In this document: one piece after another, positions 1 through 64,000 of the stretch
Position numbering within the stretch: position 1 is the first letter of the stretch
Layout of the letters: each line of letters opens with the position of its first letter
Origin: a bacterium
Lineage (GTDB): Bacteria > Omnitrophota > Gorgyraeia > Duberdicusellales > 4484-171
Direction: 5' to 3'
Assembly (NCBI GenBank): GCA_021796115.1
Contig: JAJYOP010000001.1
Location: 36,778 to 100,777, forward strand
DNA length: 64,000 nucleotides
Position numbers and translations under genes: made by a program
Notes under the pieces: generated by a model
What the model was told of the DNA's origin: nothing
Seen by the model: only the letters and a program-made list of their open reading frames with translations
Database searches by the model: none

Positions 1-354
1 TTTCTGTGCATCGGCGCGATAAATACCCTTTTCGGTTATTTTGCTTACGCATTTTTGGTCATTTTGCGGATTGATTACAGGATAGCGTTGACTATCAGCA
101 CAATCGCTGCCGTATTGTTCAATTTTCATACGAACGGCCGTTTTGTTTTTCGTAATACTGGAAGGACAGTATTATTAAAATTCATTTTCTTAAATGTAAT
201 TATGTATATAGTAAATCAAGGGCTTTTAATTTCCTGTGTCAGTTTAGGTATAGGTGAGCTGATCAGCCAGGCGTTTATCGTGCCTGTTATAGTAATTTCA
301 TCGTTCATCGCGAACAAACTCTGGGTTTTTAAAGCAAGAGAGGTTTTAAGCTAA
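1..354 (+). CDS. GtrA-family small membrane protein (polyprenol-P-sugar flippase-like), 5' partial at window edge
   Basis: Frame is open from nt 1 into ORF 55..354. About 100 aa with 3-4 hydrophobic helices, typical GtrA length and context at the head of the glycan locus. Confidence 0.5.
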   Translation, partial: FLCIGAINTLFGYFAYAFLVILRIDYRIALTISTIAAVLFNFHTNGRFVFRNTGRTVLLKFIFLNVIMYIVNQGLLISCVSLGIGELISQAFIVPVIVISSFIANKLWVFKAREVLS

Positions 355-359
355 ATAAA

Positions 360-1397
360 ATGCGTGCAGCTGTTTTGTATAAAAAAGGTTTAGTAGTTGA
401 AGATTCCATAGAAATACCTGAACTTAAAACGGGCCAGGTACTGGTGAAGCTGGCCTATACCGGCATCTGCCGCAGTCAGCTTTACGAGGTCAGGGGCTAT
501 CGGGGAGAAGATAAGTATTTACCGCATTTATTGGGCCACGAGGGTTCGGGCGTTGTCGTAAAAATCGGTAAGAGAGTGACCAAGGTAAAACCCAAAGACC
601 GCGTTATCCTCGGCTGGATAAAAGCTAAAGGCATAGACGCTGGCGGGACAACATACAAAAAAGCAAGCTGCGTTATTAATGCCGGAGCGGTGACGACACT
701 TAATGAATACGCTGTGGTGTCTGAAAACCGTTGCGTAAAATTACCCGCAGGCATACCCCTGGATGTAGCGGTTCTTTTTGGCTGCGCTATTTTAACCGGT
801 GGAGGGATAGTCTTTAACGAAGTAAAACCGGCAAAAGGAAGCACTATCGCCATTTTCGGGCTGGGCGGCATTGGTTTAAGCGCTTTAATGGCAACTAACC
901 TATTTCATTGTAAAAATATAATTGCCGTTGACATAGACGATAAAAAACTGAAATTAGCGAAATGCTTTGGTGCAACGCATTTAATTAATAGTACCAATGA
1001 CGATACTCTTGCGATAATAGATAAAATTACAAAAGGTCATGGCGTTGATTATAGCATTGAAGCGGCAGGGATAGTTTCCACTATAGAGCAAGCCTTTAAT
1101 GCCGTAAAAACAAATGGTGGGCTGTGTGTTTTTGCTACGCATCCTAAGACAGGTGACAAAATAAAACTTGATCCTCACGCTCTTATATCTGGAAAACAAA
1201 TCAAAGGCAGTTGGGGAGGAGCTTCCTGCCCGGATAGAGACATTCCACGTTTTGCTAAGCTCTATCGTGAGGGCAAACTCCCTTTGAAAAAACTTTTAAG
1301 TCATTCTTACAGCTTAAATGAAATAAACCGTGCTTTCGATGATTTAGAAAAACATAAGGTGGTCAGAGCATTTATTAAAATCGATAACAGTTTATAG
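360..1397 (+). CDS. zinc-dependent alcohol dehydrogenase family (MDR) oxidoreductase
   Basis: GHEGSGVV zinc-ligand motif, a Cys/His pattern (GICRSQ..H..GHE) and GxGxxG (IFGLGGIGLSA) at the expected spacing. 345 aa. Confidence 0.75.
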   Translation: MRAAVLYKKGLVVEDSIEIPELKTGQVLVKLAYTGICRSQLYEVRGYRGEDKYLPHLLGHEGSGVVVKIGKRVTKVKPKDRVILGWIKAKGIDAGGTTYKKASCVINAGAVTTLNEYAVVSENRCVKLPAGIPLDVAVLFGCAILTGGGIVFNEVKPAKGSTIAIFGLGGIGLSALMATNLFHCKNIIAVDIDDKKLKLAKCFGATHLINSTNDDTLAIIDKITKGHGVDYSIEAAGIVSTIEQAFNAVKTNGGLCVFATHPKTGDKIKLDPHALISGKQIKGSWGGASCPDRDIPRFAKLYREGKLPLKKLLSHSYSLNEINRAFDDLEKHKVVRAFIKIDNSL

Positions 1398-1409
1398 AGA
1401 GGTAGAAAA

Positions 1410-2177
1410 ATGAAAGTAGTAATTTTGGCAGGCGGGAAAGGAACGAGAATCAGCGAAGAAACTGAAAGTTTACCAAAACCAATGGTTGAAATAGGCGGCA
1501 ATCCTATCATCTGGCATATCATGAAACTATATTCTTCTTATGGTTTTAATGACTTTATCATCTGTCTTGGTTATAAAGGTTATATGATTAAAGAATATTT
1601 TTCGCATTATTTTTTGCACATGAGCGATGTAACTATAGATTTAAAAAACAATGACACTAAAATTCATGCAAGCACTTCAGAACCTTGGAAAATCACACTG
1701 GTCAATACCGGTTTGGAAACAATGACTGGCGGGCGTTTAAAGAGAATTGAGAAATATGTCCAAGGCAAAACATTTATGATGACTTACGGTGATGGCGTTA
1801 GTGATGTTAATATACCGGAACTGGTTAAAGCACATAAAATTAACAGGAAATTAGCTACCTTAACGGCAATACAAACTGCCGGTAGATTTGGCCTTCTGGA
1901 TATCGATAAGAAAAATAATATAAAATCTTTTTTGGAGAAACCAAAAACCGAAGGAAGTTGGATAAACGCCGGTTTCTTTGTTCTTGAGCCACAAATATTT
2001 GATTACATCGATGGAGATCTGACCATATGGGAAAAAGAACCATTAGAAAATTTAGCCAAAGAAGGACAGCTGAATGCTTATAAACATATGGGGTTTTGGA
2101 AGTGTATGGATACACTGCGGGATAAGATTGAATTAGAACGTTTATGGAATACTGATGATGCTCCTTGGAGAATATAA
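1410..2177 (+). CDS. rfbF: glucose-1-phosphate cytidylyltransferase (CDP-glucose pyrophosphorylase)
   Basis: N-terminus MKVVILAGGKGTRISEET..PKPMVEIGG.PIIWHIM and length 255 aa are characteristic of RfbF/DdhA. RBS GAGAGG lies upstream. Confidence 0.85.
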   Translation: MKVVILAGGKGTRISEETESLPKPMVEIGGNPIIWHIMKLYSSYGFNDFIICLGYKGYMIKEYFSHYFLHMSDVTIDLKNNDTKIHASTSEPWKITLVNTGLETMTGGRLKRIEKYVQGKTFMMTYGDGVSDVNIPELVKAHKINRKLATLTAIQTAGRFGLLDIDKKNNIKSFLEKPKTEGSWINAGFFVLEPQIFDYIDGDLTIWEKEPLENLAKEGQLNAYKHMGFWKCMDTLRDKIELERLWNTDDAPWRI

Positions 2178-3151
2178 AAATGAAAAACTTCTGGCAGAAT
2201 AAAAAAGTGCTTATAACCGGTTTCGAAGGGTTCTTGGGATCGAATTTAACCCTAAATTTGCTTTCTAAAGGGGCAAGTATTGTTGGGTTAGATATTCAAA
2301 CAGATAGAAAAGATACTATTTTCACACCGGAAGAATATAAAAAGATAAAAGTTATCAAAGGTGATGTTGCCGATTTTACTCTAGTAAAAAAAATTATCTC
2401 TGGTTCCAAAATAGAAATAGTCTTCCATCTGGCGGCAGAGGCCATCGTCGGTAAATCGCATCAAAATCCGCTAAAGACATTTTCTTCCAATATCGAAGGC
2501 ACGTGGAATATTTTGGAAGCCTGCCGTAACGCAAAGACAATTGAAAGCATAGTGGTTGCTTCAAGCGATAAGGCTTACGGAAGTCATAAAAAATTACCTT
2601 ACAGAGAGGACGCTCCGTTGATCGGCAACCACCCTTACGACGTTTCCAAGAGTTGCGCCGATTTAATTGCTTATACCTATTTTCACACTTACGGGCTTCC
2701 GGTAGCAGTAACGCGTTGCGGAAACATTTATGGGCCGGGAGATTTTAACTTTTCCCGCATAGTCCCTGACGCGATGCGTTCGGCGCTTTCCGGAAAAACT
2801 CTTCTTATCCGCAGTGACGGCAAATTCACCCGCGATTATGTTTATGTGGACGATATCGTCAACGGTTATATTATTTTGGCAGAAAGGCTCAATAAACTGG
2901 GTTTAGGCGGAGAATCCTTTAATTTCAGTGATGAAAATCCGATTACCGTCATAGAATTAGTGAATAAAATATTCAAGCTTCTCGGTAAAAAACCGGACTA
3001 TAAAATTCTTAATAAAGCGAACTACGAAATAAAGCACCAATATTTGGCTTCGCGAAAAGCCAGGACTCTTCTGGGATGGAAACCGGACAATACTCTTGCT
3101 GGAGGATTGAAAAAAACGCTTAAATGGTATTCTCACGGATTTGGAAGGTGA
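2165..3151 (+). CDS. rfbG: CDP-glucose 4,6-dehydratase
   Basis: NAD Rossmann motif VLITGFEGFLGSNL, an SDR-type YxxxK (YDVSK), 328 aa, and a 13-nt overlap with rfbF. Confidence 0.8.
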   Translation: MENIKMKNFWQNKKVLITGFEGFLGSNLTLNLLSKGASIVGLDIQTDRKDTIFTPEEYKKIKVIKGDVADFTLVKKIISGSKIEIVFHLAAEAIVGKSHQNPLKTFSSNIEGTWNILEACRNAKTIESIVVASSDKAYGSHKKLPYREDAPLIGNHPYDVSKSCADLIAYTYFHTYGLPVAVTRCGNIYGPGDFNFSRIVPDAMRSALSGKTLLIRSDGKFTRDYVYVDDIVNGYIILAERLNKLGLGGESFNFSDENPITVIELVNKIFKLLGKKPDYKILNKANYEIKHQYLASRKARTLLGWKPDNTLAGGLKKTLKWYSHGFGR

Positions 3152-5118
3152 TGAGCAAAAAAAATTCTTTGAACATATTGACCAGGATAGTGAAGTTCTT
3201 ATTCCTCCTGTCCGGACTGCTTTTTTGCGCATACCTCATAGCTTTAAATCTTCCGCAAAAATTTTATTATAAATTTAAACACGCCGATACATACACAAAT
3301 ATCGATTACGGCAGCTCGTCACAAGCTACCAGCCAATCGTCAATAAAAGAATTTAGGCAAAAAGATATTCGCGGATTCAAGGATATTGCTATAAGCTTTG
3401 CCATGAAAACATATTCCATAGACGATCATAACAACGTTTTCCAGACAGCCCCCTTCAACTCAGGCATTCGGATGGAATTAAGCAAGCCGTCGACATTAGT
3501 TTTGATAGTAAAATCCAATACTTCTTCCGGATTCGCCCCAATTATTTTGACGAAATCAATAAAACTTAATAAATGGTACAACATCGCTATAAATATAGAC
3601 AGATTGGGCCATGTAAAAATAATATTGGATAATGAGCAGATAGTTAACTGGGTAGACAGAAACCTGGATTTTGCCGTATCAGACATAATGGTGGGCGCAG
3701 GTTTTGATAAAACCCGGGTATTTAAAGGAAAAATATCAAACTTTAAGCTCAGCCTGAAAGTGTTCGAGAAAATGAATTTGGCAAAAATAAAGATAATAAA
3801 ATATGTTTTCGACATAACGTTATTATTTGCAATAGGGTTATTGATTTGGCTTAAAAAAGCAAAAATTTGGAATTTTATATCTAAATATTTTCGAGTATTC
3901 GACACCCTGTTCCAATACCCATTAGACAGGGAAGAAAAAATGAATCTGTTTTCCCTGGTCATCATTGCTGGGTTCTTTTTATCGACGGTTTTCCATTATA
4001 TGAAAGGAATGTTCTATAATTTCGCATATCCAATTAATACTTTTCTTCCCAACGGCGTTACCAGGTACGGAGATTTTTACGGCGCATTTTCTCCCTGGGT
4101 TGTTTCCGGATTCCGGGGGACAGTTCTTGCTTATTTCCCAAGCGTATTTCTTATATTAGATATATTTGCAAGAATTAATAGGGATCCGTATAGAGCGCTG
4201 GCGATATATTTAACGGTATTCTGCTGTTTTCTTCTCGTATATGCCTATAAAAATCTGAAATCCATAAGCAAATTCAACACTTTAAGAAATATTATCGCCG
4301 TGTTTATGTCTTATCCGGTCCTTTTCACAATACACACTGGTAACCTGGAAAGTTTTGTTTTTATTTTCCTATGCCTCTTCATATATTTTTATCAAAAAGA
4401 AAAAAATATGCTCGGCTGTTTATTTTTAGGGATGGCTATTTCAATGAAAATATTCCCGGCAGTTTTTTTTATTCTCATGTTATCGGATAAAAAATATAAA
4501 CAGATTCTTTACACAATGCTTTGGACATTGGTGTTAACGGTTGTTCCTCTTGCCATGTTTGGTGGGCTGTCAAAAAGCGGGTTCAGCAACTACTTGGCAA
4601 ACCTTATGACTGGCCAAAAGTTTTACAAAGAATTAATGATTATTTCATCTTCAGGTAACCATTACGGCCACAGCCTCTTAAATGCAGTAAGGGTCTTAAG
4701 CGGTAATTCAATGCCGCCCATGTCACGGGTGTTAATGCCGTATCTGGTCCTTTCTTTGATTGTTTTTATCGCCTTGTCGCTGTTTATCATTTTGTATGAA
4801 AATATTTTCTGGAAAAAGGTAGCTTTATTGATAATTGCCATGAATGTTTTGCCTTATACTTCCACGGACTATAAGCTGACCCATTTATTAATACCCTTAT
4901 TCCTCTTTATTAATTATACAAAGAAGGAAGGGTTGGACTTTTTATATGTCCTGTTGTTTTCTTTGATATTAATTCCCAAGGATTATTACGTTTTCCCGTG
5001 GTCTAAGTATTACAATTTAAATACAGTCCTTAATCCGGCAATTATGCTGGCAATCTTATTTTTAATTGTCTTTCAAAGATTAAAGATAAATTCAAAAAAA
5101 CTTCCTAGAGTGGAATGA
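3151..5118 (+). CDS. membrane protein: N-terminal signal-anchor, ConA/LamG-like jellyroll domain (family-1), fused to a long polytopic domain (possibly GT-C/DUF2029-like)
   Basis: ATG at 3151 overlaps the rfbG stop (TGATG); the ORF track gives an upstream start at 3124. Motifs NVFQTAPFNSGIRMEL..WYNIAINID..DIMVGAGFDKTRVFKGKISNFKL are shared with ORFs 5188 and 8410. The pattern W[YH]-v-a-v-t-D..IGA..F-G-I-D/N-f matches the C-terminal strands of LamG_3-type domains. At least 10 predicted TM helices follow. Confidence 0.5.
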   Translation: MSKKNSLNILTRIVKFLFLLSGLLFCAYLIALNLPQKFYYKFKHADTYTNIDYGSSSQATSQSSIKEFRQKDIRGFKDIAISFAMKTYSIDDHNNVFQTAPFNSGIRMELSKPSTLVLIVKSNTSSGFAPIILTKSIKLNKWYNIAINIDRLGHVKIILDNEQIVNWVDRNLDFAVSDIMVGAGFDKTRVFKGKISNFKLSLKVFEKMNLAKIKIIKYVFDITLLFAIGLLIWLKKAKIWNFISKYFRVFDTLFQYPLDREEKMNLFSLVIIAGFFLSTVFHYMKGMFYNFAYPINTFLPNGVTRYGDFYGAFSPWVVSGFRGTVLAYFPSVFLILDIFARINRDPYRALAIYLTVFCCFLLVYAYKNLKSISKFNTLRNIIAVFMSYPVLFTIHTGNLESFVFIFLCLFIYFYQKEKNMLGCLFLGMAISMKIFPAVFFILMLSDKKYKQILYTMLWTLVLTVVPLAMFGGLSKSGFSNYLANLMTGQKFYKELMIISSSGNHYGHSLLNAVRVLSGNSMPPMSRVLMPYLVLSLIVFIALSLFIILYENIFWKKVALLIIAMNVLPYTSTDYKLTHLLIPLFLFINYTKKEGLDFLYVLLFSLILIPKDYYVFPWSKYYNLNTVLNPAIMLAILFLIVFQRLKINSKKLPRVE

Positions 5119-5187
5119 TTTTTTGAATAAACAACTCTACTTTTTCAAATTTTAAAAGCAGCACAATATATTAAAAAACGTAATGCT

Positions 5188-6471
5188 ATGAATATCTTTA
5201 CGAAAAAAAACGTTTTTCTATGGCTTTCAATGATTTTTATTTTATTTTTCATTTCTATATTAACCCACCACTTTTGCAGCAAAACCGAATCAATAGTTCA
5301 TTCTGGAATCTATTACAACAGTTTTTCCGGAGACCGGAACATAGCGTCGGTGAAAGAATTTTTTGAAAAAAGAAGAATCCAGCCGGAAAAAATTTCCATA
5401 AGTTTTACGATGAAACCGGAAGATTTGTTATACGACAATGTTTTTCAGACTGCTTCCGATGGAAAAGGCATAAGAATGGAATTATACGCCCCGCCGGCCG
5501 AAAAAGAAGCAAATCTTGACCTTTTTGTCGGGACCATTCCGGGTCTTCCAAAAGTTGAGCAGAGATATACGTTGCTAACAGATGCAAAACGCGGCGCGAC
5601 TTATTCGGTGGATATAAAAATAGATAAAAATAAAAAACTGAAAGTGTGGATAAATAATAGGCTTGTCCTGGACATAACAAATAAAAATCTGCGATATATC
5701 GTTGGCGACATCGCTGTAGGCGCAGGCGCAAATAAAAAGCGGGGCTTTAACGGGGAGATCAAAGATTTTAATATAGAATATAAGATCGTAAAAAGAAGCA
5801 GATGGTTTTTCGTAATAAACATATTGCTTTTTGCCTCGTTTATTTATTTAGTTTGCGGGCCTATATTTAAAAGCTTAAATAGCATTATGAAATCTTTGCG
5901 TAAGTTTATGAAAACAACAATACCTTATAATTTCTTTCTCCGGTTTATAAAAAGAATCATTGAGGGATATAGCTTCCTTGCAGCTAAAGAGAATATTATT
6001 TTATTGCATTTCTTTGTCTGCAGCATAGGGCTGACCACAATACTTAATATCGTATCTTGCGAAATATATAATAATTATTTTACGATACATCCGAAACTTA
6101 GCCTCTGGGCAACCCAATTTTTCTTTCCCGGAAAAGTTGAAGAACTTTTGCTATATATGTTTAGCCTCGTATCTTTTTTCTTATACTACGCATGCGCTTT
6201 CATTATTTTATTCAAAACCAGAAAGGATTTCGGCAACGATTTTTTTGTGTTTATAACAAAGAAATTATTCCGCTTTATTGCCTATCTATCAGCGGCTATA
6301 GCCGGTAATATTTTTATAATAAGCGAGACAATATTTTTCAGACTCCCGGCATTCTTGCCGGCATTTTTCCTCTGGCTCTGCATTTTTTTATTCCCTTTTT
6401 ATTACGGGTATTTATTCTTAAGAAAAGGTACAATTGACAGCCTTTCCGGAAAAACCATAAAAAAGCGATGA
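5188..6471 (+). CDS. family-1 paralog: membrane-anchored ConA/LamG-like domain protein with a 6-TM C-terminal region
   Basis: YDNVFQTASDGKGIRMEL..DIAVGAGANKKRGFNGEIKDFNI is homologous to the N-domains of ORFs 3151 and 8410. There is an N-terminal TM helix and a hydrophobic C-terminal half. Confidence 0.5.
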   Translation: MNIFTKKNVFLWLSMIFILFFISILTHHFCSKTESIVHSGIYYNSFSGDRNIASVKEFFEKRRIQPEKISISFTMKPEDLLYDNVFQTASDGKGIRMELYAPPAEKEANLDLFVGTIPGLPKVEQRYTLLTDAKRGATYSVDIKIDKNKKLKVWINNRLVLDITNKNLRYIVGDIAVGAGANKKRGFNGEIKDFNIEYKIVKRSRWFFVINILLFASFIYLVCGPIFKSLNSIMKSLRKFMKTTIPYNFFLRFIKRIIEGYSFLAAKENIILLHFFVCSIGLTTILNIVSCEIYNNYFTIHPKLSLWATQFFFPGKVEELLLYMFSLVSFFLYYACAFIILFKTRKDFGNDFFVFITKKLFRFIAYLSAAIAGNIFIISETIFFRLPAFLPAFFLWLCIFLFPFYYGYLFLRKGTIDSLSGKTIKKR

Positions 6472-8318
6472 GATTAGTGAAAAATCAATATTGGCTGAAG
6501 TTTGTTACGCAACACAAGTATGATTTTATCGCAGCCGCCTTCATCGTGGCTTTAATCCTACAGATGTTTTCGATGTTCTATCCGTATCTTTCCGGGAAAA
6601 TCGTTGTCGTTAATAATTATATTAATATCCCCGAAGAAACCAAGTCACCTTGCGGGTATATTGATAATTTGAAATATATCGGTTACGTGGCGAAACAAGA
6701 TGCGAATTTGCCTAAACAGCCGCCAAAAGACAATCCCGTAAATGACAAGCGTATAAGCAATGAGGGAACATTAAATAATTGTTTAAGTGTTAGCGAATTT
6801 TTTGACAAAAACCGCACAGAGCTTTCATGGTTGACTATGTGTGGGTGGTTTATGCACCATCATAACGCCCTTCTGGCGCCGATTAATGAATATACCTTGG
6901 GCAGGCATGTCAAAGACATATTTTTTATTTATGGCTCATTTAATACGATAATTCTCGCCGAGCTCATCAAAATGTCCGGCGGGGTAACGCTCGAAAATTA
7001 TTTTAAGGTGTTATATTCATTTTATCCGTTATATTACCTTCTTTTTCTGACGGTTATTTTTATAATCTTTAGGCGCACAAATTACCTGCTTTTATCAGCC
7101 ATCATTGCCTTTTCGTTTTTAAATAATCTTAATTTTATCAGTATCTATCTTGCTCCGGGCTTTAATCCCATACGGCAATTATTCTTTCTGCCCATGTTCT
7201 TATTTTTATATTTATATTTTAAGCAACAAAAAACTATCCTTTTCTTATTGGTCTGTTTTTTTTCTTTAGTGTCATTATTGGCCTGCAAAGAGTTCGGTAT
7301 TTGCGGCATACTGGCTTTATGCGCAATTATATTCATAAAGAATCTAAATGAAAAAAACCCGGCCAGAATGAAAGAGATAACGATTATCCTTATAACTTTG
7401 ATACTCGCATCATTATTCTGGCAACCGGGGAAAAGCAACGCAACAGGCGTCAATTCCCTTAAGTATTCTCTAAGACTGTTTGCACCTCTGGCAGGCAAAA
7501 ATCTTTTAAACTTTATATTAATATGCCTTAGTTTTTGTTATGTAGTTTTTATAAAAGTAATGAAAACCAAAGGATATTTGAAATATTTGGCGCTTTTCCT
7601 GTTTATATATTTTCAGGGAATTCTTGTCTATTACGTCTGGAATCCTGCGCCAAACCACTTTAGCAACATATCAATGCCTCTGGTGTTGATGATTATACTC
7701 ATATTGAAAATTTTCTTAAACAGCTCTCACTTAAAAAAATACGAAAATATTGCCGTAAACACATTAATAATTATTCTGTTTTTCGCTGCCTATCTGCCCT
7801 CCTTAAAATCATATTATTTGGAGAGATCGCCATATCAAAAAATAGTTGATGACCATAAAATCTATGATTGGGATTTGCCTGCCGCAAAGATAAAAAGCAC
7901 CATGAACCCCGGATATTTTTTAAATGCCGTTGAGCTTATACATAAATATTCTCCCGACAGTAATTCGATTTATATAATTTCCAAGTACGATAATTTATTA
8001 CCATTCCTTGCGCGCCGCTATTCGATGATGCCTTACCATGAGGTAGGGGTGAATTTGATAACGGAGAAAGAAGTGAAGCTGTGTATTGATGCTATATTGA
8101 GGGATAAACCGCAATATCTATTCGTTGATAGCGATATCGATGGCGATGAATTCCTTAATAACATAAAAAAATCATCTACTTTAAGAAGAGAAGGGTTAGA
8201 TCCTTCTCTTAAAATAGAAATGTCTGCCGAACTGAGAAAAATCTATTCCGGAGTAAAAGAGTATTACAATCTGCTAAAGCGGGGAGACATTATAAGCGTA
8301 TATAAGTTAAAAGGCTAG
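6468..8318 (+). CDS. family-2 paralog: large polytopic membrane protein with conserved C-terminal soluble domain (putative GT-C-type glycosyltransferase)
   Basis: The ATGA start/stop overlap with ORF 5188 indicates translational coupling. Conserved blocks shared with ORFs 9542 and 18523 are CGWFMHHHNALLAPINEY, NYFKVLYSFYP, SIYLAPGFNPIRQL, FQGILVYYVWNPAPNH, and a C-terminal IYIISKYDNLLPFLARRYSMMP..YLFVD. Confidence 0.5.
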   Translation: MRLVKNQYWLKFVTQHKYDFIAAAFIVALILQMFSMFYPYLSGKIVVVNNYINIPEETKSPCGYIDNLKYIGYVAKQDANLPKQPPKDNPVNDKRISNEGTLNNCLSVSEFFDKNRTELSWLTMCGWFMHHHNALLAPINEYTLGRHVKDIFFIYGSFNTIILAELIKMSGGVTLENYFKVLYSFYPLYYLLFLTVIFIIFRRTNYLLLSAIIAFSFLNNLNFISIYLAPGFNPIRQLFFLPMFLFLYLYFKQQKTILFLLVCFFSLVSLLACKEFGICGILALCAIIFIKNLNEKNPARMKEITIILITLILASLFWQPGKSNATGVNSLKYSLRLFAPLAGKNLLNFILICLSFCYVVFIKVMKTKGYLKYLALFLFIYFQGILVYYVWNPAPNHFSNISMPLVLMIILILKIFLNSSHLKKYENIAVNTLIIILFFAAYLPSLKSYYLERSPYQKIVDDHKIYDWDLPAAKIKSTMNPGYFLNAVELIHKYSPDSNSIYIISKYDNLLPFLARRYSMMPYHEVGVNLITEKEVKLCIDAILRDKPQYLFVDSDIDGDEFLNNIKKSSTLRREGLDPSLKIEMSAELRKIYSGVKEYYNLLKRGDIISVYKLKG

Positions 8319-8409
8319 AATCGCGGGAACAACAGAAGCTGATTTTTTGTATAAATAGGCGGATTTTTAGGTCGAACGATAACTCTAGAGGAAAGAAAGT
8401 TGCGGTTTT

Positions 8410-9558
8410 ATGAATAAACTTGGCAAAATACCGTTAATTTTAACTTTGTTTGCGGCTATATTTTATTTCGGCATAATTATTTGTTTAATATCGCCATGGT
8501 TAATCAGCAGCCACAAAAAATACAGCATTCAATCATTTGACAGCCATTCGGGAGAAAATTATAAAATCACGCACAAAGAGATCAAGACAGGAAAAAGTTT
8601 ATTAACGCGAGGCCTAAAGATAAACTTCCGCTTCAAGATTTACCATATTGACGGCTATGATAATCTCTTCCAAACTGCTCCGTATAATTCCGGTATCCGG
8701 ATGGAACTTTCCCCTCCCTCGACGCTGGCTTTGATAGCCGACTGCGGAATGCCGTGGGGGGTAAGGGGGTTTATCGTAAGCGATGAGATAGATACCGGCA
8801 GATGGTATAAAGTTATGATTACGATAAATAAATTTAATCACTTATCGGTTTTTTTGGATGGCCGGTCGATCGTAAACGAAACGCTCCCCTTTTTGCATTA
8901 CAGCCTTTCCGACATAGCCGCAGGTACCGGTTTTGACGGAACCAGGATGTTTAACGGAAAAATTTCTGATTTTAATATCGAAGCAGAAATGGTTTCGCAA
9001 CAGTTGTACGCAAAGTTAAATTTTCTAAAAAAAATTTTGGGAAATATTCTCATTTTCATGATACTTTTTAACATAGCAATCTTAATCGCCGATAAAAATA
9101 GCATCTTACTGCTTATTTTTTTTATTTATAGCTTTGGGTTGATAACTATTTTACCCCTGGTAGCGGATAAAGTTTTTTCCTATAACCTCTTCAACGGGGA
9201 AACTGTAGTCTTTAATGATTGGGCATTAAAATTTGTGTTTTCCGAAAAATCCAGGGATTTACTGTCTTACATATTCATGACCTTATCGCTTTTCTTATAT
9301 TATTTCCTGTTTTTTGTTCTGACATATACGCGCAAGGGCGGCCATGGCAGAATCTTTGCTTTATTCTTCGCGCAAAAGGAGTATAAGATTTGGCAGTATT
9401 TATTTATAGCAATGGCGGTAAATTTATTAATAATAAGATTAGGGAAAATATATCATGGGCCATATTTGCTAAGCTTTCAATATATTATATGGGTTCTCTC
9501 TTTTTTTGCATCCATACTAACCCCATTAATAAGAAATAAATATGTCCAGCAAATTTAA
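8410..9558 (+). CDS. family-1 paralog: membrane-anchored ConA/LamG-like domain protein with a multi-TM C-terminal region
   Basis: YDNLFQTAPYNSGIRMELSPPSTLALIAD..WYKVMITIN..DIAAGTGFDGTRMFNGKISDFNI, with an N-terminal TM helix. Confidence 0.5.
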   Translation: MNKLGKIPLILTLFAAIFYFGIIICLISPWLISSHKKYSIQSFDSHSGENYKITHKEIKTGKSLLTRGLKINFRFKIYHIDGYDNLFQTAPYNSGIRMELSPPSTLALIADCGMPWGVRGFIVSDEIDTGRWYKVMITINKFNHLSVFLDGRSIVNETLPFLHYSLSDIAAGTGFDGTRMFNGKISDFNIEAEMVSQQLYAKLNFLKKILGNILIFMILFNIAILIADKNSILLLIFFIYSFGLITILPLVADKVFSYNLFNGETVVFNDWALKFVFSEKSRDLLSYIFMTLSLFLYYFLFFVLTYTRKGGHGRIFALFFAQKEYKIWQYLFIAMAVNLLIIRLGKIYHGPYLLSFQYIIWVLSFFASILTPLIRNKYVQQI

Positions 9559-11377
9559 AAATACTAAGCATACCAGCGCGTTGCATAATATATTTAAAAT
9601 TAATTACCTATTATTATTTCTGGTTGCGGTAATTTTTATTCAAATTTTCTCTATGTTCATACCCTATCTTACGGGTAAAGTGCTTATTACGAATGACTAT
9701 ATTAATATATCCGAAACTACAAAATTGAGAGAAAGATATTTTGATAACACGGAATTTATTCAGAAAGAATGCCTGCGTCATTCCGGTTCTGGAGCAAAAA
9801 CTTTTACTTTGGCTACGGGAATGTCTGGAGGCGGCTACGCAAATTCAAATTTATCAAAGACATTTTTTTCTGCCAATCGTCATGAATTTGCATGGCAGTC
9901 TCAATGCGGATGGCTGATGCATCATCAAAATACTTTATTGTCGCCGATCAACCAGTTCTATTTAGGAAAACAATTGAGCAGAATCAGTCAGCAATACGGC
10001 AGTTTAACTACCGCCTTTTTAACATTCTTAATTAAACTCAGCGGCGGATTAACTTTTGACAATTATTTCAAAGTTCTTTATTTTTTCTACCCATTTTACT
10101 ATTTATTATTTTTTATTGTCTCCGCCTATCTGCTCCGGGACAGTAAGTATCTTTTGCTGGTGGCTGTACTTTCGGCGAGTTTTTTATTTAAACTTTCCTA
10201 TGTTTCCATATATTTGGCCCCGGGGTTTAACCCTATTCGGCAATTGCCGTCATTGCTGGTTTTATTCTTTCTCATGCTGTACCTTCGAAAACGGAAAACC
10301 TCTTCATTTTTCTTGATGCTGGCTTTCTCTATTTTAGCAGTTATTAACAATAAAGAATTTGGATTTTTTGCCGTTGCCGCCGCCACCATAAGTTTGTTTC
10401 TTGAAAATTTCCTTGAAAAAATACCCTTGGGCAGGGGGAAATTTTTTTTCCTGACAGCAACTTTTTTGATTTCTGTTTATCTATTCTTTTTTATACATAT
10501 GGGCAGCAACCCCCTAGAGAAATATTATTTTGTGGGGATCTCGGGGCCTATTATTGACAAGTTTATCTTAAAACTAATCCTGATCATTTTTAGTTTGGTT
10601 TATTTCCTGATCTATAGATTATTGAGGCGCGATAGTGGCCTAAAATATATAGCTGTTTTTTTGTTCTTTTATATTCAAGGAATATTGCTTTATTATATCT
10701 GGGATCCGGCCCCTAACCACTTATTTAGTATATCTAGTCCCCTGGCGCTTTTACCGGTTATTTTGTTAAAGCTTATACTGGATGGTTGGCAGAGGGATAT
10801 AAATAGGAATTTAGTTATTGTGCCCCTTGTTTTGTGCTTATTTTCATTTTTATATTTACCTTCCTGGCGCGGGTACAATAAGGAAAAAGCAATATACCAG
10901 AAAATTTCCGCTGACCATAAAATTTATTCCTGGGATCTTGCGCGAGCGAGGATTAAAACCACCATGAATCCGGAATATTTTATAAACGCAGTCAACCTGA
11001 TACAAAAATATTCAAAAAACAGCAATGGGATTTACATCATATCACAATACGATAATTTTTTGCCGTTTCTCGCGCGAAAATACAGCGCAATGCCGTTTGA
11101 CGAGGTAGCTATAAGTTTATTAACCAGCCGCGAGGTAAATGACTGCATTAATAAAATCTTAAACGATAAACCAGAATACATTTTTATTGATACAGGAATC
11201 GAAGAGGGTATCTATGACAAAGATAAGAATAAAATCCTTGCTTATTTGTCTGCACATTATGATTTTTCCAATAAAATCAAAATGTGGCACGAGCTAAAAA
11301 AAGTCTATATGGGCGTAAAGGATTCCTACCGGTTGATTGAAAAAAGTGATATAATTAGCGTTTATAAAAAGAAATAA
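9542..11377 (+). CDS. family-2 paralog: large polytopic membrane protein with conserved C-terminal soluble domain
   Basis: Overlaps ORF 8410 by 17 nt. Shares all conserved blocks with ORF 6468: CGWLMHHQNTLLSPINQF, SIYLAPGFNPIRQL, YIQGILLYYIWDPAPNH and the C-terminal IYIISQYDNFLPFLARKYSAMP..YIFIDT. Confidence 0.5.
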   Translation: MSSKFKNTKHTSALHNIFKINYLLLFLVAVIFIQIFSMFIPYLTGKVLITNDYINISETTKLRERYFDNTEFIQKECLRHSGSGAKTFTLATGMSGGGYANSNLSKTFFSANRHEFAWQSQCGWLMHHQNTLLSPINQFYLGKQLSRISQQYGSLTTAFLTFLIKLSGGLTFDNYFKVLYFFYPFYYLLFFIVSAYLLRDSKYLLLVAVLSASFLFKLSYVSIYLAPGFNPIRQLPSLLVLFFLMLYLRKRKTSSFFLMLAFSILAVINNKEFGFFAVAAATISLFLENFLEKIPLGRGKFFFLTATFLISVYLFFFIHMGSNPLEKYYFVGISGPIIDKFILKLILIIFSLVYFLIYRLLRRDSGLKYIAVFLFFYIQGILLYYIWDPAPNHLFSISSPLALLPVILLKLILDGWQRDINRNLVIVPLVLCLFSFLYLPSWRGYNKEKAIYQKISADHKIYSWDLARARIKTTMNPEYFINAVNLIQKYSKNSNGIYIISQYDNFLPFLARKYSAMPFDEVAISLLTSREVNDCINKILNDKPEYIFIDTGIEEGIYDKDKNKILAYLSAHYDFSNKIKMWHELKKVYMGVKDSYRLIEKSDIISVYKKK

Positions 11378-11378
11378 A

Positions 11379-12257
11379 ATGAATATATTTATTACCGGCG
11401 GTTCCGGTTTTATCGGAAAGAATATCATAGAATTTTTATCCAAAAAACATACTGTTTTCGCCCCTCCCCATAAGGAATTGGAGCTTTTGGATGCGGATGC
11501 GGTTAAAAAGTATTTCGAGCGTTATTATTTTGATGTAGTTATTCACAGCGCGGTGCGTCCCGGTCACAGGAACGCCAAAGACCCGACGAACCAGCTTTAT
11601 AACAACCTGCGCATGTTTTTTAATCTCATGCGCAACAAGAGCCGTTTTAAGAAGCTTATTTTTATCAGTTCAGGAGCGGTCTATGATATAACGCGTTCAT
11701 TGTCGATGGTTAATGAAGATTTCTTTGATGCGTATGTTCCGGCCGATGAGCATGGATTTTCAAAATATATTATTGCAAAACACATAGAACAGCTTGACAA
11801 TATAGTCGAATTGCGCGTTTTCGGCATATTCGGCAAATACGAGGATTACGCGATAAGGTTCATATCAAACGCTATATGCAAAACAATTTTTGACTTGCCT
11901 GTAACCATAAAACAGAATAGAAGATTCAGCTATTTATATATTAATGATTTTGTACCAATTCTTGATTATTTTATCAATAATGATTGCAGATATAAGGCAT
12001 ACAATGTTACGCCGGATGAAGGCATAGAATTATGCGATATAGCCAAGAAAGTAAGAAGTATTTCTGGGAAAGATTTGCCCATAAATATTGCCAAATCCGG
12101 AATGGGGCTTGATTATAGCGGCAGTAATAAAAGGTTGCATAACGAAATCAAGGGCTTAAAATTCACCGGCATCGATTCGGCGATTAAAGAACTACATGCT
12201 TGGTACTTGCAGAACGCCGCTTCAATAAACAGGGATTTTTTACTTTTTGATAAATAG
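11379..12257 (+). CDS. NAD-dependent epimerase/dehydratase family protein (nucleotide-sugar epimerase/reductase)
   Basis: MNIFITGGSGFIGKN Rossmann motif and YIIAK (YxxxK), 292 aa. Confidence 0.7.
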   Translation: MNIFITGGSGFIGKNIIEFLSKKHTVFAPPHKELELLDADAVKKYFERYYFDVVIHSAVRPGHRNAKDPTNQLYNNLRMFFNLMRNKSRFKKLIFISSGAVYDITRSLSMVNEDFFDAYVPADEHGFSKYIIAKHIEQLDNIVELRVFGIFGKYEDYAIRFISNAICKTIFDLPVTIKQNRRFSYLYINDFVPILDYFINNDCRYKAYNVTPDEGIELCDIAKKVRSISGKDLPINIAKSGMGLDYSGSNKRLHNEIKGLKFTGIDSAIKELHAWYLQNAASINRDFLLFDK

Positions 12258-12259
12258 AA

Positions 12260-14068
12260 ATGATTAAATTATCGGATTATATAGTCAAATTGTTCCTTGA
12301 ACATAAAGTCAGAGATGTCTTTATGATATCGGGCGGAGGAGCCATGCATCTTATTGACTCCGTGGGTAAGGAAAAGAAGATAAAATATTTATGCCCGCAT
12401 CACGAACAGGCGGCGGCAATGGCGGCCGAAGGGTATTCACGGGTCAGTGGGAAAATGGGAGTAGTTGTGGTGACTAGCGGCCCGGGAGGTACGAATACCC
12501 TCACTGGTGTTATTCAGCAATGGCTTGACTCAATCCCTTGCCTTTATATATCCGGGCAGATTAAGGAAGAAACAAGTATTGTTTCTTGCCCTGATTTGGG
12601 ATTACGGCAATTAGGCGACCAGGAGATAAATATTGTAGATATCGTCCGGCCCGTAACCAAATATGCGGTTATAGTCAGAGATCCTTTAAGTATTCGCTAT
12701 CATCTGGAAAAAGCCATATACCTGGCTACGCATGGCCGGCCGGGGCCAGTATGGCTGGACATTCCTTTAAACGTCCAGCCAGTTATGATTGATGAAAATA
12801 GATTAGAAGGGTTTAAGCCTGATACAGAAATAGAAAGAAAGAAGCTTCAACTTTCAAAACAAATTTCCGAAACAATAGCTTTGTTAAGAAAAGCAGAAAG
12901 GCCTGTATTTTTAGCGGGGCATGGTATAAGGCTTTCAGGCGCGCAGGATGTTTTCAGGGGATTCATAGAAAAAACCCGCATCCCCGTTTTGACTACTTTT
13001 TGCGGCTTTGATTTATTGCCGTCGGATCACCACTTATATGCGGGCAGAGTGGGGACTTTGGGCAACCGTTCTGGCAACTTTGCTTTGCAAAACGCGGATG
13101 TTTTGCTCTCTGTCGGTTCCAGGAATAATATCCGGCAGGTAAGTTATAATTGGAAGGTTTTTGCGAGGGCCGCCAAGAAAATTGTCGTAGACATAGATGA
13201 AGCTGAACTAAAAAAACCAACAATTAAGCCGGATGTAGCGATTCAAGCCGATGCCAGAGTTTTCTTGACGGAGCTTCTTAAACAAAGTAAAACCATAAAA
13301 TTTCCTGTTTGGAACAAATGGCTTAATTGGTGCATGATACGTAAAAACAAATATCCAGTGGTGTTAAAAGAGTATTGGAAAAGCAATAATCCAGTAAATC
13401 CTTATTGCTTTATAGAAACCTTGACGAATGTTTTAAAAAGAGATACCATTCTCGTTTCAGCTAATGGAACTGCCTGCGTGACATTGTTTCAGGCAGGGGT
13501 TGTTAAAGAAGGCCAGAGAATGTTTTGGAATTCCGGCTGCGCCTCTATGGGCTACGATTTGCCGGCAGCAATCGGCGCGTGCGTGGCTAATAATAATAAA
13601 CCGGTGGTATGCCTGGCGGGAGACGGCAGCCTGCAGATGAATATCCAGGAACTTGAGACCGTTATTGCCTATAATCTGCCAGTAAAGATTTTTGTTCTTA
13701 ACAACAACGGGTATATTTCGATGCGCCAGACGCAGGATGCGTTTTTTTCGGGAAGATATGTCGCCTGCGGCCCCGAAAGCGGAGTAAAATTTCCCGATAT
13801 TTTAAAGGTAGCCAAAGCTTACGGATTTAAGACAAAATCAATAAGCGCTCATAACGAGATGAAGAGAAAAATAAAAGAGGTCCTTAAAACTACGGGTCCG
13901 GTGCTATGCGAAGTAAAAATATCGCAAGATTATAAATTTATCCCCAAAGTATCGTCGCAGTTAAAACCGGACGGCAAATTGGTTTCAAAGCCTCTGGAGG
14001 ATATGTTTCCCTTTTTGCCGCGCGAAGAATTTTATAGCAATATGATTATAAAACCATTACCTGAATAA
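12260..14068 (+). CDS. thiamine-diphosphate-dependent enzyme, acetolactate-synthase/YerE-like
   Basis: TPP-enzyme N-domain (HEQAAAMAAEGYSRVSGKMGVVVVTSGPGGTNTLTGV) and the C-terminal TPP-binding motif GDGS..N-x(25)-NN (CLAGDGSLQMNIQELE..VLNNNGY). 602 aa. Confidence 0.75.
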   Translation: MIKLSDYIVKLFLEHKVRDVFMISGGGAMHLIDSVGKEKKIKYLCPHHEQAAAMAAEGYSRVSGKMGVVVVTSGPGGTNTLTGVIQQWLDSIPCLYISGQIKEETSIVSCPDLGLRQLGDQEINIVDIVRPVTKYAVIVRDPLSIRYHLEKAIYLATHGRPGPVWLDIPLNVQPVMIDENRLEGFKPDTEIERKKLQLSKQISETIALLRKAERPVFLAGHGIRLSGAQDVFRGFIEKTRIPVLTTFCGFDLLPSDHHLYAGRVGTLGNRSGNFALQNADVLLSVGSRNNIRQVSYNWKVFARAAKKIVVDIDEAELKKPTIKPDVAIQADARVFLTELLKQSKTIKFPVWNKWLNWCMIRKNKYPVVLKEYWKSNNPVNPYCFIETLTNVLKRDTILVSANGTACVTLFQAGVVKEGQRMFWNSGCASMGYDLPAAIGACVANNNKPVVCLAGDGSLQMNIQELETVIAYNLPVKIFVLNNNGYISMRQTQDAFFSGRYVACGPESGVKFPDILKVAKAYGFKTKSISAHNEMKRKIKEVLKTTGPVLCEVKISQDYKFIPKVSSQLKPDGKLVSKPLEDMFPFLPREEFYSNMIIKPLPE

Positions 14069-14085
14069 TTATAAAGGGGGAAAAG

Positions 14086-14889
14086 ATGAATGTTTTAGAG
14101 AATCGCATGATCAATATTTTAAAAGAGCTGAAGGAGAAGAACGGCGCAATTGCCGTAAGGGCCGAGTTTGAAGCTGAAGGCACAAGACTTGACGAATTAT
14201 TCCGCCTTAAAGAGATAAGCGTACGCGCCGGTTTGGGCCTGGTTTTAAAAATAGGCGGCTGCGAATCCATAAGAGATATGCTTGAATCACGCATCGTGGG
14301 GGTAAATTGCCTGGTCGCACCCATGGTTGAATCCGCTTACGCCTTACGCAAATATTTGCAGGCGATAAAGAAAGTTTTCACGGCCCAGGAGCGCAAAAGC
14401 ATAAAAATTTCATGCAATATCGAAACGGTGACCGCCTGCCAAAATCTAAAAGAAATGCTTGAAATACCTGAGATAAGCGTGCTTCACGGCATAGTTATAG
14501 GAAGGGTGGATTTATGCTTTTCTTCGGGGAAAAACGAAGAATACGTTAATAACAAAGAAATAACCAAATTAGTCCGCGAGGCAATTGCCGCCGCAAAGAA
14601 GAAGAATCTTGTCTGTATGATGGGCGGAGGGTTATCTCCGGAAAGTATGGAAATTTTTAAAGATCTGTCCGATGGCGCTCTTGATTATTGTGAAACAAGA
14701 AAGGTTTGCTTTTTGTATCCGAAACTTTTGGCCACCGATTATAAAAAAGGCATCTTAAAAGCTCTTGGTTTTGAATTGTTATGGCTCAAGAATAAAGCAA
14801 CATATTATAAAGGCATTACCGATGCCGACAAAGCAAGGCTGTCTTTGATTGAGCAGAAGTATTTAAATGAATTGGACTCTCTGATTTGA
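14086..14889 (+). CDS. HpcH/HpaI aldolase / citrate-lyase-beta family protein (paralog 1)
   Basis: CLVAPMVESAYAL matches the PMVE(T/N) motif of the family. NIETVTA..GIVIGRVDL matches the QIET..GvfiGPaDL motif. Confidence 0.55.
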   Translation: MNVLENRMINILKELKEKNGAIAVRAEFEAEGTRLDELFRLKEISVRAGLGLVLKIGGCESIRDMLESRIVGVNCLVAPMVESAYALRKYLQAIKKVFTAQERKSIKISCNIETVTACQNLKEMLEIPEISVLHGIVIGRVDLCFSSGKNEEYVNNKEITKLVREAIAAAKKKNLVCMMGGGLSPESMEIFKDLSDGALDYCETRKVCFLYPKLLATDYKKGILKALGFELLWLKNKATYYKGITDADKARLSLIEQKYLNELDSLI

Positions 14890-14937
14890 AGTAAAATTAG
14901 TAGATTGTTTATTATCATCCAATAAAAGGAGGCAAAA

Positions 14938-15732
14938 GTGACTATTACCGAACTTAAAATGGTCGATATATTGAAAAAGTTGAAAGACTTATATTACGCC
15001 GTAGGCGTAAAGGCCGAGTTTGAAGCTGAAGGGACGCGCACTGAAGAACTGGTCAGGCTTAAGGAGCTCTGCCTTGCCGCAGATGTCTCACTCACCTTAA
15101 AAATTGGAGGCTGTGAAGCCATTCGTGATATGTATGACGCGAGGGCTATTGGCGTTAATTATATGGTTGCCCCCATGGTAGAAACGCCTTTTTCTCTGCA
15201 GAAGTATTTAAAAGCTATTGATATAGTTTTTTCCGCAGACGAACAGGAAGAAATAGACTTTCTTATTAATATTGAAACAAAACTAGCGGCAGATAATTTT
15301 TCCGATATGTTGAAGATAACAGAAATTAAAAAACTCGACGGTATCGTAATGGGCCGAGTTGATTTTGTTGGTTCTATGGGGCTTGATAGAAAAGCAGTCA
15401 ACGGCGATAATATATTGACCATTACACGGGACCTTATTTCTGCGGCAAAAATGCATGATTTAACTTGTGTTGTCGGTGGCGCAATTTCTGTGGAGTCCCT
15501 GCCATTTTTAAGAAAATTGCCCAAAGCTTGTCTGGATAGGTATGAGACTAGAAAGATATGCTTTTCTTGTCCCGAAGCGCTTGGCGAAACCGCAGACAAA
15601 GGCATTTCAAAAGCTGTTGAATTTGAACTACTATGGTTAAAAAGTAAGCAAAATTATTATACAGCTATTTCTAAAGAGGATGATAAGCGTATAACAATGC
15701 TTGAAGAAAGATTCAGGCAGAGTAAAAAATAA
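14938..15732 (+). CDS. HpcH/HpaI aldolase family protein (paralog 2, tandem duplicate of 14086..14889)
   Basis: Roughly 45% identical to the upstream ORF (AEFEAEGTR, KIGGCEAIRDM, MVAPMVETPF, NIETKLA, GIVMGRVDF). GTG start with RBS AAAGGAGG. Confidence 0.55.
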   Translation: MTITELKMVDILKKLKDLYYAVGVKAEFEAEGTRTEELVRLKELCLAADVSLTLKIGGCEAIRDMYDARAIGVNYMVAPMVETPFSLQKYLKAIDIVFSADEQEEIDFLINIETKLAADNFSDMLKITEIKKLDGIVMGRVDFVGSMGLDRKAVNGDNILTITRDLISAAKMHDLTCVVGGAISVESLPFLRKLPKACLDRYETRKICFSCPEALGETADKGISKAVEFELLWLKSKQNYYTAISKEDDKRITMLEERFRQSKK

Positions 15733-15779
15733 TTCGTTAGTCTATCGTATTAATATCCCGCAGGCGGTTTATTAAAAAT

Positions 15780-16448
15780 ATGGTCAAAAGAAGAGCCCTT
15801 ATAACAGGCGGTTCACGTGGCATAGGCAAGGCCATTGTCGACTTGCTGGAAGATAAAGGCATCTTTGTATTGGCTCCTTCCAGAAAAGAAATGAATTTGC
15901 TCTCTGATTCCGCCATAGATAAATATCTCTCTTCTTTAAAAAAGCCAATCGACATAATAATTAATAACGCAGGAATTAACCTTTTATCGGCAGGGTATGA
16001 ATTGGAAGAAGACAATATCAGGGAGAGTTTACAGGTAAATCTGCTTGCGCCTTTACGCATCATAAGGAAAATTATTCCTGATATGATGCATCAGAAATAT
16101 GGCCGCATAGTAAATATAAGCTCCATATGGAGCGTTATTACTAAGCCGAGGCGTTTAACCTATACAATGACAAAATCAGGATTAAATGGAATGACTAAAT
16201 CTTTAGCTATAGAATTGGCTCCATATAATATCCTTGTTAACTGTATTGCCCCAGGATACGTTAATACAGAGCTTACGAGAAAAAACAATTCTTCAGAAGA
16301 GATAGAAAATATAAAAAATACAATCCCTCTAAAACGTTTGTCAGAACCTGTAGAAATAGCTGAAATTGTATCTTTCCTTGTTTCAGAAAAAAATTCTTAT
16401 ATCACAGGCCAGGTAATCATTGCAGATGGAGGGTATACATGCCTGTGA
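15780..16448 (+). CDS. short-chain dehydrogenase/reductase (SDR)
   Basis: ALITGGSRGIGKAI, NAGI and YTMTK (YxxxK), 222 aa. Confidence 0.8.
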   Translation: MVKRRALITGGSRGIGKAIVDLLEDKGIFVLAPSRKEMNLLSDSAIDKYLSSLKKPIDIIINNAGINLLSAGYELEEDNIRESLQVNLLAPLRIIRKIIPDMMHQKYGRIVNISSIWSVITKPRRLTYTMTKSGLNGMTKSLAIELAPYNILVNCIAPGYVNTELTRKNNSSEEIENIKNTIPLKRLSEPVEIAEIVSFLVSEKNSYITGQVIIADGGYTCL

Positions 16449-17533
16449 TTAAAATAAAATCAAATATTGGTAATTATAATGTTTTATTTGGAAATATCGC
16501 CGCATATTTAAAAGACATTGAAAAAAGAGGATTACGGAAATGTTATATTATCGATGAGAATGTTTGGAAAATATATAATAAAAAAGAATTAAATAATATC
16601 AATAAAGACGAAGCGATAATCTTACCAATTTCAGAAACAAAAAAAAATCTTAATACGGTAAAATGGTTATATAATACACTTATTGAACGTTCTGCAAAAC
16701 GTAATCTGACGATTATCTCTGTTGGTGGAGGTATCACTCAAGACATTACGGGCTTTCTTGCTTCAACATTGTATCGCGGAGTTAACTGGATATTCATTCC
16801 GACAACGTTTCTGGCTCAAGCCGATAGTTGCATAGGAAGTAAAACATCTTTGAACTATCGAAATTTCAAAAATCTGATTGGCACCTTTTACCCGCCGTCA
16901 GAAGTTTTCATTGACCCAGGTTTTATTTATAGCCAAAAAACTCTTGATTTTTATAGCGGTCTCGGAGAAGTTATAAAACTTCATCTTATGGGTGGGATTG
17001 ATAAAACAAAAGATTTGCTCCGGGCGTATCCCGAAATCATTGCGAAAGATAGAAAAACATTAGAAAAAATAATTTACAATGCACTTACCATAAAAAAAGC
17101 TTATATAGAAAACGATGAATTCGATAGAGGAAAAAGAAATTTACTTAATTATGGCCATTGCTTTGGCCACGCGCTGGAAACAACATCCAGATTTAAAATA
17201 CCTCACGGCATCGCGGTTTTGTTCGGTATGATGCTGGCTAATATTATTGCCTGTAGCAGAAATCTTCTTAAAAAAGATTTTAAAGAATTTATTTTTAGCA
17301 AAGTATTTTTACCTTCAGCATGTATCTTACCGAAAAAATCCTGGCTGCAGAAAGAGGCTGTGTTAGGCGCAATGAAAAAAGATAAAAAACGCACAGGAAA
17401 AGATCTGGCGTTAATCATGCTAATGGATGGTTGCCGCATGATGAGGGTAAATGACGTGTCAGAGAAAGAGGCTATTAATGCCTTAAGACAATTGGAATAC
17501 TGTTTAAACAAAGATTCCCTTAATAAGTTATAA
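16439..17533 (+). CDS. 3-dehydroquinate-synthase-like sugar-phosphate cyclase family protein
   Basis: GGGITQDITGFLASTLYRGVNWIFIPTTFLAQADSCIGSKTSLN, KNLIGTFYPP, GEVIK and NYGHCFGHALE all align with the DHQS-family signature blocks (nucleotide-binding site and metal-His sites). Confidence 0.7.
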   Translation: MPVIKIKSNIGNYNVLFGNIAAYLKDIEKRGLRKCYIIDENVWKIYNKKELNNINKDEAIILPISETKKNLNTVKWLYNTLIERSAKRNLTIISVGGGITQDITGFLASTLYRGVNWIFIPTTFLAQADSCIGSKTSLNYRNFKNLIGTFYPPSEVFIDPGFIYSQKTLDFYSGLGEVIKLHLMGGIDKTKDLLRAYPEIIAKDRKTLEKIIYNALTIKKAYIENDEFDRGKRNLLNYGHCFGHALETTSRFKIPHGIAVLFGMMLANIIACSRNLLKKDFKEFIFSKVFLPSACILPKKSWLQKEAVLGAMKKDKKRTGKDLALIMLMDGCRMMRVNDVSEKEAINALRQLEYCLNKDSLNKL

Positions 17534-17544
17534 AGGGTAGAAGT

Positions 17545-18489
17545 ATGCAAAAAATTATTTCAATAGTTATATCTGCTTTTAACGAGGAGGGTTGCGTAGA
17601 AGAATTAGCTATCCAACTTAAAAAAGTATTTGCGCAAAATAATAATTATACATTTGAAGTTATCATGGTCGATAATGGCTCTACAGATAGGACTTTTGAA
17701 AAGCTTTTCGAAATACACAGAAGTGACGACAAATTCAGAATACTTCAATTGGCAAGGAATTTCGGCATGGATGGCGGCATAACTGCCGGCTTAAAATATG
17801 CAAAAGGGGATGCTGCTGTAATAATGACAGCAAATTTACAAGATACACCTTCTTTGATTACCGAATTTATAAAAAAATGGGAAGAAGGTTATGAAAATGT
17901 TTATGGTATCGTCAAAAAACGCACAGGTAAAGGTCTGATTCGTAGAATGAATTCGCAAATTTTTTATTTTATCATTAACCGTATGACAGGCAGCCTGATA
18001 CCGAAGAATGTAAGCGATTTTAGGCTGGTAGATAGGAAGATTTATCAAACAATCAATGTGATGGATGAAAGGAACAGGTTTTTAAGGGGGATGTTTGCCT
18101 GGGTGGGTTTTAAGTCTGTCGGTATAGAATATGAGAGAGGCAAGAGGTTTGCGGGAAAATCTCACGCGCTTTCAAAGAATGTCTTTTCGTTGGCTATTAG
18201 AGGAATTTTCGCTTTTTCTTATGTACCTATACGTTTTATCGCTGCCTCAGGATTCCTCCTGTCGTTATTTTCTTTTATTTTTCTTATAATTTCTATTTTA
18301 GGGTTTTTTATAAAAGGAGTACCTTTTAAAGGATACGGAATGATTGTTTCTTTGATAGTATTTATGTTTAGTTTGGTATTTTTTATTTTGGGCATATTGG
18401 GCCAATATATAGCTCAGATTTACGAAGAAGTAAAGGCAAGGCCTAATTATATAGTAAAAAAGCTAGTCGGGCTTACTGAGGCGAAGTAA
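17545..18489 (+). CDS. GT2 polyprenyl-phosphate glycosyltransferase (GtrB/ArnC/DPM1-like) with C-terminal TM helices
   Basis: IVISAFNEEGCV..VIMVDNGSTDRT GT2 N-domain with two C-terminal hydrophobic helices, 314 aa. This architecture is typical of undecaprenyl-phosphate sugar synthases. Confidence 0.75.
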   Translation: MQKIISIVISAFNEEGCVEELAIQLKKVFAQNNNYTFEVIMVDNGSTDRTFEKLFEIHRSDDKFRILQLARNFGMDGGITAGLKYAKGDAAVIMTANLQDTPSLITEFIKKWEEGYENVYGIVKKRTGKGLIRRMNSQIFYFIINRMTGSLIPKNVSDFRLVDRKIYQTINVMDERNRFLRGMFAWVGFKSVGIEYERGKRFAGKSHALSKNVFSLAIRGIFAFSYVPIRFIAASGFLLSLFSFIFLIISILGFFIKGVPFKGYGMIVSLIVFMFSLVFFILGILGQYIAQIYEEVKARPNYIVKKLVGLTEAK

Positions 18490-18522
18490 TTTTTAGGGCT
18501 GCCTTTAACAGATATCCCGGAA

Positions 18523-21027
18523 ATGAATAAGATTAACATAGCCGTTAAAAACATTATAAAAAAAAATATATTTATACTTTCCGCAACACAATTACTTCTT
18601 TCCGTTATTTTCGGCGCCGTTTGTTTGTGGAAAGGCGTAAATTTTTTAAAGAACCAGACGATAATTATTGCCAATTCCAATTTTAACCCCTGGGTTTATC
18701 CTTTTTTTCACCCTACCGAATACTCACTGCCTAATTATTTGTTTCTATGTTTATTACTTGCTTTGGTAGGAATTTTGATATATATTTTGAATCCCACCAA
18801 AATAATAAAAAGATTTTCTGAAACGGTATCCCCTTATTATCTGCTTATTTCGTTGGTTGCTTCCGTCTCTTTTTTCTTTATATTTTTTATTCAAAGCTGT
18901 TTTGTGCATTCAGACCCCGGCCGCCTGCTTGGCTTATTTTTCCCCGCTTTGATTGCGATAGTGCCTTTCGTGCCGAATATTTTTTCCTTTTCGAATAAAT
19001 ATTTGTATAAATCGGCCGTAATCGTTTTATTTTTAATAATCGTATGGGAAGTGTTAAGAATTTTTATGGGCCCGGTATATATTATGAATGAATACCCAAG
19101 GCTATATGGTAAAACATTAATAGAAGGCAGATACGTAGATAACAAGGATTTCTTAGAAAAAGTCAAGCCGATAGATAAAGAGTTAATCAAACTTGCCGTT
19201 TTTTATCGCGACAAAAATAAATACAAAGGTATCGGCGGGTATTACAAGATAAAAAAATATAAAAATTTAAGGTTAGAGCAAAATTTTATCAATCTGCTTA
19301 ATGACGATGGATTCAATATCCTGATTGATAATTTTATCAAAGGAAACACTCATTTTGTCGACAAAGGAAACATTTTAGAATTAGATGAAATAGCTTTGCA
19401 AAATGACAATAATTTGGCAAGTATCATGCGAAGCCGCTTAAGGCAGATAGACGTAGAAAATATAAGGCTCTTTTATGTTTATAACATGCTTGAATATTAC
19501 CATCAGGACATGGGGCGGGGGCAGATTAACCATATCGGTTACGTATTGAATCCTTTGAACGAATATAGCTCCGGCAAGCCGCTGAAAGAGCTTTATATGC
19601 AATACGGCTTAGGCAATACCTTGCTCATGAAGTGGACGATGGGGCTTTTCGGAGGCATGTCCATTCAAAATTACTATAAATGTTATATATATTACATTAT
19701 ATATTTCATTCTTGCTTTCTTTACCCTGCAGTTTCTTTTTAGAAATATTTTTTTCAGCCTCGCTTCTTTTGCCGCTTTTACCTATTCGTTGTTCGGCGTA
19801 GGATTCCTCGGTTTTATTTTGGCCCCCGGCATAATACCCACCATACATTTTTTTGACATAATAGTCTTAACGTTTTTAATCCTGTTCTTTAAACGCAACA
19901 ACAAAGCCTATCTGACAGCAGCTTTTCTGTCAACGGCGCTAGCCATTTTTATAAACGCTCAATTCGGGGCAATGCTTATGCTGGCCTGCTTTATCTCCTT
20001 TACCCTCTATATTCTTGAGAATAAGAAAGGCAACCCCAAGTTAATGTGGTTAGCCACGCTATTTATCGCATTAATATTGAATATCGCTTTGCTGTTATTT
20101 TTACTGGAGAGGACCTCTTCTTTGGATATTTTTAAATATCTTGTCAGCGGTTTTCTTTCCTGGCCGGCTCACTTTATAATTATTTTCCTTACGATCGTAT
20201 ATTTGATTATTTCTTATGCCTTTATGTTTTTATTAAAAAGGCACAGATTTTATCTTAAGTATATTTATGCCTTTTTTTTCATCTATACGCAATTTCTGTT
20301 TGTCTATTATTATTGGTCCGGTTTGCCGAACCACCTTCCGATGGTCATACCGTTTCTTTGCACGCAGCTGTTTTTAATGCTGTTCATACTAAGAACAGAA
20401 ATATTCGGTTTCTCTGAATATTTGATAATAATGGTCGATATCGTGGCAAAAGTATTTTTGATTATCGTAGGGTTTCTCCTGCTTATATCAATAATAAGTT
20501 TTTATAGGGAAAAAAACCAGTTTGAGGAAAACTTTGCGCAACATAGACTTCATCACTGGGATTTTGAGCGTGCCAAAGTTTTATCCACAGTCGATCCCGT
20601 TCCAATAGAAGACAGCATAACATTGATAAATAAGTATGTGCCGCAGGAGGAAGGCGTATATATTATTTCAAAATACGATAATTTAATCCCGTTTTTAGCC
20701 AAAAAGCCAAGCCTGATGCCTTTTTCCGAAATGGCCGTCTTCCTGATTTCCAAAAAAGAAAGCGATACGACAATACAAAAAATAGAGCGGATCAAGCCAA
20801 GATACATTTTTGTTGATAACGATATCAGCGAAAATATTAATGATCCCTGGGGAAAATTATTTAGCAACAACTTTATTAATACCGAAAGAGCAGCAAGGTA
20901 CGGCAGGTATATGGAGTTAAAGAAGCTCTTTGACCGGATCATCCCTCACTATAAGAAAATTTTTCAGGGTAAACTGCTTTCTGTCTATGAGAGGATACCC
21001 GGTGGACAGCCAAAGGATAAAATATAG
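18523..21027 (+). CDS. family-2 paralog (divergent, 834 aa): polytopic membrane protein with an extra N-terminal/soluble insertion and the conserved C-terminal domain; putative GT-C partner of the upstream GtrB-like enzyme
   Basis: Shares GQINHIGYVLNPLNEY..GG.SIQNYYK, the PNH motif (WSGLPNH) and the C-terminal VYIISKYDNLIPFLAKKPSLMP..YIFVDND with ORFs 6468 and 9542. Confidence 0.5.
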   Translation: MNKINIAVKNIIKKNIFILSATQLLLSVIFGAVCLWKGVNFLKNQTIIIANSNFNPWVYPFFHPTEYSLPNYLFLCLLLALVGILIYILNPTKIIKRFSETVSPYYLLISLVASVSFFFIFFIQSCFVHSDPGRLLGLFFPALIAIVPFVPNIFSFSNKYLYKSAVIVLFLIIVWEVLRIFMGPVYIMNEYPRLYGKTLIEGRYVDNKDFLEKVKPIDKELIKLAVFYRDKNKYKGIGGYYKIKKYKNLRLEQNFINLLNDDGFNILIDNFIKGNTHFVDKGNILELDEIALQNDNNLASIMRSRLRQIDVENIRLFYVYNMLEYYHQDMGRGQINHIGYVLNPLNEYSSGKPLKELYMQYGLGNTLLMKWTMGLFGGMSIQNYYKCYIYYIIYFILAFFTLQFLFRNIFFSLASFAAFTYSLFGVGFLGFILAPGIIPTIHFFDIIVLTFLILFFKRNNKAYLTAAFLSTALAIFINAQFGAMLMLACFISFTLYILENKKGNPKLMWLATLFIALILNIALLLFLLERTSSLDIFKYLVSGFLSWPAHFIIIFLTIVYLIISYAFMFLLKRHRFYLKYIYAFFFIYTQFLFVYYYWSGLPNHLPMVIPFLCTQLFLMLFILRTEIFGFSEYLIIMVDIVAKVFLIIVGFLLLISIISFYREKNQFEENFAQHRLHHWDFERAKVLSTVDPVPIEDSITLINKYVPQEEGVYIISKYDNLIPFLAKKPSLMPFSEMAVFLISKKESDTTIQKIERIKPRYIFVDNDISENINDPWGKLFSNNFINTERAARYGRYMELKKLFDRIIPHYKKIFQGKLLSVYERIPGGQPKDKI

Positions 21028-21088
21028 TCTTATCGCACGCAATTTATCAATCCCCCCGCAGTATGCCGGTAATTTTCAATAATCCACT

Positions 21089-22405
21089 ATGAGAAACATG
21101 ACAAAAAAGGTATTTATAGATTCAATCACATATGTTATTTCTACATTCTTCGTTTCTCTGATATGGCTTGTTCTCACGGGGCTTATGGCGCACCATTTCA
21201 CCGCCTATCAATTTGGTTTGTGGTCCCTGGTTATTACCATCAATAGCCTTTGCCTTAGCTTGGATTTAGGTTTTGCTAACGCGCTTCGTAATAAAATTGC
21301 TAGTCTCTTTGCAAATGATAGAAATAACGATAAAGAAGAACTGGCTTATTTCTTTTCTACTTTTTATGTTTTTTTATCTATAGTGGTAGTACTTTCTCTT
21401 CTCACTTTATTTTCCAAGAATTTTATACCATGGAATATATTATTTAATACCAGTGACCAGGCGATTATTTTGGAAGGCTCAAAGTTATTTATTATCGCTA
21501 TCATCTTTTCTCTTTTTAATGTTGTTTTCTCATTGAATATGGCGGGTTTTTTTGGCTATCAAGAATCATTCTGGAATTCTTTGTTTGCATTTCTTTCCAA
21601 GCTATCGATTCTGGTATTGACGGTATGTTTTATATCTATACGCATTTCTTTCTTCTGGACCACCGTCCTTTTGTTTGCCGGGATTTTATTTTCTTCAATA
21701 TTTGCATTTAATTTTTTCTTACATAAAAGAAAATGGAAAATTTTGTATATCGAATACAAGGAATTAATTTATAAGCTTAAGGAATTATGGAGTAAAAGTA
21801 TATATTTTGCTTTTTTACAGCTTTTTGCAGTCATATACCTTTGGCTGGATATGTTTATAGTTACTAAGAATTTTGGGTTAGAGGTAGTTGGCGATTATTC
21901 CCTGGTTAAAAGAGGATATCTGGTTTTTAGCACTTTATACCTGGCATTTCTTGCTCCTATCTGGTCGGCGTATACGGTAGCGATAGAAAAAAATGATATT
22001 GCTTGGGCAAAAAAGGTTTTAAATAAATCATGCCTTATCGTTTTTTTTATATTTATACCCCTCATATTTTTTATTTGCATATTCGGAGCAAAGATAATTT
22101 ATTTCTGGACGGGAAAACATATAAATAATTTAAGCTTGTACCTGCTTTTGGGCATATGGAGTTTAGTATATAGCTGGAATAATTGTTTTTCTATCTTTTT
22201 GAATGCAACCGGAAACCTGAAACTTCAAATATTCTTGATTGGCTTGGCAATTGTTTTGTTTATACCGCTTTCGAATTATTTCGGGAAATATTACGGGGTA
22301 GCCGGAATATGTACAGCATTGATCCTGGTTTCTTTGCCGATAGCTGTTTCTAATCCCATTCAAAGCTACTTGTTTTTAAATAAGAAATCACTGCTTAAAT
22401 CGTGA
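21089..22405 (+). CDS. Wzx-like oligosaccharide flippase (MOP/polysaccharide biosynthesis protein family)
   Basis: 438 aa with about 12 TM helices, in a polysaccharide locus. There is no soluble domain. Confidence 0.55.
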   Translation: MRNMTKKVFIDSITYVISTFFVSLIWLVLTGLMAHHFTAYQFGLWSLVITINSLCLSLDLGFANALRNKIASLFANDRNNDKEELAYFFSTFYVFLSIVVVLSLLTLFSKNFIPWNILFNTSDQAIILEGSKLFIIAIIFSLFNVVFSLNMAGFFGYQESFWNSLFAFLSKLSILVLTVCFISIRISFFWTTVLLFAGILFSSIFAFNFFLHKRKWKILYIEYKELIYKLKELWSKSIYFAFLQLFAVIYLWLDMFIVTKNFGLEVVGDYSLVKRGYLVFSTLYLAFLAPIWSAYTVAIEKNDIAWAKKVLNKSCLIVFFIFIPLIFFICIFGAKIIYFWTGKHINNLSLYLLLGIWSLVYSWNNCFSIFLNATGNLKLQIFLIGLAIVLFIPLSNYFGKYYGVAGICTALILVSLPIAVSNPIQSYLFLNKKSLLKS

Positions 22406-22540
22406 GCACCTGTTTTATTTCGCAACGTTCTCAAAATTTGTGTTATTATACAGAACGGTGAGCTAACCGGTAAACAGCATTATCGGTATAGTGCGTTATC
22501 GATAAAATAACCGCAAAAACGAGAGGATAAATAAAAGACA

Positions 22541-23242
22541 ATGGCTGTCTTCGACAAATTTGCGGAAAAATACGATGAAGGGCATGTAAATGCCGTTAAA
22601 GCTTCGGGGTTTAAACCGGACTATTTCCATGAGTACAAACTGAAGGAGATTTTTGCTTACTTAAAATTAATAGGCTGGGCAGAAAAAAAATTAACTATCC
22701 TCAATTTCGGCTGCGGCACAGGCAACAGCGAAAAATACATAAAACAATACCTTCCCAATTCTTCCATTTGTTCCACTGATGTCTCGGAAGAATGTATACG
22801 TGTAGCAATTAAAGCAAACCAGGTACTTTCCGATGTTACCTTTCGGTATTACGATGGGAAAAATATACCTTTTGAAAATAACTTCGATATTATATTCATT
22901 TTTAATGTTTTCCACCATATTTTGCGTAAAAATCAGACAGAGATATTACAAATGCTTTCAGGAAAATTAAAAAATAATGGTCTACTATTTATGTTTGAAT
23001 TAAATCCGATAAACCCATTAACTTTATGGGTAGCAATAAATAATGACTATAAATTTGATAAAAATGCAAAACTTCTCTCACCTATCTATGCTTATAAAAT
23101 ATTAAAAAATACAGGATTCAAAATTTATAAAATAAAATATACAATATTTTTCCCAAATTTTTTATCGCTATTTTTACCATTGGAAAAATATTTGTCTTGG
23201 CTCCCCTTGGGTGCTCATTATTATTATATTGTTGGGAAATGA
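22541..23242 (+). CDS. class I SAM-dependent methyltransferase
   Basis: Motif I LNFGCGTGN, 233 aa. Confidence 0.65.
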   Translation: MAVFDKFAEKYDEGHVNAVKASGFKPDYFHEYKLKEIFAYLKLIGWAEKKLTILNFGCGTGNSEKYIKQYLPNSSICSTDVSEECIRVAIKANQVLSDVTFRYYDGKNIPFENNFDIIFIFNVFHHILRKNQTEILQMLSGKLKNNGLLFMFELNPINPLTLWVAINNDYKFDKNAKLLSPIYAYKILKNTGFKIYKIKYTIFFPNFLSLFLPLEKYLSWLPLGAHYYYIVGK

Positions 23243-23331
23243 GTAGAAGAATTTTGTATGCTATATAAAGCAATAGTTTTTTTAAGCACATAAACTAAGA
23301 TATATTCAAATTCAATTTATAACAATACAAA

Positions 23332-24879
23332 ATGAATAATACCGGCTTTGCCAATAATGGCTATTCAAAATCTGCGATATATTGGCAATTTATATTGATA
23401 GTGCTACTTATAAGTGTCAGCTTATATAATCTTTTTTCACCACCCATTACACCTGTTATTACCCGCCAGACCCAGACTGCGATGTTAACTGAAAACTTTG
23501 CCAAGGAAGGGTTTAGTTTAAAAGGCCTCTATTTAAACCTGCGCGGCAATGGGAGAGTCGTGGTGGCTAATGAATTTCCCATTTATAATTTTATAACCGG
23601 TTTATTCTTTTTGTTTTTTAAAAATACTGTTTTTTGGGGGAAATTAATCAGCCTTACGGCAGCATGTATAAGCTTATTATGCCTGTTTAGGCTTATAAGA
23701 AAGTTATTTGGAGAAAAAATTGCTATTTACAGTACGTTTTTTTTCATTCTTTCTCCCATAGGCATTTTAATGAACGCCTCTGTCCAGCCGGATTCGCTTG
23801 GGCTGATGTTTTTGCTAATTGCACTGGTAATTCTATTGGATTGGAAAGAAAAGCAGAGAACGAGCACTTTATTGTTATTCAGTATTACGTTACTTTTGTC
23901 AGGATTATCTAAATTTCCATTAATCGTTCCCTATCTTCCCGTTATAGCTGCAGCATTTTTGTATCATAAAGGCAAGTTGAGATTACCGAGATTAAAAGAA
24001 ATAATTATTATCTTGGCGTTTTTCGTTTTGCCTTTTATCGCATGGTATCTATATCGCGGTCACCTGACAGATCCGGCCTATAGCAGAGGAGAATTTGCAT
24101 ATTTCTTTATAGGCGACCTCAGAAGATTTTTGTCACCAGATTATTACATAAAACCTTTTTTCTCAATAGCCGCACTTGTATGGTGCGGTATGGGCTTGTT
24201 ATTTTTTATTTCAGGATTAAAAAAGCTAAGCCTTTTGGAAGCGTTGTTGCTTATAGGAATACCATTCTATTTTGTAATTGTTCCAACGGTTCGCGACCAA
24301 TATTATTATATGTACCCTACGATACCTATTTTTGCTCTTTTAATGGGTCGTGGATTTCACAATCTGACTGAATATTGTAAAAGACGTAATTCATTGCCGC
24401 TTATATATATGTGCACTTTTATTTTTTTCTTAGGTTTTATTATTGCAGTCACTTATGTTATGCGGCAAGATAAGATATCTTGGGAAGCCGCTAAAGCAAT
24501 AAAAAGATTCAGTCTTCCTACGGATCTTGTCGCTACAATAACAATACATGATCGCGGCCAAGGCATCGGACTTTTTAATCCCAGCATTTTGTATTTATCA
24601 AACCGAAAAGGCTGGAGCATACCGGTCACATCCACAAAATTGAAGGATACAGCAAATCAATTAGAAATGATACATAAAAACGGCGCTTCCTTGCTTGTAA
24701 TAACATGGTATACCCCAGATCTTGAATTATGGACTTCGAAATTTTTACCCCTAAATTTACACCGCAACCCCGGTGTAGATGGCAAAGCTTTTTTTGAGGG
24801 ACTCCAAAAAAAATATCTCGTTATCTATAAGTCCAACAATTACGCGCTACTTGATTTAAACAATAATCGTAAGCGATAA
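23332..24879 (+). CDS. ArnT/PMT-family GT-C membrane glycosyltransferase (GT39/GT83-like)
   Basis: The N-terminal region (NEFPIYNFITGLFF..FGEKIAIYSTFFFILSPIGIL..QPDSLGLMFLLIAL) matches the ArnT/PMT loop-1 and TM pattern. 515 aa, polytopic. Confidence 0.65.
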   Translation: MNNTGFANNGYSKSAIYWQFILIVLLISVSLYNLFSPPITPVITRQTQTAMLTENFAKEGFSLKGLYLNLRGNGRVVVANEFPIYNFITGLFFLFFKNTVFWGKLISLTAACISLLCLFRLIRKLFGEKIAIYSTFFFILSPIGILMNASVQPDSLGLMFLLIALVILLDWKEKQRTSTLLLFSITLLLSGLSKFPLIVPYLPVIAAAFLYHKGKLRLPRLKEIIIILAFFVLPFIAWYLYRGHLTDPAYSRGEFAYFFIGDLRRFLSPDYYIKPFFSIAALVWCGMGLLFFISGLKKLSLLEALLLIGIPFYFVIVPTVRDQYYYMYPTIPIFALLMGRGFHNLTEYCKRRNSLPLIYMCTFIFFLGFIIAVTYVMRQDKISWEAAKAIKRFSLPTDLVATITIHDRGQGIGLFNPSILYLSNRKGWSIPVTSTKLKDTANQLEMIHKNGASLLVITWYTPDLELWTSKFLPLNLHRNPGVDGKAFFEGLQKKYLVIYKSNNYALLDLNNNRKR

Positions 24880-24882
24880 TCC

Positions 24883-25815
24883 ATGAAAATTTCTATAGTT
24901 ATTTTAACCAAAAATGGAGAGAAGACGATAGACAAATGCCTTGGCGCTATATTTAAACAAAAATATAATGAAGAATTTGAAATAATTGTGATTGACTCCG
25001 GCTCAACGGACAGCACTTTAAGTATAATTCAAAAATACCCCGTCATACTTAAAACTATTCCTCCGCAGGAATTCCACCACGCCAGGACAAGAAATTTGGG
25101 CAGAAGTCTCGCCAAAGGAGAAATAGTTGTTTATTTAAGCCAGGATGCGGAACCTTTATCAGATGATTGGCTATATGAGCTTACCAAGTCTTTATGCGAC
25201 GATAGTAAAATTTGCGCTGTCTATGGAAAACAAATTCCGAGAAAAGACTCAAGCCCTTTGAATGATTTTCGTATGCGATGGCTTTATGGAGATGAGTTAA
25301 ACGTAAAAGAAATAAGCGAAAAGTCTAATTTTAAAAGGCAGCAGTTGAGTTTTTCCAATGCCAACTCGGCAACACGAAAAGAAGTTTTGGAAAGATTTCC
25401 TTTTCGCAAAGATATATCTTTTGCTGAAGATATAGATTTTTCAAGCAGGGCATTGCTGGCCGGATATAAAATAGCCTATGCTCCCAAGGCCGCGGTCTAT
25501 CACGCTCATGACTACACGATAATAGAGATATTCAGGCGGTATTTTGATGTGCAGATTGCTTATAACAGAATCGGCATTTCTCGCGATATGCGCGGTTTGT
25601 TCGGCGAAGGCGTGCGGTATGTTCTTAAAGAGCTGCAATTTTTATGGCAAAATAAGCATTTCATTTTGATTCCATATTCTTTAATATACAATTCGGCCAA
25701 ATACACGGGCTTAAGGCTTGGCACTTTAGAGAAAATAATACCGATGCCTTTAAAAAGAAGAATAAGCAGGTATTGGTATAGGGATTATTCAACGGCCAGG
25801 CCAAAGAAGATTTAA
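24883..25815 (+). CDS. GT2 family glycosyltransferase
   Basis: MKISIVILTKNGEKTIDKCL..IIVIDSGSTDST, 310 aa, soluble. Confidence 0.75.
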   Translation: MKISIVILTKNGEKTIDKCLGAIFKQKYNEEFEIIVIDSGSTDSTLSIIQKYPVILKTIPPQEFHHARTRNLGRSLAKGEIVVYLSQDAEPLSDDWLYELTKSLCDDSKICAVYGKQIPRKDSSPLNDFRMRWLYGDELNVKEISEKSNFKRQQLSFSNANSATRKEVLERFPFRKDISFAEDIDFSSRALLAGYKIAYAPKAAVYHAHDYTIIEIFRRYFDVQIAYNRIGISRDMRGLFGEGVRYVLKELQFLWQNKHFILIPYSLIYNSAKYTGLRLGTLEKIIPMPLKRRISRYWYRDYSTARPKKI

Positions 25816-25846
25816 ACAAATATTCTTAAAATAATGAAGTAATATT

Positions 25847-26974
25847 ATGCAGGAAAATGACATTTTAATTATCGGAGCCGGAGTCGTGGGCTTAGCAATA
25901 GCCGCGCGTATCATGAAAGACAATCGATCGGTTTATATTGTTGAACGGCACGACGCTTTCGGCAGAGAAACAAGCTCAAGGAACAGCGAAGTCATGCATG
26001 CGGGAATTTATTACAAAACAGGTTCCCTGAAAGCAAAACTTTGTATAGAGGGGAATAAAAAGCTATATGAAATTTGCGCCAAGAACAGAATTCCCCACAA
26101 GCGTATAGAAAAATTGATTATTGCCACAAATGTAGAGGAAGAAGCGGATTTGGAAGAACTTTTTGAATGTGGAAAAAATAACGGAGCAGATGACTTAAGA
26201 ATTATTTCCGGTCAGGAAGCAAAAAAAATGGAGCCGAATATAAAAGCGCGTTCGGCGCTTTACTCGCCATCCACTGGGATAATTGACAGCCATAGTTTTA
26301 TGAAATACCTTGAACAAAGTTTTAAAAGTAAAGGCGGGGAAGTTGCCTACAATTGCGATGTCGTGGGTTTAAGAAAAATTAATGCCGGTTACGAAGTTAG
26401 AGTTAGAGACAGTTCCGGAGAGGCTTTTACTTTTAATTCGCACCTTGTCGTTAATTCGGCTGGCCTGGAAGCAGATGCGATAGCAAAACTTGTCGGCATT
26501 GACATACAAAAGCATAATTATTCTCTAAAGTATTGCAAGGGCCAGTATTTTAGGGTAAATAACAGCCGTAAAAGCGCTTTAATCGGCAAATTGATTTATC
26601 CTGTGCCGCACGAAAAGATAACAAGTTTAGGGGTTCACGCAACAAAGGATTTAACGGGAGGATTGCGTTTGGGCCCGGACGCTAATTACATCAGTAGGGA
26701 AAACATAAACTATGACGTTGACCTCTCTCAGCGAAAAGTTTTTCTGGAATCCGCCTCGCGTTTTCTGCCTTTTTTAAAAGAAGAGGACCTGGTTCCCGAT
26801 ACAGCCGGCATCAGGCCGAAATTGCAAGGCTCCGGCGATAATTTTCGCGATTTTGTAATCAAAGAAGAGAGCGGCATCGGTTTTCCCGGTCTCGTTAATC
26901 TTATCGGTATAGAGTCTCCGGGGTTAACCTCCGCGCCGGCAATAGCAAGGTATGTCGAGAGCATTCTTAGATAA
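25847..26974 (+). CDS. FAD-dependent oxidoreductase (DAO/LhgO-like)
   Basis: ILIIGAGVVGLAIAARI dinucleotide-binding motif with downstream HAGIYY, 375 aa. Confidence 0.7.
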   Translation: MQENDILIIGAGVVGLAIAARIMKDNRSVYIVERHDAFGRETSSRNSEVMHAGIYYKTGSLKAKLCIEGNKKLYEICAKNRIPHKRIEKLIIATNVEEEADLEELFECGKNNGADDLRIISGQEAKKMEPNIKARSALYSPSTGIIDSHSFMKYLEQSFKSKGGEVAYNCDVVGLRKINAGYEVRVRDSSGEAFTFNSHLVVNSAGLEADAIAKLVGIDIQKHNYSLKYCKGQYFRVNNSRKSALIGKLIYPVPHEKITSLGVHATKDLTGGLRLGPDANYISRENINYDVDLSQRKVFLESASRFLPFLKEEDLVPDTAGIRPKLQGSGDNFRDFVIKEESGIGFPGLVNLIGIESPGLTSAPAIARYVESILR

Positions 26975-27003
26975 AGTACGTGGAAAATTTATAAAAGAAA
27001 AAA

Positions 27004-28494
27004 GTGAGCCATAACGTCAAAGAAACAATTATAAAAGATACTACTAAATATTCCTTTGCCCAATACAGTGCCCAGGCGATAGGTTTTGTTATCAGCACAT
27101 CGATGCGCGCTTTTTTAGGGCCATATTATATGGGCATATGGAGTATTTTGCAGGTTATATTAAGTTATTTGAATTATTTACCCCTTGGCGTGACCGATGC
27201 GGCGACGTATAAGATCCCGTTTTACAGAGGCGATAGCGATAAATTATCCGAAGAAGAAATTAAAAATACGGCCTTCAGTTTTATATTTTTGGTTTATTTA
27301 TTATCGAGTATAGGGCTCATAATTGCGGCGCTTTTATTGCGTAAAAGATATCCGCCGGAAGTCATTGTGGGGTTGCTCGCCTTAGCGGTATACATAATTT
27401 TACAGAGGCTCTATGCCTTTTATCTAGTTGTTCTTAGGGCATATAAAAATATAACCGTGCTCGCAAAGTCAATTATTTTTGACGCCGTAGTAAATTTGCT
27501 GCTGGTATTTTTACTTGTAAGGCAGTTTAAGATCTATGGCTTATATGTCGCTATATCTATTTTGGCGGCGTTAAATACGTTATTCGTGCACATATCGACA
27601 AAATACAATATAAATTTTAACTTCAATTTTAAACGCTTGAAAGAATTAGTGATGTTCGGCCTGCCGCTTTCTTTGAACGGCTTTTTAGGCGAGATCTTGA
27701 AAAGCTTAGATCGTATAATGATCGCTAGCATGATGAACCTGACTTTTGTCGGTTATTACAGCGTAGCCGTTATGGGAAGGAATTATATTTCCGGACTTTC
27801 CACCGGATTAGGCGTAGTTGCTATACCGCATCTTCAGGAGGTTTATAGTAAAAATAAGGATATCGGCGATATAAAAAAATTCGTTATTGCACCAACCCTG
27901 GTTTTATCCTATTTATTGCCGCCGATACTCGGCATCATTTATTTAATAAGCCCATTGTTTGTGAAAATCATATTGCCGCAATATACTCAAGGAGTTGTGG
28001 CGCTACAGATCATGCTTTTAAGCACTTTTTTCCTTTCCTGTTCGCCCCAATCCGGGCAATTTTTAATAACCATCGGCAAGCAGGCAAGGCTTATCCCCAT
28101 AAGTTTAGCCGCTATCATTATCAACGCTGGGCTGAATTATATTTTTATTAAAAATGGGTTTGGCATAAACGGAGTATCAATTGCGACAAGTGTTTCTTCT
28201 TTTTTTATCTTTATGATAACATTAATATATGTGATGAAGCATTTTGCCGGTATCAAGGGAATATCCACGTTTATTTTTAAAATTATGTGGCCGCTGCTTT
28301 ATATCATAGTTGTTGTAATTGGGTGCGATTATTTTATAAGTGGTATGAGCCTTTATTTGGAAACAGGCATTAAAATGGCTATTAGTTGTATTGCGTCCCT
28401 CCCTTTATTTTATATTATCAATAAAGAAACCGGCATTTTTAACGTATTTATTAAAACTATGAAGGCAAAGTTAAAAAAGAAGAGTTCACTATAA
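27004..28494 (+). CDS. Wzx-like flippase / polysaccharide biosynthesis (MOP superfamily) membrane protein, second copy
   Basis: 496 aa with 12-14 TM helices and no soluble domain. Confidence 0.55.
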   Translation: MSHNVKETIIKDTTKYSFAQYSAQAIGFVISTSMRAFLGPYYMGIWSILQVILSYLNYLPLGVTDAATYKIPFYRGDSDKLSEEEIKNTAFSFIFLVYLLSSIGLIIAALLLRKRYPPEVIVGLLALAVYIILQRLYAFYLVVLRAYKNITVLAKSIIFDAVVNLLLVFLLVRQFKIYGLYVAISILAALNTLFVHISTKYNINFNFNFKRLKELVMFGLPLSLNGFLGEILKSLDRIMIASMMNLTFVGYYSVAVMGRNYISGLSTGLGVVAIPHLQEVYSKNKDIGDIKKFVIAPTLVLSYLLPPILGIIYLISPLFVKIILPQYTQGVVALQIMLLSTFFLSCSPQSGQFLITIGKQARLIPISLAAIIINAGLNYIFIKNGFGINGVSIATSVSSFFIFMITLIYVMKHFAGIKGISTFIFKIMWPLLYIIVVVIGCDYFISGMSLYLETGIKMAISCIASLPLFYIINKETGIFNVFIKTMKAKLKKKSSL

Positions 28495-28500
28495 AAAACG

Positions 28501-38446: not shown

Positions 38447-39649
38447 ATGAAATTCACCACAAAAAGAAACATTGCTTACGCATTAATCGCTATCGCATTT
38501 ATTGCCTTATTTTTACGTTACATGCACCGTGCACCTAAAAGGCATTATTGCGATTTCCGGGTTTATTATGCCACTGCCCAGAGGTTTTTAGCGAAAGAAG
38601 ATATCTATGCAAGGCCGGATGAGTCAATCACGCCTTTTAAATATTCGCCGATGTTTGCCATGCTTATTTCGCCGCTTGCATTTATCCCGCAAAAAACCGC
38701 GAGCCTGGTGTTTTTTACCATAAGTTTCGTCTTGCTGATAATTATCTGCCGGCTCGCGAAGCGGCTTATTTTCGAAGAAGATACCAGTTTCAAAAATAAA
38801 GTACTCTTTTATTTTCTGCCCGTACTTTTTACTTCCCGTTTCATACTTGCGGTGCTGGATTCCGGTCAGGTGAACATTATGATCCTCGCGCTCGTTATTG
38901 CCGGTTTTTATTTTGCAAGAAAAGAAAAGAATATTCTATCTGCCGCATTGATTGCTTTATCGTTTATGTTTAAATACACATCAGTGATACTTCTGCCTTA
39001 TTTTGTCTTTCGAAAAAAAATAAAATTAGCCCTGCTCGTAATTATTTTTACCATCCTTTATTGTTTGCTTCCGGCTCTCTATGTCGGGCCGCAAAAGCAA
39101 ATGAATTATTTAAAAGAGTGGCTACCTTCCATCAGCGAAACTTCTCTGGATAAAGGTTCATGGTATGATACAAAAAATCAATCTCTCTATTCGCTCATCT
39201 TGCGCAGCCTCAGTAAAGATTCCCCATATAAGCCGCTGGCAAACCTTGATTTTAATCAGGCGCTGGCGCTTAGCGCAATATTAGGCGGGTTAATCTATCT
39301 TTTTATCCTTATCTCAAGAGGCAATGCCGGGCAAACCCTGGATTACTCATTACTTTTAATTTGTATGGCCTTATTCAATCCTAATGCTTGGTTGGTTAAT
39401 TTTTCATTCCTTCTTTTTGCTTACCTGGTAATTACGTATTACCTTATTCAAAACGGATTCTTACGGGATAAAACCGTTTCCCTACTGACATTTCTTTCCT
39501 TTGTTGTTTCAAGCTGGGGGTGCCAGTCTGTAGCCGGAAATAATTTACAGAATTTTCTCGAAATGCTTTCGACCGTTACTATTGCTTCGCTGATAGTTAT
39601 ATTTGTCCTGTTTAAGATTAAATTTGGAACCAAACTTAAAAAAATATAA
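38447..39649 (+). CDS. DUF2029/GT87-like polytopic membrane glycosyltransferase (PimE-like mannosyltransferase family)
   Basis: N-terminal HYCDFRVYYATAQRFL..DIYA..PFKYSPMFAMLISPLAF fits the DF..YY.AA...Y...PF.YPP signature of DUF2029. 400 aa with about 10 TM helices. Confidence 0.55.
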   Translation: MKFTTKRNIAYALIAIAFIALFLRYMHRAPKRHYCDFRVYYATAQRFLAKEDIYARPDESITPFKYSPMFAMLISPLAFIPQKTASLVFFTISFVLLIIICRLAKRLIFEEDTSFKNKVLFYFLPVLFTSRFILAVLDSGQVNIMILALVIAGFYFARKEKNILSAALIALSFMFKYTSVILLPYFVFRKKIKLALLVIIFTILYCLLPALYVGPQKQMNYLKEWLPSISETSLDKGSWYDTKNQSLYSLILRSLSKDSPYKPLANLDFNQALALSAILGGLIYLFILISRGNAGQTLDYSLLLICMALFNPNAWLVNFSFLLFAYLVITYYLIQNGFLRDKTVSLLTFLSFVVSSWGCQSVAGNNLQNFLEMLSTVTIASLIVIFVLFKIKFGTKLKKI

Positions 39650-39651
39650 AG

Positions 39652-40992
39652 ATGGATAGTTTATTTAAGATGGAAAAAGTTTATACGATTCAAGAGCTTA
39701 ATTCAACCGTGCGCAAGCTCATCCGCGACCAGTTTCCGGATTACGTCTGGGTTTGCGGCGAAATCCAGGATTTAAGAGACAGAGGCACAATCAATTTGAA
39801 TCTCATTCAAAAACATAAAGACGCCAGCGAAATAATCGCCCAGGCTAAAGCCGTGATTTTTGAAAATGTCCGGCCGCAAATCGATAAAAAAATAAAAGAA
39901 ACAAATGGCGCATTCGAATTACGCAAAGACATCGAGGTCAAGCTTCTTTGCCGGGTGGATTTATACGTAAAGACAGGAAGTTTTAGCTTGACCGTCGTAG
40001 ATATTGACCCAGTTTATACTCTCGGCAAGATGGCGCAGAGCCGGCAGAGAATAATTGAAGAGTTAAAAGTTAAAGGCCTGCTCGAAAGAAATAAATTGAT
40101 GCCGATGCCTTTGGTCCCTTTAAGGGTTGGTTTAATAACCTCTCCGGATTCAGCAGCTTATCACGATGTTATTGATGAATTTAAGAAAAGCAGATACGGA
40201 TTCAAAATTCTTGTTTATGACTGCTATATGCAGGGGAAATTTGTCGAGAGAGATGTTGTTTCCGGGCTTAATTTTTTCAATAAATTATCCGAGGATGAAC
40301 TTGATGTGATTATGATTGCAAGGGGTGGAGGTTCGACTGCGGATTTAAGCTGGTTTGATAACAAAAAAATCGCCGAAACCGTTGCTTTCTTGAGATTTCC
40401 ACTGATATCAGCAATTGGTCATGAAATAAATACTTCAATCACCGATATGGCCGCACACACTTTTGTAAAAACTCCAACCAAAGGCGCGCAGTTTCTGGTT
40501 GAACGCATCAGCGGCTTCCTTGACTCTTTGGCTAATCTTGAAGAAAAAGTAGGTATTTATGCCGAAGATTTGCTTGAGGACTCAAAGAATGCTCTTGAAA
40601 CTACGGCGGTAAAAATAGATTCCGCAGTGCCAAGATATCTACGCAGTCATAAAGAAAAACTGCTTTCGCAAAAAGTCACCGTCGAAAATTTTACCAGGCG
40701 TTTCCTGGAATTAAAAAATAATGGACTGGCCGCAAACGTCTCTGTTTTAAAGCTGCACTTAAATACAATTTTTAAAAGCACAAACGATGAATTAAAACAT
40801 AAGGAAAGTAAAATTAGATTGCTTAATCCGCATAATGTCTTGAAAAGAGGTTACTCCATAACTTTAAAAGATAAGCGGACCATAAAATCTATTGACGATG
40901 TAAAGGAAAATGATATGATAAAAACCGTTCTTTACCAAGGCGAAATAACTTCGGAGGTAAAAAACAAAGGAATGAAAGATAGCGGTGACTAG
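39652..40992 (+). CDS. xseA: exodeoxyribonuclease VII large subunit
   Basis: YTIQELNSTVRKLIRDQFPDYVWVCGEIQDLR OB-fold N-terminus, 446 aa. Confidence 0.8.
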   Translation: MDSLFKMEKVYTIQELNSTVRKLIRDQFPDYVWVCGEIQDLRDRGTINLNLIQKHKDASEIIAQAKAVIFENVRPQIDKKIKETNGAFELRKDIEVKLLCRVDLYVKTGSFSLTVVDIDPVYTLGKMAQSRQRIIEELKVKGLLERNKLMPMPLVPLRVGLITSPDSAAYHDVIDEFKKSRYGFKILVYDCYMQGKFVERDVVSGLNFFNKLSEDELDVIMIARGGGSTADLSWFDNKKIAETVAFLRFPLISAIGHEINTSITDMAAHTFVKTPTKGAQFLVERISGFLDSLANLEEKVGIYAEDLLEDSKNALETTAVKIDSAVPRYLRSHKEKLLSQKVTVENFTRRFLELKNNGLAANVSVLKLHLNTIFKSTNDELKHKESKIRLLNPHNVLKRGYSITLKDKRTIKSIDDVKENDMIKTVLYQGEITSEVKNKGMKDSGD

Positions 40993-41117
40993 CTCCTTCA
41001 CAATTCGACTAAACACTTTTTTAGACAGTAAGTCTAAAAAAGTGCAAGTCTCATTGTTCGGGGGTAATTCGCACATCATTTTTTCAGCGCACTTCGTGCT
41101 TGAAAAAATGATGTGCT
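40993..41117. repeat. mosaic hairpin-rich intergenic element (copy 1 of 2)
   Basis: Shares ACAATTCGACTAA (inverted), CAAGTCTCATTG (inverted) and GTTCGGGGGTAATTC (direct) with 61690..61768. It has two T6/A6 hairpins: 41014..41044, and 41071..41117 with a 16-bp stem. Confidence 0.6.
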
Positions 41118-41124
41118 CATTATA

Positions 41125-41352
41125 ATGGGTAAAAAAGCTATAAAATACAGCGAGGCCGTAGGTGAATTAAACGCCATTTTAGAGGATTTAGAATCCGAAA
41201 AAATAGATGTAGATGAGCTTTCCGAAAAGGTAAAACGCGCGGTTGAGCTCATAAAATTATGCCGCGAAAAAATAGAAACTACCGAACTGGAAGTAAGAAA
41301 GATTGTAAAGGAATTCGATAAGAATTCTGATAATACAGAAGAGAACCGCTAA
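41125..41352 (+). CDS. xseB: exodeoxyribonuclease VII small subunit
   Basis: YSEAVGELNAILEDLESEKIDVDEL..ELIKLCREKIE matches XseB. About 75 aa. Alternative GTG start at 41113. Confidence 0.7.
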   Translation: MGKKAIKYSEAVGELNAILEDLESEKIDVDELSEKVKRAVELIKLCREKIETTELEVRKIVKEFDKNSDNTEENR

Positions 41353-41495
41353 TTCTTAAACTCGAAACCCTAAACTCTAAATGGTTCGGCTCGCCTAAAG
41401 GCTTGCTTGCCATCCTCAAGCGAACTATAGTAGAGTCGAAGGACAAACTCGAAACTCAAAATTTAAAACATTTTGTATTTTGGATTTGTTTAGGA

Positions 41496-41546
41496 TTTCC
41501 CGCCAGAGGCTGGTCCGCCCACGTATAAAAAATATCGGTGGCGGAA
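41496..41546 (+). promoter_or_regulatory. conserved 51-bp palindrome/promoter-like element (copy 1): TTTCCCGCCAGAGGCTGGTCCGCCCACGTATAAAAAATATCGGTGGCGGAA
   Basis: Near-identical to 61985..62038. It has a CCGCCCAC-N19-GTGGCGG inverted repeat around an AT-rich TATAAAAA core, 39 nt upstream of the htpX ATG. Confidence 0.55.
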
Positions 41547-41584
41547 AAGTTTAGTGTTTAGAGTTTAAATAAAAGGAGGCAGAT

Positions 41585-42562
41585 ATGTTTTCACTCAAAT
41601 TAAGAATGTCGCTTTTGGTGATTATACTTTTTGGTATTCTCTATGCCATTGCTTCGCTGATCATGTATTACAGCGGTATCAGCGGATTCCTGCCCCAAAT
41701 ACTACTTGCTTTCGGCATGATTTTCGTTCAATACCTAATCGGCCCGAAAATCGTAGAAATGTCGATGCAGGTAAAATATGTAAAAAGAGAAGAAGCGCCA
41801 TGGCTCTTTGAAATGGTTGAAGATTTGGCAAGAAAAGCAAACATACCCACGCCAAGAATAGGAATATCCTACATAAATATACCCAATGCCTTTGCCTTTG
41901 GCAGAAGCGCAAAAGACGGAAGAGTCTGCGTTACCAAGGGTATTATGGATTTATTGGACAAAGAAGAGCTTAAGGCTGTTTTAGGGCACGAGTTGACTCA
42001 TCTTAAGAACAAAGACGTCATTTTTATAACTTTACTTTCAGTTATCCCTCTTATTCTGTATTATATTTTCTATCGCTTCACTTTTTTCGGCTCTTATTCA
42101 CGCAGGCGCGAAGGGGGCGGCAATTATGCGGCATTGATAGGCATCGCAGCTTTTTTCTTTTATCTTATCACCAACCTTCTGGTATTGTATGCATCGCGCA
42201 TTAGAGAATACTTCGCAGATAAGGGATCTATAAAATTAGGTAACTCGCCTTCGGTGATGGCTACAGCATTATACAAGCTTGTTTATGGGGCGGCAAAAAC
42301 GCCGAAAGAGAACCTAAAAGAGGTAGAGGGCGTAAGGGCTTTTTTTGTAAATGACGTCTCAACGGCAAGAAGAGACATCTCTGATTTAGCCGAACTTGAC
42401 ATAGATAAAAGCGGGACGATAGATGCCTATGAACTACGCAGTTTGGCTGAGAAAAATATAAAATTGTCATTTGCCGATAAAGCTATGGAGATTTTCAGCA
42501 CCCACCCGAATATGCTTAAGCGAATAAAACAGCTTTCGCAATATACACAAGGGCAGGCATAA
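41585..42562 (+). CDS. htpX: M48-family zinc metalloprotease HtpX
   Basis: HELTHLKNKD (HExxH), two N-terminal TM helices and two central ones, 325 aa. Confidence 0.75.
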   Translation: MFSLKLRMSLLVIILFGILYAIASLIMYYSGISGFLPQILLAFGMIFVQYLIGPKIVEMSMQVKYVKREEAPWLFEMVEDLARKANIPTPRIGISYINIPNAFAFGRSAKDGRVCVTKGIMDLLDKEELKAVLGHELTHLKNKDVIFITLLSVIPLILYYIFYRFTFFGSYSRRREGGGNYAALIGIAAFFFYLITNLLVLYASRIREYFADKGSIKLGNSPSVMATALYKLVYGAAKTPKENLKEVEGVRAFFVNDVSTARRDISDLAELDIDKSGTIDAYELRSLAEKNIKLSFADKAMEIFSTHPNMLKRIKQLSQYTQGQA

Positions 42563-42648
42563 TTCAGAGAACAGGTGTCAGGAAACAGTAGAGGGTGTAG
42601 ACGTAAACCATTGCCCGAAAGCACGTTAAGAAAAAATAATAAAAATAA

Positions 42649-42677
42649 TTGACCCTAAACGGAATTTCTGCTATAAT
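42649..42677 (+). promoter_or_regulatory. sigma70-type promoter candidate for rpsO-pnp (TTGACC-17-TATAAT)
   Basis: TTGACC at 42649..42654, a 17-nt spacer, TATAAT at 42672..42677. About 170 nt upstream of the rpsO start. Confidence 0.45.
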
Positions 42678-42850
42678 TTTTTTAATTAAGATTTCTGTCT
42701 ACGTCGCTAAGTTTTCTTCTTCGCCCTTCTTAAATTGAAACTACTGACGAGGGCTTCGAAGAACGGGCTATCGGCAAACTTACCTTTCCTTATTTTTCAA
42801 TAGAAAAGCCAAGGGTTGACAGAAAAACAAGAAAAAGGTAATATATTATT

Positions 42851-43114
42851 ATGTTGGCAAAAAGCAAAAAGAAAAACTTAATCGAAAAATTTAAGGAGCA
42901 TCCCCAGGATACCGGCTCTGCTTCAGTACAGGTAGCTCTTCTTACCGAAAGGATTACTTACCTGACAGAGCACCTTAAAAAGCACAAAAAAGACTTCCAT
43001 TCCCGCCGCGGTCTTCTTATGCTTGTAGGAAGACGCCGGCGTCTTCTCAATTATCTCAAGAAAAAAGACCCTAAAGGGTACGAGGGAGTCACAAAGGAAC
43101 TTAACCTTAAATAA
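42851..43114 (+). CDS. rpsO: 30S ribosomal protein S15
   Basis: DTGSASVQVALLTERITYLTEHLKKHKKDFHSRRGLL aligns with the S15 signature. 87 aa. Confidence 0.9.
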   Translation: MLAKSKKKNLIEKFKEHPQDTGSASVQVALLTERITYLTEHLKKHKKDFHSRRGLLMLVGRRRRLLNYLKKKDPKGYEGVTKELNLK

Positions 43115-43115
43115 A

Positions 43116-45197
43116 ATGGGTTTTTGCGCATCTATCCCCAATTTGGGAAAAAATTCTCTCAAATTTTCTACTGGAGACTGGGCTAAACAGGCTAACGGAA
43201 GCAGTCTGGTTTCTTATGGCGATACCGTTGTGCTTGCGACAGCCTGCATGTCAAAAAATCCCAAAGAAACCGAAAATTTCCTGCCGCTAACCGTCGAATA
43301 CCAGGAAAGAACTTACGCCATGGGTAAAATTCCCGGCGGATTTATTAAAAGAGAAGGAAAGCCCAAAGACGAAGAGATACTTACCGCGCGCCTTATCGAC
43401 CGGCCGCTGCGTCCGCTTTTTCCTAACGGCCTTACCCACGAAATCCAGATTGTTGCTATGGTTTTATCAAGTGACGGCAAAAATGATGCCGATATTTTAG
43501 CAATCAATGCCGCAAGCGCCGCTTTATTTATTTCCGATATTCCTTTCCATAATCCAATCGGCGCAGTAAGGATAAGTAAAATTGACGACAGTCTCATCAT
43601 TAACCCTACTTTCGAAGAAAGGGAAAAGTCGGTCATGGATTTAGTGGTAGTAGGTACGGAGGATGATGTCGTAATGCTTGAGGGAGGCTTAAATGAGGTT
43701 TCGGAAGAGGATGTCCTTGAGGCGATAAAATTTGCCGCGCCTTTCATCAAAGAAATCGTTTTAGCCCAGAAAAACCTGCGCAATTCCGTCGGTAAAAAGA
43801 AAAAAGAGGTTCCTTTGTTTGAAATAGACAGCCAGTTGTCTGACACATTGAAAGATAGAATTTTTACTGAACTTGAGTCGGTTTATGGCATTGTCAAGAA
43901 AGAAGAAAGAGAGGCAGGTATAGATAAAATACTTGCCAACCTTTGCGAAGAATTGCTGAAAAATAATCCGGAAACCGATTGCCAAAAAGTAAAAGATGTG
44001 TTCTTTGCGCTTGAAGAGGAATTCGTCCGCAAGAAAATCGTCGAAGAGAATAAAAGGCCGGACGGCCGCTCCTTAAAAGAAATCAGGCCGATAGAGTGTA
44101 AGGTTGGAGCATTGCCGCGCACGCATGGCTCTGCCGTTTTTACGCGCGGGCAGACTCAAAGCTTGGCAATTATAACTTTGGGTTCAAGCGCGGACGAACA
44201 AGCCATCGAGGCTCTTGAGGGCAGAAAAACAAAGCGTTTTATGTTGCATTACAGCTTTCCGCCTTTTAGTGTGGGCGAGATAAAACCGATGCGCGGCCCA
44301 TCCCGCCGGGATATCGGCCATGGTGCGCTAGCGGAAAAAGCTATTCTTCCAATGTTTCCTTCCAAAGAAGAATTCCCCTATACGATACGAGTGGTTTCCG
44401 AAATTCTGGAATCAAACGGTTCATCCAGCATGGCGACAGTATGCGCTTCAACATTATCTTTGATGGATGCCGGTGTTCCCATAAAAGCTCCGGTAGCCGG
44501 TATCGCCCTTGGATTAATTACGGAAGGCGAGCAGTATAAAGTTTTAACTGATATCGCCGGCGTCGAAGACCATTACGGCGATATGGATTTTAAAGTTGCC
44601 GGAACCAAAAAAGGCATAACCGCGATACAACTTGATATAAAAATTACAGGTTTGACCTATAAAATGCTTGAAGAAGCCCTTGTGCAGGCAAAAGAAGCAA
44701 GGCTAATTATTCTTGACAAAATGAACGTCGCGCTTTCCCTTCCGCGAGAGAGCGTCTCAAGGTATGCACCCAAGATCCAATCAGTTAAAGTTGATCCGGA
44801 TAAAATTGGCAGCATCATTGGCCCGGGGGGCAAGTATATCAGGCGTTTAAGTACAGAGTATAATGTTACCATAGATATAGATGATGAAACCGCAACAGTT
44901 TCGGTTGTTGCCGAAGATGCGGAAAATCTAAAAAGAGCGGTTAAGCAGATTGTTAACATGACTAAAGAGATAGAACCCGGCGAAATCTATGAAGCCAAAG
45001 TCGTACGCATTACTAACTTTGGTGCTTTTTGCGAGATTATTCCCGGCAAACAAGGCCTGGTGCATGTTTCCGAAATTTCTGAAAACTATGTAAAAGATGT
45101 CAGCGAAGTTCTAAAAGAAGGAGATATCGTAACCGTAAAAATCATAGGTATCGATAATCAAGGAAGAATTAATCTAAGCATCAAACAGGCCAAATGA
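43116..45197 (+). CDS. pnp: polynucleotide phosphorylase (polyribonucleotide nucleotidyltransferase)
   Basis: Two RNase PH domains, then KH and S1 domains (GPGGKYIRRL; C-terminal S1 GEIYEAKVVRITNFGAFCEI). 693 aa, immediately downstream of rpsO. Confidence 0.95.
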   Translation: MGFCASIPNLGKNSLKFSTGDWAKQANGSSLVSYGDTVVLATACMSKNPKETENFLPLTVEYQERTYAMGKIPGGFIKREGKPKDEEILTARLIDRPLRPLFPNGLTHEIQIVAMVLSSDGKNDADILAINAASAALFISDIPFHNPIGAVRISKIDDSLIINPTFEEREKSVMDLVVVGTEDDVVMLEGGLNEVSEEDVLEAIKFAAPFIKEIVLAQKNLRNSVGKKKKEVPLFEIDSQLSDTLKDRIFTELESVYGIVKKEEREAGIDKILANLCEELLKNNPETDCQKVKDVFFALEEEFVRKKIVEENKRPDGRSLKEIRPIECKVGALPRTHGSAVFTRGQTQSLAIITLGSSADEQAIEALEGRKTKRFMLHYSFPPFSVGEIKPMRGPSRRDIGHGALAEKAILPMFPSKEEFPYTIRVVSEILESNGSSSMATVCASTLSLMDAGVPIKAPVAGIALGLITEGEQYKVLTDIAGVEDHYGDMDFKVAGTKKGITAIQLDIKITGLTYKMLEEALVQAKEARLIILDKMNVALSLPRESVSRYAPKIQSVKVDPDKIGSIIGPGGKYIRRLSTEYNVTIDIDDETATVSVVAEDAENLKRAVKQIVNMTKEIEPGEIYEAKVVRITNFGAFCEIIPGKQGLVHVSEISENYVKDVSEVLKEGDIVTVKIIGIDNQGRINLSIKQAK

Positions 45198-47464
45198 AGT
45201 TAGATTCCGGCCTTTTTAAAAATAGTGCCTTTGTTTACGCCTTCACTTTTATCGGTTTGTCCATCGTAATTTTTTTAAGCCTCTTTTCTTATACCTCGCA
45301 AGATATCGCTTTTCTAACGGCTGCCAAATCAACAGGAGTCCATAATGTAATAGGAATATTCGGAGCTTACCTTGCTTTTATTTTAAGATTTCTTTTTGGA
45401 AGAGCCTCATATTTTCTTCCTTTCTGCCTTATGTGCCTTGGCCTATACGAGACAGGAGTACTTCGTTTTCACGGAATAAGTAAAAGTAAAACTATAGACA
45501 TAATTTCTTTCTTGATATTTATCACCGCGCTTTCGGCTTTAAGCGGGATACTCATTGCAAACAATGCTAAGGGCTGGGAATATTCAAATGGAATAATCGG
45601 TTTTTATCTGGCGCAATTTTGCCAGCAATACCTTGGCTTCACCGGTTCTTTGATTGTTCTTGGGCTGACACTTGTGTCAATGAGTATTTTATTTTTCTGC
45701 TTTTTCTTTGTTGATTTCTTTAAGGGAATAAGCTTTGTTACAGTTCATTTATTCAGATTTATAAGAGCGAGAATGCTAAGGGGCAAGACAGAAGGCGAAA
45801 TTTCCCTGCCAACAAAAAGAAAAGTTAAAATCGAAGAAGAAAAAGAAGAGAGAAAGGCCAGGGATAAAGACAAAGAAGAGGAGCCAGCCAAAAAGCCGGC
45901 AATAAAGCCCGAAATAAAAATGTACACCCCCAAAATAAGCCAGGAGCCAGCCTTTAGTAGCAACGTTAAAGGCGTTTCAAGCGGACGAACCCAGAAAGAA
46001 GAGATTAAAAAACAAATCGAAGAAATCGAAAAGGGAGAAACGAAAAAATTTGACCCAAGTACCTACAAATTGCCTTCGATTAATATTTTAAAAATCCCGC
46101 CTTCACTTGACTATCGTGAAGTTAAGGAAGATATAGAGGCAAGCATAAAGAATCTTGAAGAAACACTTTCTGATTTCGGCGTTGAAGCGAAAGTGGTAAG
46201 CGTTCAAAAAGGCCCGGTAGTAACGATGTATGAACTTGAGCCGGCCGCGGGAGTAAAAATTCAAAAGATCTCCGCGCTTGCCGACGATATTGCCCTTTCG
46301 ATGAAATCCTCATCGGTCAGGGTCGTTGCGCCTCTTCCCGGAAGAGGAACGGTCGGCGTCGAGGTGCCTAATGAGAAAAAGCACCTTGTATATTTAAGAG
46401 AAATCCTTGAAGAAAAAATATTCAGGGATGCCCTTTCGAAACTTACCTTAACTATCGGCAAAGATGTCTCCGGCAACCCGGTCATCGCCGACCTGAAGGA
46501 AATGCCGCATCTTTTAATTGCCGGCACTACCGGTTCCGGAAAAACCGTTTGTGTTAATAGTATAATCACTTCCGTACTTTTTAAGGCAAAGCCCGATGAA
46601 GTGAAATTCATTCTTATTGACCCTAAAATGGTAGAGCTTGCGCCTTTTGCCGGCATACCCCATCTTTTGCATCCAATTATATATGAGTCAAAAAAAGCTT
46701 TTGTTACTTTAAATTGGGCAGTCGAAGAAATGGAAAGGCGTTATCATCTTCTTGCCGAAGAAGGGGCTAGAAATATCGATGTTTATAACGCAAAAGGCAA
46801 AAAAATGCCTTTTATACTTATTATTGTAGATGAACTGGCTGACCTTATGGTGGTGGCCAAGGAAAGTATTGAAGTCGCAATTCAACGCCTCGCGCAGTTA
46901 TCGCGCGCGGTCGGGATTCATCTTATACTTGCAACGCAACGGCCTTCGGTTGATGTCATTACCGGCGTTATAAAAGCAAATTTCCCGGCAAGGATTTCTT
47001 TCAAAGTTTCTTCTAAAGTAGACTCTCGCACGGTTTTAGATGTAATGGGTGCAGAGAAGCTTTTAGGTAAAGGTGATCTGCTGTTTCTTAAACCAGGCGC
47101 TCCAAAGTTAATCCGCGCTCAAGGTTCTCTTATCGACGATGAAGATATTTCAAGCCTTACTGATTTTATCAGAGCCCAAGGCGGGCCAGTCTATGAAGAG
47201 GGCATTTTAGAAGGAGAGAAGAAAGCGGCGATGAACGTTTCAAGCGATGAACTCTTAGAGGAAGCCATCAAGACAATATTACAAGCCCATCAAGCTTCAG
47301 CTTCAATTTTGCAAAGGCGCCTGCGCGTGGGTTATACTCGCGCTGCGAGGTTGCTTGATCTCATGGAGCAGCAAGGCGTGGTCGGCCCGTTTTGCGGGAG
47401 TAAGGCCCGGGAAATTCTGGTAGACCCTGAAGAATTCTTGAAAGAAAAAGAAGGGGCGGTATGA
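45194..47464 (+). CDS. ftsK: DNA translocase FtsK
   Basis: N-terminal TM domain, an acidic/basic linker, Walker A AGTTGSGKTVCVNS, and a C-terminal winged-helix gamma domain. 756 aa. Confidence 0.9.
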   Translation: MKLDSGLFKNSAFVYAFTFIGLSIVIFLSLFSYTSQDIAFLTAAKSTGVHNVIGIFGAYLAFILRFLFGRASYFLPFCLMCLGLYETGVLRFHGISKSKTIDIISFLIFITALSALSGILIANNAKGWEYSNGIIGFYLAQFCQQYLGFTGSLIVLGLTLVSMSILFFCFFFVDFFKGISFVTVHLFRFIRARMLRGKTEGEISLPTKRKVKIEEEKEERKARDKDKEEEPAKKPAIKPEIKMYTPKISQEPAFSSNVKGVSSGRTQKEEIKKQIEEIEKGETKKFDPSTYKLPSINILKIPPSLDYREVKEDIEASIKNLEETLSDFGVEAKVVSVQKGPVVTMYELEPAAGVKIQKISALADDIALSMKSSSVRVVAPLPGRGTVGVEVPNEKKHLVYLREILEEKIFRDALSKLTLTIGKDVSGNPVIADLKEMPHLLIAGTTGSGKTVCVNSIITSVLFKAKPDEVKFILIDPKMVELAPFAGIPHLLHPIIYESKKAFVTLNWAVEEMERRYHLLAEEGARNIDVYNAKGKKMPFILIIVDELADLMVVAKESIEVAIQRLAQLSRAVGIHLILATQRPSVDVITGVIKANFPARISFKVSSKVDSRTVLDVMGAEKLLGKGDLLFLKPGAPKLIRAQGSLIDDEDISSLTDFIRAQGGPVYEEGILEGEKKAAMNVSSDELLEEAIKTILQAHQASASILQRRLRVGYTRAARLLDLMEQQGVVGPFCGSKAREILVDPEEFLKEKEGAV

Positions 47465-47465
47465 A

Positions 47466-48227
47466 ATGAAGATAGAAGAACTCTGCGAAAAACTTCGCAA
47501 TAAAAGAACGGAACTCGGTTTAAATATCGAGGAAGTTGTTGAGAAAACAAAGCTTTACCCCTCTGTAATAAGAGACATAGAGTCGGGAAATTTGAGCAAT
47601 ATCGCTTCAGCGTATCTTAAGGGGTACATAAAAATTTATGCCTCTTTTTTAAAAGTAGATTTGGAGGATGCTTTAGAAAATATCAATAAAAGCGCTACTC
47701 CAAAAGGCAGGCCGGCGCCAAATAGGCAGGAAATGTCTAGAGAAAAAATCAAACCAGAACCAAAACAGGAGCATAAAATTGAAAAAAAACCACTGCCGCC
47801 ACAGATTAAGAAAATTATATTTTACGTTATTCTGGTTATGGTTATCCTCCCATTTTTATTAGCCTTCATAAGGTTTGTTTCGAAAGCCATTTCTCATGCT
47901 CCCAGAAAACCGGCTACCAAATTCGTAAAGCCGGTTAGTAAAATCACTGTAACACGAAACACCCTCAAAAATGTAACCGCATCGCTTACCGCCAAAAAAG
48001 ATTGTTTTATAAAAGTAAGAGTCGATGGCAAACTTTTATTTCAAGGAGTACTTAAGAGAGGTTCGTCCGATACCTGGAAGGGCCACAAAGAAATAGAGTT
48101 TAGAATAAGTGATGGCTCAAGTGTATATCTCGAAGTTAACGGCAAAGCCCTTCCGCCCTTGACCTCCGCGCATAAATCAATAAAAAGCCTGAAAATAACA
48201 TCTTCTGGAGTCACAGTTTCAAAATAG
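47466..48227 (+). CDS. RodZ-like cytoskeletal protein (HTH + TM + DUF4115)
   Basis: N-terminal XRE-type HTH (LGLNIEEVVEKT..IRDIESGN), a single TM helix, and a C-terminal beta-rich domain. Confidence 0.55.
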   Translation: MKIEELCEKLRNKRTELGLNIEEVVEKTKLYPSVIRDIESGNLSNIASAYLKGYIKIYASFLKVDLEDALENINKSATPKGRPAPNRQEMSREKIKPEPKQEHKIEKKPLPPQIKKIIFYVILVMVILPFLLAFIRFVSKAISHAPRKPATKFVKPVSKITVTRNTLKNVTASLTAKKDCFIKVRVDGKLLFQGVLKRGSSDTWKGHKEIEFRISDGSSVYLEVNGKALPPLTSAHKSIKSLKITSSGVTVSK

Positions 48228-48262
48228 CATACTAAGCACCTGGTTAAAGGAGGTTTTGAGGC

Positions 48263-49537
48263 ATGTCCAAAAAAAGTTTATCCATAATATCGCTTGGCTG
48301 TTTCAGGAATACTTACGATTCCGAGTCCGTGCTTAAAAGGTTTATTGACAAAGGATATAGCTTTTTGGCGCAGGAAAACATTTTCTTAACCGATATAGAA
48401 GATTTTAAAAATTGCGATACTCTTGTCATAAATACCTGCGGCTTTATCGATAAAGCAAAAGAAGAATCAGTTGATTTCATCAGGGAAGCCGTAAAATTAA
48501 AACAGGACGGAAGAATCAAACGCCTTTTAGTTTTTGGCTGCCTTGTTGAAAGGTATCATGAGAAATTGAAAAAATCTTTTCCCGAAGTAGATGAGTGGTG
48601 GGGAGCGGAAAAATTTAGCCGGAAACTCAACGAACGAAAAAAACTTTTCCCTCCATATATTGATTTTTTGAAAATTTGCGAAGGCTGCCCGAATAATTGC
48701 AGCTATTGCACCATACCTTCTATTAAGGGGAACCTGGCAAGTAAATCTTTAGCCGAAATAATAAAAGAAGCAAAATCTCTTGATGAAAAAGGCATAAAAG
48801 AACTTAACCTTATTGGCCAGGATATTACCAGTTGGGGCAAAGATTTAAGAATAAAAGAAGATTTAACCTTGCTTATTAAAGCAATATTAAAAAATACAAA
48901 AAATATACGCTGGATACGCCTTCTCTATGCGCATCCGCGCCATCTTGATAATAAACTCGTAGATTTAATTGCAAAAGAAGAACGGATTTGCAAATATATA
49001 GACTTACCCATTCAGCACATAAACAATCGGATTCTTAAATTGATGAATAGAAATACAACCAAAAAAGAAATTACAGAACTGATTGATAAAATACGTAAAA
49101 CTATCAAGGGATGCGTCATACGTACTTCACTGATGGCTGGTTTTCCTACGGAGACCGAAAGAGAATTTGAGGAACTTTTAAAATTCATGCAGGATATAAA
49201 ATTTGAACGGCTCGGCGCATTTACCTATTCGCGGGAAGAAGAAACTCCGGCATATAACCTGGCTCCGCAAGTTAACAACAAAGTAAAAGAACGCCGTTTC
49301 AAAGAGCTAATGAGTTTGCAGAAAAATATTTCCTGCCAGGCCAATAAAAGATTTTTAGGAAAAGAGCTTGATGTTCTGGTCGAAGAAAAAGAAAATGATA
49401 TTTTTGTCGGAAGAACCCAGTTTGATGCTTACGAAGTTGACGGCGCGGTATTTCTGAAGAAAGACAGGCTGAAAATCGGCGAATTTTATAGAGCGAAAAT
49501 AATTGACAGCTACGATTACGATTTAGTTGGGATATAA
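48263..49537 (+). CDS. rimO: radical-SAM methylthiotransferase (RimO-like, ribosomal protein S12 methylthiotransferase)
   Basis: N-terminal MTTase domain (ISLGCFRNTYDSE), the radical SAM CxxxCxxC (CPNNCSYC), and a C-terminal TRAM domain. 424 aa. Confidence 0.7.
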   Translation: MSKKSLSIISLGCFRNTYDSESVLKRFIDKGYSFLAQENIFLTDIEDFKNCDTLVINTCGFIDKAKEESVDFIREAVKLKQDGRIKRLLVFGCLVERYHEKLKKSFPEVDEWWGAEKFSRKLNERKKLFPPYIDFLKICEGCPNNCSYCTIPSIKGNLASKSLAEIIKEAKSLDEKGIKELNLIGQDITSWGKDLRIKEDLTLLIKAILKNTKNIRWIRLLYAHPRHLDNKLVDLIAKEERICKYIDLPIQHINNRILKLMNRNTTKKEITELIDKIRKTIKGCVIRTSLMAGFPTETEREFEELLKFMQDIKFERLGAFTYSREEETPAYNLAPQVNNKVKERRFKELMSLQKNISCQANKRFLGKELDVLVEEKENDIFVGRTQFDAYEVDGAVFLKKDRLKIGEFYRAKIIDSYDYDLVGI

Positions 49538-49789
49538 AATGAAATTCCAAATAACAAGCACCAATCCTTCGACTCGTTTCCACTCGCTCAAGGGTGTCCT
49601 GAGCCTGTCGAAGGACAAATTCCAAATGAATCCCAATGACCAAAATTCCAATGCTCTAAACATAAATCGTTTTGATCATTTAAACATTGGAACTTGGAAT
49701 TTATTTGGTGCTTGTCCGTCACCGATGATTTTTTATATGTGGGCGGCCTCGCCTCTGGTGGAAAATTTGGGATTTGGAATTTTATTACC

Positions 49790-50362
49790 ATGAATATTGC
49801 TAATTATTTAACATTCTTGCGCATCGTGCTTGCTTTTATCTGCATAGGCTCCATATTAAAGAACGATTTTTCTTCAATATTGGTTGCATTTATTATTTTT
49901 ATCATTGCTTCCATAACTGATTTATTGGATGGTATTTTCGCCAGGAAGAATAACCTTGTTACTGATTTAGGCAAGCTTATAGATCCTATAGCAGACAAAA
50001 TCCTTATTGTAGGAGTTTTCCTTGCCTTCCTGCAGCTTAAAGTAGTCGTTAATGCCTGGATGGTGAGCGTGATAATGTTACGGGAATTTATAATTACTGG
50101 TTTACGGCTCTATGTTTTAAATAAAGGCGAAGGCGTCTTAGAAGCAAAAAAATGGGGCAAACATAAAACAATTTCGCAAGTTTCCGCAATAGTTATTATC
50201 TTTATCGCGTTGCTTTTATTTAAAAAATTTCCGCAAAACAGTTTTGTGTCGTTTCTCTACGAAAAAATAACTTATGTAATAATGTGGTATGTTGTTGCTG
50301 TAACCTTATTTTCAGGAGTGTGTTATTTTTGGATTAACCGTCGCGCAATTAAGACTTTTTGA
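49790..50362 (+). CDS. pgsA: CDP-diacylglycerol--glycerol-3-phosphate 3-phosphatidyltransferase
   Basis: CDP-alcohol phosphatidyltransferase motif DLLDGIFARKNNLVTDLGKLIDPIADK. ATG at 49790 inside the longer ORF 49694..50362. 190 aa. Confidence 0.8.
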   Translation: MNIANYLTFLRIVLAFICIGSILKNDFSSILVAFIIFIIASITDLLDGIFARKNNLVTDLGKLIDPIADKILIVGVFLAFLQLKVVVNAWMVSVIMLREFIITGLRLYVLNKGEGVLEAKKWGKHKTISQVSAIVIIFIALLLFKKFPQNSFVSFLYEKITYVIMWYVVAVTLFSGVCYFWINRRAIKTF

Positions 50363-50386
50363 ACCGAAAATAGAACAATGAAGATA

Positions 50387-50430
50387 GAAGGGCGGGGGGC
50401 CAAAATAATCGCCCTTCGCTATTTCCCTTT
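50387..50430 (+). terminator. putative intrinsic terminator downstream of pgsA
   Basis: GAAGGGCG/CGCCCTTC 8-bp stem (50387..50394 with 50410..50417), followed by T-rich GCTATTTCCCTTTT. Confidence 0.4.
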
Positions 50431-50463
50431 TACCATTCGATAATTAGTAATATAATTAGTAAT

Positions 50464-50925
50464 ATGGGAAAAACAACTTTAATTGATAAACTTACTATAA
50501 TAATAACCACGTTTTTTGGCATCGGCTATTCGCCTTTCTTTGGAGGAACACTTGCTTCAATCGCCGCAGTAGGTGTATTTTTAATTACAAAATCGCCGAT
50601 TATTTTTTTTATTATCTTTATTGTAACTTTGATACTTTCTTTCCTGCTTTGTTCCCGCGCGGAAATAATTTTCCAGGAAAAAGACTGTAAAAAAATAGTT
50701 ATCGATGATTTTTGCGGAATGCTTATCCCCTTGTTATTTATTCCTCATAATATCCGCTTTGTTGCTGCTGCGTTTTTCCTTTTTAGGATCTTCGATGCCT
50801 TTAAAATACCGCCTATCGATAAAATCGAACGCCTTAACGGAGCCCTCGGCGTTGTGGGCGATGATTTAGCCGCCGGCGTCTATGCGCTTATAATGTTACA
50901 AATCGTCAGGCTATTTGTTAAATAG
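50464..50925 (+). CDS. pgpA: phosphatidylglycerophosphatase A
   Basis: FGIGYSPFFGGTLASIAAV and the overall membrane profile match PgpA. 153 aa, adjacent to pgsA. Confidence 0.75.
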   Translation: MGKTTLIDKLTIIITTFFGIGYSPFFGGTLASIAAVGVFLITKSPIIFFIIFIVTLILSFLLCSRAEIIFQEKDCKKIVIDDFCGMLIPLLFIPHNIRFVAAAFFLFRIFDAFKIPPIDKIERLNGALGVVGDDLAAGVYALIMLQIVRLFVK

Positions 50926-51177
50926 AAACCGGATATCAGAAAACCACAAAAATATGAGGCGACAATGTTAAAAAAAATATTTTTATAACAAAAAGACTGG
51001 AAAACTTGAAAAGGCCTAGCCCACTACTCCAGAAAAGAATACCCCCGATTAAAAGGCCGCGATTACCAATTAATTCATCTTATTCCAGAGGGAAATCTTA
51101 AGGGTGGAGATTTATGGGTATTCATAGATAAAAAAACAGGCGAAGTAATAATGTCCGTTGGCGGGAAATAAGCTCTA

Positions 51178-51723
51178 TTATTTAAGCAACACAGAGGCTA
51201 TCTTTTCGTAAGTCGGGCCTTGGGGTTTAAGGATACTTTTAAAAAGAGTTATTTCGTTTGCCTGGAATTTACCTTTTATTGCAATTGATTCTATCTGCTT
51301 TTTCAGTGCCTCTGTATTTCTCTGACTTCTGAAACGCGCCAGCGTGATATGGGATTTGAACCTTTCCTCTTTTACGAAGTCAAGTTTTTGTAAATTATCC
51401 TCAAGGAACGAGTAAATCTTCTTTAATTCTTCCTCCTTATCCGTGGCTACGAAGAAAACTCGCGGCCGTTTTTCATCCGGGAAAAATCCGAATTTCTCGA
51501 AATTTAATTCCAGAGAGCTGAATTGTTTTCCGGCACTATCAAGAATTTCTTCTATATTTTTAATCTTAGCTTCATCAACCTCGCCAAGAAATTTCAAACT
51601 TAAATGCAAATTCTGTGTTAGGACCCATTTCGCATCCACATCGGATTTTTTTAACTTTAACAGGAGGCGGGAAAGCACGTCTTTTAAATCTTGGGGAATA
51701 TCTATGGCTATGAATAAACGCAT
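51178..51723 (-). CDS. thpR: RNA 2',3'-cyclic phosphodiesterase (2H phosphoesterase, ThpR/LigT family)
   Basis: Two H-x-(S/T)-x motifs (HLSLKFLG and HITLARF), 181 aa. Confidence 0.75.
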   Translation of the reverse strand: MRLFIAIDIPQDLKDVLSRLLLKLKKSDVDAKWVLTQNLHLSLKFLGEVDEAKIKNIEEILDSAGKQFSSLELNFEKFGFFPDEKRPRVFFVATDKEEELKKIYSFLEDNLQKLDFVKEERFKSHITLARFRSQRNTEALKKQIESIAIKGKFQANEITLFKSILKPQGPTYEKIASVLLK

Positions 51724-52190
51724 AATCTTTTATGTAATAATTCCAGTGTCATTAGGCTTGCATATTTACGCACATAATCCCGGCCACCTTTAATTATCAC
51801 CTTCTTTACAGTCGTGCATTTTTTGTCGGAGACAGCAAAAAATACAATGCCTAACTTTTTGCCTTTTTGAGTTTCCGGTCCAGCAAAACCAACGAGAGAA
51901 AGTCCGATGTCGGTTTTGAATAATTTCCTTACGCCTATCGCAAGCAGGCCAGCAATTTCACCAGATACACCTTCGGTTTTTTTAAGTAGAGGCAAGGGTA
52001 TTTTAAAAAACTTGATTTTAGCTTCAAGCGAATAAACAACAATCGAGCCTTTAAAAACTTTGGAACTGCCGGGGATTTTGGTCAAAAGGTAAGATAAATA
52101 GCCTCCGCTGGCAGATTCCGCAGCAGAAACAGTAAGTTTTTTATTTCTTAAAATCGAAATCAATTTTTTCAATTCCGCCATATAATTCAT
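51708..52190 (-). CDS. CinA C-terminal domain protein / NMN amidohydrolase (PncC-like)
   Basis: LTVSAAESASGGYLSYLLTKIPGSS..GSIVVYS is typical of the CinA C-terminal domain. 160 aa. Overlaps thpR by 16 nt. Confidence 0.75.
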   Translation of the reverse strand: MNYMAELKKLISILRNKKLTVSAAESASGGYLSYLLTKIPGSSKVFKGSIVVYSLEAKIKFFKIPLPLLKKTEGVSGEIAGLLAIGVRKLFKTDIGLSLVGFAGPETQKGKKLGIVFFAVSDKKCTTVKKVIIKGGRDYVRKYASLMTLELLHKRLCVYS

Positions 52191-52376
52191 TTTATCAAAG
52201 TTGTAATTTTAGGCAAGTAAACGTATTTCAGCCAGCGGGTAGCTTGGCTGTTTTCTAACAGTCAAGACAGGACGCGCTAACATATGGACCGTCTTGCCCT
52301 GTCTCATTAAATCAGGAGACAGTATTTTATCGCAATTTTTAGGTGAAAACAGTCAATTCAAGGTAAACGTAAGTCT

Positions 52377-52404
52377 TTGACACTAATCCATCTTGCGCTA
52401 TAAT
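52377..52404 (+). promoter_or_regulatory. sigma70-type promoter candidate (TTGACA-16-TATAAT) for the ldh operon
   Basis: TTGACA at 52377..52382 and TATAAT at 52399..52404. Followed by the perfect hairpin GTTGCCGC-TGTC-GCGGCAAC at 52414..52433. Confidence 0.5.
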
Positions 52405-52435
52405 AAACCTTACGTTGCCGCTGTCGCGGCAACGC

Positions 52436-52526
52436 ACAGATTAGTACAGATACAAATCGCAGATAGAGACAGATATTTAAATTATCTGTGATAATCTGCG
52501 ATTTTTTATCTGTGACTATCTGTAGA
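52436..52526. promoter_or_regulatory. large imperfect palindrome of ACAGATA units (4 direct + 4 inverted) centred on TTTAAATTA, immediately upstream of ldh
   Basis: Left arm CGCAGATAGAGACAGATATTT and right arm AAATTATCTGTGATAATCTGCG (52458..52501), with further ACAGATA/TATCTGT units outward. A GATTTTTTATC run lies after the right arm. Confidence 0.6.
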
Positions 52527-52542
52527 AAAATAAGGAATTAAA

Positions 52543-53484
52543 ATGCTTAAACCAAAAATTTCGGTAATTGGTGCCGGCAACGTAGGTATGCGTTATATCT
52601 ACAGCCTGATGATTAGCGGTTTTGCGCGCTCGATTGTTGTGCTTGATAATAACAAAGCGCGGACAGAAGGTGAGGTAATGGACCTTAAAAGCTGCATGCC
52701 TTTTGTTTCGCAGATTGAAATATCTGTGGGCGACTATAAGGATTTAAAGAATTCCGATATCGTGGTTATTACTGCTGGAACGAAACAAAATCCCGGACAA
52801 TCCCGCCTTGATTTGATAAAAAATAACATCGCGATATTTAAAGAAATTATACCAAAAGTAACGGAATATGCTGAAAATGCGATATTCCTGATTGTAACTA
52901 ATCCGGTTGATGTGCTTAGCTACGCCGCTTATAAAATTTCTAAAAAACCCTGGCAGAAAGTGATTGGCTCCGGTACTGTTCTTGACAGCGCACGCCTGCG
53001 CCTGCTTTTGTCGCAGCATTGCGATATTGACGCAAGAAACGTTCACGCTTATGTACTGGGAGAACACGGGGACAGCGAATTTGTCGTCTGGAGCCGAGCA
53101 ATGATTGGCGGAGTTTTATTTAAAGAGTATTGCCCAATGTGCAAGAAGTGCGATACAAGAACCAGCTTTGACAGTATTTTCCGGGAAGTAAAAGAATTTG
53201 CTTATAAAGTGATAGAAAGAAAAGGAGAAACTTCTTATGGCGTCGGTCTCTCTATGACCATGATTACAAGGGCGGTTTTAAAAGACGAAAATTCGATATT
53301 GCCGGTATCCTGCCTGGTTAATGATTATTACGGCATAAGCGATGTTTACCTTAGTATGCCTTCGATAATAAATAAAGGCGGTATAAGAGAAACATTTAAA
53401 ATACAGCTTGCTGAAGAAGAGGTGGATAATCTCAAAAAGTCGGCAGATACCTTAAAATCTGTGATCAAAGAAACCGGTTTATGA
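52543..53484 (+). CDS. ldh: L-lactate dehydrogenase (LDH/MDH superfamily)
   Basis: ISVIGAGNVG, AGTKQNPGQSRLDL (Gln at the substrate-specificity position) and the LDH active-site block VLGEHGDSEF. 313 aa. Confidence 0.7.
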   Translation: MLKPKISVIGAGNVGMRYIYSLMISGFARSIVVLDNNKARTEGEVMDLKSCMPFVSQIEISVGDYKDLKNSDIVVITAGTKQNPGQSRLDLIKNNIAIFKEIIPKVTEYAENAIFLIVTNPVDVLSYAAYKISKKPWQKVIGSGTVLDSARLRLLLSQHCDIDARNVHAYVLGEHGDSEFVVWSRAMIGGVLFKEYCPMCKKCDTRTSFDSIFREVKEFAYKVIERKGETSYGVGLSMTMITRAVLKDENSILPVSCLVNDYYGISDVYLSMPSIINKGGIRETFKIQLAEEEVDNLKKSADTLKSVIKETGL

Positions 53485-54191
53485 AAAATATAAAAGTAAA
53501 ATTTATTGAAAAAATCCAAAGGACGCCAACGGTTATAAGTTTTCGTTTTTTACCTTCCGAAAAATTAAATTTTTTACCGGGGCAGTTCCTGCAGGTAATA
53601 TTTGACGAGAACAATACCCTCGATAAGGATCTGAATAAATATCTTTCTTTTTCTTCCTCGCCAACCAAAGAATATATCGAGGTGACCAAAAGAATAAGCG
53701 AAAGCGCATTTTCAAAAAAGCTCCTGGGTTTAACAGCCAATGATGAAATCTTAATCAAAGCCCCCCTGGGTAACAGCGTTTTTATCGATAGTTACAAAAG
53801 CGTAGGCTTTTTAATCGGCGGCATAGGGATTACGCCGGTTATCTCAATAATAGAATATATTTGTGGCAAAAAGCTGGATACCGATGTTTTGTTATTTTAT
53901 TCTAACCGGACAGAGCATGATATTGCTTTTAAAGATGAACTTAGTGATTGGCAAAAGCTAAACAAAAATATAAAAATAATTTACACCGTTACTGAATGTG
54001 CCCCAAAAAATATGAAATGTATTTTTGGCAGAATTGACAAAAAGCTCATCAGTAGTGAAAAATGCGACCTATCTAGCCGCATAATTTTTATTTTTGGCCC
54101 GCCGGTAATGGTAAAAGCAATGCAAAATTTATGCATGGATTGCAGTTGTAAAAAGGAGAATGTAAAAATAGAACACTTTATCGGCTATTGA
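53481..54191 (+). CDS. FNR-family FAD/NAD(P)-binding oxidoreductase (PyrK-like electron-transfer subunit)
   Basis: RxYS-like [16 protein letters not shown], and a C-terminal Cys cluster CMDCSC. 236 aa. Overlaps ldh by 4 nt. Confidence 0.55.
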
Positions 54192-54230
54192 TACACAGAT
54201 AAGCACAGATAGAAATATTCGTTTATCGAT

Positions 54231-54285
54231 TGTGGTTACGCAACTCGTTACGGTTGCGTTTTACGTCATACGCAAGACGATAGAC
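54231..54285 (+). terminator. 55-bp repeated terminator-like element, copy 1 (TGTGGTTACGCAACTCGTTACGGTTGCGTTTTACGTCATACGCAAGACGATAGAC)
   Basis: ACGCAAC/GTTGCGT 7-bp stem (54238..54259) followed by a TTTT run. 54 of 55 positions are identical to 63752..63806. It sits just after the stop of the + strand gene ending at 54191. Confidence 0.6.
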
Positions 54286-54384
54286 GAAACGAGGAACGAA
54301 GAAGGGGACCACGCAACCTCTAACCGAATAACGATATATAAAATCTCTGATTTGCTATCTGTGAAAAACAAAGGAGATGCTAAT

Positions 54385-54612
54385 ATGTTAAAAGAAAAGG
54401 TAGAGAAAGTTTTAAAACAAATAAGGCCGGCTCTTCAGGCAGACGGCGGCGATGTTGAACTGGTTGATGCCACAGAGGACGGCGTGGTAAAACTAAAGTT
54501 AAAAGGCGCCTGCGGATGCTGTCCCATGAGCACTTATACTTTAAAAATGGGGATTGAACAACGCTTGAAAGAAGAAATTCCGGAAGTTAAAAAAGTAGAG
54601 CAGGTTAAATAA
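54385..54612 (+). CDS. NifU-like Fe-S cluster assembly protein (Nfu C-terminal domain)
   Basis: [46 protein letters not shown] at 54372..54377 with ATG at 54385. The longer ORF 54232.. would read through the repeat element and is rejected. Confidence 0.75.
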
Positions 54613-54711
54613 CGACCCAGGTCAATTAAAAGCAGAATTAAGATATTGCTATTTGCATATTTTAATTTAATATAATCGTTCGATAAATTAATTCGCCTGA
54701 AGAGGTAAAAT

Positions 54712-55221
54712 ATGCTCAGAATCAATAATGGCTTAAAAGATGAATTTATAAACCAATTAGAATCAGCAATAGATGCTGAAAGCACATTGTCTAACTGTTA
54801 TAATCATTTATTTTCAATGATTAATAACGGGAAAATCCGTTCTGAATTCAAAAAACTTTCCGATGTTGCCGCGGATAATATTAAAATATTAAATGACTCT
54901 TTAAGAGATGCGGGCGTAAATAATTTTGTATTAGAAAATAAATGCAAATATTGCAAAATAAATCCGGAAAGTTTCTCACTCATAGGAGCAATTAATCTTG
55001 GTTTAGAGATTACCAATGCCGGTATTAAGATATATAAAAAACTCAGCGAACTTTTTCCCGACGCAGAAAGCAAGAATTTATTTAAAAACCTTGTCAAAGA
55101 AAAAACAAACCAACAAAACTTCCTTAAAAAAGAAAGTGAATTCTTAGATAAAGATACCGAGGCAAAAAGCGTAATAGATTTGCATTGTATACCTACCATT
55201 GCTTCAAGACTTGGAAAATAG
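54712..55221 (+). CDS. hypothetical protein (predicted all-alpha, possibly ferritin-like)
   Basis: 169-aa ORF with an RBS (GAGG) and coding-like composition. No recognisable motif. Confidence 0.3.
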   Translation: MLRINNGLKDEFINQLESAIDAESTLSNCYNHLFSMINNGKIRSEFKKLSDVAADNIKILNDSLRDAGVNNFVLENKCKYCKINPESFSLIGAINLGLEITNAGIKIYKKLSELFPDAESKNLFKNLVKEKTNQQNFLKKESEFLDKDTEAKSVIDLHCIPTIASRLGK

Positions 55222-55271
55222 AAGCTGAATTGTCGTTCCTTCTGCCACGGAAAAGGCGGTTTTTAAAGGCA

Positions 55272-55300
55272 TTGACAGCTAAATATAGAGGTGATACAAT
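55272..55300 (+). promoter_or_regulatory. sigma70-type promoter candidate (TTGACA-17-TACAAT) for the DUF4912-GH57 operon
   Basis: TTGACA at 55272..55277 and TACAAT at 55295..55300. RBS GGGAGG lies before the ATG at 55347. Confidence 0.45.
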
Positions 55301-55346
55301 TTGTTTCCCATGAGGCCTGTTTATTTTAGCCAGGCCGGGAGGTAAA

Positions 55347-56357
55347 ATGCGTAAAAATTCCGCTAAAGCCAAAAAAGCAAAAAACGTAAAAAGTCCAAAG
55401 AAATCAACGATTAAACGCGTATTTTCAAAACTAACCAGAAAAAAGACATCCTTCTCAAAAGAATCCATTCCTCAAGTTCCAGTATATTCACGCGAAGCTC
55501 AAAAAGAATCCGTAGAGATAGAAAAAGTGCAATTTATCGCAACGCACGAAGCCCCCCAAGAAGTTAGCAGCTATAATCTTCCTTTGAAATACGGCGACAA
55601 CCGTATAATCGTCATGCCAAGAGATCCGTGGTGGATATACAGTTATTGGGATATCTCCGAACAACGAATAAACGAAGTTATTTTTGCCATACCGGTATAT
55701 GAACGCCAGAACATGAAGTGGATTTTGCGAGTCTATGATTTGACCGGTATCAAAAATTTTAACGGCGGCAATGCAAATTCTTTTTTTGATATTGATATTC
55801 ATTTCGAAGCAAACAACTGGTATATAAATGTTAACCAGCCAGAAAGAGAGTGGTGCGTTGAAATAGGGCTGCTTAATCCTTTCGGAAAATTTTTCCCCGT
55901 TGCACGTTCAAACATCATAAAAACTCCATATTTCGGAATCTCTTCAATCATTGATGAAGAATGGGCTTTGCCGGATGAAGAATATTATAAAGTTTTGGGT
56001 ATTTACGATTTAGGCAAAAGTTCCATGGAAAGAAAGAGAAGGTTTGAAGAAATAATAAAACACCAGATCTCTTCGCCGCTTGCTTCATGGGGTGTATCGA
56101 GCCTTTTCAGCGAAAGGGCGCGCGTTCAGGATAAATTTTTTCTTGAAGTCTGGACAGAGCTTATCCTCTATGGGAGAACCGAGCCGGATGCCGATGTAAC
56201 AGTTGAAGGCAAAAAAGTTATTCTTCAACCAGATGGCACTTTTTCTTTAAGGTATGCCCTTCCCGTTGGTGATTATCAATACCAGGTTACCGGCGTATCC
56301 AAGAATAAAAAGCATAAGATAACGAAAACTCCCGCAGTAAAAAGGTTTGAGAAGTAA
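55347..56357 (+). CDS. DUF4912-domain protein with basic N-terminal tail
   Basis: Lys-rich N-terminus, then LPLKYGDNRIIVMPRDPWWIYSYWDIS, characteristic of DUF4912. 336 aa. Confidence 0.6.
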   Translation: MRKNSAKAKKAKNVKSPKKSTIKRVFSKLTRKKTSFSKESIPQVPVYSREAQKESVEIEKVQFIATHEAPQEVSSYNLPLKYGDNRIIVMPRDPWWIYSYWDISEQRINEVIFAIPVYERQNMKWILRVYDLTGIKNFNGGNANSFFDIDIHFEANNWYINVNQPEREWCVEIGLLNPFGKFFPVARSNIIKTPYFGISSIIDEEWALPDEEYYKVLGIYDLGKSSMERKRRFEEIIKHQISSPLASWGVSSLFSERARVQDKFFLEVWTELILYGRTEPDADVTVEGKKVILQPDGTFSLRYALPVGDYQYQVTGVSKNKKHKITKTPAVKRFEK

Positions 56358-56400
56358 ATTTCACCCTGCGGATATTTACCACAACTAATAAAAAATTTTT

Positions 56401-57984
56401 ATGGAAAAAGGATATTTAGCGTTAGTTTTGCATGCCCATCTTCCCTACGTTCGTCATCCCGAATATGACGAATTCCTCGAAGAAAGATGGTTTTTTGAGG
56501 CTTTGAGCGAAACCTACATACCGATTTTAGAAATGTTTGAAGGTCTGGTCAAAGACGACGTTGATTTTAACATTACCATGAATATCTCGCCGACTCTCTG
56601 CAACATGTTTGCGGATGAGCTGCTTTCTAACCGCTACGTAAACCATCTGAACAAGATGGTTGAGCTTTGCGAAAAAGAAATAGACAGAAACAGGTTTAAT
56701 CCTGATTTTCACAAACTTTCTCTTATGTATTATCACAGGTTCAGCCGTACAAGAGAAAAATTTCTACACATATATAATAGAAATTTAATAAAAGAATTTA
56801 AGAAATACCAGGATAAGGGATGCCTGGAAATAATTACTTGCGGAGCCACTCATGGTTATCTTCCGCTTTTAGGACTAAACAAAGAAGCGGTAAAAGCGCA
56901 AATTAGAGTAGGCGCCAATTCATACCGTAAATTCTTTGTGACCGATCCAAAAGGCATATGGCTTCCTGAATGCGCTTATGCCGAAGAGATAGACAAGTTT
57001 TTAAAAGAGGAAGGGATAAAATATTTTCTCATGGAAAGCCACGGAGTCCTTTTTGCCCGCCCGCGGCCAAAATTCGGAGTCTATTCGTCTTACTATACAA
57101 AAAACAGGGTAGCAGTTTTTGGAAGGGACCACGAATCATCCAAGAGCGTCTGGTCTGCCGTTGAGGGCTACCCCGGAGATTACGAATATAGAGAATATTA
57201 TCGCGATATCGGATTTGACCTCGATTATGATTATATAAGGCCGTATATATCCGCCTGCGGGACAAGAATATTTACCGGTATTAAATATTATCGTATTACC
57301 GGTGAAACTAAACATAAAGAACCGTATAACCCGGAACGCGCAATAGAGAAAGCAGCCTATCATGCCGGCAACTTTATGTTCAATAGAGAAAAACAAATCG
57401 AACATCTAGCTTCGATGTTTGACAGGAAGCCGATAATTGTTGCTCCTTATGATGCCGAGCTTTACGGCCACTGGTGGTTTGAAGGCGTGCAATGGCTTAA
57501 TTTCCTTATCCGGAAAATCCGCTATGACCAGCATAATATAAAATTAATCACACCTTCGCGTTACCTGGGTATTTATCCGAAGAACCAAGTCATAAATCCT
57601 GCTCCTTCAAGCTGGGGCTGGAAAGGTTATTATGAAGTCTGGCTTAATGGCTCTAATGACTGGATATACCCGCATCTGCACCGCGCCCAGGAAAAAATGA
57701 CCGAATCCATAAATCAACATAAAGGTAAAAGCGATATCAAAGAAAGAATTTTAAATCAAATGGGCAGAGAGCTGCTACTTGCCCAGGGAAGCGATTGGGC
57801 GTTTATGATGAAGACAGGCGCATTCAGCGAATACGCAAGAAAAGAAACCGTTACCCATTTAGAAAGATTTTATCTTCTTAAAAGCTACCTCGACAGAAGT
57901 TTCATCAACTATGAGGTAATCGAGGACATAGAGAGGAAAGATAATATCTTTCCGGAAATCAATTATTCCGCCTTTCAGGTATAA
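56401..57984 (+). CDS. GH57-family 1,4-alpha-glucan branching enzyme-like protein
   Basis: LALVLHAHLPYVRHPE N-terminus (the HAHLPY block of GH57 branching enzymes), WFEG, and a C-terminal DUF1957-like region. 527 aa. Confidence 0.7.
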   Translation: MEKGYLALVLHAHLPYVRHPEYDEFLEERWFFEALSETYIPILEMFEGLVKDDVDFNITMNISPTLCNMFADELLSNRYVNHLNKMVELCEKEIDRNRFNPDFHKLSLMYYHRFSRTREKFLHIYNRNLIKEFKKYQDKGCLEIITCGATHGYLPLLGLNKEAVKAQIRVGANSYRKFFVTDPKGIWLPECAYAEEIDKFLKEEGIKYFLMESHGVLFARPRPKFGVYSSYYTKNRVAVFGRDHESSKSVWSAVEGYPGDYEYREYYRDIGFDLDYDYIRPYISACGTRIFTGIKYYRITGETKHKEPYNPERAIEKAAYHAGNFMFNREKQIEHLASMFDRKPIIVAPYDAELYGHWWFEGVQWLNFLIRKIRYDQHNIKLITPSRYLGIYPKNQVINPAPSSWGWKGYYEVWLNGSNDWIYPHLHRAQEKMTESINQHKGKSDIKERILNQMGRELLLAQGSDWAFMMKTGAFSEYARKETVTHLERFYLLKSYLDRSFINYEVIEDIERKDNIFPEINYSAFQV

Positions 57985-59556
57985 ATGTCAAAATCCACCA
58001 CAAAAGTCGCTTTTCTCTGGCACATGCACCAGCCATGTTACAAGCATCCGACAGAAAATTATTATTACCTGCCGTGGGTAAGGCTTCACGCGGTAAAAGA
58101 TTATTACGGCATGGCAAAAACCATAGAAAAGTTTGCTACAGTTAAAGTTTCTTTTAACTTTAGCGGAATTTTGCTCCGCCAGCTTTTGGATTATATCGAA
58201 AATCACGCCAAAGATTATTACCAAATCTTAAGTTTAAAAAATCCAGCAGGGCTTACCAAAGAAGAAAAGGCTTTCATAATCAATCGTTTCTTTTCGGCAA
58301 ATTTTGAAAGAGTAATCAAACCAAAAAAAAGATTTCTGCAGTTATATAATAAAAAACTTTCTCCGCGCGCGAAATTTACCGCTCAAGACATTACCGATTT
58401 GGTAACGCTTTTTAATCTTTCCTGGTTTCACCCTTACACCTTGAAAGATGATAAAAATTTAAAAAACCTGCTTTTAAAAGAACGAAACTATACTCTTCAG
58501 GATAAGGAATATGTTATAGAAAAACAATATCAGGTGATGAAAGGAATCATACCGCTCTACAAAAAACTTATTGCCGGAGGTAGAATCGAACTTACCTTGA
58601 CCCCATTCCACCATCCGATTATGCCGCTCTTATATGACACTGACGTGGTAAAGGAGTTTTCTTATTTAAAAAAGCCGGTTTTAAGATTCTCTCATCCGGA
58701 AGATTGCATCTGGCATCTTCATCAGGCAAAATCAACATTCGAAGAAATTTTTGCTTATACTCCTAGCGGTTCTTGGCCATCTGAAGGAAGTGTCTCTGAG
58801 GGCGTAGTTTCTTTATATGGTAAGGAAGGCTTTAAATGGATTGGCGCGGATGAAGCCATACTTTTTAAAAGTTTAACTACCGACTACGTCTCCTACGATA
58901 TGATAAAAAACCAACGGCATTTAATTTACCGCCCTTATAAATTTAGAGGGGTGGATATATTCTTCCGGGACAGAAATTTTTCCGATATGTTAAGTTTCGT
59001 TTACCAGGGTTGGGATGATGCAAATTTTGCCGTGCATGACTTAATAGAACATTTCAAGCGTACGCATAATTTTGCTAAAAATATATTCAAGGAACGCGTA
59101 ATTACCATAATTATGGATGGAGAAAATGCTTGGGAGTACTATAAAAATAACGGTGTTGATTTCCTGGAGGCGCTTTACCGGGCCTTGGAAAAAAATGACG
59201 TTCTTGAAACAGAAACCCCCTCAGGATTTCTTAAAAATAACACTAATAGCCGCAGCCTCGAAAGGCTTGCAAGCGGCTCCTGGATAAACGGAGATTTTGG
59301 CGTCTGGGTTGGCTCAAAGAAAAACAACGTCTATTGGGCTATTCTTAAGCGTACCCGCGATATCCTTGATAAATGTAAAAATGGCTCAATTGACCTAGAA
59401 ACCGCAAAAAAATATTTTTATCTCATCGAAGGCAGCGACTGGTTCTGGTGGAATACTTTTGAAGATGTAAGCGGAGAATTCAAGAATATATTTTTCTCTT
59501 ACGTTGAGGAAATATACCGGATTTTAGGAAGAAAAGCCCCGGCAAGGATAAAGTAG
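57985..59556 (+). CDS. GH57-family glycoside hydrolase (alpha-amylase/amylopullulanase-like)
   Basis: VAFLWHMHQPCYK, the GH57 conserved region 1 HQP motif. 523 aa. Its start codon TAA-ATG abuts the stop of the preceding GH57 gene. Confidence 0.65.
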   Translation: MSKSTTKVAFLWHMHQPCYKHPTENYYYLPWVRLHAVKDYYGMAKTIEKFATVKVSFNFSGILLRQLLDYIENHAKDYYQILSLKNPAGLTKEEKAFIINRFFSANFERVIKPKKRFLQLYNKKLSPRAKFTAQDITDLVTLFNLSWFHPYTLKDDKNLKNLLLKERNYTLQDKEYVIEKQYQVMKGIIPLYKKLIAGGRIELTLTPFHHPIMPLLYDTDVVKEFSYLKKPVLRFSHPEDCIWHLHQAKSTFEEIFAYTPSGSWPSEGSVSEGVVSLYGKEGFKWIGADEAILFKSLTTDYVSYDMIKNQRHLIYRPYKFRGVDIFFRDRNFSDMLSFVYQGWDDANFAVHDLIEHFKRTHNFAKNIFKERVITIIMDGENAWEYYKNNGVDFLEALYRALEKNDVLETETPSGFLKNNTNSRSLERLASGSWINGDFGVWVGSKKNNVYWAILKRTRDILDKCKNGSIDLETAKKYFYLIEGSDWFWWNTFEDVSGEFKNIFFSYVEEIYRILGRKAPARIK

Positions 59557-59623
59557 GGCAAAAATATTTTTAATAACTAATATCGAAATCCGAATGACGA
59601 ATAGGGATTAGACGTTTAAAATC

Positions 59624-61669
59624 ATGGGTAAACTATATTTTATCTTCGGCATTCACAATCACCAGCCCGTCGGAAATTTTTCGCATGTTTTTAAAGAGGC
59701 ATACGAAAAATGTTACTTTCCTTTCCTTTCACTCATGGAAGATTTTCCAAAAATAAAATTTAACCTTCACAACTCAGGCTCCCTCTATGATTGGATGAAA
59801 GAGCACGGGAAAGATTATCTTAACTTACTAAAAAAACTTGTTAAAAGAGGCCAGGTTGAAATAATCAGCGGCGGCTATTATGAACCGATACTGCCGATAG
59901 TCCTTGATGAAGATAAATACGGCCAAATCAGCCTGATGAACGCTTTTATAGAGAAGGAATTCGGTTCAATTCCTTGCGGCCTATGGACGGCAGAAAGAGT
60001 TTGGGAGCCTTACCTGGCAAGAATAATAAATAACAGCGGGCTTAAATATACTTTTCTCGATGACACTCATTTCCGCTCTGCCGGACTGAATCAAAAAGAA
60101 TTTTTTGGATACTACACCACCGAAGAAAACGCTTGCCCGATATCGGTTTTTCCTATCAGTAAAACATTAAGATATAAAATACCGTTTTCCGAGGTCGACG
60201 AAGCTTTTAACGTTTTAAGCAGCTTGCGGCAAGAAGAAGATACCCTGGTTACTCTTTTTGACGACGGAGAGAAATTCGGACTCTGGCCGGGAACTTATGA
60301 TTGGGTTTACAATAAAGAATGGCTTAAGAGATTTTTAAGCCGGCTTAGCGAATCGAACGATATTGAAACTATTACAGCCAAAGAGGCTCAAGAAAAGTTT
60401 AAAACAAACGATATCGTCTATCTGCCCACAGCTTCTTACGAAGAAATGGGCGAGTGGGTGCTTGAGCCGCAGGATTTATTTATCTACGAGAGGCTTGAAA
60501 AATTCCTGAAAGAGAACAATAAATTTGAAGAGTTCAAAAATTTTATCCGCGGAGGATTTTTTAGGAATTTTTACCATAAATACAAGCGGCTTAATTATAT
60601 GCAGAAACGCATGCTTTGTTTAAGCAGGAAAATAAATTCTCATTGCGATAAGGATAAGGATAAAAAAATATTTACCAGCCTTTACAAAGCAGAAACGAAC
60701 TGTGGTTATTGGCACGGAGTCTTTGGCGGTTTTTATCTTGGCCATATCCGTTCGGCGGTTTATGAAAACTTAATTAATGCGGAAAACTCTTTTGACGAAG
60801 AATACAACAAGGAAAAAATATCTTGCGAAGAAGCCGATATAGATTTTGATGGTAACGGAGAGATAATCGTTAAAAATTCCAAACTGATATGCTGTTTTTC
60901 CAGAAAAGGCGCGGGTCTTCTTGAAATGAGTCTGCGCAATAATCCGATGAATCTGGTCAATACCATAACCCGCAAAGAAGAGTCGTACCACCGCAAGATA
61001 CTTGAGAACGTGAACAAAGATGCCGGAGCGGTTTCGACAATTCATGATATAGTCAAGCAAAAAGATAAAGATTTGGATAAATTTCTTATCTACGATAAAT
61101 ATGAGAGAGTCTCGCTCATAGAGCATCTCCTTGATAAAAATATAACAATAGACAATTTTAATCTGCAGCAGGGAGTATATACCTTAAGCGATGAGATGTA
61201 TGATTGCCACGTCAAAAAAGATAAGGAAAGAGCCCAGCTTAATTGCTGCTTTACCAAGAATGGTCTTGATTTTTCTAAGATAATCGAGTTTTCCGAAGCT
61301 TGCGGCATAAAGACAACTTATAAGTTCGATAAAAAAAATATCTTGAAGGATTATAATTTTGGTATAGAATTTAATATATCTTTGCCTTCGCCCGAGCATA
61401 TATTTGTCAAGGATAAATCAAAGGAAATTTCGGCGAATGAGGCTAGAGTTTTTGAGGAATTAAGTTCTTTCACAATAATCGATAAATTCAAGAAGCTTAA
61501 CTTGGAATTTTCTTTTGACAAAGCCGAAGTTTTCAGCACGCCTTTATACTCTGTTTCTTCATCAGAATCGGGCTTTGAAAAAGTTTACCAGCAGATAACG
61601 CTTCTTTTTATATTTAAGCATAAAGATATGCTTAAAATTTCTTTAGATATAAGTAAAAGGCACGATTAA
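59624..61669 (+). CDS. GH57-family 4-alpha-glucanotransferase/alpha-amylase-like protein
   Basis: YFIFGIHNHQPVGNF (GH57 CSR-1), WTAERVWEP, 681 aa. Confidence 0.65.
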   Translation: MGKLYFIFGIHNHQPVGNFSHVFKEAYEKCYFPFLSLMEDFPKIKFNLHNSGSLYDWMKEHGKDYLNLLKKLVKRGQVEIISGGYYEPILPIVLDEDKYGQISLMNAFIEKEFGSIPCGLWTAERVWEPYLARIINNSGLKYTFLDDTHFRSAGLNQKEFFGYYTTEENACPISVFPISKTLRYKIPFSEVDEAFNVLSSLRQEEDTLVTLFDDGEKFGLWPGTYDWVYNKEWLKRFLSRLSESNDIETITAKEAQEKFKTNDIVYLPTASYEEMGEWVLEPQDLFIYERLEKFLKENNKFEEFKNFIRGGFFRNFYHKYKRLNYMQKRMLCLSRKINSHCDKDKDKKIFTSLYKAETNCGYWHGVFGGFYLGHIRSAVYENLINAENSFDEEYNKEKISCEEADIDFDGNGEIIVKNSKLICCFSRKGAGLLEMSLRNNPMNLVNTITRKEESYHRKILENVNKDAGAVSTIHDIVKQKDKDLDKFLIYDKYERVSLIEHLLDKNITIDNFNLQQGVYTLSDEMYDCHVKKDKERAQLNCCFTKNGLDFSKIIEFSEACGIKTTYKFDKKNILKDYNFGIEFNISLPSPEHIFVKDKSKEISANEARVFEELSSFTIIDKFKKLNLEFSFDKAEVFSTPLYSVSSSESGFEKVYQQITLLFIFKHKDMLKISLDISKRHD

Positions 61670-61689
61670 TGCGCTTGGAGTGGGCGTAT

Positions 61690-61768
61690 AACCCCCTCAC
61701 TTCGTTCGGGGGTAATTCCAATGAGACTTGTTTTTTGCGAAGCAAAAAACTTAGTCGAATTGTCATTA
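61690..61768. repeat. mosaic hairpin-rich intergenic element (copy 2 of 2)
   Basis: CCCCC..GGGGG hairpin carrying GTTCGGGGGTAATTC, then CAATGAGACTTG, the GTTTTTTGC-GAA-GCAAAAAAC hairpin (61731..61751), and TTAGTCGAATTGT. See the companion copy at 40993..41117. Confidence 0.6.
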
Positions 61769-61781
61769 AAAGGAGGTTCAA

Positions 61782-61964
61782 ATGGCTTTTCCAGGAAGAA
61801 ACACATCAAAAAGTTCCAATTCCAACCTTGATGCGGCAAAAATCAATCAGATGATAAAAGAGCGCGCCTATTACCTTTGGGAAAGTAAAGGAAAACCGCA
61901 AGGCCAAGATGCAAACATCTGGCTTCAGGCAGAGAAAGAAATTCGCGCTAAAATAAAAAAATAA
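61782..61964 (+). CDS. DUF2934-family small protein
   Basis: IKERAYYLWESKGKPQGQDANIWLQAEKEI matches the DUF2934 core. RBS AGGAGG 6 nt upstream. 60 aa. Confidence 0.6.
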   Translation: MAFPGRNTSKSSNSNLDAAKINQMIKERAYYLWESKGKPQGQDANIWLQAEKEIRAKIKK

Positions 61965-61984
61965 CCCTTTGGGAAAAAGCAGCG

Positions 61985-62038
61985 TTTTCCGCTCATGAGG
62001 CGGATCCGCCCACCTATAAAAATATATCTGTGGCGGAA
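61985..62038 (+). promoter_or_regulatory. conserved 54-bp palindrome/promoter-like element (copy 2): TTTTCCGCTCATGAGGCGGATCCGCCCACCTATAAAAATATATCTGTGGCGGAA
   Basis: About 85% identical to 41496..41546, with the same CCGCCCAC..GTGGCGG inverted repeat around TATAAAAATAT. 80 nt upstream of the ACT-domain gene. Confidence 0.55.
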
Positions 62039-62117
62039 GCGTAGAGCGCACAGCGTTTAGGTAAAACCATAGGCTATTTGCTATCCGCTATACGCTAAAA
62101 AAAGGGAGGTGCGTTCT

Positions 62118-62513
62118 ATGAAAGCAGTAAAAGGCGAAGAGCTTATTTTGACCGTAGAGAACAAAGCAGGTAAGTTAGAAGCGGTTACGACACTTCTGAA
62201 GGACAAAGGAATTAATCTTAGGGGAATATCTGCCTATGTTATCGAAAATAAGGCAATATTTCGTTTAATAACTTCAGACAATTCTAAGGCAAAAGAAATT
62301 TTAAAAAGCTTAGGTAATTTGCAAACTAAAGAAGTTATTATAACGGATATGCCTGACGAAGTCGGCCAGCTTAATCTGCTTGCTGCAAAGCTAAAAAGCG
62401 CCGGGCTTGATCTTACACATATCTATGGTACCACTTCAAAGCCCCATCAATCAGCAATCGTAGTGTTTGCATCAAATGACAACAATAAAGCACTGGAAGT
62501 AATTGCCTCATAA
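62118..62513 (+). CDS. tandem ACT-domain protein
   Basis: Two repeats of about 65 aa with the ACT beta-alpha-beta-beta-alpha-beta pattern. RBS AAAGGGAGG at 62101..62109. ATG at 62118 is preferred over the GTG at 62109. Confidence 0.45.
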   Translation: MKAVKGEELILTVENKAGKLEAVTTLLKDKGINLRGISAYVIENKAIFRLITSDNSKAKEILKSLGNLQTKEVIITDMPDEVGQLNLLAAKLKSAGLDLTHIYGTTSKPHQSAIVVFASNDNNKALEVIAS

Positions 62514-62519
62514 CGCTTA

Positions 62520-63731
62520 ATGCAGGTAAACTTTCCTTCCGAATTTTTATGGGGCGCGGCAATTTCGAGTTATCAGACAGAAGGCGGTAATTCAAACACT
62601 GACTGGTGCCTTTGGGAAAAAGAAAAGAAAATTACACTTTGCGACCGTGCCTCAAACCACTATAAATTTTTCCGCGAAGATTTTAAATTAGCCAAAGAAC
62701 TTAATTTAAAATCTTTACGGATTTCTCTCGAATGGGCGAGAATTTTCCCGCAAAAAGGAGAATTTAGCAGCGAAGCTCTTAAGCATTATAAAGAATCAAT
62801 AGTTATACTCAATTCACTTGGAATAAAGCCTTTTGTAACTCTCCACCATTTTACAAATCCCATATGGTTTTCTGATTTAGGCGGTTGGACCTTATCAGAA
62901 AATATCGATTATTTTTTAGAATACCTAAAGAAAGTTGTCAATGAGTTTAAATCGGATGTGGAATACTGGCTAATCATTAATGAGCCGATGGTTTATCTTT
63001 TTAACGGATATGTTTCAGGCATCTGGCCTCCGGGGATGCAATCTGTCAACATTGCAAAAAAAGTTTTAGATAATCTAACCAATGCATATTGCCAGGGCTA
63101 TAAAGAAATTAAAAATATTTATAAAGAAGCAGGCTTAGAATGTAATGTTTCTTTCGCCAAACATATCCGCAAGTTCTCGCCATGCCCGCGCCTTAATTTC
63201 GGGCAAAATTATATATCCGCATCGTTCCGGGATAAAATATTTAATATTGATTTGCTTGATTATCTAAGCGGGAAATCCTGCCTTGATTTTATTGCGGTAA
63301 ATTACTATTGCAAAGAATATGTAAAATTTAACGGTATTATCGGCTCTGAATGCCTTCATCAAAATCATAAGGAACACAAAAATTATCTTAATTGGTATAT
63401 CTATCCGCATGGCTTTTATGAATTCCTGAAAAGGTTTGAGAAATATAAATTACCAATTTTTATTACGGAAAACGGCACAGCGGAAAGAGACGACTCTTTA
63501 TATGAAAAGTATCTTCTTTCACATTTAAAGTCTGTAGCCAGAGCGTTTTCGGAAGGAATAGACATAAAAGGATATTCCTGGTGGTCATTGATTGATAACT
63601 TTGAATGGGATAAGGGTTTTGGCCCACGTTTCGGACTTATCGAGATAGATTATGGCAACTTTAAAAGGAAAATTAAACCCTTTGCCCATACTTATGCTAA
63701 AATATGCAGGGATAATAGGGTAACAATATAA
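62520..63731 (+). CDS. GH1-family beta-glucosidase
   Basis: FLWGAAISSYQTEGG N-terminus, acid/base LIINEPMVY (NEP), and nucleophile ITENG. 403 aa. Confidence 0.85.
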   Translation: MQVNFPSEFLWGAAISSYQTEGGNSNTDWCLWEKEKKITLCDRASNHYKFFREDFKLAKELNLKSLRISLEWARIFPQKGEFSSEALKHYKESIVILNSLGIKPFVTLHHFTNPIWFSDLGGWTLSENIDYFLEYLKKVVNEFKSDVEYWLIINEPMVYLFNGYVSGIWPPGMQSVNIAKKVLDNLTNAYCQGYKEIKNIYKEAGLECNVSFAKHIRKFSPCPRLNFGQNYISASFRDKIFNIDLLDYLSGKSCLDFIAVNYYCKEYVKFNGIIGSECLHQNHKEHKNYLNWYIYPHGFYEFLKRFEKYKLPIFITENGTAERDDSLYEKYLLSHLKSVARAFSEGIDIKGYSWWSLIDNFEWDKGFGPRFGLIEIDYGNFKRKIKPFAHTYAKICRDNRVTI

Positions 63732-63751
63732 AAAAGGTTACATTATTCGGT

Positions 63752-63806
63752 TGCGGTTACGCAACTCGTTACGGTTGCGTTTTACGTCATACGTAAGACG
63801 ATAGAC
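63752..63806 (+). terminator. 55-bp repeated terminator-like element, copy 2, nested inside an 11-bp outer inverted repeat (CGGTTGCGGTT / AACCGCAACCG)
   Basis: Same sequence as 54231..54285 with one C/T difference. Located 20 nt after the GH1 stop. The outer stem is 63749..63759 with 63820..63830. Confidence 0.6.
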
Positions 63807-63852
63807 TCAACACGCATCGCAACCGCAACCGTTTCGCAAATATCTACGAAAC

Positions 63853-64000
63853 ATGGATTCAAAAGAAATAAAATTTATTGTCGCGAATATGCCGCCTTTT
63901 AATAAGCTAAAAGATAATGAGGTCAATGAATTTTTGAATATTTGCGAAGTAAAAACCTATAAATACGGCGAAATTATTTATAAAGATCAGGATCCGCCGG
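63853..64000 (+). CDS. cyclic-nucleotide-binding-domain protein (Crp/cNMP-binding-like), 3' truncated at window edge
   Basis: ATG at 63853. The partial N-terminal sequence MDSKEIKFIVANMPPFNKLKDNEVNEFLNICEVKTYKYGEIIYKDQD resembles the start of a cNMP-binding beta-roll. Only 49 aa visible. Confidence 0.35.
   Translation, partial: MDSKEIKFIVANMPPFNKLKDNEVNEFLNICEVKTYKYGEIIYKDQDPP

Follow-up and report, generated by a model that had tools for sequence, protein, structure and literature searches.

The SDR and DHQS-like genes that follow a pyruvate-aldolase-like gene in the glycan locus described here form a pair, and this pair and a HAD phosphatase are mutually exclusive in the position after the aldolase. 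We found no description of this exclusion in the accessible literature. The module to which the pair belongs probably makes the precursor of a CDP-linked deoxyhexose with a long acyl branch, of the caryophyllose type, within a surface-glycan locus of about 40 kb; a branched-chain, higher-carbon sugar, which the earlier note on this DNA had proposed as the product, is still the best reading.

The core of the module lies at 12260-17533 on the plus strand of the window (the whole 64-kb stretch of DNA that was analysed), where ORF coordinates and domain matches bear out five genes of the enzyme classes named earlier: a YerE-like ThDP-dependent carboligase of 602 aa (12260-14068), two HpcH-like paralogs with a class II pyruvate-aldolase fold, A (14086-14889, 267 aa) and B (14938-15732, 264 aa), a classical SDR of 222 aa (15780-16448) and a predicted DHQS-like NAD+/metal phospholyase of 364 aa (16439-17533). 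Consecutive genes are separated by +17, +48, +47 and -10 nt, the last being the overlap of the SDR and DHQS-like genes, and a GT2 gene (17545-18489) begins 11 nt after the DHQS-like gene ends. This GT2 gene belongs to the same unit, as do an extended SDR gene (11379-12257) and the CDP-glucose genes (1410-3151), all on the plus strand and outside the range first considered. Among 50 fully flanked cassette loci, the ThDP gene adjoins an HpcH-like gene in every one, and the SDR/DHQS-like pair, which is all-or-none, lies beside the HpcH-like gene in 34, the usual order being aldolase, then SDR and DHQS-like. Across phyla, dozens of genomes have this set in one locus with CDP-glucose genes, and the cultured carriers include Effusibacillus consociatus CCUG 53762. 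Since dozens of unrelated genomes show this gene order, the grouping of the five genes is not due to chance, and its neighbourhood is one of glycan synthesis, as had been supposed, rather than of shikimate or amino-acid metabolism.

The ThDP enzyme contains the TPP_enzyme_N, M and C domains (Pfam, E 1e-31 to 1e-39) and a cofactor motif, GDG-x26-NN at residues 454-483, that fits GDG-X(24-27)-NN. Its top solved relative is JanthE (8rph; 422 bits, E 2.4e-125, full length), a characterised YerE-like enzyme (PMC12188165), although JanthE has a CDG motif instead of the canonical GDG found here; the JanthE match takes in the C-terminal tail, whereas the match to 5ahk stops at residue 563. Arabidopsis AHAS reaches at most 265 bits, and the query protein falls below every AHAS/ALS equivalog cut-off (TIGR00118: 404.5 bits, cut-off 538), so that the suspected likeness to YerE holds and an IlvB identity does not. 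Judged by these scores, the enzyme is a YerE-like carboligase, which resembles the characterised members of that group more than it does acetohydroxyacid synthases. The association with CDP-glucose genes is shared with the YerE/YerF pathway to yersiniose A in Yersinia pseudotuberculosis and with JanthE, PpYerE and ErwE. However, YerE makes a C2 branch from pyruvate as donor and works without an aldolase, whereas in the present cassette an aldolase together with either the DHQS-like/SDR pair or a HAD phosphatase implies a long functionalised donor. The extended SDR of 292 aa (Pfam Epimerase/RmlD_sub_bind; motifs GGSGFIG and Y130xxxK) ends 2 nt upstream of the ThDP gene, and in 30 of the 50 full loci a homolog stands immediately before the ThDP gene or the aldolase; it is a candidate YerF-like reductase for the side-chain C1' ketone.

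Paralogs A and B match PF03328 HpcH_HpaI with 37.8 and 39.9 bits (gathering score 25), have the (beta/alpha)8 pyruvate/PEP-domain fold and are 48% identical over 259 residues, close to the 45% first estimated. In the aldolase tree, A belongs to an "A" clade seen solely in tandem loci, while B is closest to the single-copy form of most genomes. Residues E113, R140 and D142 are invariant, and in a profile alignment to 2vws E113 and D142, which are invariant in 42 sequences, fall on the YfaU metal ligands E153/D179; in the profile alignment the region of the HpaI catalytic R70, which polarises the pyruvate carbonyl, aligns weakly, and invariant K55 or R40 may take its place. Identity to the solved HpcH/HpaI class II aldolases (HpaI, YfaU, GarL) is only 14-16%, and unlike these the family has motifs of its own (AEFEAEGT, KIGGCE, ETRK) and a long C-terminal helix. 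It is compact and separate: of 1.84 billion representatives searched, only 1406 match at E<=1e-3, and at least 467 GTDB species genomes contain a member.

The classical SDR (adh_short_C2, E 4e-44) has the motifs TGGSRGIG, NNAG and Y128xxxK of the class to which it had been assigned. In cassette loci the DHQS-like gene never occurs without it, the start overlap being usually 10 nt, as in the window; a single SDR match without a DHQS-like gene (L055) lies 706 bp from a contig end. The DHQS-like protein consists of the Pfam domains DHQ_synthase and DHQS_C and has every AroB motif residue, in agreement with the signature blocks reported before. It passes the cut-off of TIGR04425 (409.6 bits, cut-off 400; its L034 homolog scores 404.7) and does not reach that of TIGR01357 aroB (256.6 bits, cut-off 305), and on these scores it is not a bona fide AroB. 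NCBIfam names TIGR04425 an AroB-related putative sugar phosphate phospholyase, with "cyclizing" as the curators' guess. Against solved structures it is nearer to AroB (about 140 bits) than to any of the sugar phosphate cyclases DOIS (2d2x, 111), EEVS/ValA (4p53, 92) and DDGS (5tpr, 77), and the likeness to all four extends to the two Pfam domains and to the residues aligned with AroB metal, phosphate and carboxylate ligands, which are kept. In contrast to AroB, it forms a separate family, always has an SDR partner in the glycan cassettes where its homologs are invariably found, and is exchangeable with HAD phosphatases; the outcome that we propose for it, elimination without cyclisation, would be a further difference.

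In an AroB motif check on 50 cassette homologs, aligned to AroB structures, D129, K135, N145, E177, K180, K219, R233, N237, H240, H244, H256 and K317 were invariant in all 50, with family-specific changes of GHTFGH to GHCFGH and of HGE to HGQ or HGI. We assume the roles of these residues (NAD, metal, phosphate, carboxylate) from the A. nidulans DHQS structure, and take K219 and R233 to be the positions with which AroB binds the substrate carboxylate. Because the residues of the AroB phosphate, metal and carboxylate sites are invariant, the substrate of the DHQS-like enzyme would be DAHP-like. The classical SDR would be the C6 ketoreductase.

A HAD phosphatase was found in none of 50 loci with a DHQS-like gene, in contrast to 24 of 30 loci without one (p=3.7e-15), and in those 24 it lies directly after the aldolase, in the slot of the SDR/DHQS-like pair. 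Two unrelated HAD families occupy this slot, and in the aldolase tree the loci of the HAD type are intermingled with those of the DHQS type. Between one locus of each type (L031 with HAD, L034 with the DHQS-like gene) the aldolases are 96% and the ThDP enzymes 92% identical. This is an indication that both types follow the same donor/acceptor logic, and the donor would in either case be an alpha-keto acid of similar shape.

The kind of pathway itself, in which a ThDP enzyme, a pyruvate aldolase and a reductase cooperate, is already known as the "unifying scheme for acyl-branched sugars" (Steitz et al. 2022, PMC9306805). [quoted passage not shown] The caryophyllose side chain is 1,3,4,5-tetrahydroxyhexyl, ending in a methyl group. 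A ThDP enzyme, a pyruvate aldolase and an NAD(P)H oxidoreductase are likewise encoded together in the window (11379-16448), and the shared logic would be that a YerE-like enzyme couples an alpha-keto acid supplied by the aldolase to a CDP-4-keto sugar, with reduction as the next step. The M. marinum locus MMAR_2327-2336 has, when compared at the level of annotation, the same gene set as the window: GT87 (2327), "3-dehydroquinate synthase family protein" (2329), aldolase (2331), ThDP enzyme (2332), GT2 (2333), G1P cytidylyltransferase (2334), RfbH (2335) and CDP-glucose dehydratase (2336). The earlier view that such enzyme classes do not usually occur together is thus wrong: they form a conserved cassette in many phyla, are annotated together in this LOS/caryophyllose locus, and, with the CDP-hexose genes, make up the published scheme. 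The window differs from the M. marinum locus in having two tandem aldolase paralogs, in lacking RfbH/E1 and in its host, an uncultured low-GC bacterium; searches seeded with high-GC cassette relatives gave no Mycobacterium entry among the matches listed. We found no description in the accessible literature of a role for a DHQS-family gene in caryophyllose-type pathways.

The sugar core starts with a glucose-1-phosphate cytidylyltransferase (1410-2177; TIGR02623, 406.8 bits, cut-off 300), which makes CDP-glucose and has a homolog in 38 of the 50 full loci. The next gene (2165-3151; Pfam GDP_Man_Dehyd/Epimerase) encodes an extended SDR resembling CDP-glucose 4,6-dehydratase, although its best NCBIfam match, TIGR02622 CDP_4_6_dhtase (229.6 bits), falls short of the cut-off (278); in the Omnitrophota loci L002 and L004 this gene is contiguous with the cassette. 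The 3-deoxygenation genes of caryophyllose-type clusters (E1/RfbH, E3) are missing, with no DegT/RfbH homolog in the whole 64-kb window, while some relatives (L005, L002, L008, L081) have RfbH-type genes. Since the window has no E1/RfbH, 3-deoxygenation probably does not take place, and the acceptor is probably CDP-4-keto-6-deoxyhexose, with a 6-deoxy rather than a 3,6-dideoxy core, so that it would differ from the acceptor of characterised systems. The GT2 (Glycos_transf_2; PgfS/ArnC/GtrB type) matches PgfS (234.6 bits) and ArnC (127.8) best, both under cut-off, and has C-terminal hydrophobic segments; a GT2 follows the cassette in 30 of the 50 full loci, and MMAR_2333 has the same place in M. 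marinum. It is probably the glycosyltransferase that transfers the finished sugar to polyprenyl phosphate. Next to it, a polytopic membrane protein of 834 aa (18523-21027, plus strand; 16 hydrophobic segments, no Pfam match) is a candidate extracytoplasmic transferase, with paralogs in the window at 6468-8318 and 9542-11377 and homologs that adjoin the GT2 in L005, L012, L014, L021, L045, L047 and L053. A GT87-like GT-C membrane glycosyltransferase (3124-5118, plus strand; PF09594, E 1e-12; 10 hydrophobic segments) has paralogs at 5188-6471 and 8410-9558, and its family is represented by MMAR_2327 in M. marinum.

In the pathway that we propose, CDP-glucose would be made and dehydrated to CDP-4-keto-6-deoxyhexose by the enzymes so assigned by family match. 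The HpcH-like aldolase or aldolases would join pyruvate to an aldose phosphate, giving a DAHP-like 3-deoxy-2-ulosonate phosphate; the aldehyde would most likely be erythrose-4-phosphate, judging only from the conservation of DAHP-binding residues. The DHQS-like enzyme would follow the DHQS mechanism through its first half, with an oxidation by NAD+, the loss of phosphate by beta-elimination and a renewed reduction, and the translationally coupled SDR would reduce the 6-ketone, the product being an omega-deoxy alpha-keto acid, 3,7-dideoxyheptulosonate, and not a carbocycle. On the basis of its homology to characterised YerE-like enzymes and of the published scheme, the ThDP enzyme would decarboxylate this acid and add it to C4 of the CDP-keto sugar, where decarboxylated 3,7-dideoxyheptulosonate would give a caryophyllose-type side chain. 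The extended SDR would then reduce the C1' ketone in a YerF-like manner, and the GT2 and polytopic membrane proteins would pass the sugar to the glycan, probably via polyprenyl phosphate.

One may also consider that the DHQS-like protein is a true cyclase, turning a sugar phosphate, be it a DAHP-like ulosonate phosphate or some other, into a DHQ-like carbocycle that the SDR reduces, with the cyclitol either entering the glycan or serving as ketone acceptor of the YerE-like enzyme. The enol-pyranose intermediate of DHQS cyclises readily, and all AroB active-site residues checked are kept, so a non-cyclising outcome would need interception by the SDR; the family name "phospholyase (cyclizing)" and the literature on YerE-like enzymes, which take cyclic ketones in vitro, point the same way. 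Nevertheless, the alternation with HAD disfavours a carbocyclic sugar, an idea also raised in the earlier note, since hydrolysis can stand in for removal of the phosphate but not for formation of a carbocycle. The near identity of ThDP enzyme and aldolase across the two locus types also argues against it, as does the loss of the alpha-keto acid function on cyclisation, and caryophyllose is acyclic although its locus is annotated with a DHQS-family gene. We therefore consider a true cyclase unlikely.

Equally improbable, in our judgement, is an order in which the aldolase acts only after the DHQS-like enzyme and the SDR have converted an aldose phosphate (e.g. erythrose-4-P) to an omega-deoxy aldose (4-deoxytetrose), which it then condenses with pyruvate, with the same end product. 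This would agree with the unphosphorylated aldehyde of the published proposal (PMC9306805), and the alternation fits dephosphorylation ahead of the aldol step equally well. However, the invariance of the carboxylate-site residues K219/R233 is unexpected if the substrate is a neutral aldose phosphate, and the genes usually run from aldolase to SDR to DHQS-like. Moreover, to our knowledge a free tetrose phosphate cannot take the pyranose form that DHQS-type sites bind. That a displaced IlvB and AroB of primary metabolism sit in the glycan locus by chance, as the unspecific Pfam domains and the strong resemblance to ALS and AroB proteins might suggest, is effectively refuted by the failed equivalog cut-offs of both proteins, by the lack in the window of a small ALS subunit and of any other aro gene, and by the recurrent CDP-glucose context.

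With a long-acyl-branched deoxyhexose as the probable product, the genomes that carry the HAD phosphatase, and not the SDR/DHQS-like pair, would make a side chain that is omega-hydroxylated.

The earlier note had described, from the sequence alone, five consecutive genes of a sugar-precursor module, and all five are present with the enzyme classes and coordinates it gave, in a run of open reading frames on one strand. They encode a three-domain ThDP enzyme of 602 aa carrying a GDG-x26-NN motif (12260-14068), two HpcH-like aldolases of 267 and 264 aa (14086-14889 and 14938-15732), each matching HpcH_HpaI above the Pfam threshold and 48% identical to each other, a classical SDR of 222 aa with intact cofactor and catalytic motifs (15780-16448), and a protein of 364 aa resembling dehydroquinate synthase (DHQS-like, 16439-17533), in which both DHQS domains are present and whose start overlaps the SDR stop by 10 nt. 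A 292-aa extended SDR (11379-12257) ends 2 nt upstream of the ThDP gene and a PgfS/ArnC-like GT2 (17545-18489) directly flanks the core genes. The genes farther upstream include one for a bona fide glucose-1-phosphate cytidylyltransferase, which scores above the TIGR02623 cut-off, and one resembling CDP-glucose-4,6-dehydratase.

These genes sit in a glycan locus (approximately 1-39650) that also encodes flippase-like proteins, Wzy_C/O-antigen-ligase, Bac_transf, GT1, GT2, GT9 and GT87 glycosyltransferases and methyltransferases, and is followed by the housekeeping genes xseA, pnp, ftsK, rodZ and miaB. The presence of a GT9 (heptosyltransferase-family) gene at 36578-37534 and a Wzy_C/O-antigen-ligase-like gene at 34605-35810 suggests that the low-GC source organism is a diderm with an LPS-like glycolipid. 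GC content is 0.40-0.43 across 12001-16000, i.e. the ThDP, aldolase and SDR genes, versus 0.34-0.36 in the flanking glycan genes; the cause may be that the cassette was acquired horizontally, or simply that its sequence is under stronger constraint. The locus also holds two redox genes, one for an FAD-dependent oxidoreductase that is L-2-hydroxyglutarate oxidase/glycerol-3-phosphate oxidase-like but below cut-offs (25847-26974), and one for a Zn-dependent alcohol dehydrogenase adjoining the cytidylyltransferase gene (360-1397); both enzymes may serve in further tailoring of the sugar or of its side chain. The 575-aa product of 28501-30228 carries a SAM methyltransferase domain N-terminally and, in its middle part, a weak Pkinase match (E 6.5e-6, below threshold).

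The ThDP enzyme falls below every acetolactate-synthase equivalog cut-off, and its closest solved structure, aligned over the full length (E 2.4e-125) and sharing the C-terminal tail, is 8rph, i.e. JanthE, a characterised YerE-like carboligase that accepts ketones (PMC12188165); it is thus YerE-like rather than IlvB, as had been suspected. The DHQS-like protein scores 256.6 against the aroB equivalog (cut-off 305) and 409.6 against TIGR04425 (cut-off 400). It is therefore not a bona fide AroB, in line with the earlier note. Among solved structures, those of AroB score highest with it (about 140 bits), ahead of DOIS (111), EEVS (92) and DDGS (77). A PDB search with a single HpcH-like sequence returned no match; a profile of the family matched YfaU and HpaI weakly, and in that alignment the Glu and Asp that bind the metal line up. 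Mainstream HpcH lies well apart from this compact family, for which 1.84 billion representatives yielded 460 clusters at E<=1e-30 and no more than 1406 at E<=1e-3. A displaced primary-metabolism IlvB plus AroB is effectively ruled out by the equivalog cut-offs and the cassette contexts, and a phosphonate pathway, with PEP mutase and phosphonopyruvate decarboxylase, was rejected, because the PEP_mutase profile matched nothing here and the ThDP enzyme is of the full-length, 600-aa YerE/ALS type.

It had also been supposed that these enzyme classes are not normally found together. On the contrary, they form a conserved cassette: the same genes surround each of five DHQS-like homologs, which come from Omnitrophota, Syntrophaceae and other lineages, and in two loci of other genomes (L002 and L004) the order is contiguous, running from cytidylyltransferase and dehydratase through the 292-aa SDR, the ThDP enzyme and two HpcH-like aldolases to the SDR and the DHQS-like gene. 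A motif scan found the HpcH-like family in at least 467 GTDB species genomes, whose carriers include Omnitrophota, delta-proteobacteria, Nitrospira, Chloroflexi, Planctomycetes, Spirochaetes, Bacteroidales, Melainabacteria, Elusimicrobia and Verrucomicrobia; two are cultured species, Effusibacillus consociatus and Gabonibacter massiliensis. We retrieved 80 loci and scored their ORFs against the proteins of the window. Fifty of these extend 5 kb or more on each side; the ThDP enzyme is present in all 50, the cytidylyltransferase in 38 and the SDR plus DHQS-like pair in 34. Across all 80, a DHQS-like gene was never seen without the SDR, the one SDR match lacking a DHQS-like partner (L055) lies 706 bp off a contig end, and the 10-nt overlap recurs in nearly all loci that have the pair. 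Tandem aldolase paralogs occur only in the window, in Omnitrophota and in some delta-proteobacteria. On a Melainabacteria chromosome (L072, CP091731, ~10.8-13 kb) the ThDP gene beside the HpcH-like gene is split into five ORF fragments, with neither an HAD phosphatase gene nor a DHQS-like gene at the locus, which looks like a decaying cassette.

Where the SDR plus DHQS-like pair is missing, an HAD phosphatase gene fills the slot straight after the aldolase. It was found directly beside the aldolase in 24 of the 30 loci without a DHQS-like gene and, searching across about 20 kb, in none of the 50 that have one (Fisher's exact test, p = 3.7e-15); of the remaining six loci, three are truncated contigs. 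Of the two cultured carriers, E. consociatus CCUG 53762 (L078) has the SDR plus DHQS-like pair and G. massiliensis GM7 (L081) is of the HAD type. The HADs belong to two unrelated families, HAD-IIA NagD-like and HAD-IA phosphoglycolate-phosphatase-like. HAD-type and DHQS-type loci are intermixed in the aldolase tree, and two sister loci, L031 with a HAD and L034 with SDR plus DHQS-like, have aldolases that are 96% and ThDP enzymes that are 92% identical. Accordingly, a search for specificity-determining differences between aldolases of the two types gave no separation, and we count this inseparability as evidence on the role of the pair.

The module belongs to an already known pathway type, that of YerE-like, long-acyl-branched sugars. 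[quoted passage not shown] 2022, PMC9306805). [quoted passage not shown] According to the RefSeq annotation in a supplementary table of PMC12395582, that locus encodes a GT87-family protein (MMAR_2327), a 3-dehydroquinate synthase family protein (MMAR_2329), an aldolase (MMAR_2331), ThDP-binding (MMAR_2332) and GT2 (MMAR_2333) proteins, glucose-1-phosphate cytidylyltransferase (MMAR_2334), RfbH (MMAR_2335) and CDP-glucose 4,6-dehydratase (MMAR_2336); minus RfbH, it has at the level of annotation the same gene set as the window, including the GT87-like and GT2 genes. No Mycobacterium entry appeared among cluster members of those family representatives that looked high in GC, or in a homology search from an Actinomycetota MAG aldolase. 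Our search of the accessible literature, which covered work other than a 2024 in-silico survey of more than 200 YerE-like clusters, found no role for the DHQS-family gene of the caryophyllose locus, no paper in which caryophyllose and dehydroquinate occur together, and nothing on YerE with dehydroquinate synthase and aldolase, on TIGR04425, or on dehydroquinate synthase in marinum lipooligosaccharide.

The simplest reading of the alternation is removal of a phosphate, hydrolytic in one type of locus and eliminative in the other. We infer that the aldehyde would be an aldose phosphate, so that the aldolase product is phosphorylated, and that the phosphate would be lost before or while the acid becomes the ThDP donor. 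By the HAD route, hydrolysis would leave a terminal CH2OH; by the DHQS-like route, the substrate would be oxidised, lose its phosphate by beta-elimination and be re-reduced, whereupon the SDR would reduce the ketone thus formed, giving a terminal CH3. We put at an even chance the proposal that TIGR04425 DHQS homologs and their coupled SDR are not cyclases, and that they serve as a two-enzyme eliminative dephosphorylation/deoxygenation device, which from a 3-deoxy-ulosonate omega-phosphate would make an omega-deoxy alpha-keto acid. No variation occurs among 50 cassette homologs at the residues that align with the metal, phosphate and carboxylate ligands of AroB, to which we assign their roles in the A. 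nidulans DHQS structure. This points to a DAHP-like heptulosonate 7-phosphate, made from pyruvate and erythrose-4-phosphate, as the probable substrate. Decarboxylative transfer of 3,7-dideoxyheptulosonate and subsequent C1' reduction would then yield a 1,3,4,5-tetrahydroxyhexyl branch, exactly the side chain of caryophyllose. One may also consider that the pair acts on the aldose phosphate ahead of the aldol step, with the same end product, but the conservation of the carboxylate-site residues speaks against this order. A true cyclase making a carbocycle would suit the fully AroB-like active site and the guess of the NCBIfam curators ("cyclizing"), yet it fits poorly, since a phosphatase would be a poor stand-in for it and the product of the M. 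marinum locus is acyclic.

For eliminative phosphate removal in the window itself, which has neither of the HAD families nor E1/RfbH, the predicted product is a 6-deoxy (not 3,6-dideoxy) hexose that would carry an omega-deoxy polyhydroxyhexyl branch, the 292-aa SDR having a putative YerF-like role. A branched, higher-carbon sugar, as the earlier note proposed, remains the best reading, and the carbocyclic option is probably wrong. In several relatives, a DegT/DnrJ/EryC1-family gene of 435-445 aa lies beside the cassette (L002, 9370-10677; L008, 11091-12404; L081, 5997-7334) and is absent from the window; its size and family fit the 3-deoxygenation enzyme RfbH/E1, and an aminotransferase leading to an amino sugar is possible.

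Three polytopic membrane paralogs of 616, 611 and 834 aa (6468-8318, 9542-11377 and 18523-21027), with 9-16 hydrophobic segments and pairwise E-values of 1e-60 to 1e-155, have no match in Pfam or NCBIfam. Their homologs adjoin GT2 in seven cassette loci (L005, L012, L014, L021, L045, L047 and L053), and they may represent an undescribed extracytoplasmic glycosyltransferase family; together with GT2 they would be consistent with a polyprenyl-phosphate route. Three GT87-like GT-C membrane proteins, paralogous to one another, are encoded at 3124-5118, 5188-6471 and 8410-9558, and a fourth GT87 gene, called from its Pfam match, at 38447-39649. For a single locus, four GT-C enzymes are an unusual number; a GT87-family gene (MMAR_2327) is likewise present in the LOS locus of M. 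marinum.

The module is of interest for how widely the cassette is distributed, for its HAD/DHQS-like toggle, and because it offers an orphan family of DHQS-like proteins a function that can be tested. If the proposal is true, it would be a reaction outcome new to the dehydroquinate synthase superfamily, would supply the missing step that gives caryophyllose-type side chains their terminal methyl, and would mean that exchange of the pair for a phosphatase lets genomes switch from omega-deoxy to omega-hydroxy side chains and back. The orphan NCBIfam family TIGR04425 thereby gains a candidate function, and the alternation predicts a side-chain terminus, CH3 or CH2OH, that can be checked in the two cultured carriers. 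For biocatalysis, too, the enzymes are of interest, namely a ketone-accepting ThDP carboligase and a divergent pyruvate aldolase. In M. marinum, caryophyllose and other long-branched sugars are carried by surface glycolipids, which shape host-pathogen interactions, and since at least 467 species-level genomes have the cassette, spread over many phyla that are mostly uncultured and including gut Bacteroidales and Melainabacteria, such sugars are probably far commoner than structural glycobiology records.

Follow-up and report, generated by a model that had tools for sequence, protein, structure and literature searches.

AroB (EC 4.2.3.4), the DHQS of the shikimate pathway, belongs to a superfamily of sugar phosphate cyclases that also includes DOIS (BtrC, 2D2X), EEVS (ValA, 4P53) and DDGS (5TPR). 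In the classical description of DHQS, an enol-pyranose intermediate cyclises spontaneously and, to our knowledge, ring closure is common to all superfamily members that have been characterised. Acyl-branched sugars are made by another set of enzymes. According to Steitz et al. 2022 (PMC9306805), their clusters join a YerE-like enzyme to deoxy-keto-sugar genes, an aldolase and a reductase, with 4-hydroxy-2-oxo acids as donors; examples are those for yersiniose (YerE/YerF), erwiniose (ErwE/F/I/J), caryophyllose (MMAR_2331/2332) and gastriose. The side chain of caryophyllose is 1,3,4,5-tetrahydroxyhexyl (PMC5706390), and caryophyllose-like sugars that bear a 3-hydroxyl have been described (PMC9912281). 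Here we analyse a DHQS-like gene whose neighbours resemble those of acyl-branched sugar clusters. It lies in a 64-kb stretch of DNA (hereafter referred to as the window) that comes from an uncultured metagenome-assembled genome.

The DHQS-like gene (16439–17533; + strand, as are the nine other genes characterised individually below) is a genuine open reading frame (ORF) that encodes a full-length DHQS-fold protein of 364 residues. It starts with ATG, about 7 nt downstream of a GGAGG motif; scans for promoters and terminators gave results no better than chance. Both superfamily domains, PF01761 and PF24621, are present (Pfam DHQ_synthase N-terminal domain, 6e-34 and 116.6 bits; DHQS_C, 1.5e-29 and 103.3 bits), and the AlphaFold model (pLDDT 90) displays the same two-domain fold as AroB (TM 0.85 against the solved DHQS structures 1DQS, 1XAG and 6LLA). 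However, identity to AroB is only about 30%, and the score against the aroB model TIGR01357 (256.6 bits) is under the equivalog cut-off of 305. The protein instead matches NCBIfam TIGR04425 (409.6 bits, with the cut-off at 400, over model positions 1–344 of 348), a ‘hypothetical equivalog’ named ‘AroB-related putative sugar phosphate phospholyase (cyclizing)’. It shares the motifs DSCIG[SGA]KTS and N[YF]GH[CD]FGH with this family and is not different in kind from its other members. Literature searches on TIGR04425, on its name and on DHQS together with acetolactate synthase, O-antigen or aldolase returned nothing relevant on the family or its reaction. A search of plasmids for family members found none, the matches all being ordinary aroB, DOIS or S7P cyclases of at most 35% identity.

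The surroundings of the DHQS-like gene are a glycan locus. Directly 5′, a classical, FabG-like SDR (15780–16448; 222 residues; Pfam adh_short_C2, 4e-44) shares 10 nt with the DHQS-like ORF (ATGCCTGTGA), and the two genes are translationally coupled. A GT2 polyprenyl-phosphate sugar synthase (17545–18489), with C-terminal TM-like segments, starts 11 nt 3′ of the ORF; it is GtrB-like, because its best NCBIfam matches, PgfS (1.5e-69) and ArnC (4e-37), are polyprenyl-phosphate glycosyltransferases. Both neighbours, the overlapping SDR and the GtrB-like lipid-sugar synthase, had been named in the original prediction, made from the sequence of this DNA. The next gene (18523–21027) encodes an 834-residue polytopic membrane protein with about 14 TM-like segments and no Pfam match, which is paralogous (30% identity) to the products of 6468–8318 and 9542–11377. 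Its homologues adjoin the cassette in about 10 related loci, and it is a candidate transferase for the lipid-linked sugar. The wider locus comprises flippases, GT1, GT2, GT9 and GT87 glycosyltransferases, a PMT_2 protein, an O-antigen-ligase-like protein and a Bac_transf protein.

Upstream of the SDR are two HpcH/HpaI-type aldolase genes. The proximal copy (copy B; 14938–15732; 264 residues, GTG start) encodes a divergent class II (pyruvate) aldolase that scores 39.9 bits against Pfam HpcH_HpaI (cut-off 25), aligns with YfaU/GarL at an hhalign probability of 95.6% and has HpaI, HpcH and SbnG as its closest folds. In the hhalign alignment, the E of NIET and the D of GRVD in the family coincide with the E of VQVES and the D of GPADL in YfaU, both conserved, which we take to be metal ligands. 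The source annotation lists this protein under ‘aldolase/citrate lyase family’. Its paralogue (copy A; 14086–14889; 267 residues; HpcH_HpaI, 37.8 bits) is confined to the loci closest to the window. A YerE-like thiamine-diphosphate (ThDP) carboligase of 602 residues (12260–14068) precedes the aldolases; its best solved relatives are JanthE (8RPH, 2e-125) and 5AHK (8e-86; presumably PpYerE), both far above acetolactate synthases. This is preceded in turn by an extended SDR of the epimerase/reductase family (11379–12257; 292 residues; Pfam Epimerase, 5e-21), a candidate YerF-like side-chain reductase or 4-keto reductase. The glucose-1-phosphate cytidylyltransferase RfbF (1410–2177; TIGR02623, 406.8 bits against a cut-off of 300) and a CDP-glucose 4,6-dehydratase-like, or RfbG-like, protein (2165–3151; best NCBIfam TIGR02622, 229.6 bits, below the cut-off of 278) are encoded further upstream. 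RfbH was not found within the 64-kb window. Nor does the window contain aroK, aroA, aroC or a second DHQS homologue, as the original prediction had stated for the aro genes nearby.

We next consider the substrate. Residues at 14 active-site positions (AnDHQS numbering) were compared in 26 family members, namely the window protein and 25 relatives, with reference fingerprints for DOIS, EEVS and DDGS taken from PDB sequences. All 14 AnDHQS active-site residues are present in the window protein and invariant in 26/26 members, and they are identical in AroB, including the three Zn ligands and the substrate- and phosphate-binding residues. The metal ligands E177, H240 and H256 (AnDHQS E194, H271 and H287) and the glycine-rich NAD motif GGG at 96–98, also found in AroB, are likewise invariant (26/26), and the DAHP-pocket residues R130, K152, N162, K250, R264, N268, H275 and K356 are kept in the window protein and its 25 relatives. 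The family departs from canonical AroB at four positions only, with the substitutions G118Q, S148C, A193G and E260D (Q101, C131, G176 and D229 in the window protein).

DOIS, EEVS and DDGS share the superfamily, the fold and the NAD+/metal chemistry with the window protein. By contrast, they depart from DHQS at 3 to 5 of the 14 positions. The fingerprints of BtrC (G239/E243/N321), ValA (M269/D287/P294/V364) and DDGS (M284/D298/A302/P309/T379) are unlike both DHQS and the window protein, in which K219, N237, H244 and K316 show none of the EEVS/DDGS/EVS-type changes (K250M, N268D/A, H275P, K356V/T) and R233, N237 and K316 none of the DOIS-type changes (R264G, N268E, K356N). These enzymes are also more distant in sequence (DOIS, 6e-31; EEVS, 3e-25; DDGS, 1e-20) than true DHQS (about 1e-39). 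The residue comparison proposed with the original prediction thus returned a DHQS-type residue at every fingerprint position, and the retention of all DAHP-specific residues is one half of the outcome that it had set against itself, the other half being a sole aroB homologue in the genome, of which the analysis covered the 64-kb window. Its likening of the protein to cyclitol and aminocyclitol synthases is not supported: K250, R264, N268, H275 and K356 are kept, and there is no grouping with DOIS, EEVS or DDGS. At least one of K250 and R264 is replaced in each of these three enzymes, whose substrates are carboxylate-free, whereas both are invariant in the family. Because all 14 pocket residues including these two are invariant, the substrate is probably a free DAHP-like acid phosphate. 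Judged from sequence, this is probably DAHP itself or a very close 3-deoxy-heptulosonate 7-phosphate, and not sedoheptulose-7-P or glucose-6-P.

The gene neighbourhood recurs well beyond the window. Among 84 related loci from many phyla, an SDR homologue lies directly 5′ of the DHQS-like gene in 83, and in 83/84 the SDR/DHQS-like pair is found within a glycan-type cassette. A role of the DHQS-like gene in glycan biosynthesis is thus supported and, with it, the original prediction of a non-shikimate, DHQS-like enzyme tied to a glycan locus. Where 6 kb or more of upstream sequence was to hand (62 loci), homologues of the SDR (61), the ThDP enzyme (58), the keto-acid synthase (59), RfbF (43) and RfbH (42) occur in the fetched locus; CDP-sugar genes are absent within 10 kb in 11 of the 62. 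The keto-acid synthase is of the HpcH-type aldolase or the NeuB type depending on lineage, at the same gene position. Since a NeuB-type gene can thus replace the HpcH-type gene, the step would make a 3-deoxy-2-ulosonic acid. A GT2 homologue lies directly 3′ of the DHQS-like gene in 30/84 loci. At least two extended SDRs are present in 43/53 loci; an extended SDR directly 5′ of the ThDP gene was considered as a constant neighbour and dropped, because it occurs there in 31/64 loci only. A 435-residue DegT-type gene of related loci, considered as an aminotransferase for an acarviose-like N-linked cyclitol, proved to be RfbH, the E1 3-dehydrase (724 bits). No second DHQS and no aro genes were present in the 84 fetched loci, no kinase was noticed in the gene lists examined, and a HAD phosphatase homologue appears in a few loci only. 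No ligase, acyltransferase or nucleotidyltransferase for a cyclitol acid was noticed among the conserved cassette genes. The family-specific motifs occur in 489 of 185,579 species genomes, scattered across many phyla; carriers include Elusimicrobia, Omnitrophota, Chloroflexota, delta-proteobacteria, Nitrospirota, Planctomycetes, Melainabacteria and Firmicutes. Among the cultured ones are Sulfuriferula multivorans TTN, Geobacter sp. AOG1, Effusibacillus consociatus CCUG 53762 and a Paenibacillus strain.

Taken together, the conserved partners of the DHQS-like gene (CDP-glucose genes, ThDP enzyme and keto-acid synthase) suggest a pathway to an acyl-branched sugar. The window has in common with published clusters of this kind its CDP-glucose genes, the YerE-like ThDP carboligase, an aldolase of the aldolase/citrate-lyase family, NAD(P)H reductases and a methyltransferase close by. 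The components of a YerE-type scheme are accordingly present: the YerE-like carboligase, candidate pyruvate aldolases (the two HpcH/HpaI-family genes) and, for the acceptor CDP-4-keto-(3,)6-deoxyhexose, RfbF above its cut-off together with the RfbG-like dehydratase. However, the published clusters, as described (PMC9306805), have no DHQS-like gene, whereas here the SDR/DHQS-like pair is a constant extra. The absence of the 3-dehydrase RfbH from the window implies a sugar that would retain its 3-OH, like the caryophyllose-like sugars of PMC9912281. The caryophyllose-type 1,3,4,5-tetrahydroxyhexyl side chain is what a 3,7-dideoxyheptulosonate donor would yield, and a non-cyclised 7-deoxy keto acid suits an acyl-branched pathway no less than a cyclitol would. 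Bradyrhizose and caryose were considered as products and set aside: by our reading of their structures, their rings are closed through C5 of the original sugar, which does not match DHQS chemistry.

We tentatively favour a reading in which the DHQS-like enzyme is a TIGR04425 paralogue of AroB that serves a surface-sugar pathway, with its SDR partner, a YerE-like carboligase and a keto-acid synthase, and in which it would eliminate phosphate to yield a 7-deoxy keto-acid donor. In this route, the aldolase would first condense pyruvate with erythrose-4-phosphate to give a DAHP-like 3-deoxy-heptulosonate 7-phosphate. The DHQS-like enzyme would bind this acid in its DAHP-type pocket and, using bound NAD+ and Zn, would oxidise C5 and eliminate the 7-phosphate. 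A keto or enol product would be released with no ring as end point, and the coupled SDR would reduce it to 3,7-dideoxy-heptulosonate. By analogy with acyl-branched sugar pathways, the ThDP enzyme may then decarboxylate this compound and add the remainder to C4 of CDP-4-keto-6-deoxyglucose, after which the extended SDR may reduce the side-chain ketone to give a branched CDP-sugar of the caryophyllose class. The GtrB-like GT2, on the analogy of its relatives, could put this sugar on polyprenyl phosphate for transfer beyond the membrane.

What favours an acyclic product is that ring closure would destroy the 2-keto acid and leave a cyclised product unfit as a ThDP donor. Given that no kinase or ligase was seen and that HAD phosphatases are rare, the phosphate would have to derive from a primary metabolite; by the same absences, each conserved gene would find its place in one linear route. 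A mechanistic analogy, and only that, is provided by the NDP-hexose 4,6-dehydratases, in which NAD+ oxidises the position next to the leaving-group carbon, elimination creates a terminal deoxy (methyl) group and a separate ketoreductase follows. These are of an unrelated fold (extended SDR) and expel water, whereas the route proposed for the DHQS-like/SDR pair would expel phosphate; we know of no DHQS-fold enzyme that works in this manner. More guardedly still, the DHQS fold may have been recruited as a non-ring-closing ‘deoxygenase’ that, with the SDR, makes 3,7-dideoxy-heptulosonate, the unexplained donor for caryophyllose-class sugars.

Several points count against the favoured route. The superfamily members known to us all cyclise, and for DHQS closure is described as spontaneous. 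With a pocket that barely differs from the AroB one, ordinary DHQS chemistry would be expected. No DHQS-like gene figures in the published description of caryophyllose-type clusters, and the window lacks RfbH. Finally, the literature offers no link from the family to any reaction, and CDP-sugar genes are missing from the 11/62 loci mentioned above.

True ring closure is nearly as likely as the favoured non-ring route. Here DAHP or a DAHP-like acid would be converted to 3-dehydroquinate or a stereoisomer, the SDR would reduce this to a quinate-like cyclitol carboxylate, and the carbocycle would be built into or onto the glycan or would serve as a cyclic-ketone acceptor for the YerE-like enzyme. 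The idea of a carbocyclic sugar was part of the original prediction, and this is its DAHP-type form. Quinate is an isomer of the 3,7-dideoxy-heptulosonate of the favoured route (both C7H12O6). It accords with the DHQS fold, with 14/14 conserved DHQS residues against four family-specific substitutions only, with the behaviour of all superfamily members known to us and with the word ‘cyclizing’ that NCBI curators put in the family name. Dehydroquinate would also be locally similar to the 3-deoxy-4-keto sugar that YerE accepts, and carbocyclic LPS sugars of unexplained biosynthesis do exist, namely caryose (PMC9092360) and bradyrhizose (PMC4743980). Yet a ring product without a 2-keto acid would give the ThDP enzyme no donor, the strong linkage to RfbF, RfbG and RfbH indicates a CDP-keto sugar and not dehydroquinate as the acceptor of the carboligase, and among the conserved cassette genes none was noticed whose product might activate a cyclitol acid or link it to the glycan.

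It is very unlikely that the gene is a housekeeping aroB, making dehydroquinate for the shikimate pathway and placed in a glycan locus by chance. The retention of every DAHP-binding and catalytic residue, and the lack of another DHQS homologue in the 64-kb window, would suit such a role. However, the protein is below the TIGR01357 cut-off while above that of TIGR04425, and its motifs are limited to just 489/185,579 species genomes, which are spread thinly over numerous phyla. The gene belongs to a recurrent SDR/ThDP/aldolase cassette of glycan and branched-sugar character, and the 84 loci contain neither a second DHQS nor aro neighbours, whereas the canonical aroB genes retrieved for comparison adjoin aroC, aroA, aroK or aroE. 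Equally improbable is cyclisation after coupling, in which the ThDP enzyme would first couple the CDP-sugar with a DAHP-like chain that still bears its phosphate and the DHQS-like enzyme would then close a C4-borne cyclohexane: this would employ all conserved genes, give a carbocycle-bearing sugar and suit a DHQS-like gene that comes last in order, before the GT2, but coupling would remove the carboxylate while K250 and R264 are invariant in the family, and the DHQS pocket, which is closed around a small substrate, has no evident room for a CDP-sugar.

TIGR04425 is thus a family that is catalogued yet uncharacterised and widespread (489 species genomes), and the SDR/DHQS-like pair, by its fixed place in YerE-type cassettes, brings a step still to be explained into a scheme proposed only in 2022. 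The ThDP and aldolase partners are relevant to the biocatalysis of tertiary alcohols. If ring closure is true, a dehydroquinate-type carbocycle in a surface glycan would also be new. If the favoured route is true, a deoxygenating DHQS-fold enzyme would represent a new reaction type for the superfamily, present in about 500 mostly uncultured species, and its deoxygenation would account for the origin of terminal-deoxy side chains in sugars of the caryophyllose type.

The DHQS-like gene (16439..17533, + strand) encodes a 364-residue protein related to 3-dehydroquinate synthase (DHQS, AroB). Its ATG start codon is preceded by a GGAGG motif about 7 nt upstream, and the start of the ORF overlaps the stop of a classical SDR gene (15780-16448, + strand) by 10 nt. 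Both DHQS domains were matched by Pfam (N-terminal, 6e-34; C-terminal, 1.5e-29), and an AlphaFold prediction based on 26 family sequences (mean pLDDT 90.3) gave TM scores of 0.83-0.86 against solved bacterial DHQS structures. The nearest solved structures by sequence are true DHQS (~1e-39), followed by DOIS (6e-31), the EEVS ValA (3e-25) and DDGS (1e-20). The top NCBIfam model is TIGR04425 (409.6 bits, cut-off 400), a hypothetical equivalog termed 'AroB-related putative sugar phosphate phospholyase (cyclizing)'; against TIGR01357, the model for housekeeping aroB, the protein reaches 256.6 bits, under the cut-off of 305. On sequence evidence it belongs to both the DHQS superfamily and TIGR04425.

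Active-site residues were compared by aligning the window protein with 25 relatives and with reference cyclases. For A. nidulans DHQS (AnDHQS; 1DQS, full length, with verified numbering), BtrC, ValA and DDGS the sequences came from the PDB, and for E. coli AroB from the K-12 genome. The DHQS residue is kept at 14/14 positions (R130, D146, K152, N162, E194, K197, K250, R264, L267, N268, H271, H275, H287 and K356 in AnDHQS; R113, D129, K135, N145, E177, K180, K219, R233, L236, N237, H240, H244, H256 and K316 in the window protein) in the window protein and all 25 relatives. By contrast, BtrC (DOIS) carries R264G, N268E and K356N, with F at L267; ValA (EEVS) carries K250M, N268D, H275P and K356V, with V at L267; and DDGS carries K250M, R264D, N268A, H275P and K356T, with I at L267. 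This pattern points to a pocket of the DAHP type, not of the sedoheptulose-7-P or glucose-6-P type. The protein thus lies below the curated aroB threshold yet has the aroB pocket intact. Membership in the cyclitol-type cyclases, for which the original prediction had proposed this comparison, is not borne out, as the EEVS, DDGS and DOIS fingerprints are absent from the window protein. Relative to 8 canonical AroB sequences, only four positions are conserved in both groups but different between them: G118Q, S148C, A193G and E260D (Q101, C131, G176 and D229 in the window protein). At the E260 position, E is also found in BtrC, ValA and DDGS, and D in 26/26 family members.

The window derives from a contig (ENA ERZ27233560, 283 kb) of an uncultured MAG, and the cassette and surrounding glycan genes all lie on the + strand with tight spacing. 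RfbF, a glucose-1-P cytidylyltransferase (1410-2177; 406.8 bits, cut-off 300), and a CDP-glucose 4,6-dehydratase-like gene (2165-3151) are followed by several polytopic membrane proteins, an extended SDR (11379-12257), a 602-residue ThDP enzyme (12260-14068), two divergent HpcH/HpaI-type aldolase paralogues (copy A, 14086-14889; copy B, 14938-15732) and the classical SDR directly before the DHQS-like gene. A GT2 gene begins 11 nt 3' of the DHQS-like gene; its top curated matches, PgfS and ArnC, mark it as a GtrB-type polyprenyl-phosphate sugar synthase. Past it come genes for an 834-aa membrane protein, a flippase-like protein, a methyltransferase and a PMT_2 protein, with further glycosyltransferases. 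RfbH was not found in the window, nor was any shikimate-pathway gene among its ORFs of at least 120 aa scanned against Pfam, and a six-frame search of the window returned no second DHQS homologue. The features on which the original prediction was built (the ORF, its SDR overlap, the GtrB-like gene downstream and the lack of shikimate genes nearby) all hold.

Three of the polytopic membrane proteins are paralogous (6468-8318, 616 aa; 9542-11377, 611 aa; 18523-21027, 834 aa), with 30-45% identity, 9-14 TM-like segments and no Pfam or NCBIfam match. Their homologues adjoin the cassette in about 10 other loci, and they may be lipid-linked-sugar transferases or polymerases of a family not yet described. 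An N-terminal module of about 200 residues (29-41% identity) is common to the products of 3124-5118 (GT87 family, 664 aa), 5188-6471 (427 aa) and 8410-9558 (382 aa, weak Laminin_G_3 match). Also in the glycan locus, 28501-30228 (575 aa) encodes an N-terminal SAM methyltransferase domain and a weak protein-kinase-like region. The 56401-63731 region, with three GH57 genes in a row (including branching-enzyme and amylase/4-alpha-glucanotransferase types), a DUF4912 gene just 5' and a GH1 gene 3' of the trio, is a glycogen/alpha-glucan cluster with no relation to the DHQS-like finding.

By far the best solved relative of the ThDP enzyme is JanthE (8RPH, 2e-125); the next, 5AHK (8e-86), is presumably PpYerE. 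An ordinary acetolactate synthase was rejected as its identity, JanthE, described in the literature as a YerE-like carboligase, being far closer. The public gene call starts 84 nt further downstream (574 aa; region 12260-12344); the JanthE alignment begins at residue 3 of the 602-aa ORF and therefore favours the longer start at 12260, which is probably correct. Aldolase copy B scores above the Pfam HpcH_HpaI threshold and matches E. coli YfaU/GarL with 95.6% profile probability, and the folds closest to its model (pLDDT 95) are those of HpaI, HpcH and SbnG. In the alignment with YfaU, the family motifs NIET and GRVD place their E and D, respectively, opposite the E of VQVES and the D of GPADL, residues that we take to be the metal ligands of YfaU. 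Loci with two aldolase paralogues are confined to the closest relatives of the window locus (Omnitrophota, Elusimicrobia, Planctomycetes and some delta-proteobacteria); in most of the others a B-type gene stands alone.

Family motifs are present in 489 of 185,579 species-level genomes, including Elusimicrobia, Omnitrophota, Chloroflexota, delta-proteobacteria, Geobacter, Nitrospirota, Planctomycetes, Melainabacteria, Paenibacillus, Effusibacillus, Sulfuriferula and Nitrosospira. Among 84 loci analysed, an SDR lies directly 5' of the DHQS-like gene in 83 and a GtrB-like GT2 directly 3' in 30. Cassette genes were counted in the 62 loci whose upstream sequence reaches 6 kb or more: the ThDP enzyme is present in 58, the keto-acid synthase in 59, RfbF in 43 and a 435-465 aa DegT-family gene in 42. 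Two representatives of the last score as RfbH, the E1 3-dehydrase (715-724 bits, cut-off 423). At least two extended SDRs are found in 43/53 loci, enough for a 4,6-dehydratase and another reductase. No kinase or ligase was seen in the gene lists that were inspected, and a HAD phosphatase homologue occurs in a few only. In Chloroflexota-type loci (for example, L087, 8258-9346), the place of the HpcH-type gene, between the ThDP gene and the SDR, is taken by a divergent member of the NeuB family of PEP-dependent ulosonic-acid synthases, which scores far under the PseI and NeuB cut-offs. The swap looks like non-orthologous displacement inside the cassette, and a NeuB-type gene at this position indicates that the keto-acid synthase step would yield a 3-deoxy-2-keto (ulosonic) acid.

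Steitz et al. (2022) proposed a common scheme for acyl-branched sugars, among them yersiniose, erwiniose, caryophyllose and gastriose, in which an aldolase supplies a 4-hydroxy-2-oxo acid that a YerE-like ThDP enzyme decarboxylates and couples to C4 of CDP-4-keto-3,6-dideoxyglucose, after which a reductase completes the side chain; the source of the needed 4-deoxy-tetrose was left open (PMC9306805). The cassette matches this scheme gene for gene, the M. marinum aldolase bearing the same label ('aldolase/citrate lyase family') as the window aldolase in its source annotation, and the window locus fits this cluster type. The SDR/DHQS-like pair is extra and goes unmentioned in the scheme. As the window is without RfbH, its sugar would retain the 3-OH; caryophyllose-like sugars bearing either a 3-hydroxyl or a 3-O-methyl group are known (PMC9912281), and the window glycan locus includes a methyltransferase gene.

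We infer the substrates and products of the cassette enzymes from sequence, context and literature. K250 and R264 are both invariant in the family, and at least one of them is replaced in each cyclase with a carboxylate-free substrate; the expected substrate of the DHQS-like enzyme is therefore the free acid, ahead of ThDP decarboxylation. Since no kinase was seen in the cassettes, the phosphate should derive from a primary metabolite. Erythrose-4-phosphate and pyruvate (or PEP) would give a DAHP-like acid, on which the DHQS-like enzyme would carry out C5 oxidation and then 7-phosphate elimination, the two opening steps of the DHQS reaction. Reduction of the resulting ketone by the coupled SDR would give 3,7-dideoxy-heptulosonate, and ThDP coupling and reduction would produce a 1,3,4,5-tetrahydroxyhexyl branch. 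This predicted branch is exactly the caryophyllose side chain (PMC5706390). By our own derivation, the two terminal stereocentres (D-erythro) of that side chain match erythrose-4-phosphate.

A ThDP donor needs its 2-keto acid retained, and DHQS-type ring closure uses up that group. Phosphate elimination without ring closure appears to be the only single linear route that can be constructed from all conserved genes, and we tentatively favour this non-cyclising route via 3,7-dideoxy-heptulosonate. Counting against it, to our knowledge every characterised superfamily member closes the ring, and the pocket is nearly identical to that of AroB; ordinary cyclisation to a dehydroquinate- or quinate-like carbocycle is therefore almost as likely, a serious if doubtful contender, although no conserved cassette enzyme was seen that could attach such a carbocycle. 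The carbocyclic surface sugar of the original prediction may exist. Cyclisation after coupling to the CDP-sugar is at odds with the conserved K250/R264 pair and very improbable, and we give equally little credence to a housekeeping AroB role, which conflicts with the TIGR01357 and TIGR04425 scores, the patchy distribution and the fixed cassette.

The novelty is the invariant SDR/DHQS-like pair in acyl-branched-sugar clusters; our literature search, which did not extend to the computational survey of YerE-like clusters by Krug et al. (2024), found no paper on it. The non-cyclising route, if true, would be a new reaction for the DHQS fold.

Follow-up and report, generated by a model that had tools for sequence, protein, structure and literature searches.

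The gtr gene clusters of Shigella and Salmonella, in which GtrA, GtrB and GtrC act in O-antigen glucosylation, are often prophage-borne. GT-C glycosyltransferases are also represented by the ArnC/ArnT system of lipid A aminoarabinose (GT83), by the PimE-type polyprenyl-phosphate-mannose-dependent mannosyltransferases (GT87) and by the dolichyl-phosphate (Dol-P)-sugar enzymes of eukaryotes and archaea. Gtr systems follow a logic of periplasmic post-polymerization glycosylation, and GT136 (ORF12 of Citrobacter youngae) is a GT-C enzyme with a carbohydrate-binding module that works in a three-component pentofuranose system (PMC11127046). Here we describe a family of membrane proteins, referred to as family-2, that has three members within 64,000 nucleotides of an Omnitrophota contig (the window). 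We consider it likely, on the basis of a predicted structure and of gene neighbourhoods, that the longest of them is an integral-membrane glycosyltransferase with the GT-C fold, belonging to an unnamed family and acting in a GtrB/GtrA lipid-sugar pathway. Its gene, which starts with ATG and is a genuine coding gene, and the two Gtr-like genes of the window are as follows.

18523..21027, + strand: long form of family-2, 834 amino acids (aa), with 15 predicted transmembrane (TM) helices and a C-terminal extracytoplasmic α/β domain; GT-C fold
17545..18489, + strand: GtrB/ArnC/PgfS-type polyprenyl-phosphate glycosyltransferase, a GT2 domain followed by two C-terminal TM helices (PF00535, 3.5e-26)
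1..354, + strand: GtrA-family small membrane protein, a putative lipid-sugar flippase, cut by the window edge (PF04138, 4.2e-17)

As in the Gtr systems, a GtrB-type synthase accompanies a large polytopic protein with the GT-C fold; the window also encodes a GtrA-family protein, and the three genes are mutually adjacent in several genomes. An earlier note had recognized a GtrB/ArnC-like synthase directly upstream of the 834-aa gene; its product matches the NCBIfam models for PgfS (1.5e-69) and ArnC (4.4e-37) over the full length, in both cases below the equivalog cut-off, has TM peaks at residues 238–256 and 267–285, and its gene ends 33 bp before the 834-aa gene. The GtrA-like flippase reported for the start of the locus was likewise found, as a truncated gene 17 kb upstream of the 834-aa gene; it has homologues in the GtrA genes found immediately beside the GtrB and family-2 genes of two other loci (L004 and L005), and GtrA is also directly adjacent in L016, L018 and L026. 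The pairing of GtrB with family-2, often together with GtrA, recurs in unrelated lineages, in the order GtrA–GtrB–family-2 (L004 from Elusimicrobia, L018 and L026) or family-2–GtrA–GtrB (L005, L016 and L017, Geobacter; L016 is Geobacter sp. AOG1, NZ_BLIZ01000001.1, at about 2.219–2.223 Mb). A GtrB-like gene lies no more than 10 kb away in 9 of the 19 family-2 genome loci, and none was found within that distance in the other 10, several of which end at a contig edge. We also considered the Wzx-like gene downstream (21089–22405) as a conserved partner and rejected it, as it has weak or no similarity to the neighbours of about 440 aa in other loci. Family-2 differs from the Gtr systems in showing no detected sequence similarity to any named GT-C family, in its 15 TM helices with a separable N-terminal four-TM module and a conserved C-terminal α/β domain, and in being encoded on the chromosome inside a large biosynthetic locus; no phage association was seen.

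The three family-2 proteins of the window are paralogues, with pairwise E values from 1e-56 to 2e-164. The 834-aa protein is 30% identical to a 616-aa copy across 507 aa (E = 1e-56), a 611-aa copy is a further paralogue, and the two short copies are 45% identical to each other (E = 2e-164).

6468..8318, + strand: short form of family-2, 616 aa, with 11 TM helices and the C-terminal domain
9542..11377, + strand: short form of family-2, 611 aa

The motif blocks quoted in the earlier note for all three proteins were all located. They comprise a loop block with conserved His, Asn and Glu residues (H-N-E; MCGWFMHHHNALLAPINEY, QCGWLMHHQNTLLSPINQF and GRGQINHIGYVLNPLNEY in the family-2 copies), GG....NY.K, PNH and the C-terminal IYIISKYDN..PFLA...MP...KP.Y.F.D. 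The PNH block is present in the copies, but the longer form given for it, W-x-P-(A/G)-PNH, does not fit the 834-aa protein, which has W-S-G-L-P-N-H. Family-2 comprises 611 cluster representatives at E ≤ 1e-3, with members in Nitrospirota, Nitrospinota, Desulfobacterota (including Geobacter), Elusimicrobia and Melainabacteria, and every copy named by its source is labelled a hypothetical protein.

Searches with sequence models place family-2 in no named family. The three window proteins have no Pfam match at E ≤ 1 and no NCBIfam match, 39 aligned members have no Pfam match at E ≤ 0.01, Pfam and NCBIfam scans of 10 diverse relatives returned no family, and a profile search of PDB sequences gave nothing meaningful. 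The Pfam GT-C families proposed as a home (YfhO, ArnT, PMT_2 and DUF2079) are not supported, as there was no match across all 24,736 Pfam-A models, a set in which we assume that YfhO and DUF2079 are present; the same scan did detect PMT_2 and GT87 in neighbouring genes of the window. Comparison of the family-2 profile with these PMT_2 and GT87 proteins as single sequences (hhalign) found nothing. Against a 40-sequence profile of the PMT_2 protein of the locus, it gave a probability of 15.6%, confined to the C-terminal domain, and against a profile of GT87 homologues a probability of 0.7% (P = 0.086, compared with 0.39 for a reversed control).

Because there is no sequence-level link to any characterized GT-C family, the assignment rests on predicted structure. 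The TM bundle of the predicted 834-aa model superimposes on solved GT-C enzymes, and the protein has a long extracytoplasmic loop after a TM helix, with a conserved Asp/Glu near the helix end. The best fold matches include Pmt2 and Pmt4, and sequence identity to the eukaryotic and archaeal matches (ALG3, PMT1/2/4, ALG9/12 and GPI-MT-I) is 8–12%; these enzymes belong to another domain of life and differ in lipid carrier and extramembrane domains. Family-2 differs from ArnC/ArnT in lacking a PMT_2/ArnT HMM match, in TM count and in which residues are conserved, and arn-type sugar-modification genes are absent from its surroundings. GT87 enzymes are about 400 aa long, lack the C-terminal domain and have no profile–profile similarity to family-2. 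Two other assignments were rejected: an oligosaccharyltransferase (GT66: STT3, PglB and AglB), as no WWD or WW occurs in any of the three proteins, and a Wzy/WaaL/SEDS-type protein, as FtsW ranks far below classical GT-C enzymes in the fold comparison. The GT-C fold and the frequent adjacency to a GtrB-type gene make it most likely that family-2 is a new, unnamed sequence family of a known kind of enzyme that decorates cell surfaces with sugars: what is new here is the sequence family, and the kind of enzyme is already known.

The predicted architecture of the 834-aa protein places its conserved residues in a small number of regions.

18523..18996, + strand: N-terminal four-TM module, residues 1–158, with the external-loop motif W57..F61.H63-P64
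19069..19662, + strand: large extracytoplasmic loop, residues 183–380, equivalent of the GT-C loop EL1 (from predicted helix boundaries, the positive-inside rule and alignment)
19087..19095, + strand: N189-E190-Y191, seven residues past TM5, our leading candidate for the catalytic acid
19531..19566, + strand: H337-IGYVLNPL-N346-E347-Y348, on a loop helix of residues 334–349 (from conservation and helix assignment)
19822..19857, + strand: A-P-G-x-x-P-x-x-H442-x-x-D445, at the outer end of TM8 (from conservation)
20314..20334, + strand: W598-SGLPN-H604, located in the short external TM13–TM14 loop (from conservation and topology)
20515..21024, + strand: C-terminal α/β domain, residues 665–834, with H674, W679, T689, S716, D719 and D765

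Lys and Arg make up 11 of the 47 residues in loops predicted to face the cytoplasm and 1 of the 69 in loops predicted to face outwards; by the positive-inside rule, this places all of the conserved polar residues outside. The TM13–TM14 loop has no Lys or Arg and is therefore predicted to be outside as well. Outward-facing positions are thus predicted for the H-N-E and PNH motifs and for the C-terminal α/β domain, in agreement with the earlier placement of the H-N-E motif in an extracytoplasmic loop. All positions conserved in at least 85% of members fall in predicted external loops, at outer helix ends or in the C-terminal domain, a distribution that we judged by the criterion for the location of conserved residues in GT-C enzymes from PMC10920833. 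In the N-(E/D)-Y motif, the Asn is conserved in 94% of members and position 190 is Glu or Asp in 165 of 173; at the TM8 site, conservation is 98% for P435, 100% for G436, 99% for P439, 90% for H442 and 95% for D445, and in the TM13–TM14 loop it is 95% for W598 and 91% for H604. The H-N-E motif had been called invariant, which is nearly so for H337 (99% of 173 members) but not for N346 (88%) or E347 (86%), and the 611-aa copy has Gln in place of this Glu.

The same motif had been put forward as a candidate catalytic or metal site. In solved GT-C enzymes, the catalytic Asp or Glu usually lies just after the TM helix that precedes EL1 (PMC11127046), which is not where the H-N-E motif is found; the N-(E/D)-(Y/F) motif, just past the preceding TM helix, fits this position better. 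The acid of N-(E/D)-Y is accordingly our best candidate for the catalytic base, its equivalence to the Asp of the solved enzymes being by position alone, and H337, N346 and E347 may bind the phosphate or the sugar of the donor. GT136 offers a parallel, as it took a predicted structure to recognize either protein as a GT-C enzyme, the proposed catalytic acid of each lies just past the TM helix that leads into the first periplasmic domain, phosphate binding is proposed in both for conserved His and Tyr residues, and both are associated with an accessory β-rich glycan-binding module. The systems differ in that GT136 works with a PRPP-dependent UbiA-like donor synthase and a MATE-family flippase, and in that the lectin-like module associated with family-2 is a LamG domain, N-terminal, either fused or carried by a second polypeptide that has four TM helices.

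This modularity bears on the N-terminal part of the 834-aa protein, which had been described as an extra region of about 350 aa. The net excess over the short copies is about 215 aa, made up of the four N-terminal TM helices and an insertion in the large external loop (residues 232–288) that is modelled with low confidence and is missing from both short copies. The region is also not extra with respect to the family, in which the median length is 812 aa and 122 of 176 representatives have at least 760 aa. Each short copy lies directly behind a gene of a second family, family-1.

5188..6471, + strand: family-1 protein, 427 aa, with a TM anchor, a periplasmic LamG-like domain and five TM helices
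8410..9558, + strand: family-1 protein, 382 aa, with a LamG domain (PF13385, 1.8e-5) and the TM module

The stop codon of the 427-aa gene and the start codon of the 616-aa gene share bases (ATGA, a 4-nt overlap), and the 382-aa gene overlaps the 611-aa gene by 17 nt. Residues ~225–423 of family-1 match the first ~150 residues of many long family-2 representatives with E values down to 1e-13 (BLASTP), the value reached by residues 264–423 of the 427-aa protein. Proteins from other genomes (P0115, P0087 and P0026) are fusions of LamG, family-1 and family-2; P0115 matches the 427-aa protein with E = 1e-35 and, in residues 46–374, the 382-aa protein with E = 1e-45 and 33% identity across 331 aa. 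Direct comparison of family-1 with the 834-aa copy gave no significant BLASTP match and a weak hhalign result (E = 0.057), so that the link is visible only through other long members and the fusion proteins. Judged from these comparisons, the N-terminal region of the long form is the ancestral state and the short copies are split genes, the absent four-helix module being carried by the overlapping upstream family-1 genes. To our knowledge, no characterized GT-C enzyme is divided within its membrane domain. The LamG module is also joined to a GT87 domain in another gene of the window (3124–5118), the N-terminal 260 aa of which are 39% identical to the N terminus of P0115. Appended carbohydrate-binding modules have precedents among GT-C enzymes in EmbC, AftD and GT136 (PMC11127046). 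The periplasmic LamG domain, lectin-like, probably binds the glycan acceptor; if the family-1 and short family-2 proteins form complexes, as we infer, each pair would act as a two-chain enzyme.

In the pathway that we propose, the GtrB-type enzyme would transfer a sugar from a nucleotide sugar to undecaprenyl phosphate at the cytoplasmic face, and a small GtrA-type (or Wzx-like) protein would flip the lipid-linked sugar. The active site of family-2 would lie at the membrane–periplasm interface, with contributions from the long loop after TM5 (N-E-Y, E324, R332, H337, N346, E347 and Y361), from H442 and D445 where TM8 begins and from H604 between TM13 and TM14. The Glu or Asp of N-(E/D)-Y would serve as the base, His, Arg and Tyr residues may hold the donor phosphate or a metal, and the C-terminal α/β domain could help to position the acceptor. 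The enzyme would be modular, with a four-TM module followed by an 11-TM catalytic core, and in the short paralogues the four-TM module would reside with the periplasmic LamG lectin-like domain on the upstream family-1 chain. The acceptor would most likely be a surface polysaccharide, given that the locus is of the O-antigen/LPS type: the 39 kb around the 834-aa gene encode a Bac_transf initiating transferase, Wzx, Wzy_C, a GT9 heptosyltransferase and many GT2 and GT4 enzymes. The earlier interpretation is thus retained for the GtrB partner, its recurrent pairing with family-2 and the outward-facing motif, and is replaced for the named families, the catalytic position and the extra region.

Three or four other recognizable GT-C genes are present in the locus, including one at 38447–39649 and the following two.

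3124..5118, + strand: LamG domain (family-1-type N terminus) with a GT87 GT-C domain (PF09594, 1.2e-12; PF13385, 1.3e-3)
23332..24879, + strand: ArnT/PMT_2-type GT-C protein, 515 aa, an alternative candidate consumer of the GtrB-like product (PF13231, 1.4e-13), with homologues named ArnT family or GT39

These enzymes could use the same lipid-linked sugar, a point that stands against our reading as a whole. Family-2, although of GT-C fold, might then use another donor, such as an undecaprenyl-diphosphate-linked oligosaccharide, as an oligosaccharyltransferase, ligase or polymerase, leaving the GtrB-like product to the ArnT/PMT_2-type or GT87-type enzymes. Both the presence of three Pfam-recognizable GT-C genes besides family-2 and the 10 of 19 loci without a nearby GtrB-like gene are consistent with this alternative, and the latter also counts against our main reading; it is nonetheless unlikely, as the GtrA–GtrB pair adjoins family-2 in the Geobacter loci, with no other GT-C gene called within 8 kb in L005, the WWD motif is absent, and a separate Wzy_C protein and Wzx flippases are already encoded in the locus.

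Use of a lipid-linked sugar by family-2 would also be compatible with a protein acceptor, the same chemistry then serving PMT- or Pgf-like extracytoplasmic O-glycosylation. PgfS, which the synthase matches best in NCBIfam, is the GT-A enzyme of protein glycosylation in Streptococcus mutans and works with the GT-C proteins PgfM1 and PgfM2 (PMC12041528), and the ranking of Pmt2 and Pmt4 among the top fold matches points the same way. We regard this variant as improbable given the polysaccharide genes listed above, the associated LamG modules, which suggest glycan binding, and a PgfS score (235 bits) far under the equivalog cut-off of 500 bits.

The 616-aa copy has N-N-Y in place of N-E-Y and the 611-aa copy has N-D-Y, and both lack R332, H442 and D445; the loss of H442 and D445 in both copies, and of the acid at position 190 in one, is a further observation against the overall reading. 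That family-2, or at least its short copies, consists of non-catalytic GT-C-fold subunits (a scaffold, or an acceptor- or lipid-binding partner like PIG-U in GPI transamidase) would accord with these losses but is very improbable, for several reasons. None of the 22 conserved polar or aromatic positions is changed in the 834-aa copy; most members have at most one such change, as do 98 of the 173 rows of an alignment in which the 616-aa and 611-aa copies each appear twice; the conserved residues group on the outside, like those of catalytically active GT-C enzymes (PMC10920833); and the short subgroup has not lost H337, N346, H604 or the C-terminal-domain residues.

With family-2 read as a glycosyltransferase of a lipid-sugar pathway, we tentatively suggest, as a possibility that we would not yet favour, that it founds a new GT-C family at the level of CAZy, built from separable modules (four TM helices, optionally with LamG, and an 11-TM core with the α/β domain) that are found in a single chain, in a fusion with LamG or in two chains whose translation is coupled, and that it may be dedicated to the transfer of an unusual sugar made by the products of co-travelling genes for a TPP enzyme, HpcH aldolases and a DHQ-synthase-like protein. 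The split, fused and LamG-bearing forms offer a natural experiment in the acquisition of acceptor-binding modules and accessory TM helices by GT-C enzymes. Geobacter sp. AOG1 has a RefSeq (NZ_) accession and no label as a metagenome-assembled genome, so that it is perhaps available in culture for a test of the prediction. GT-C enzymes decorate exported O-antigens, cell walls and surface proteins, and thereby set serotype, phage receptors and the evasion of antibiotics and immunity; they are hard to annotate because there is almost no sequence similarity between families. As family-2 is spread over several phyla, naming it would help to annotate the surface-glycan loci of environmental diderm bacteria that have received little study.

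The 834-aa membrane protein that adjoins a GtrB-like gene in the window is encoded by a genuine open reading frame and has two shorter paralogues. We refer to the three as family-2 and number residues as in the 834-aa copy.

Genes of the window central to the analysis
1–354: GtrA-family protein, truncated (PF04138, 4.2e-17)
5188–6471: family-1 gene, overlapping 6468–8318 via ATGA
6468–8318: family-2, 616 aa
8410–9558: family-1 gene, 17-nt overlap with 9542–11377
9542–11377: family-2, 611 aa
17545–18489: GtrB-like gene, 33 bp upstream of the 834-aa gene; GT2 domain (PF00535, 3.5e-26)
18523–21027, + strand: family-2, 834 aa

The 834-aa protein aligns with the 616-aa copy across 507 aa (30% identity, E = 1e-56); the 611-aa copy is also its paralogue, and identity between the short copies is 45% (E = 2e-164). 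The motifs quoted in an earlier note on this DNA were all found in family-2 proteins, except that the 611-aa copy has Q in place of E347. Two details need correction: the quoted W-x-P-(A/G)-PNH does not hold for the 834-aa copy, which has WSGLPNH, and the N-terminal surplus of that copy, put at about 350 aa, is a net ~215 residues.

Profile searches of the kind suggested for placing these proteins in a known family returned no Pfam-A or NCBIfam match for any of the three, even at E values up to 1. No Pfam match was found for 10 diverse relatives or for any of 39 aligned members, and a profile search of PDB sequences gave no meaningful match. A word-indexed search returned 37 relatives, and those few with a source name are all hypothetical proteins; an HMM search run exhaustively over 1.84 billion cluster representatives recovered 611 with E values of 1e-3 or lower, 393 of them with 1e-30 or lower. 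The median length is 812 aa (n = 176 representatives) and 122 of the 176 have at least 760 aa; the 834-aa form is thus the family norm. A scan of GTDB species genomes located 19 loci, carried by Nitrospirota, Nitrospinae, Syntrophaceae, Syntrophorhabdus, other ‘delta proteobacteria’, Elusimicrobia, Gastranaerophilales and Geobacter sp. AOG1, whose record has a RefSeq (NZ_) accession and a title without a MAG label.

An AlphaFold2 model of the 834-aa protein, built from the 39-sequence alignment, is confident (pTM 0.85, mean pLDDT 84.7), with residues 232–288 as the sole long weak stretch. Its top 16 Foldseek matches all belong to GT-C, the fold class of lipid-sugar-dependent glycosyltransferases, with probabilities of 1.0 or 0.98; the highest-ranked match outside GT-C has 0.06. 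Comparison of the family-2 profile with the GT87 profile of the same locus was negative (P = 0.086 versus 0.39 for the reversed control), and the profile of the locus’s ArnT-like PMT_2 protein gave only a weak match, C-terminal domain to C-terminal domain (family-2 residues 698–827 versus PMT_2 residues 386–512; P = 0.0017, probability 15.6%, reversed control 0.39). The GT-C assignment thus applies at the level of the fold alone, and family-2 forms a sequence family apart.

With loops delimited by the helices of the model, K and R residues number 11 per 47 residues in ‘in’ loops and 1 per 69 in ‘out’ loops. On this bias the protein is predicted to have 15 TM helices and a cytoplasmic N terminus, with the long loop 183–380, the loops 426–442, 532–550 and 600–608, and the C-terminal domain (665–834) outside.

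Conservation across an alignment of 173 family-2 members
N189: 94%
T198: 92%
N321: 96%
E324: 91%
H337: 99%
N346: 88%
E347: 86%
Y361, Y394: 100%
P435, G436, P439: 98–100%
H442: 90%
D445: 95%
W598: 95%
H604: 91%
H674: 94%
W679: 98%
T689: 94%
S716: 98%
D719: 97%
D765: 94%

Under the predicted topology, the best-conserved polar and aromatic positions are all external or within the C-terminal domain. The H/N/E motif is therefore neither buried in a TM helix nor facing the cytoplasm, the two placements named beforehand as counting against a transferase. In the model the motif lies on helix 334–349, in the middle of the long external loop. In solved GT-C enzymes the first external loop follows a TM helix, and the catalytic Asp or Glu usually comes shortly behind that helix (PMC11127046). 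An N-(E/D)-(Y/F) motif occupies exactly this place in family-2, with E at position 190 in 129 of the 173 members and D in 36. Given this placement, we infer that the acidic residue of N-(E/D)-(Y/F) is more plausible as the catalytic base than the H/N/E motif, and that R332, H337, N346, E347, Y361, H442, D445 and H604 are likely ligands of the donor phosphate, sugar or metal.

The first 39.6 kb of the window form an O-antigen/LPS-type locus. It encodes CDP-hexose enzymes (1410–3151), an epimerase, GT2 and GT4 enzymes, a Bac_transf initiating transferase, methyltransferases, and one PMT_2 and two GT87 GT-C proteins, and it closes at 34605–39649 with a Wzy_C protein (O-antigen ligase/polymerase family), a GT9 heptosyltransferase (36578–37534) and the second GT87 (38447–39649). 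Beyond it lie housekeeping genes (xseA, M48 peptidase, PNPase, FtsK, RodZ-like, radical SAM MiaB-like). Between the CDP-hexose and GtrB-like genes, a run at 12260–17533 encodes a TPP-dependent enzyme, two paralogous HpcH/HpaI-type aldolases (14086–14889 and 14938–15732), an SDR and a 3-dehydroquinate-synthase-like protein; homologues accompany family-2 in four loci of other genomes (L004, L018, L025 and L026). The gene content of the run resembles a pathway to an unusual sugar (branched or higher-carbon), which may be the donor. Two Wzx/Polysacc_synt-type flippase candidates lie at 21089–22405 and 27004–28494. The first, directly 3′ of the 834-aa gene, has a weak Pfam match (3e-5) and 38% identity with a gene adjoining the family-1 gene in L006/L020, and is not a general family-2 neighbour. 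The locus also contains a 575-aa protein (28501–30228) with a SAM-methyltransferase domain and a weak protein-kinase-like region (Pkinase 6.5e-6, residues 249–369).

The earlier note was right to place a GtrA-like protein at the locus start and a synthase upstream of the 834-aa gene. The product of 17545–18489 has a GT2 domain, full-length NCBIfam matches to PgfS (1.5e-69) and ArnC (4.4e-37), both under the equivalog cut-offs, and two C-terminal TM helices, the architecture shared by GtrB-type polyprenyl-phosphate sugar synthases. On the three-component logic known for the Gtr, Arn and Pgf systems (PMC11127046, PMC12041528), we propose that the GT2 enzyme would put a sugar on undecaprenyl phosphate, that GtrA (or a Wzx-like protein) would flip the lipid-linked sugar, and that family-2, acting on the periplasmic side of the inner membrane, would attach this sugar to a surface glycan.

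GtrB-type genes adjoin family-2 elsewhere (32–37% identity with the window’s copy, full length, two C-terminal TM helices), in the order GtrA–GtrB–family-2 in L004 (Elusimicrobia), L018 and L026, and family-2–GtrA–GtrB in L005, L016 and L017 (Geobacter). In L003/L010 GtrB-like genes flank family-2 on both sides: a DDE transposase (L003 6246–7973, Nitrospirota MAG) separates one from family-2, and the second is immediately downstream. Overall, a GtrB-like gene occurs within 10 kb of family-2 in 9 of the 19 genome loci, and four of the loci without one end at a contig edge just upstream. Family-2 might instead use a different donor, leaving the GtrB product to PMT_2 or GT87 enzymes such as those of the window; we consider this unlikely, and in L005 no further GT-C gene was called within 8 kb. 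In L007 (3085–7925), a tandem pair of family-2 genes (1155 and 767 aa) is immediately preceded by genes for two large proteins (981 and 636 aa) that have neither a Pfam match nor BLAST similarity to family-1, family-2, GT87 or PMT_2.

In the 834-aa copy, the ‘extra’ N terminus comprises four TM helices (residues 1–158); the next helix, TM5, is the counterpart of TM1 in the short copies. Upstream of each short copy, and overlapping it, lies a family-1 gene. Family-1 proteins begin with a TM anchor, continue with a LamG-like domain (PF13385) and end in five further TM helices, with both termini predicted inside and LamG periplasmic. Long family-2 proteins carry an N-terminal module with homology to the TM region of family-1 (family-1 residues 264–423 versus 18–172 of the representative P0105, E = 1e-13; ~30 further matches), the order LamG, family-1 TM module and family-2 core occurs in single chains (P0115, 1032 aa, Nitrospiraceae MAG; P0087, 1091 aa; P0026, 1155 aa), and TM parity agrees, the family-1 C terminus and the short family-2 N terminus both being predicted cytoplasmic. 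Family-1 and short family-2 together are therefore the split counterpart of a LamG-bearing long form. A 664-aa protein (3124–5118) fuses a family-1-type N terminus (TM anchor and LamG) to a Pfam-recognised GT87 GT-C domain, and LamG–GT87 fusions recur in the family-2 loci L012, L014, L023 and L025. One LamG module thus serves two GT-C cores without detectable sequence similarity to each other, and family-2 thereby takes the functional place of a known GT-C core. In the GT-C enzymes EmbC, AftD and GT136, the acceptor glycan is bound by carbohydrate-binding modules (PMC11127046). A protein acceptor for family-2 seems quite improbable.

All 22 key positions are retained in the 834-aa copy. Each short copy deviates at 4 of the 22, and both lack R332, H442 and D445, which are 77–95% conserved elsewhere in family-2; the 616-aa copy also has N-N-Y for N-E-Y, placing N at the proposed catalytic position, usually E/D. 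Family-2 is very unlikely to be a non-catalytic GT-C-like subunit, although the short copies fit such a role better. H442 and D445 are also missing from a few other proteins of 575–616 aa (P0086, P0121 and P0125); their loss looks like a subgroup trait, not random decay, and could mean altered specificity or reduced activity.

GtrC-type enzymes are notorious for their diversity, and systems of this kind are already familiar. The novelty lies in a sizeable sequence family that lacks annotation and has motifs of its own, a conserved C-terminal domain and a separable four-TM module, with or without LamG, that occurs fused or split.
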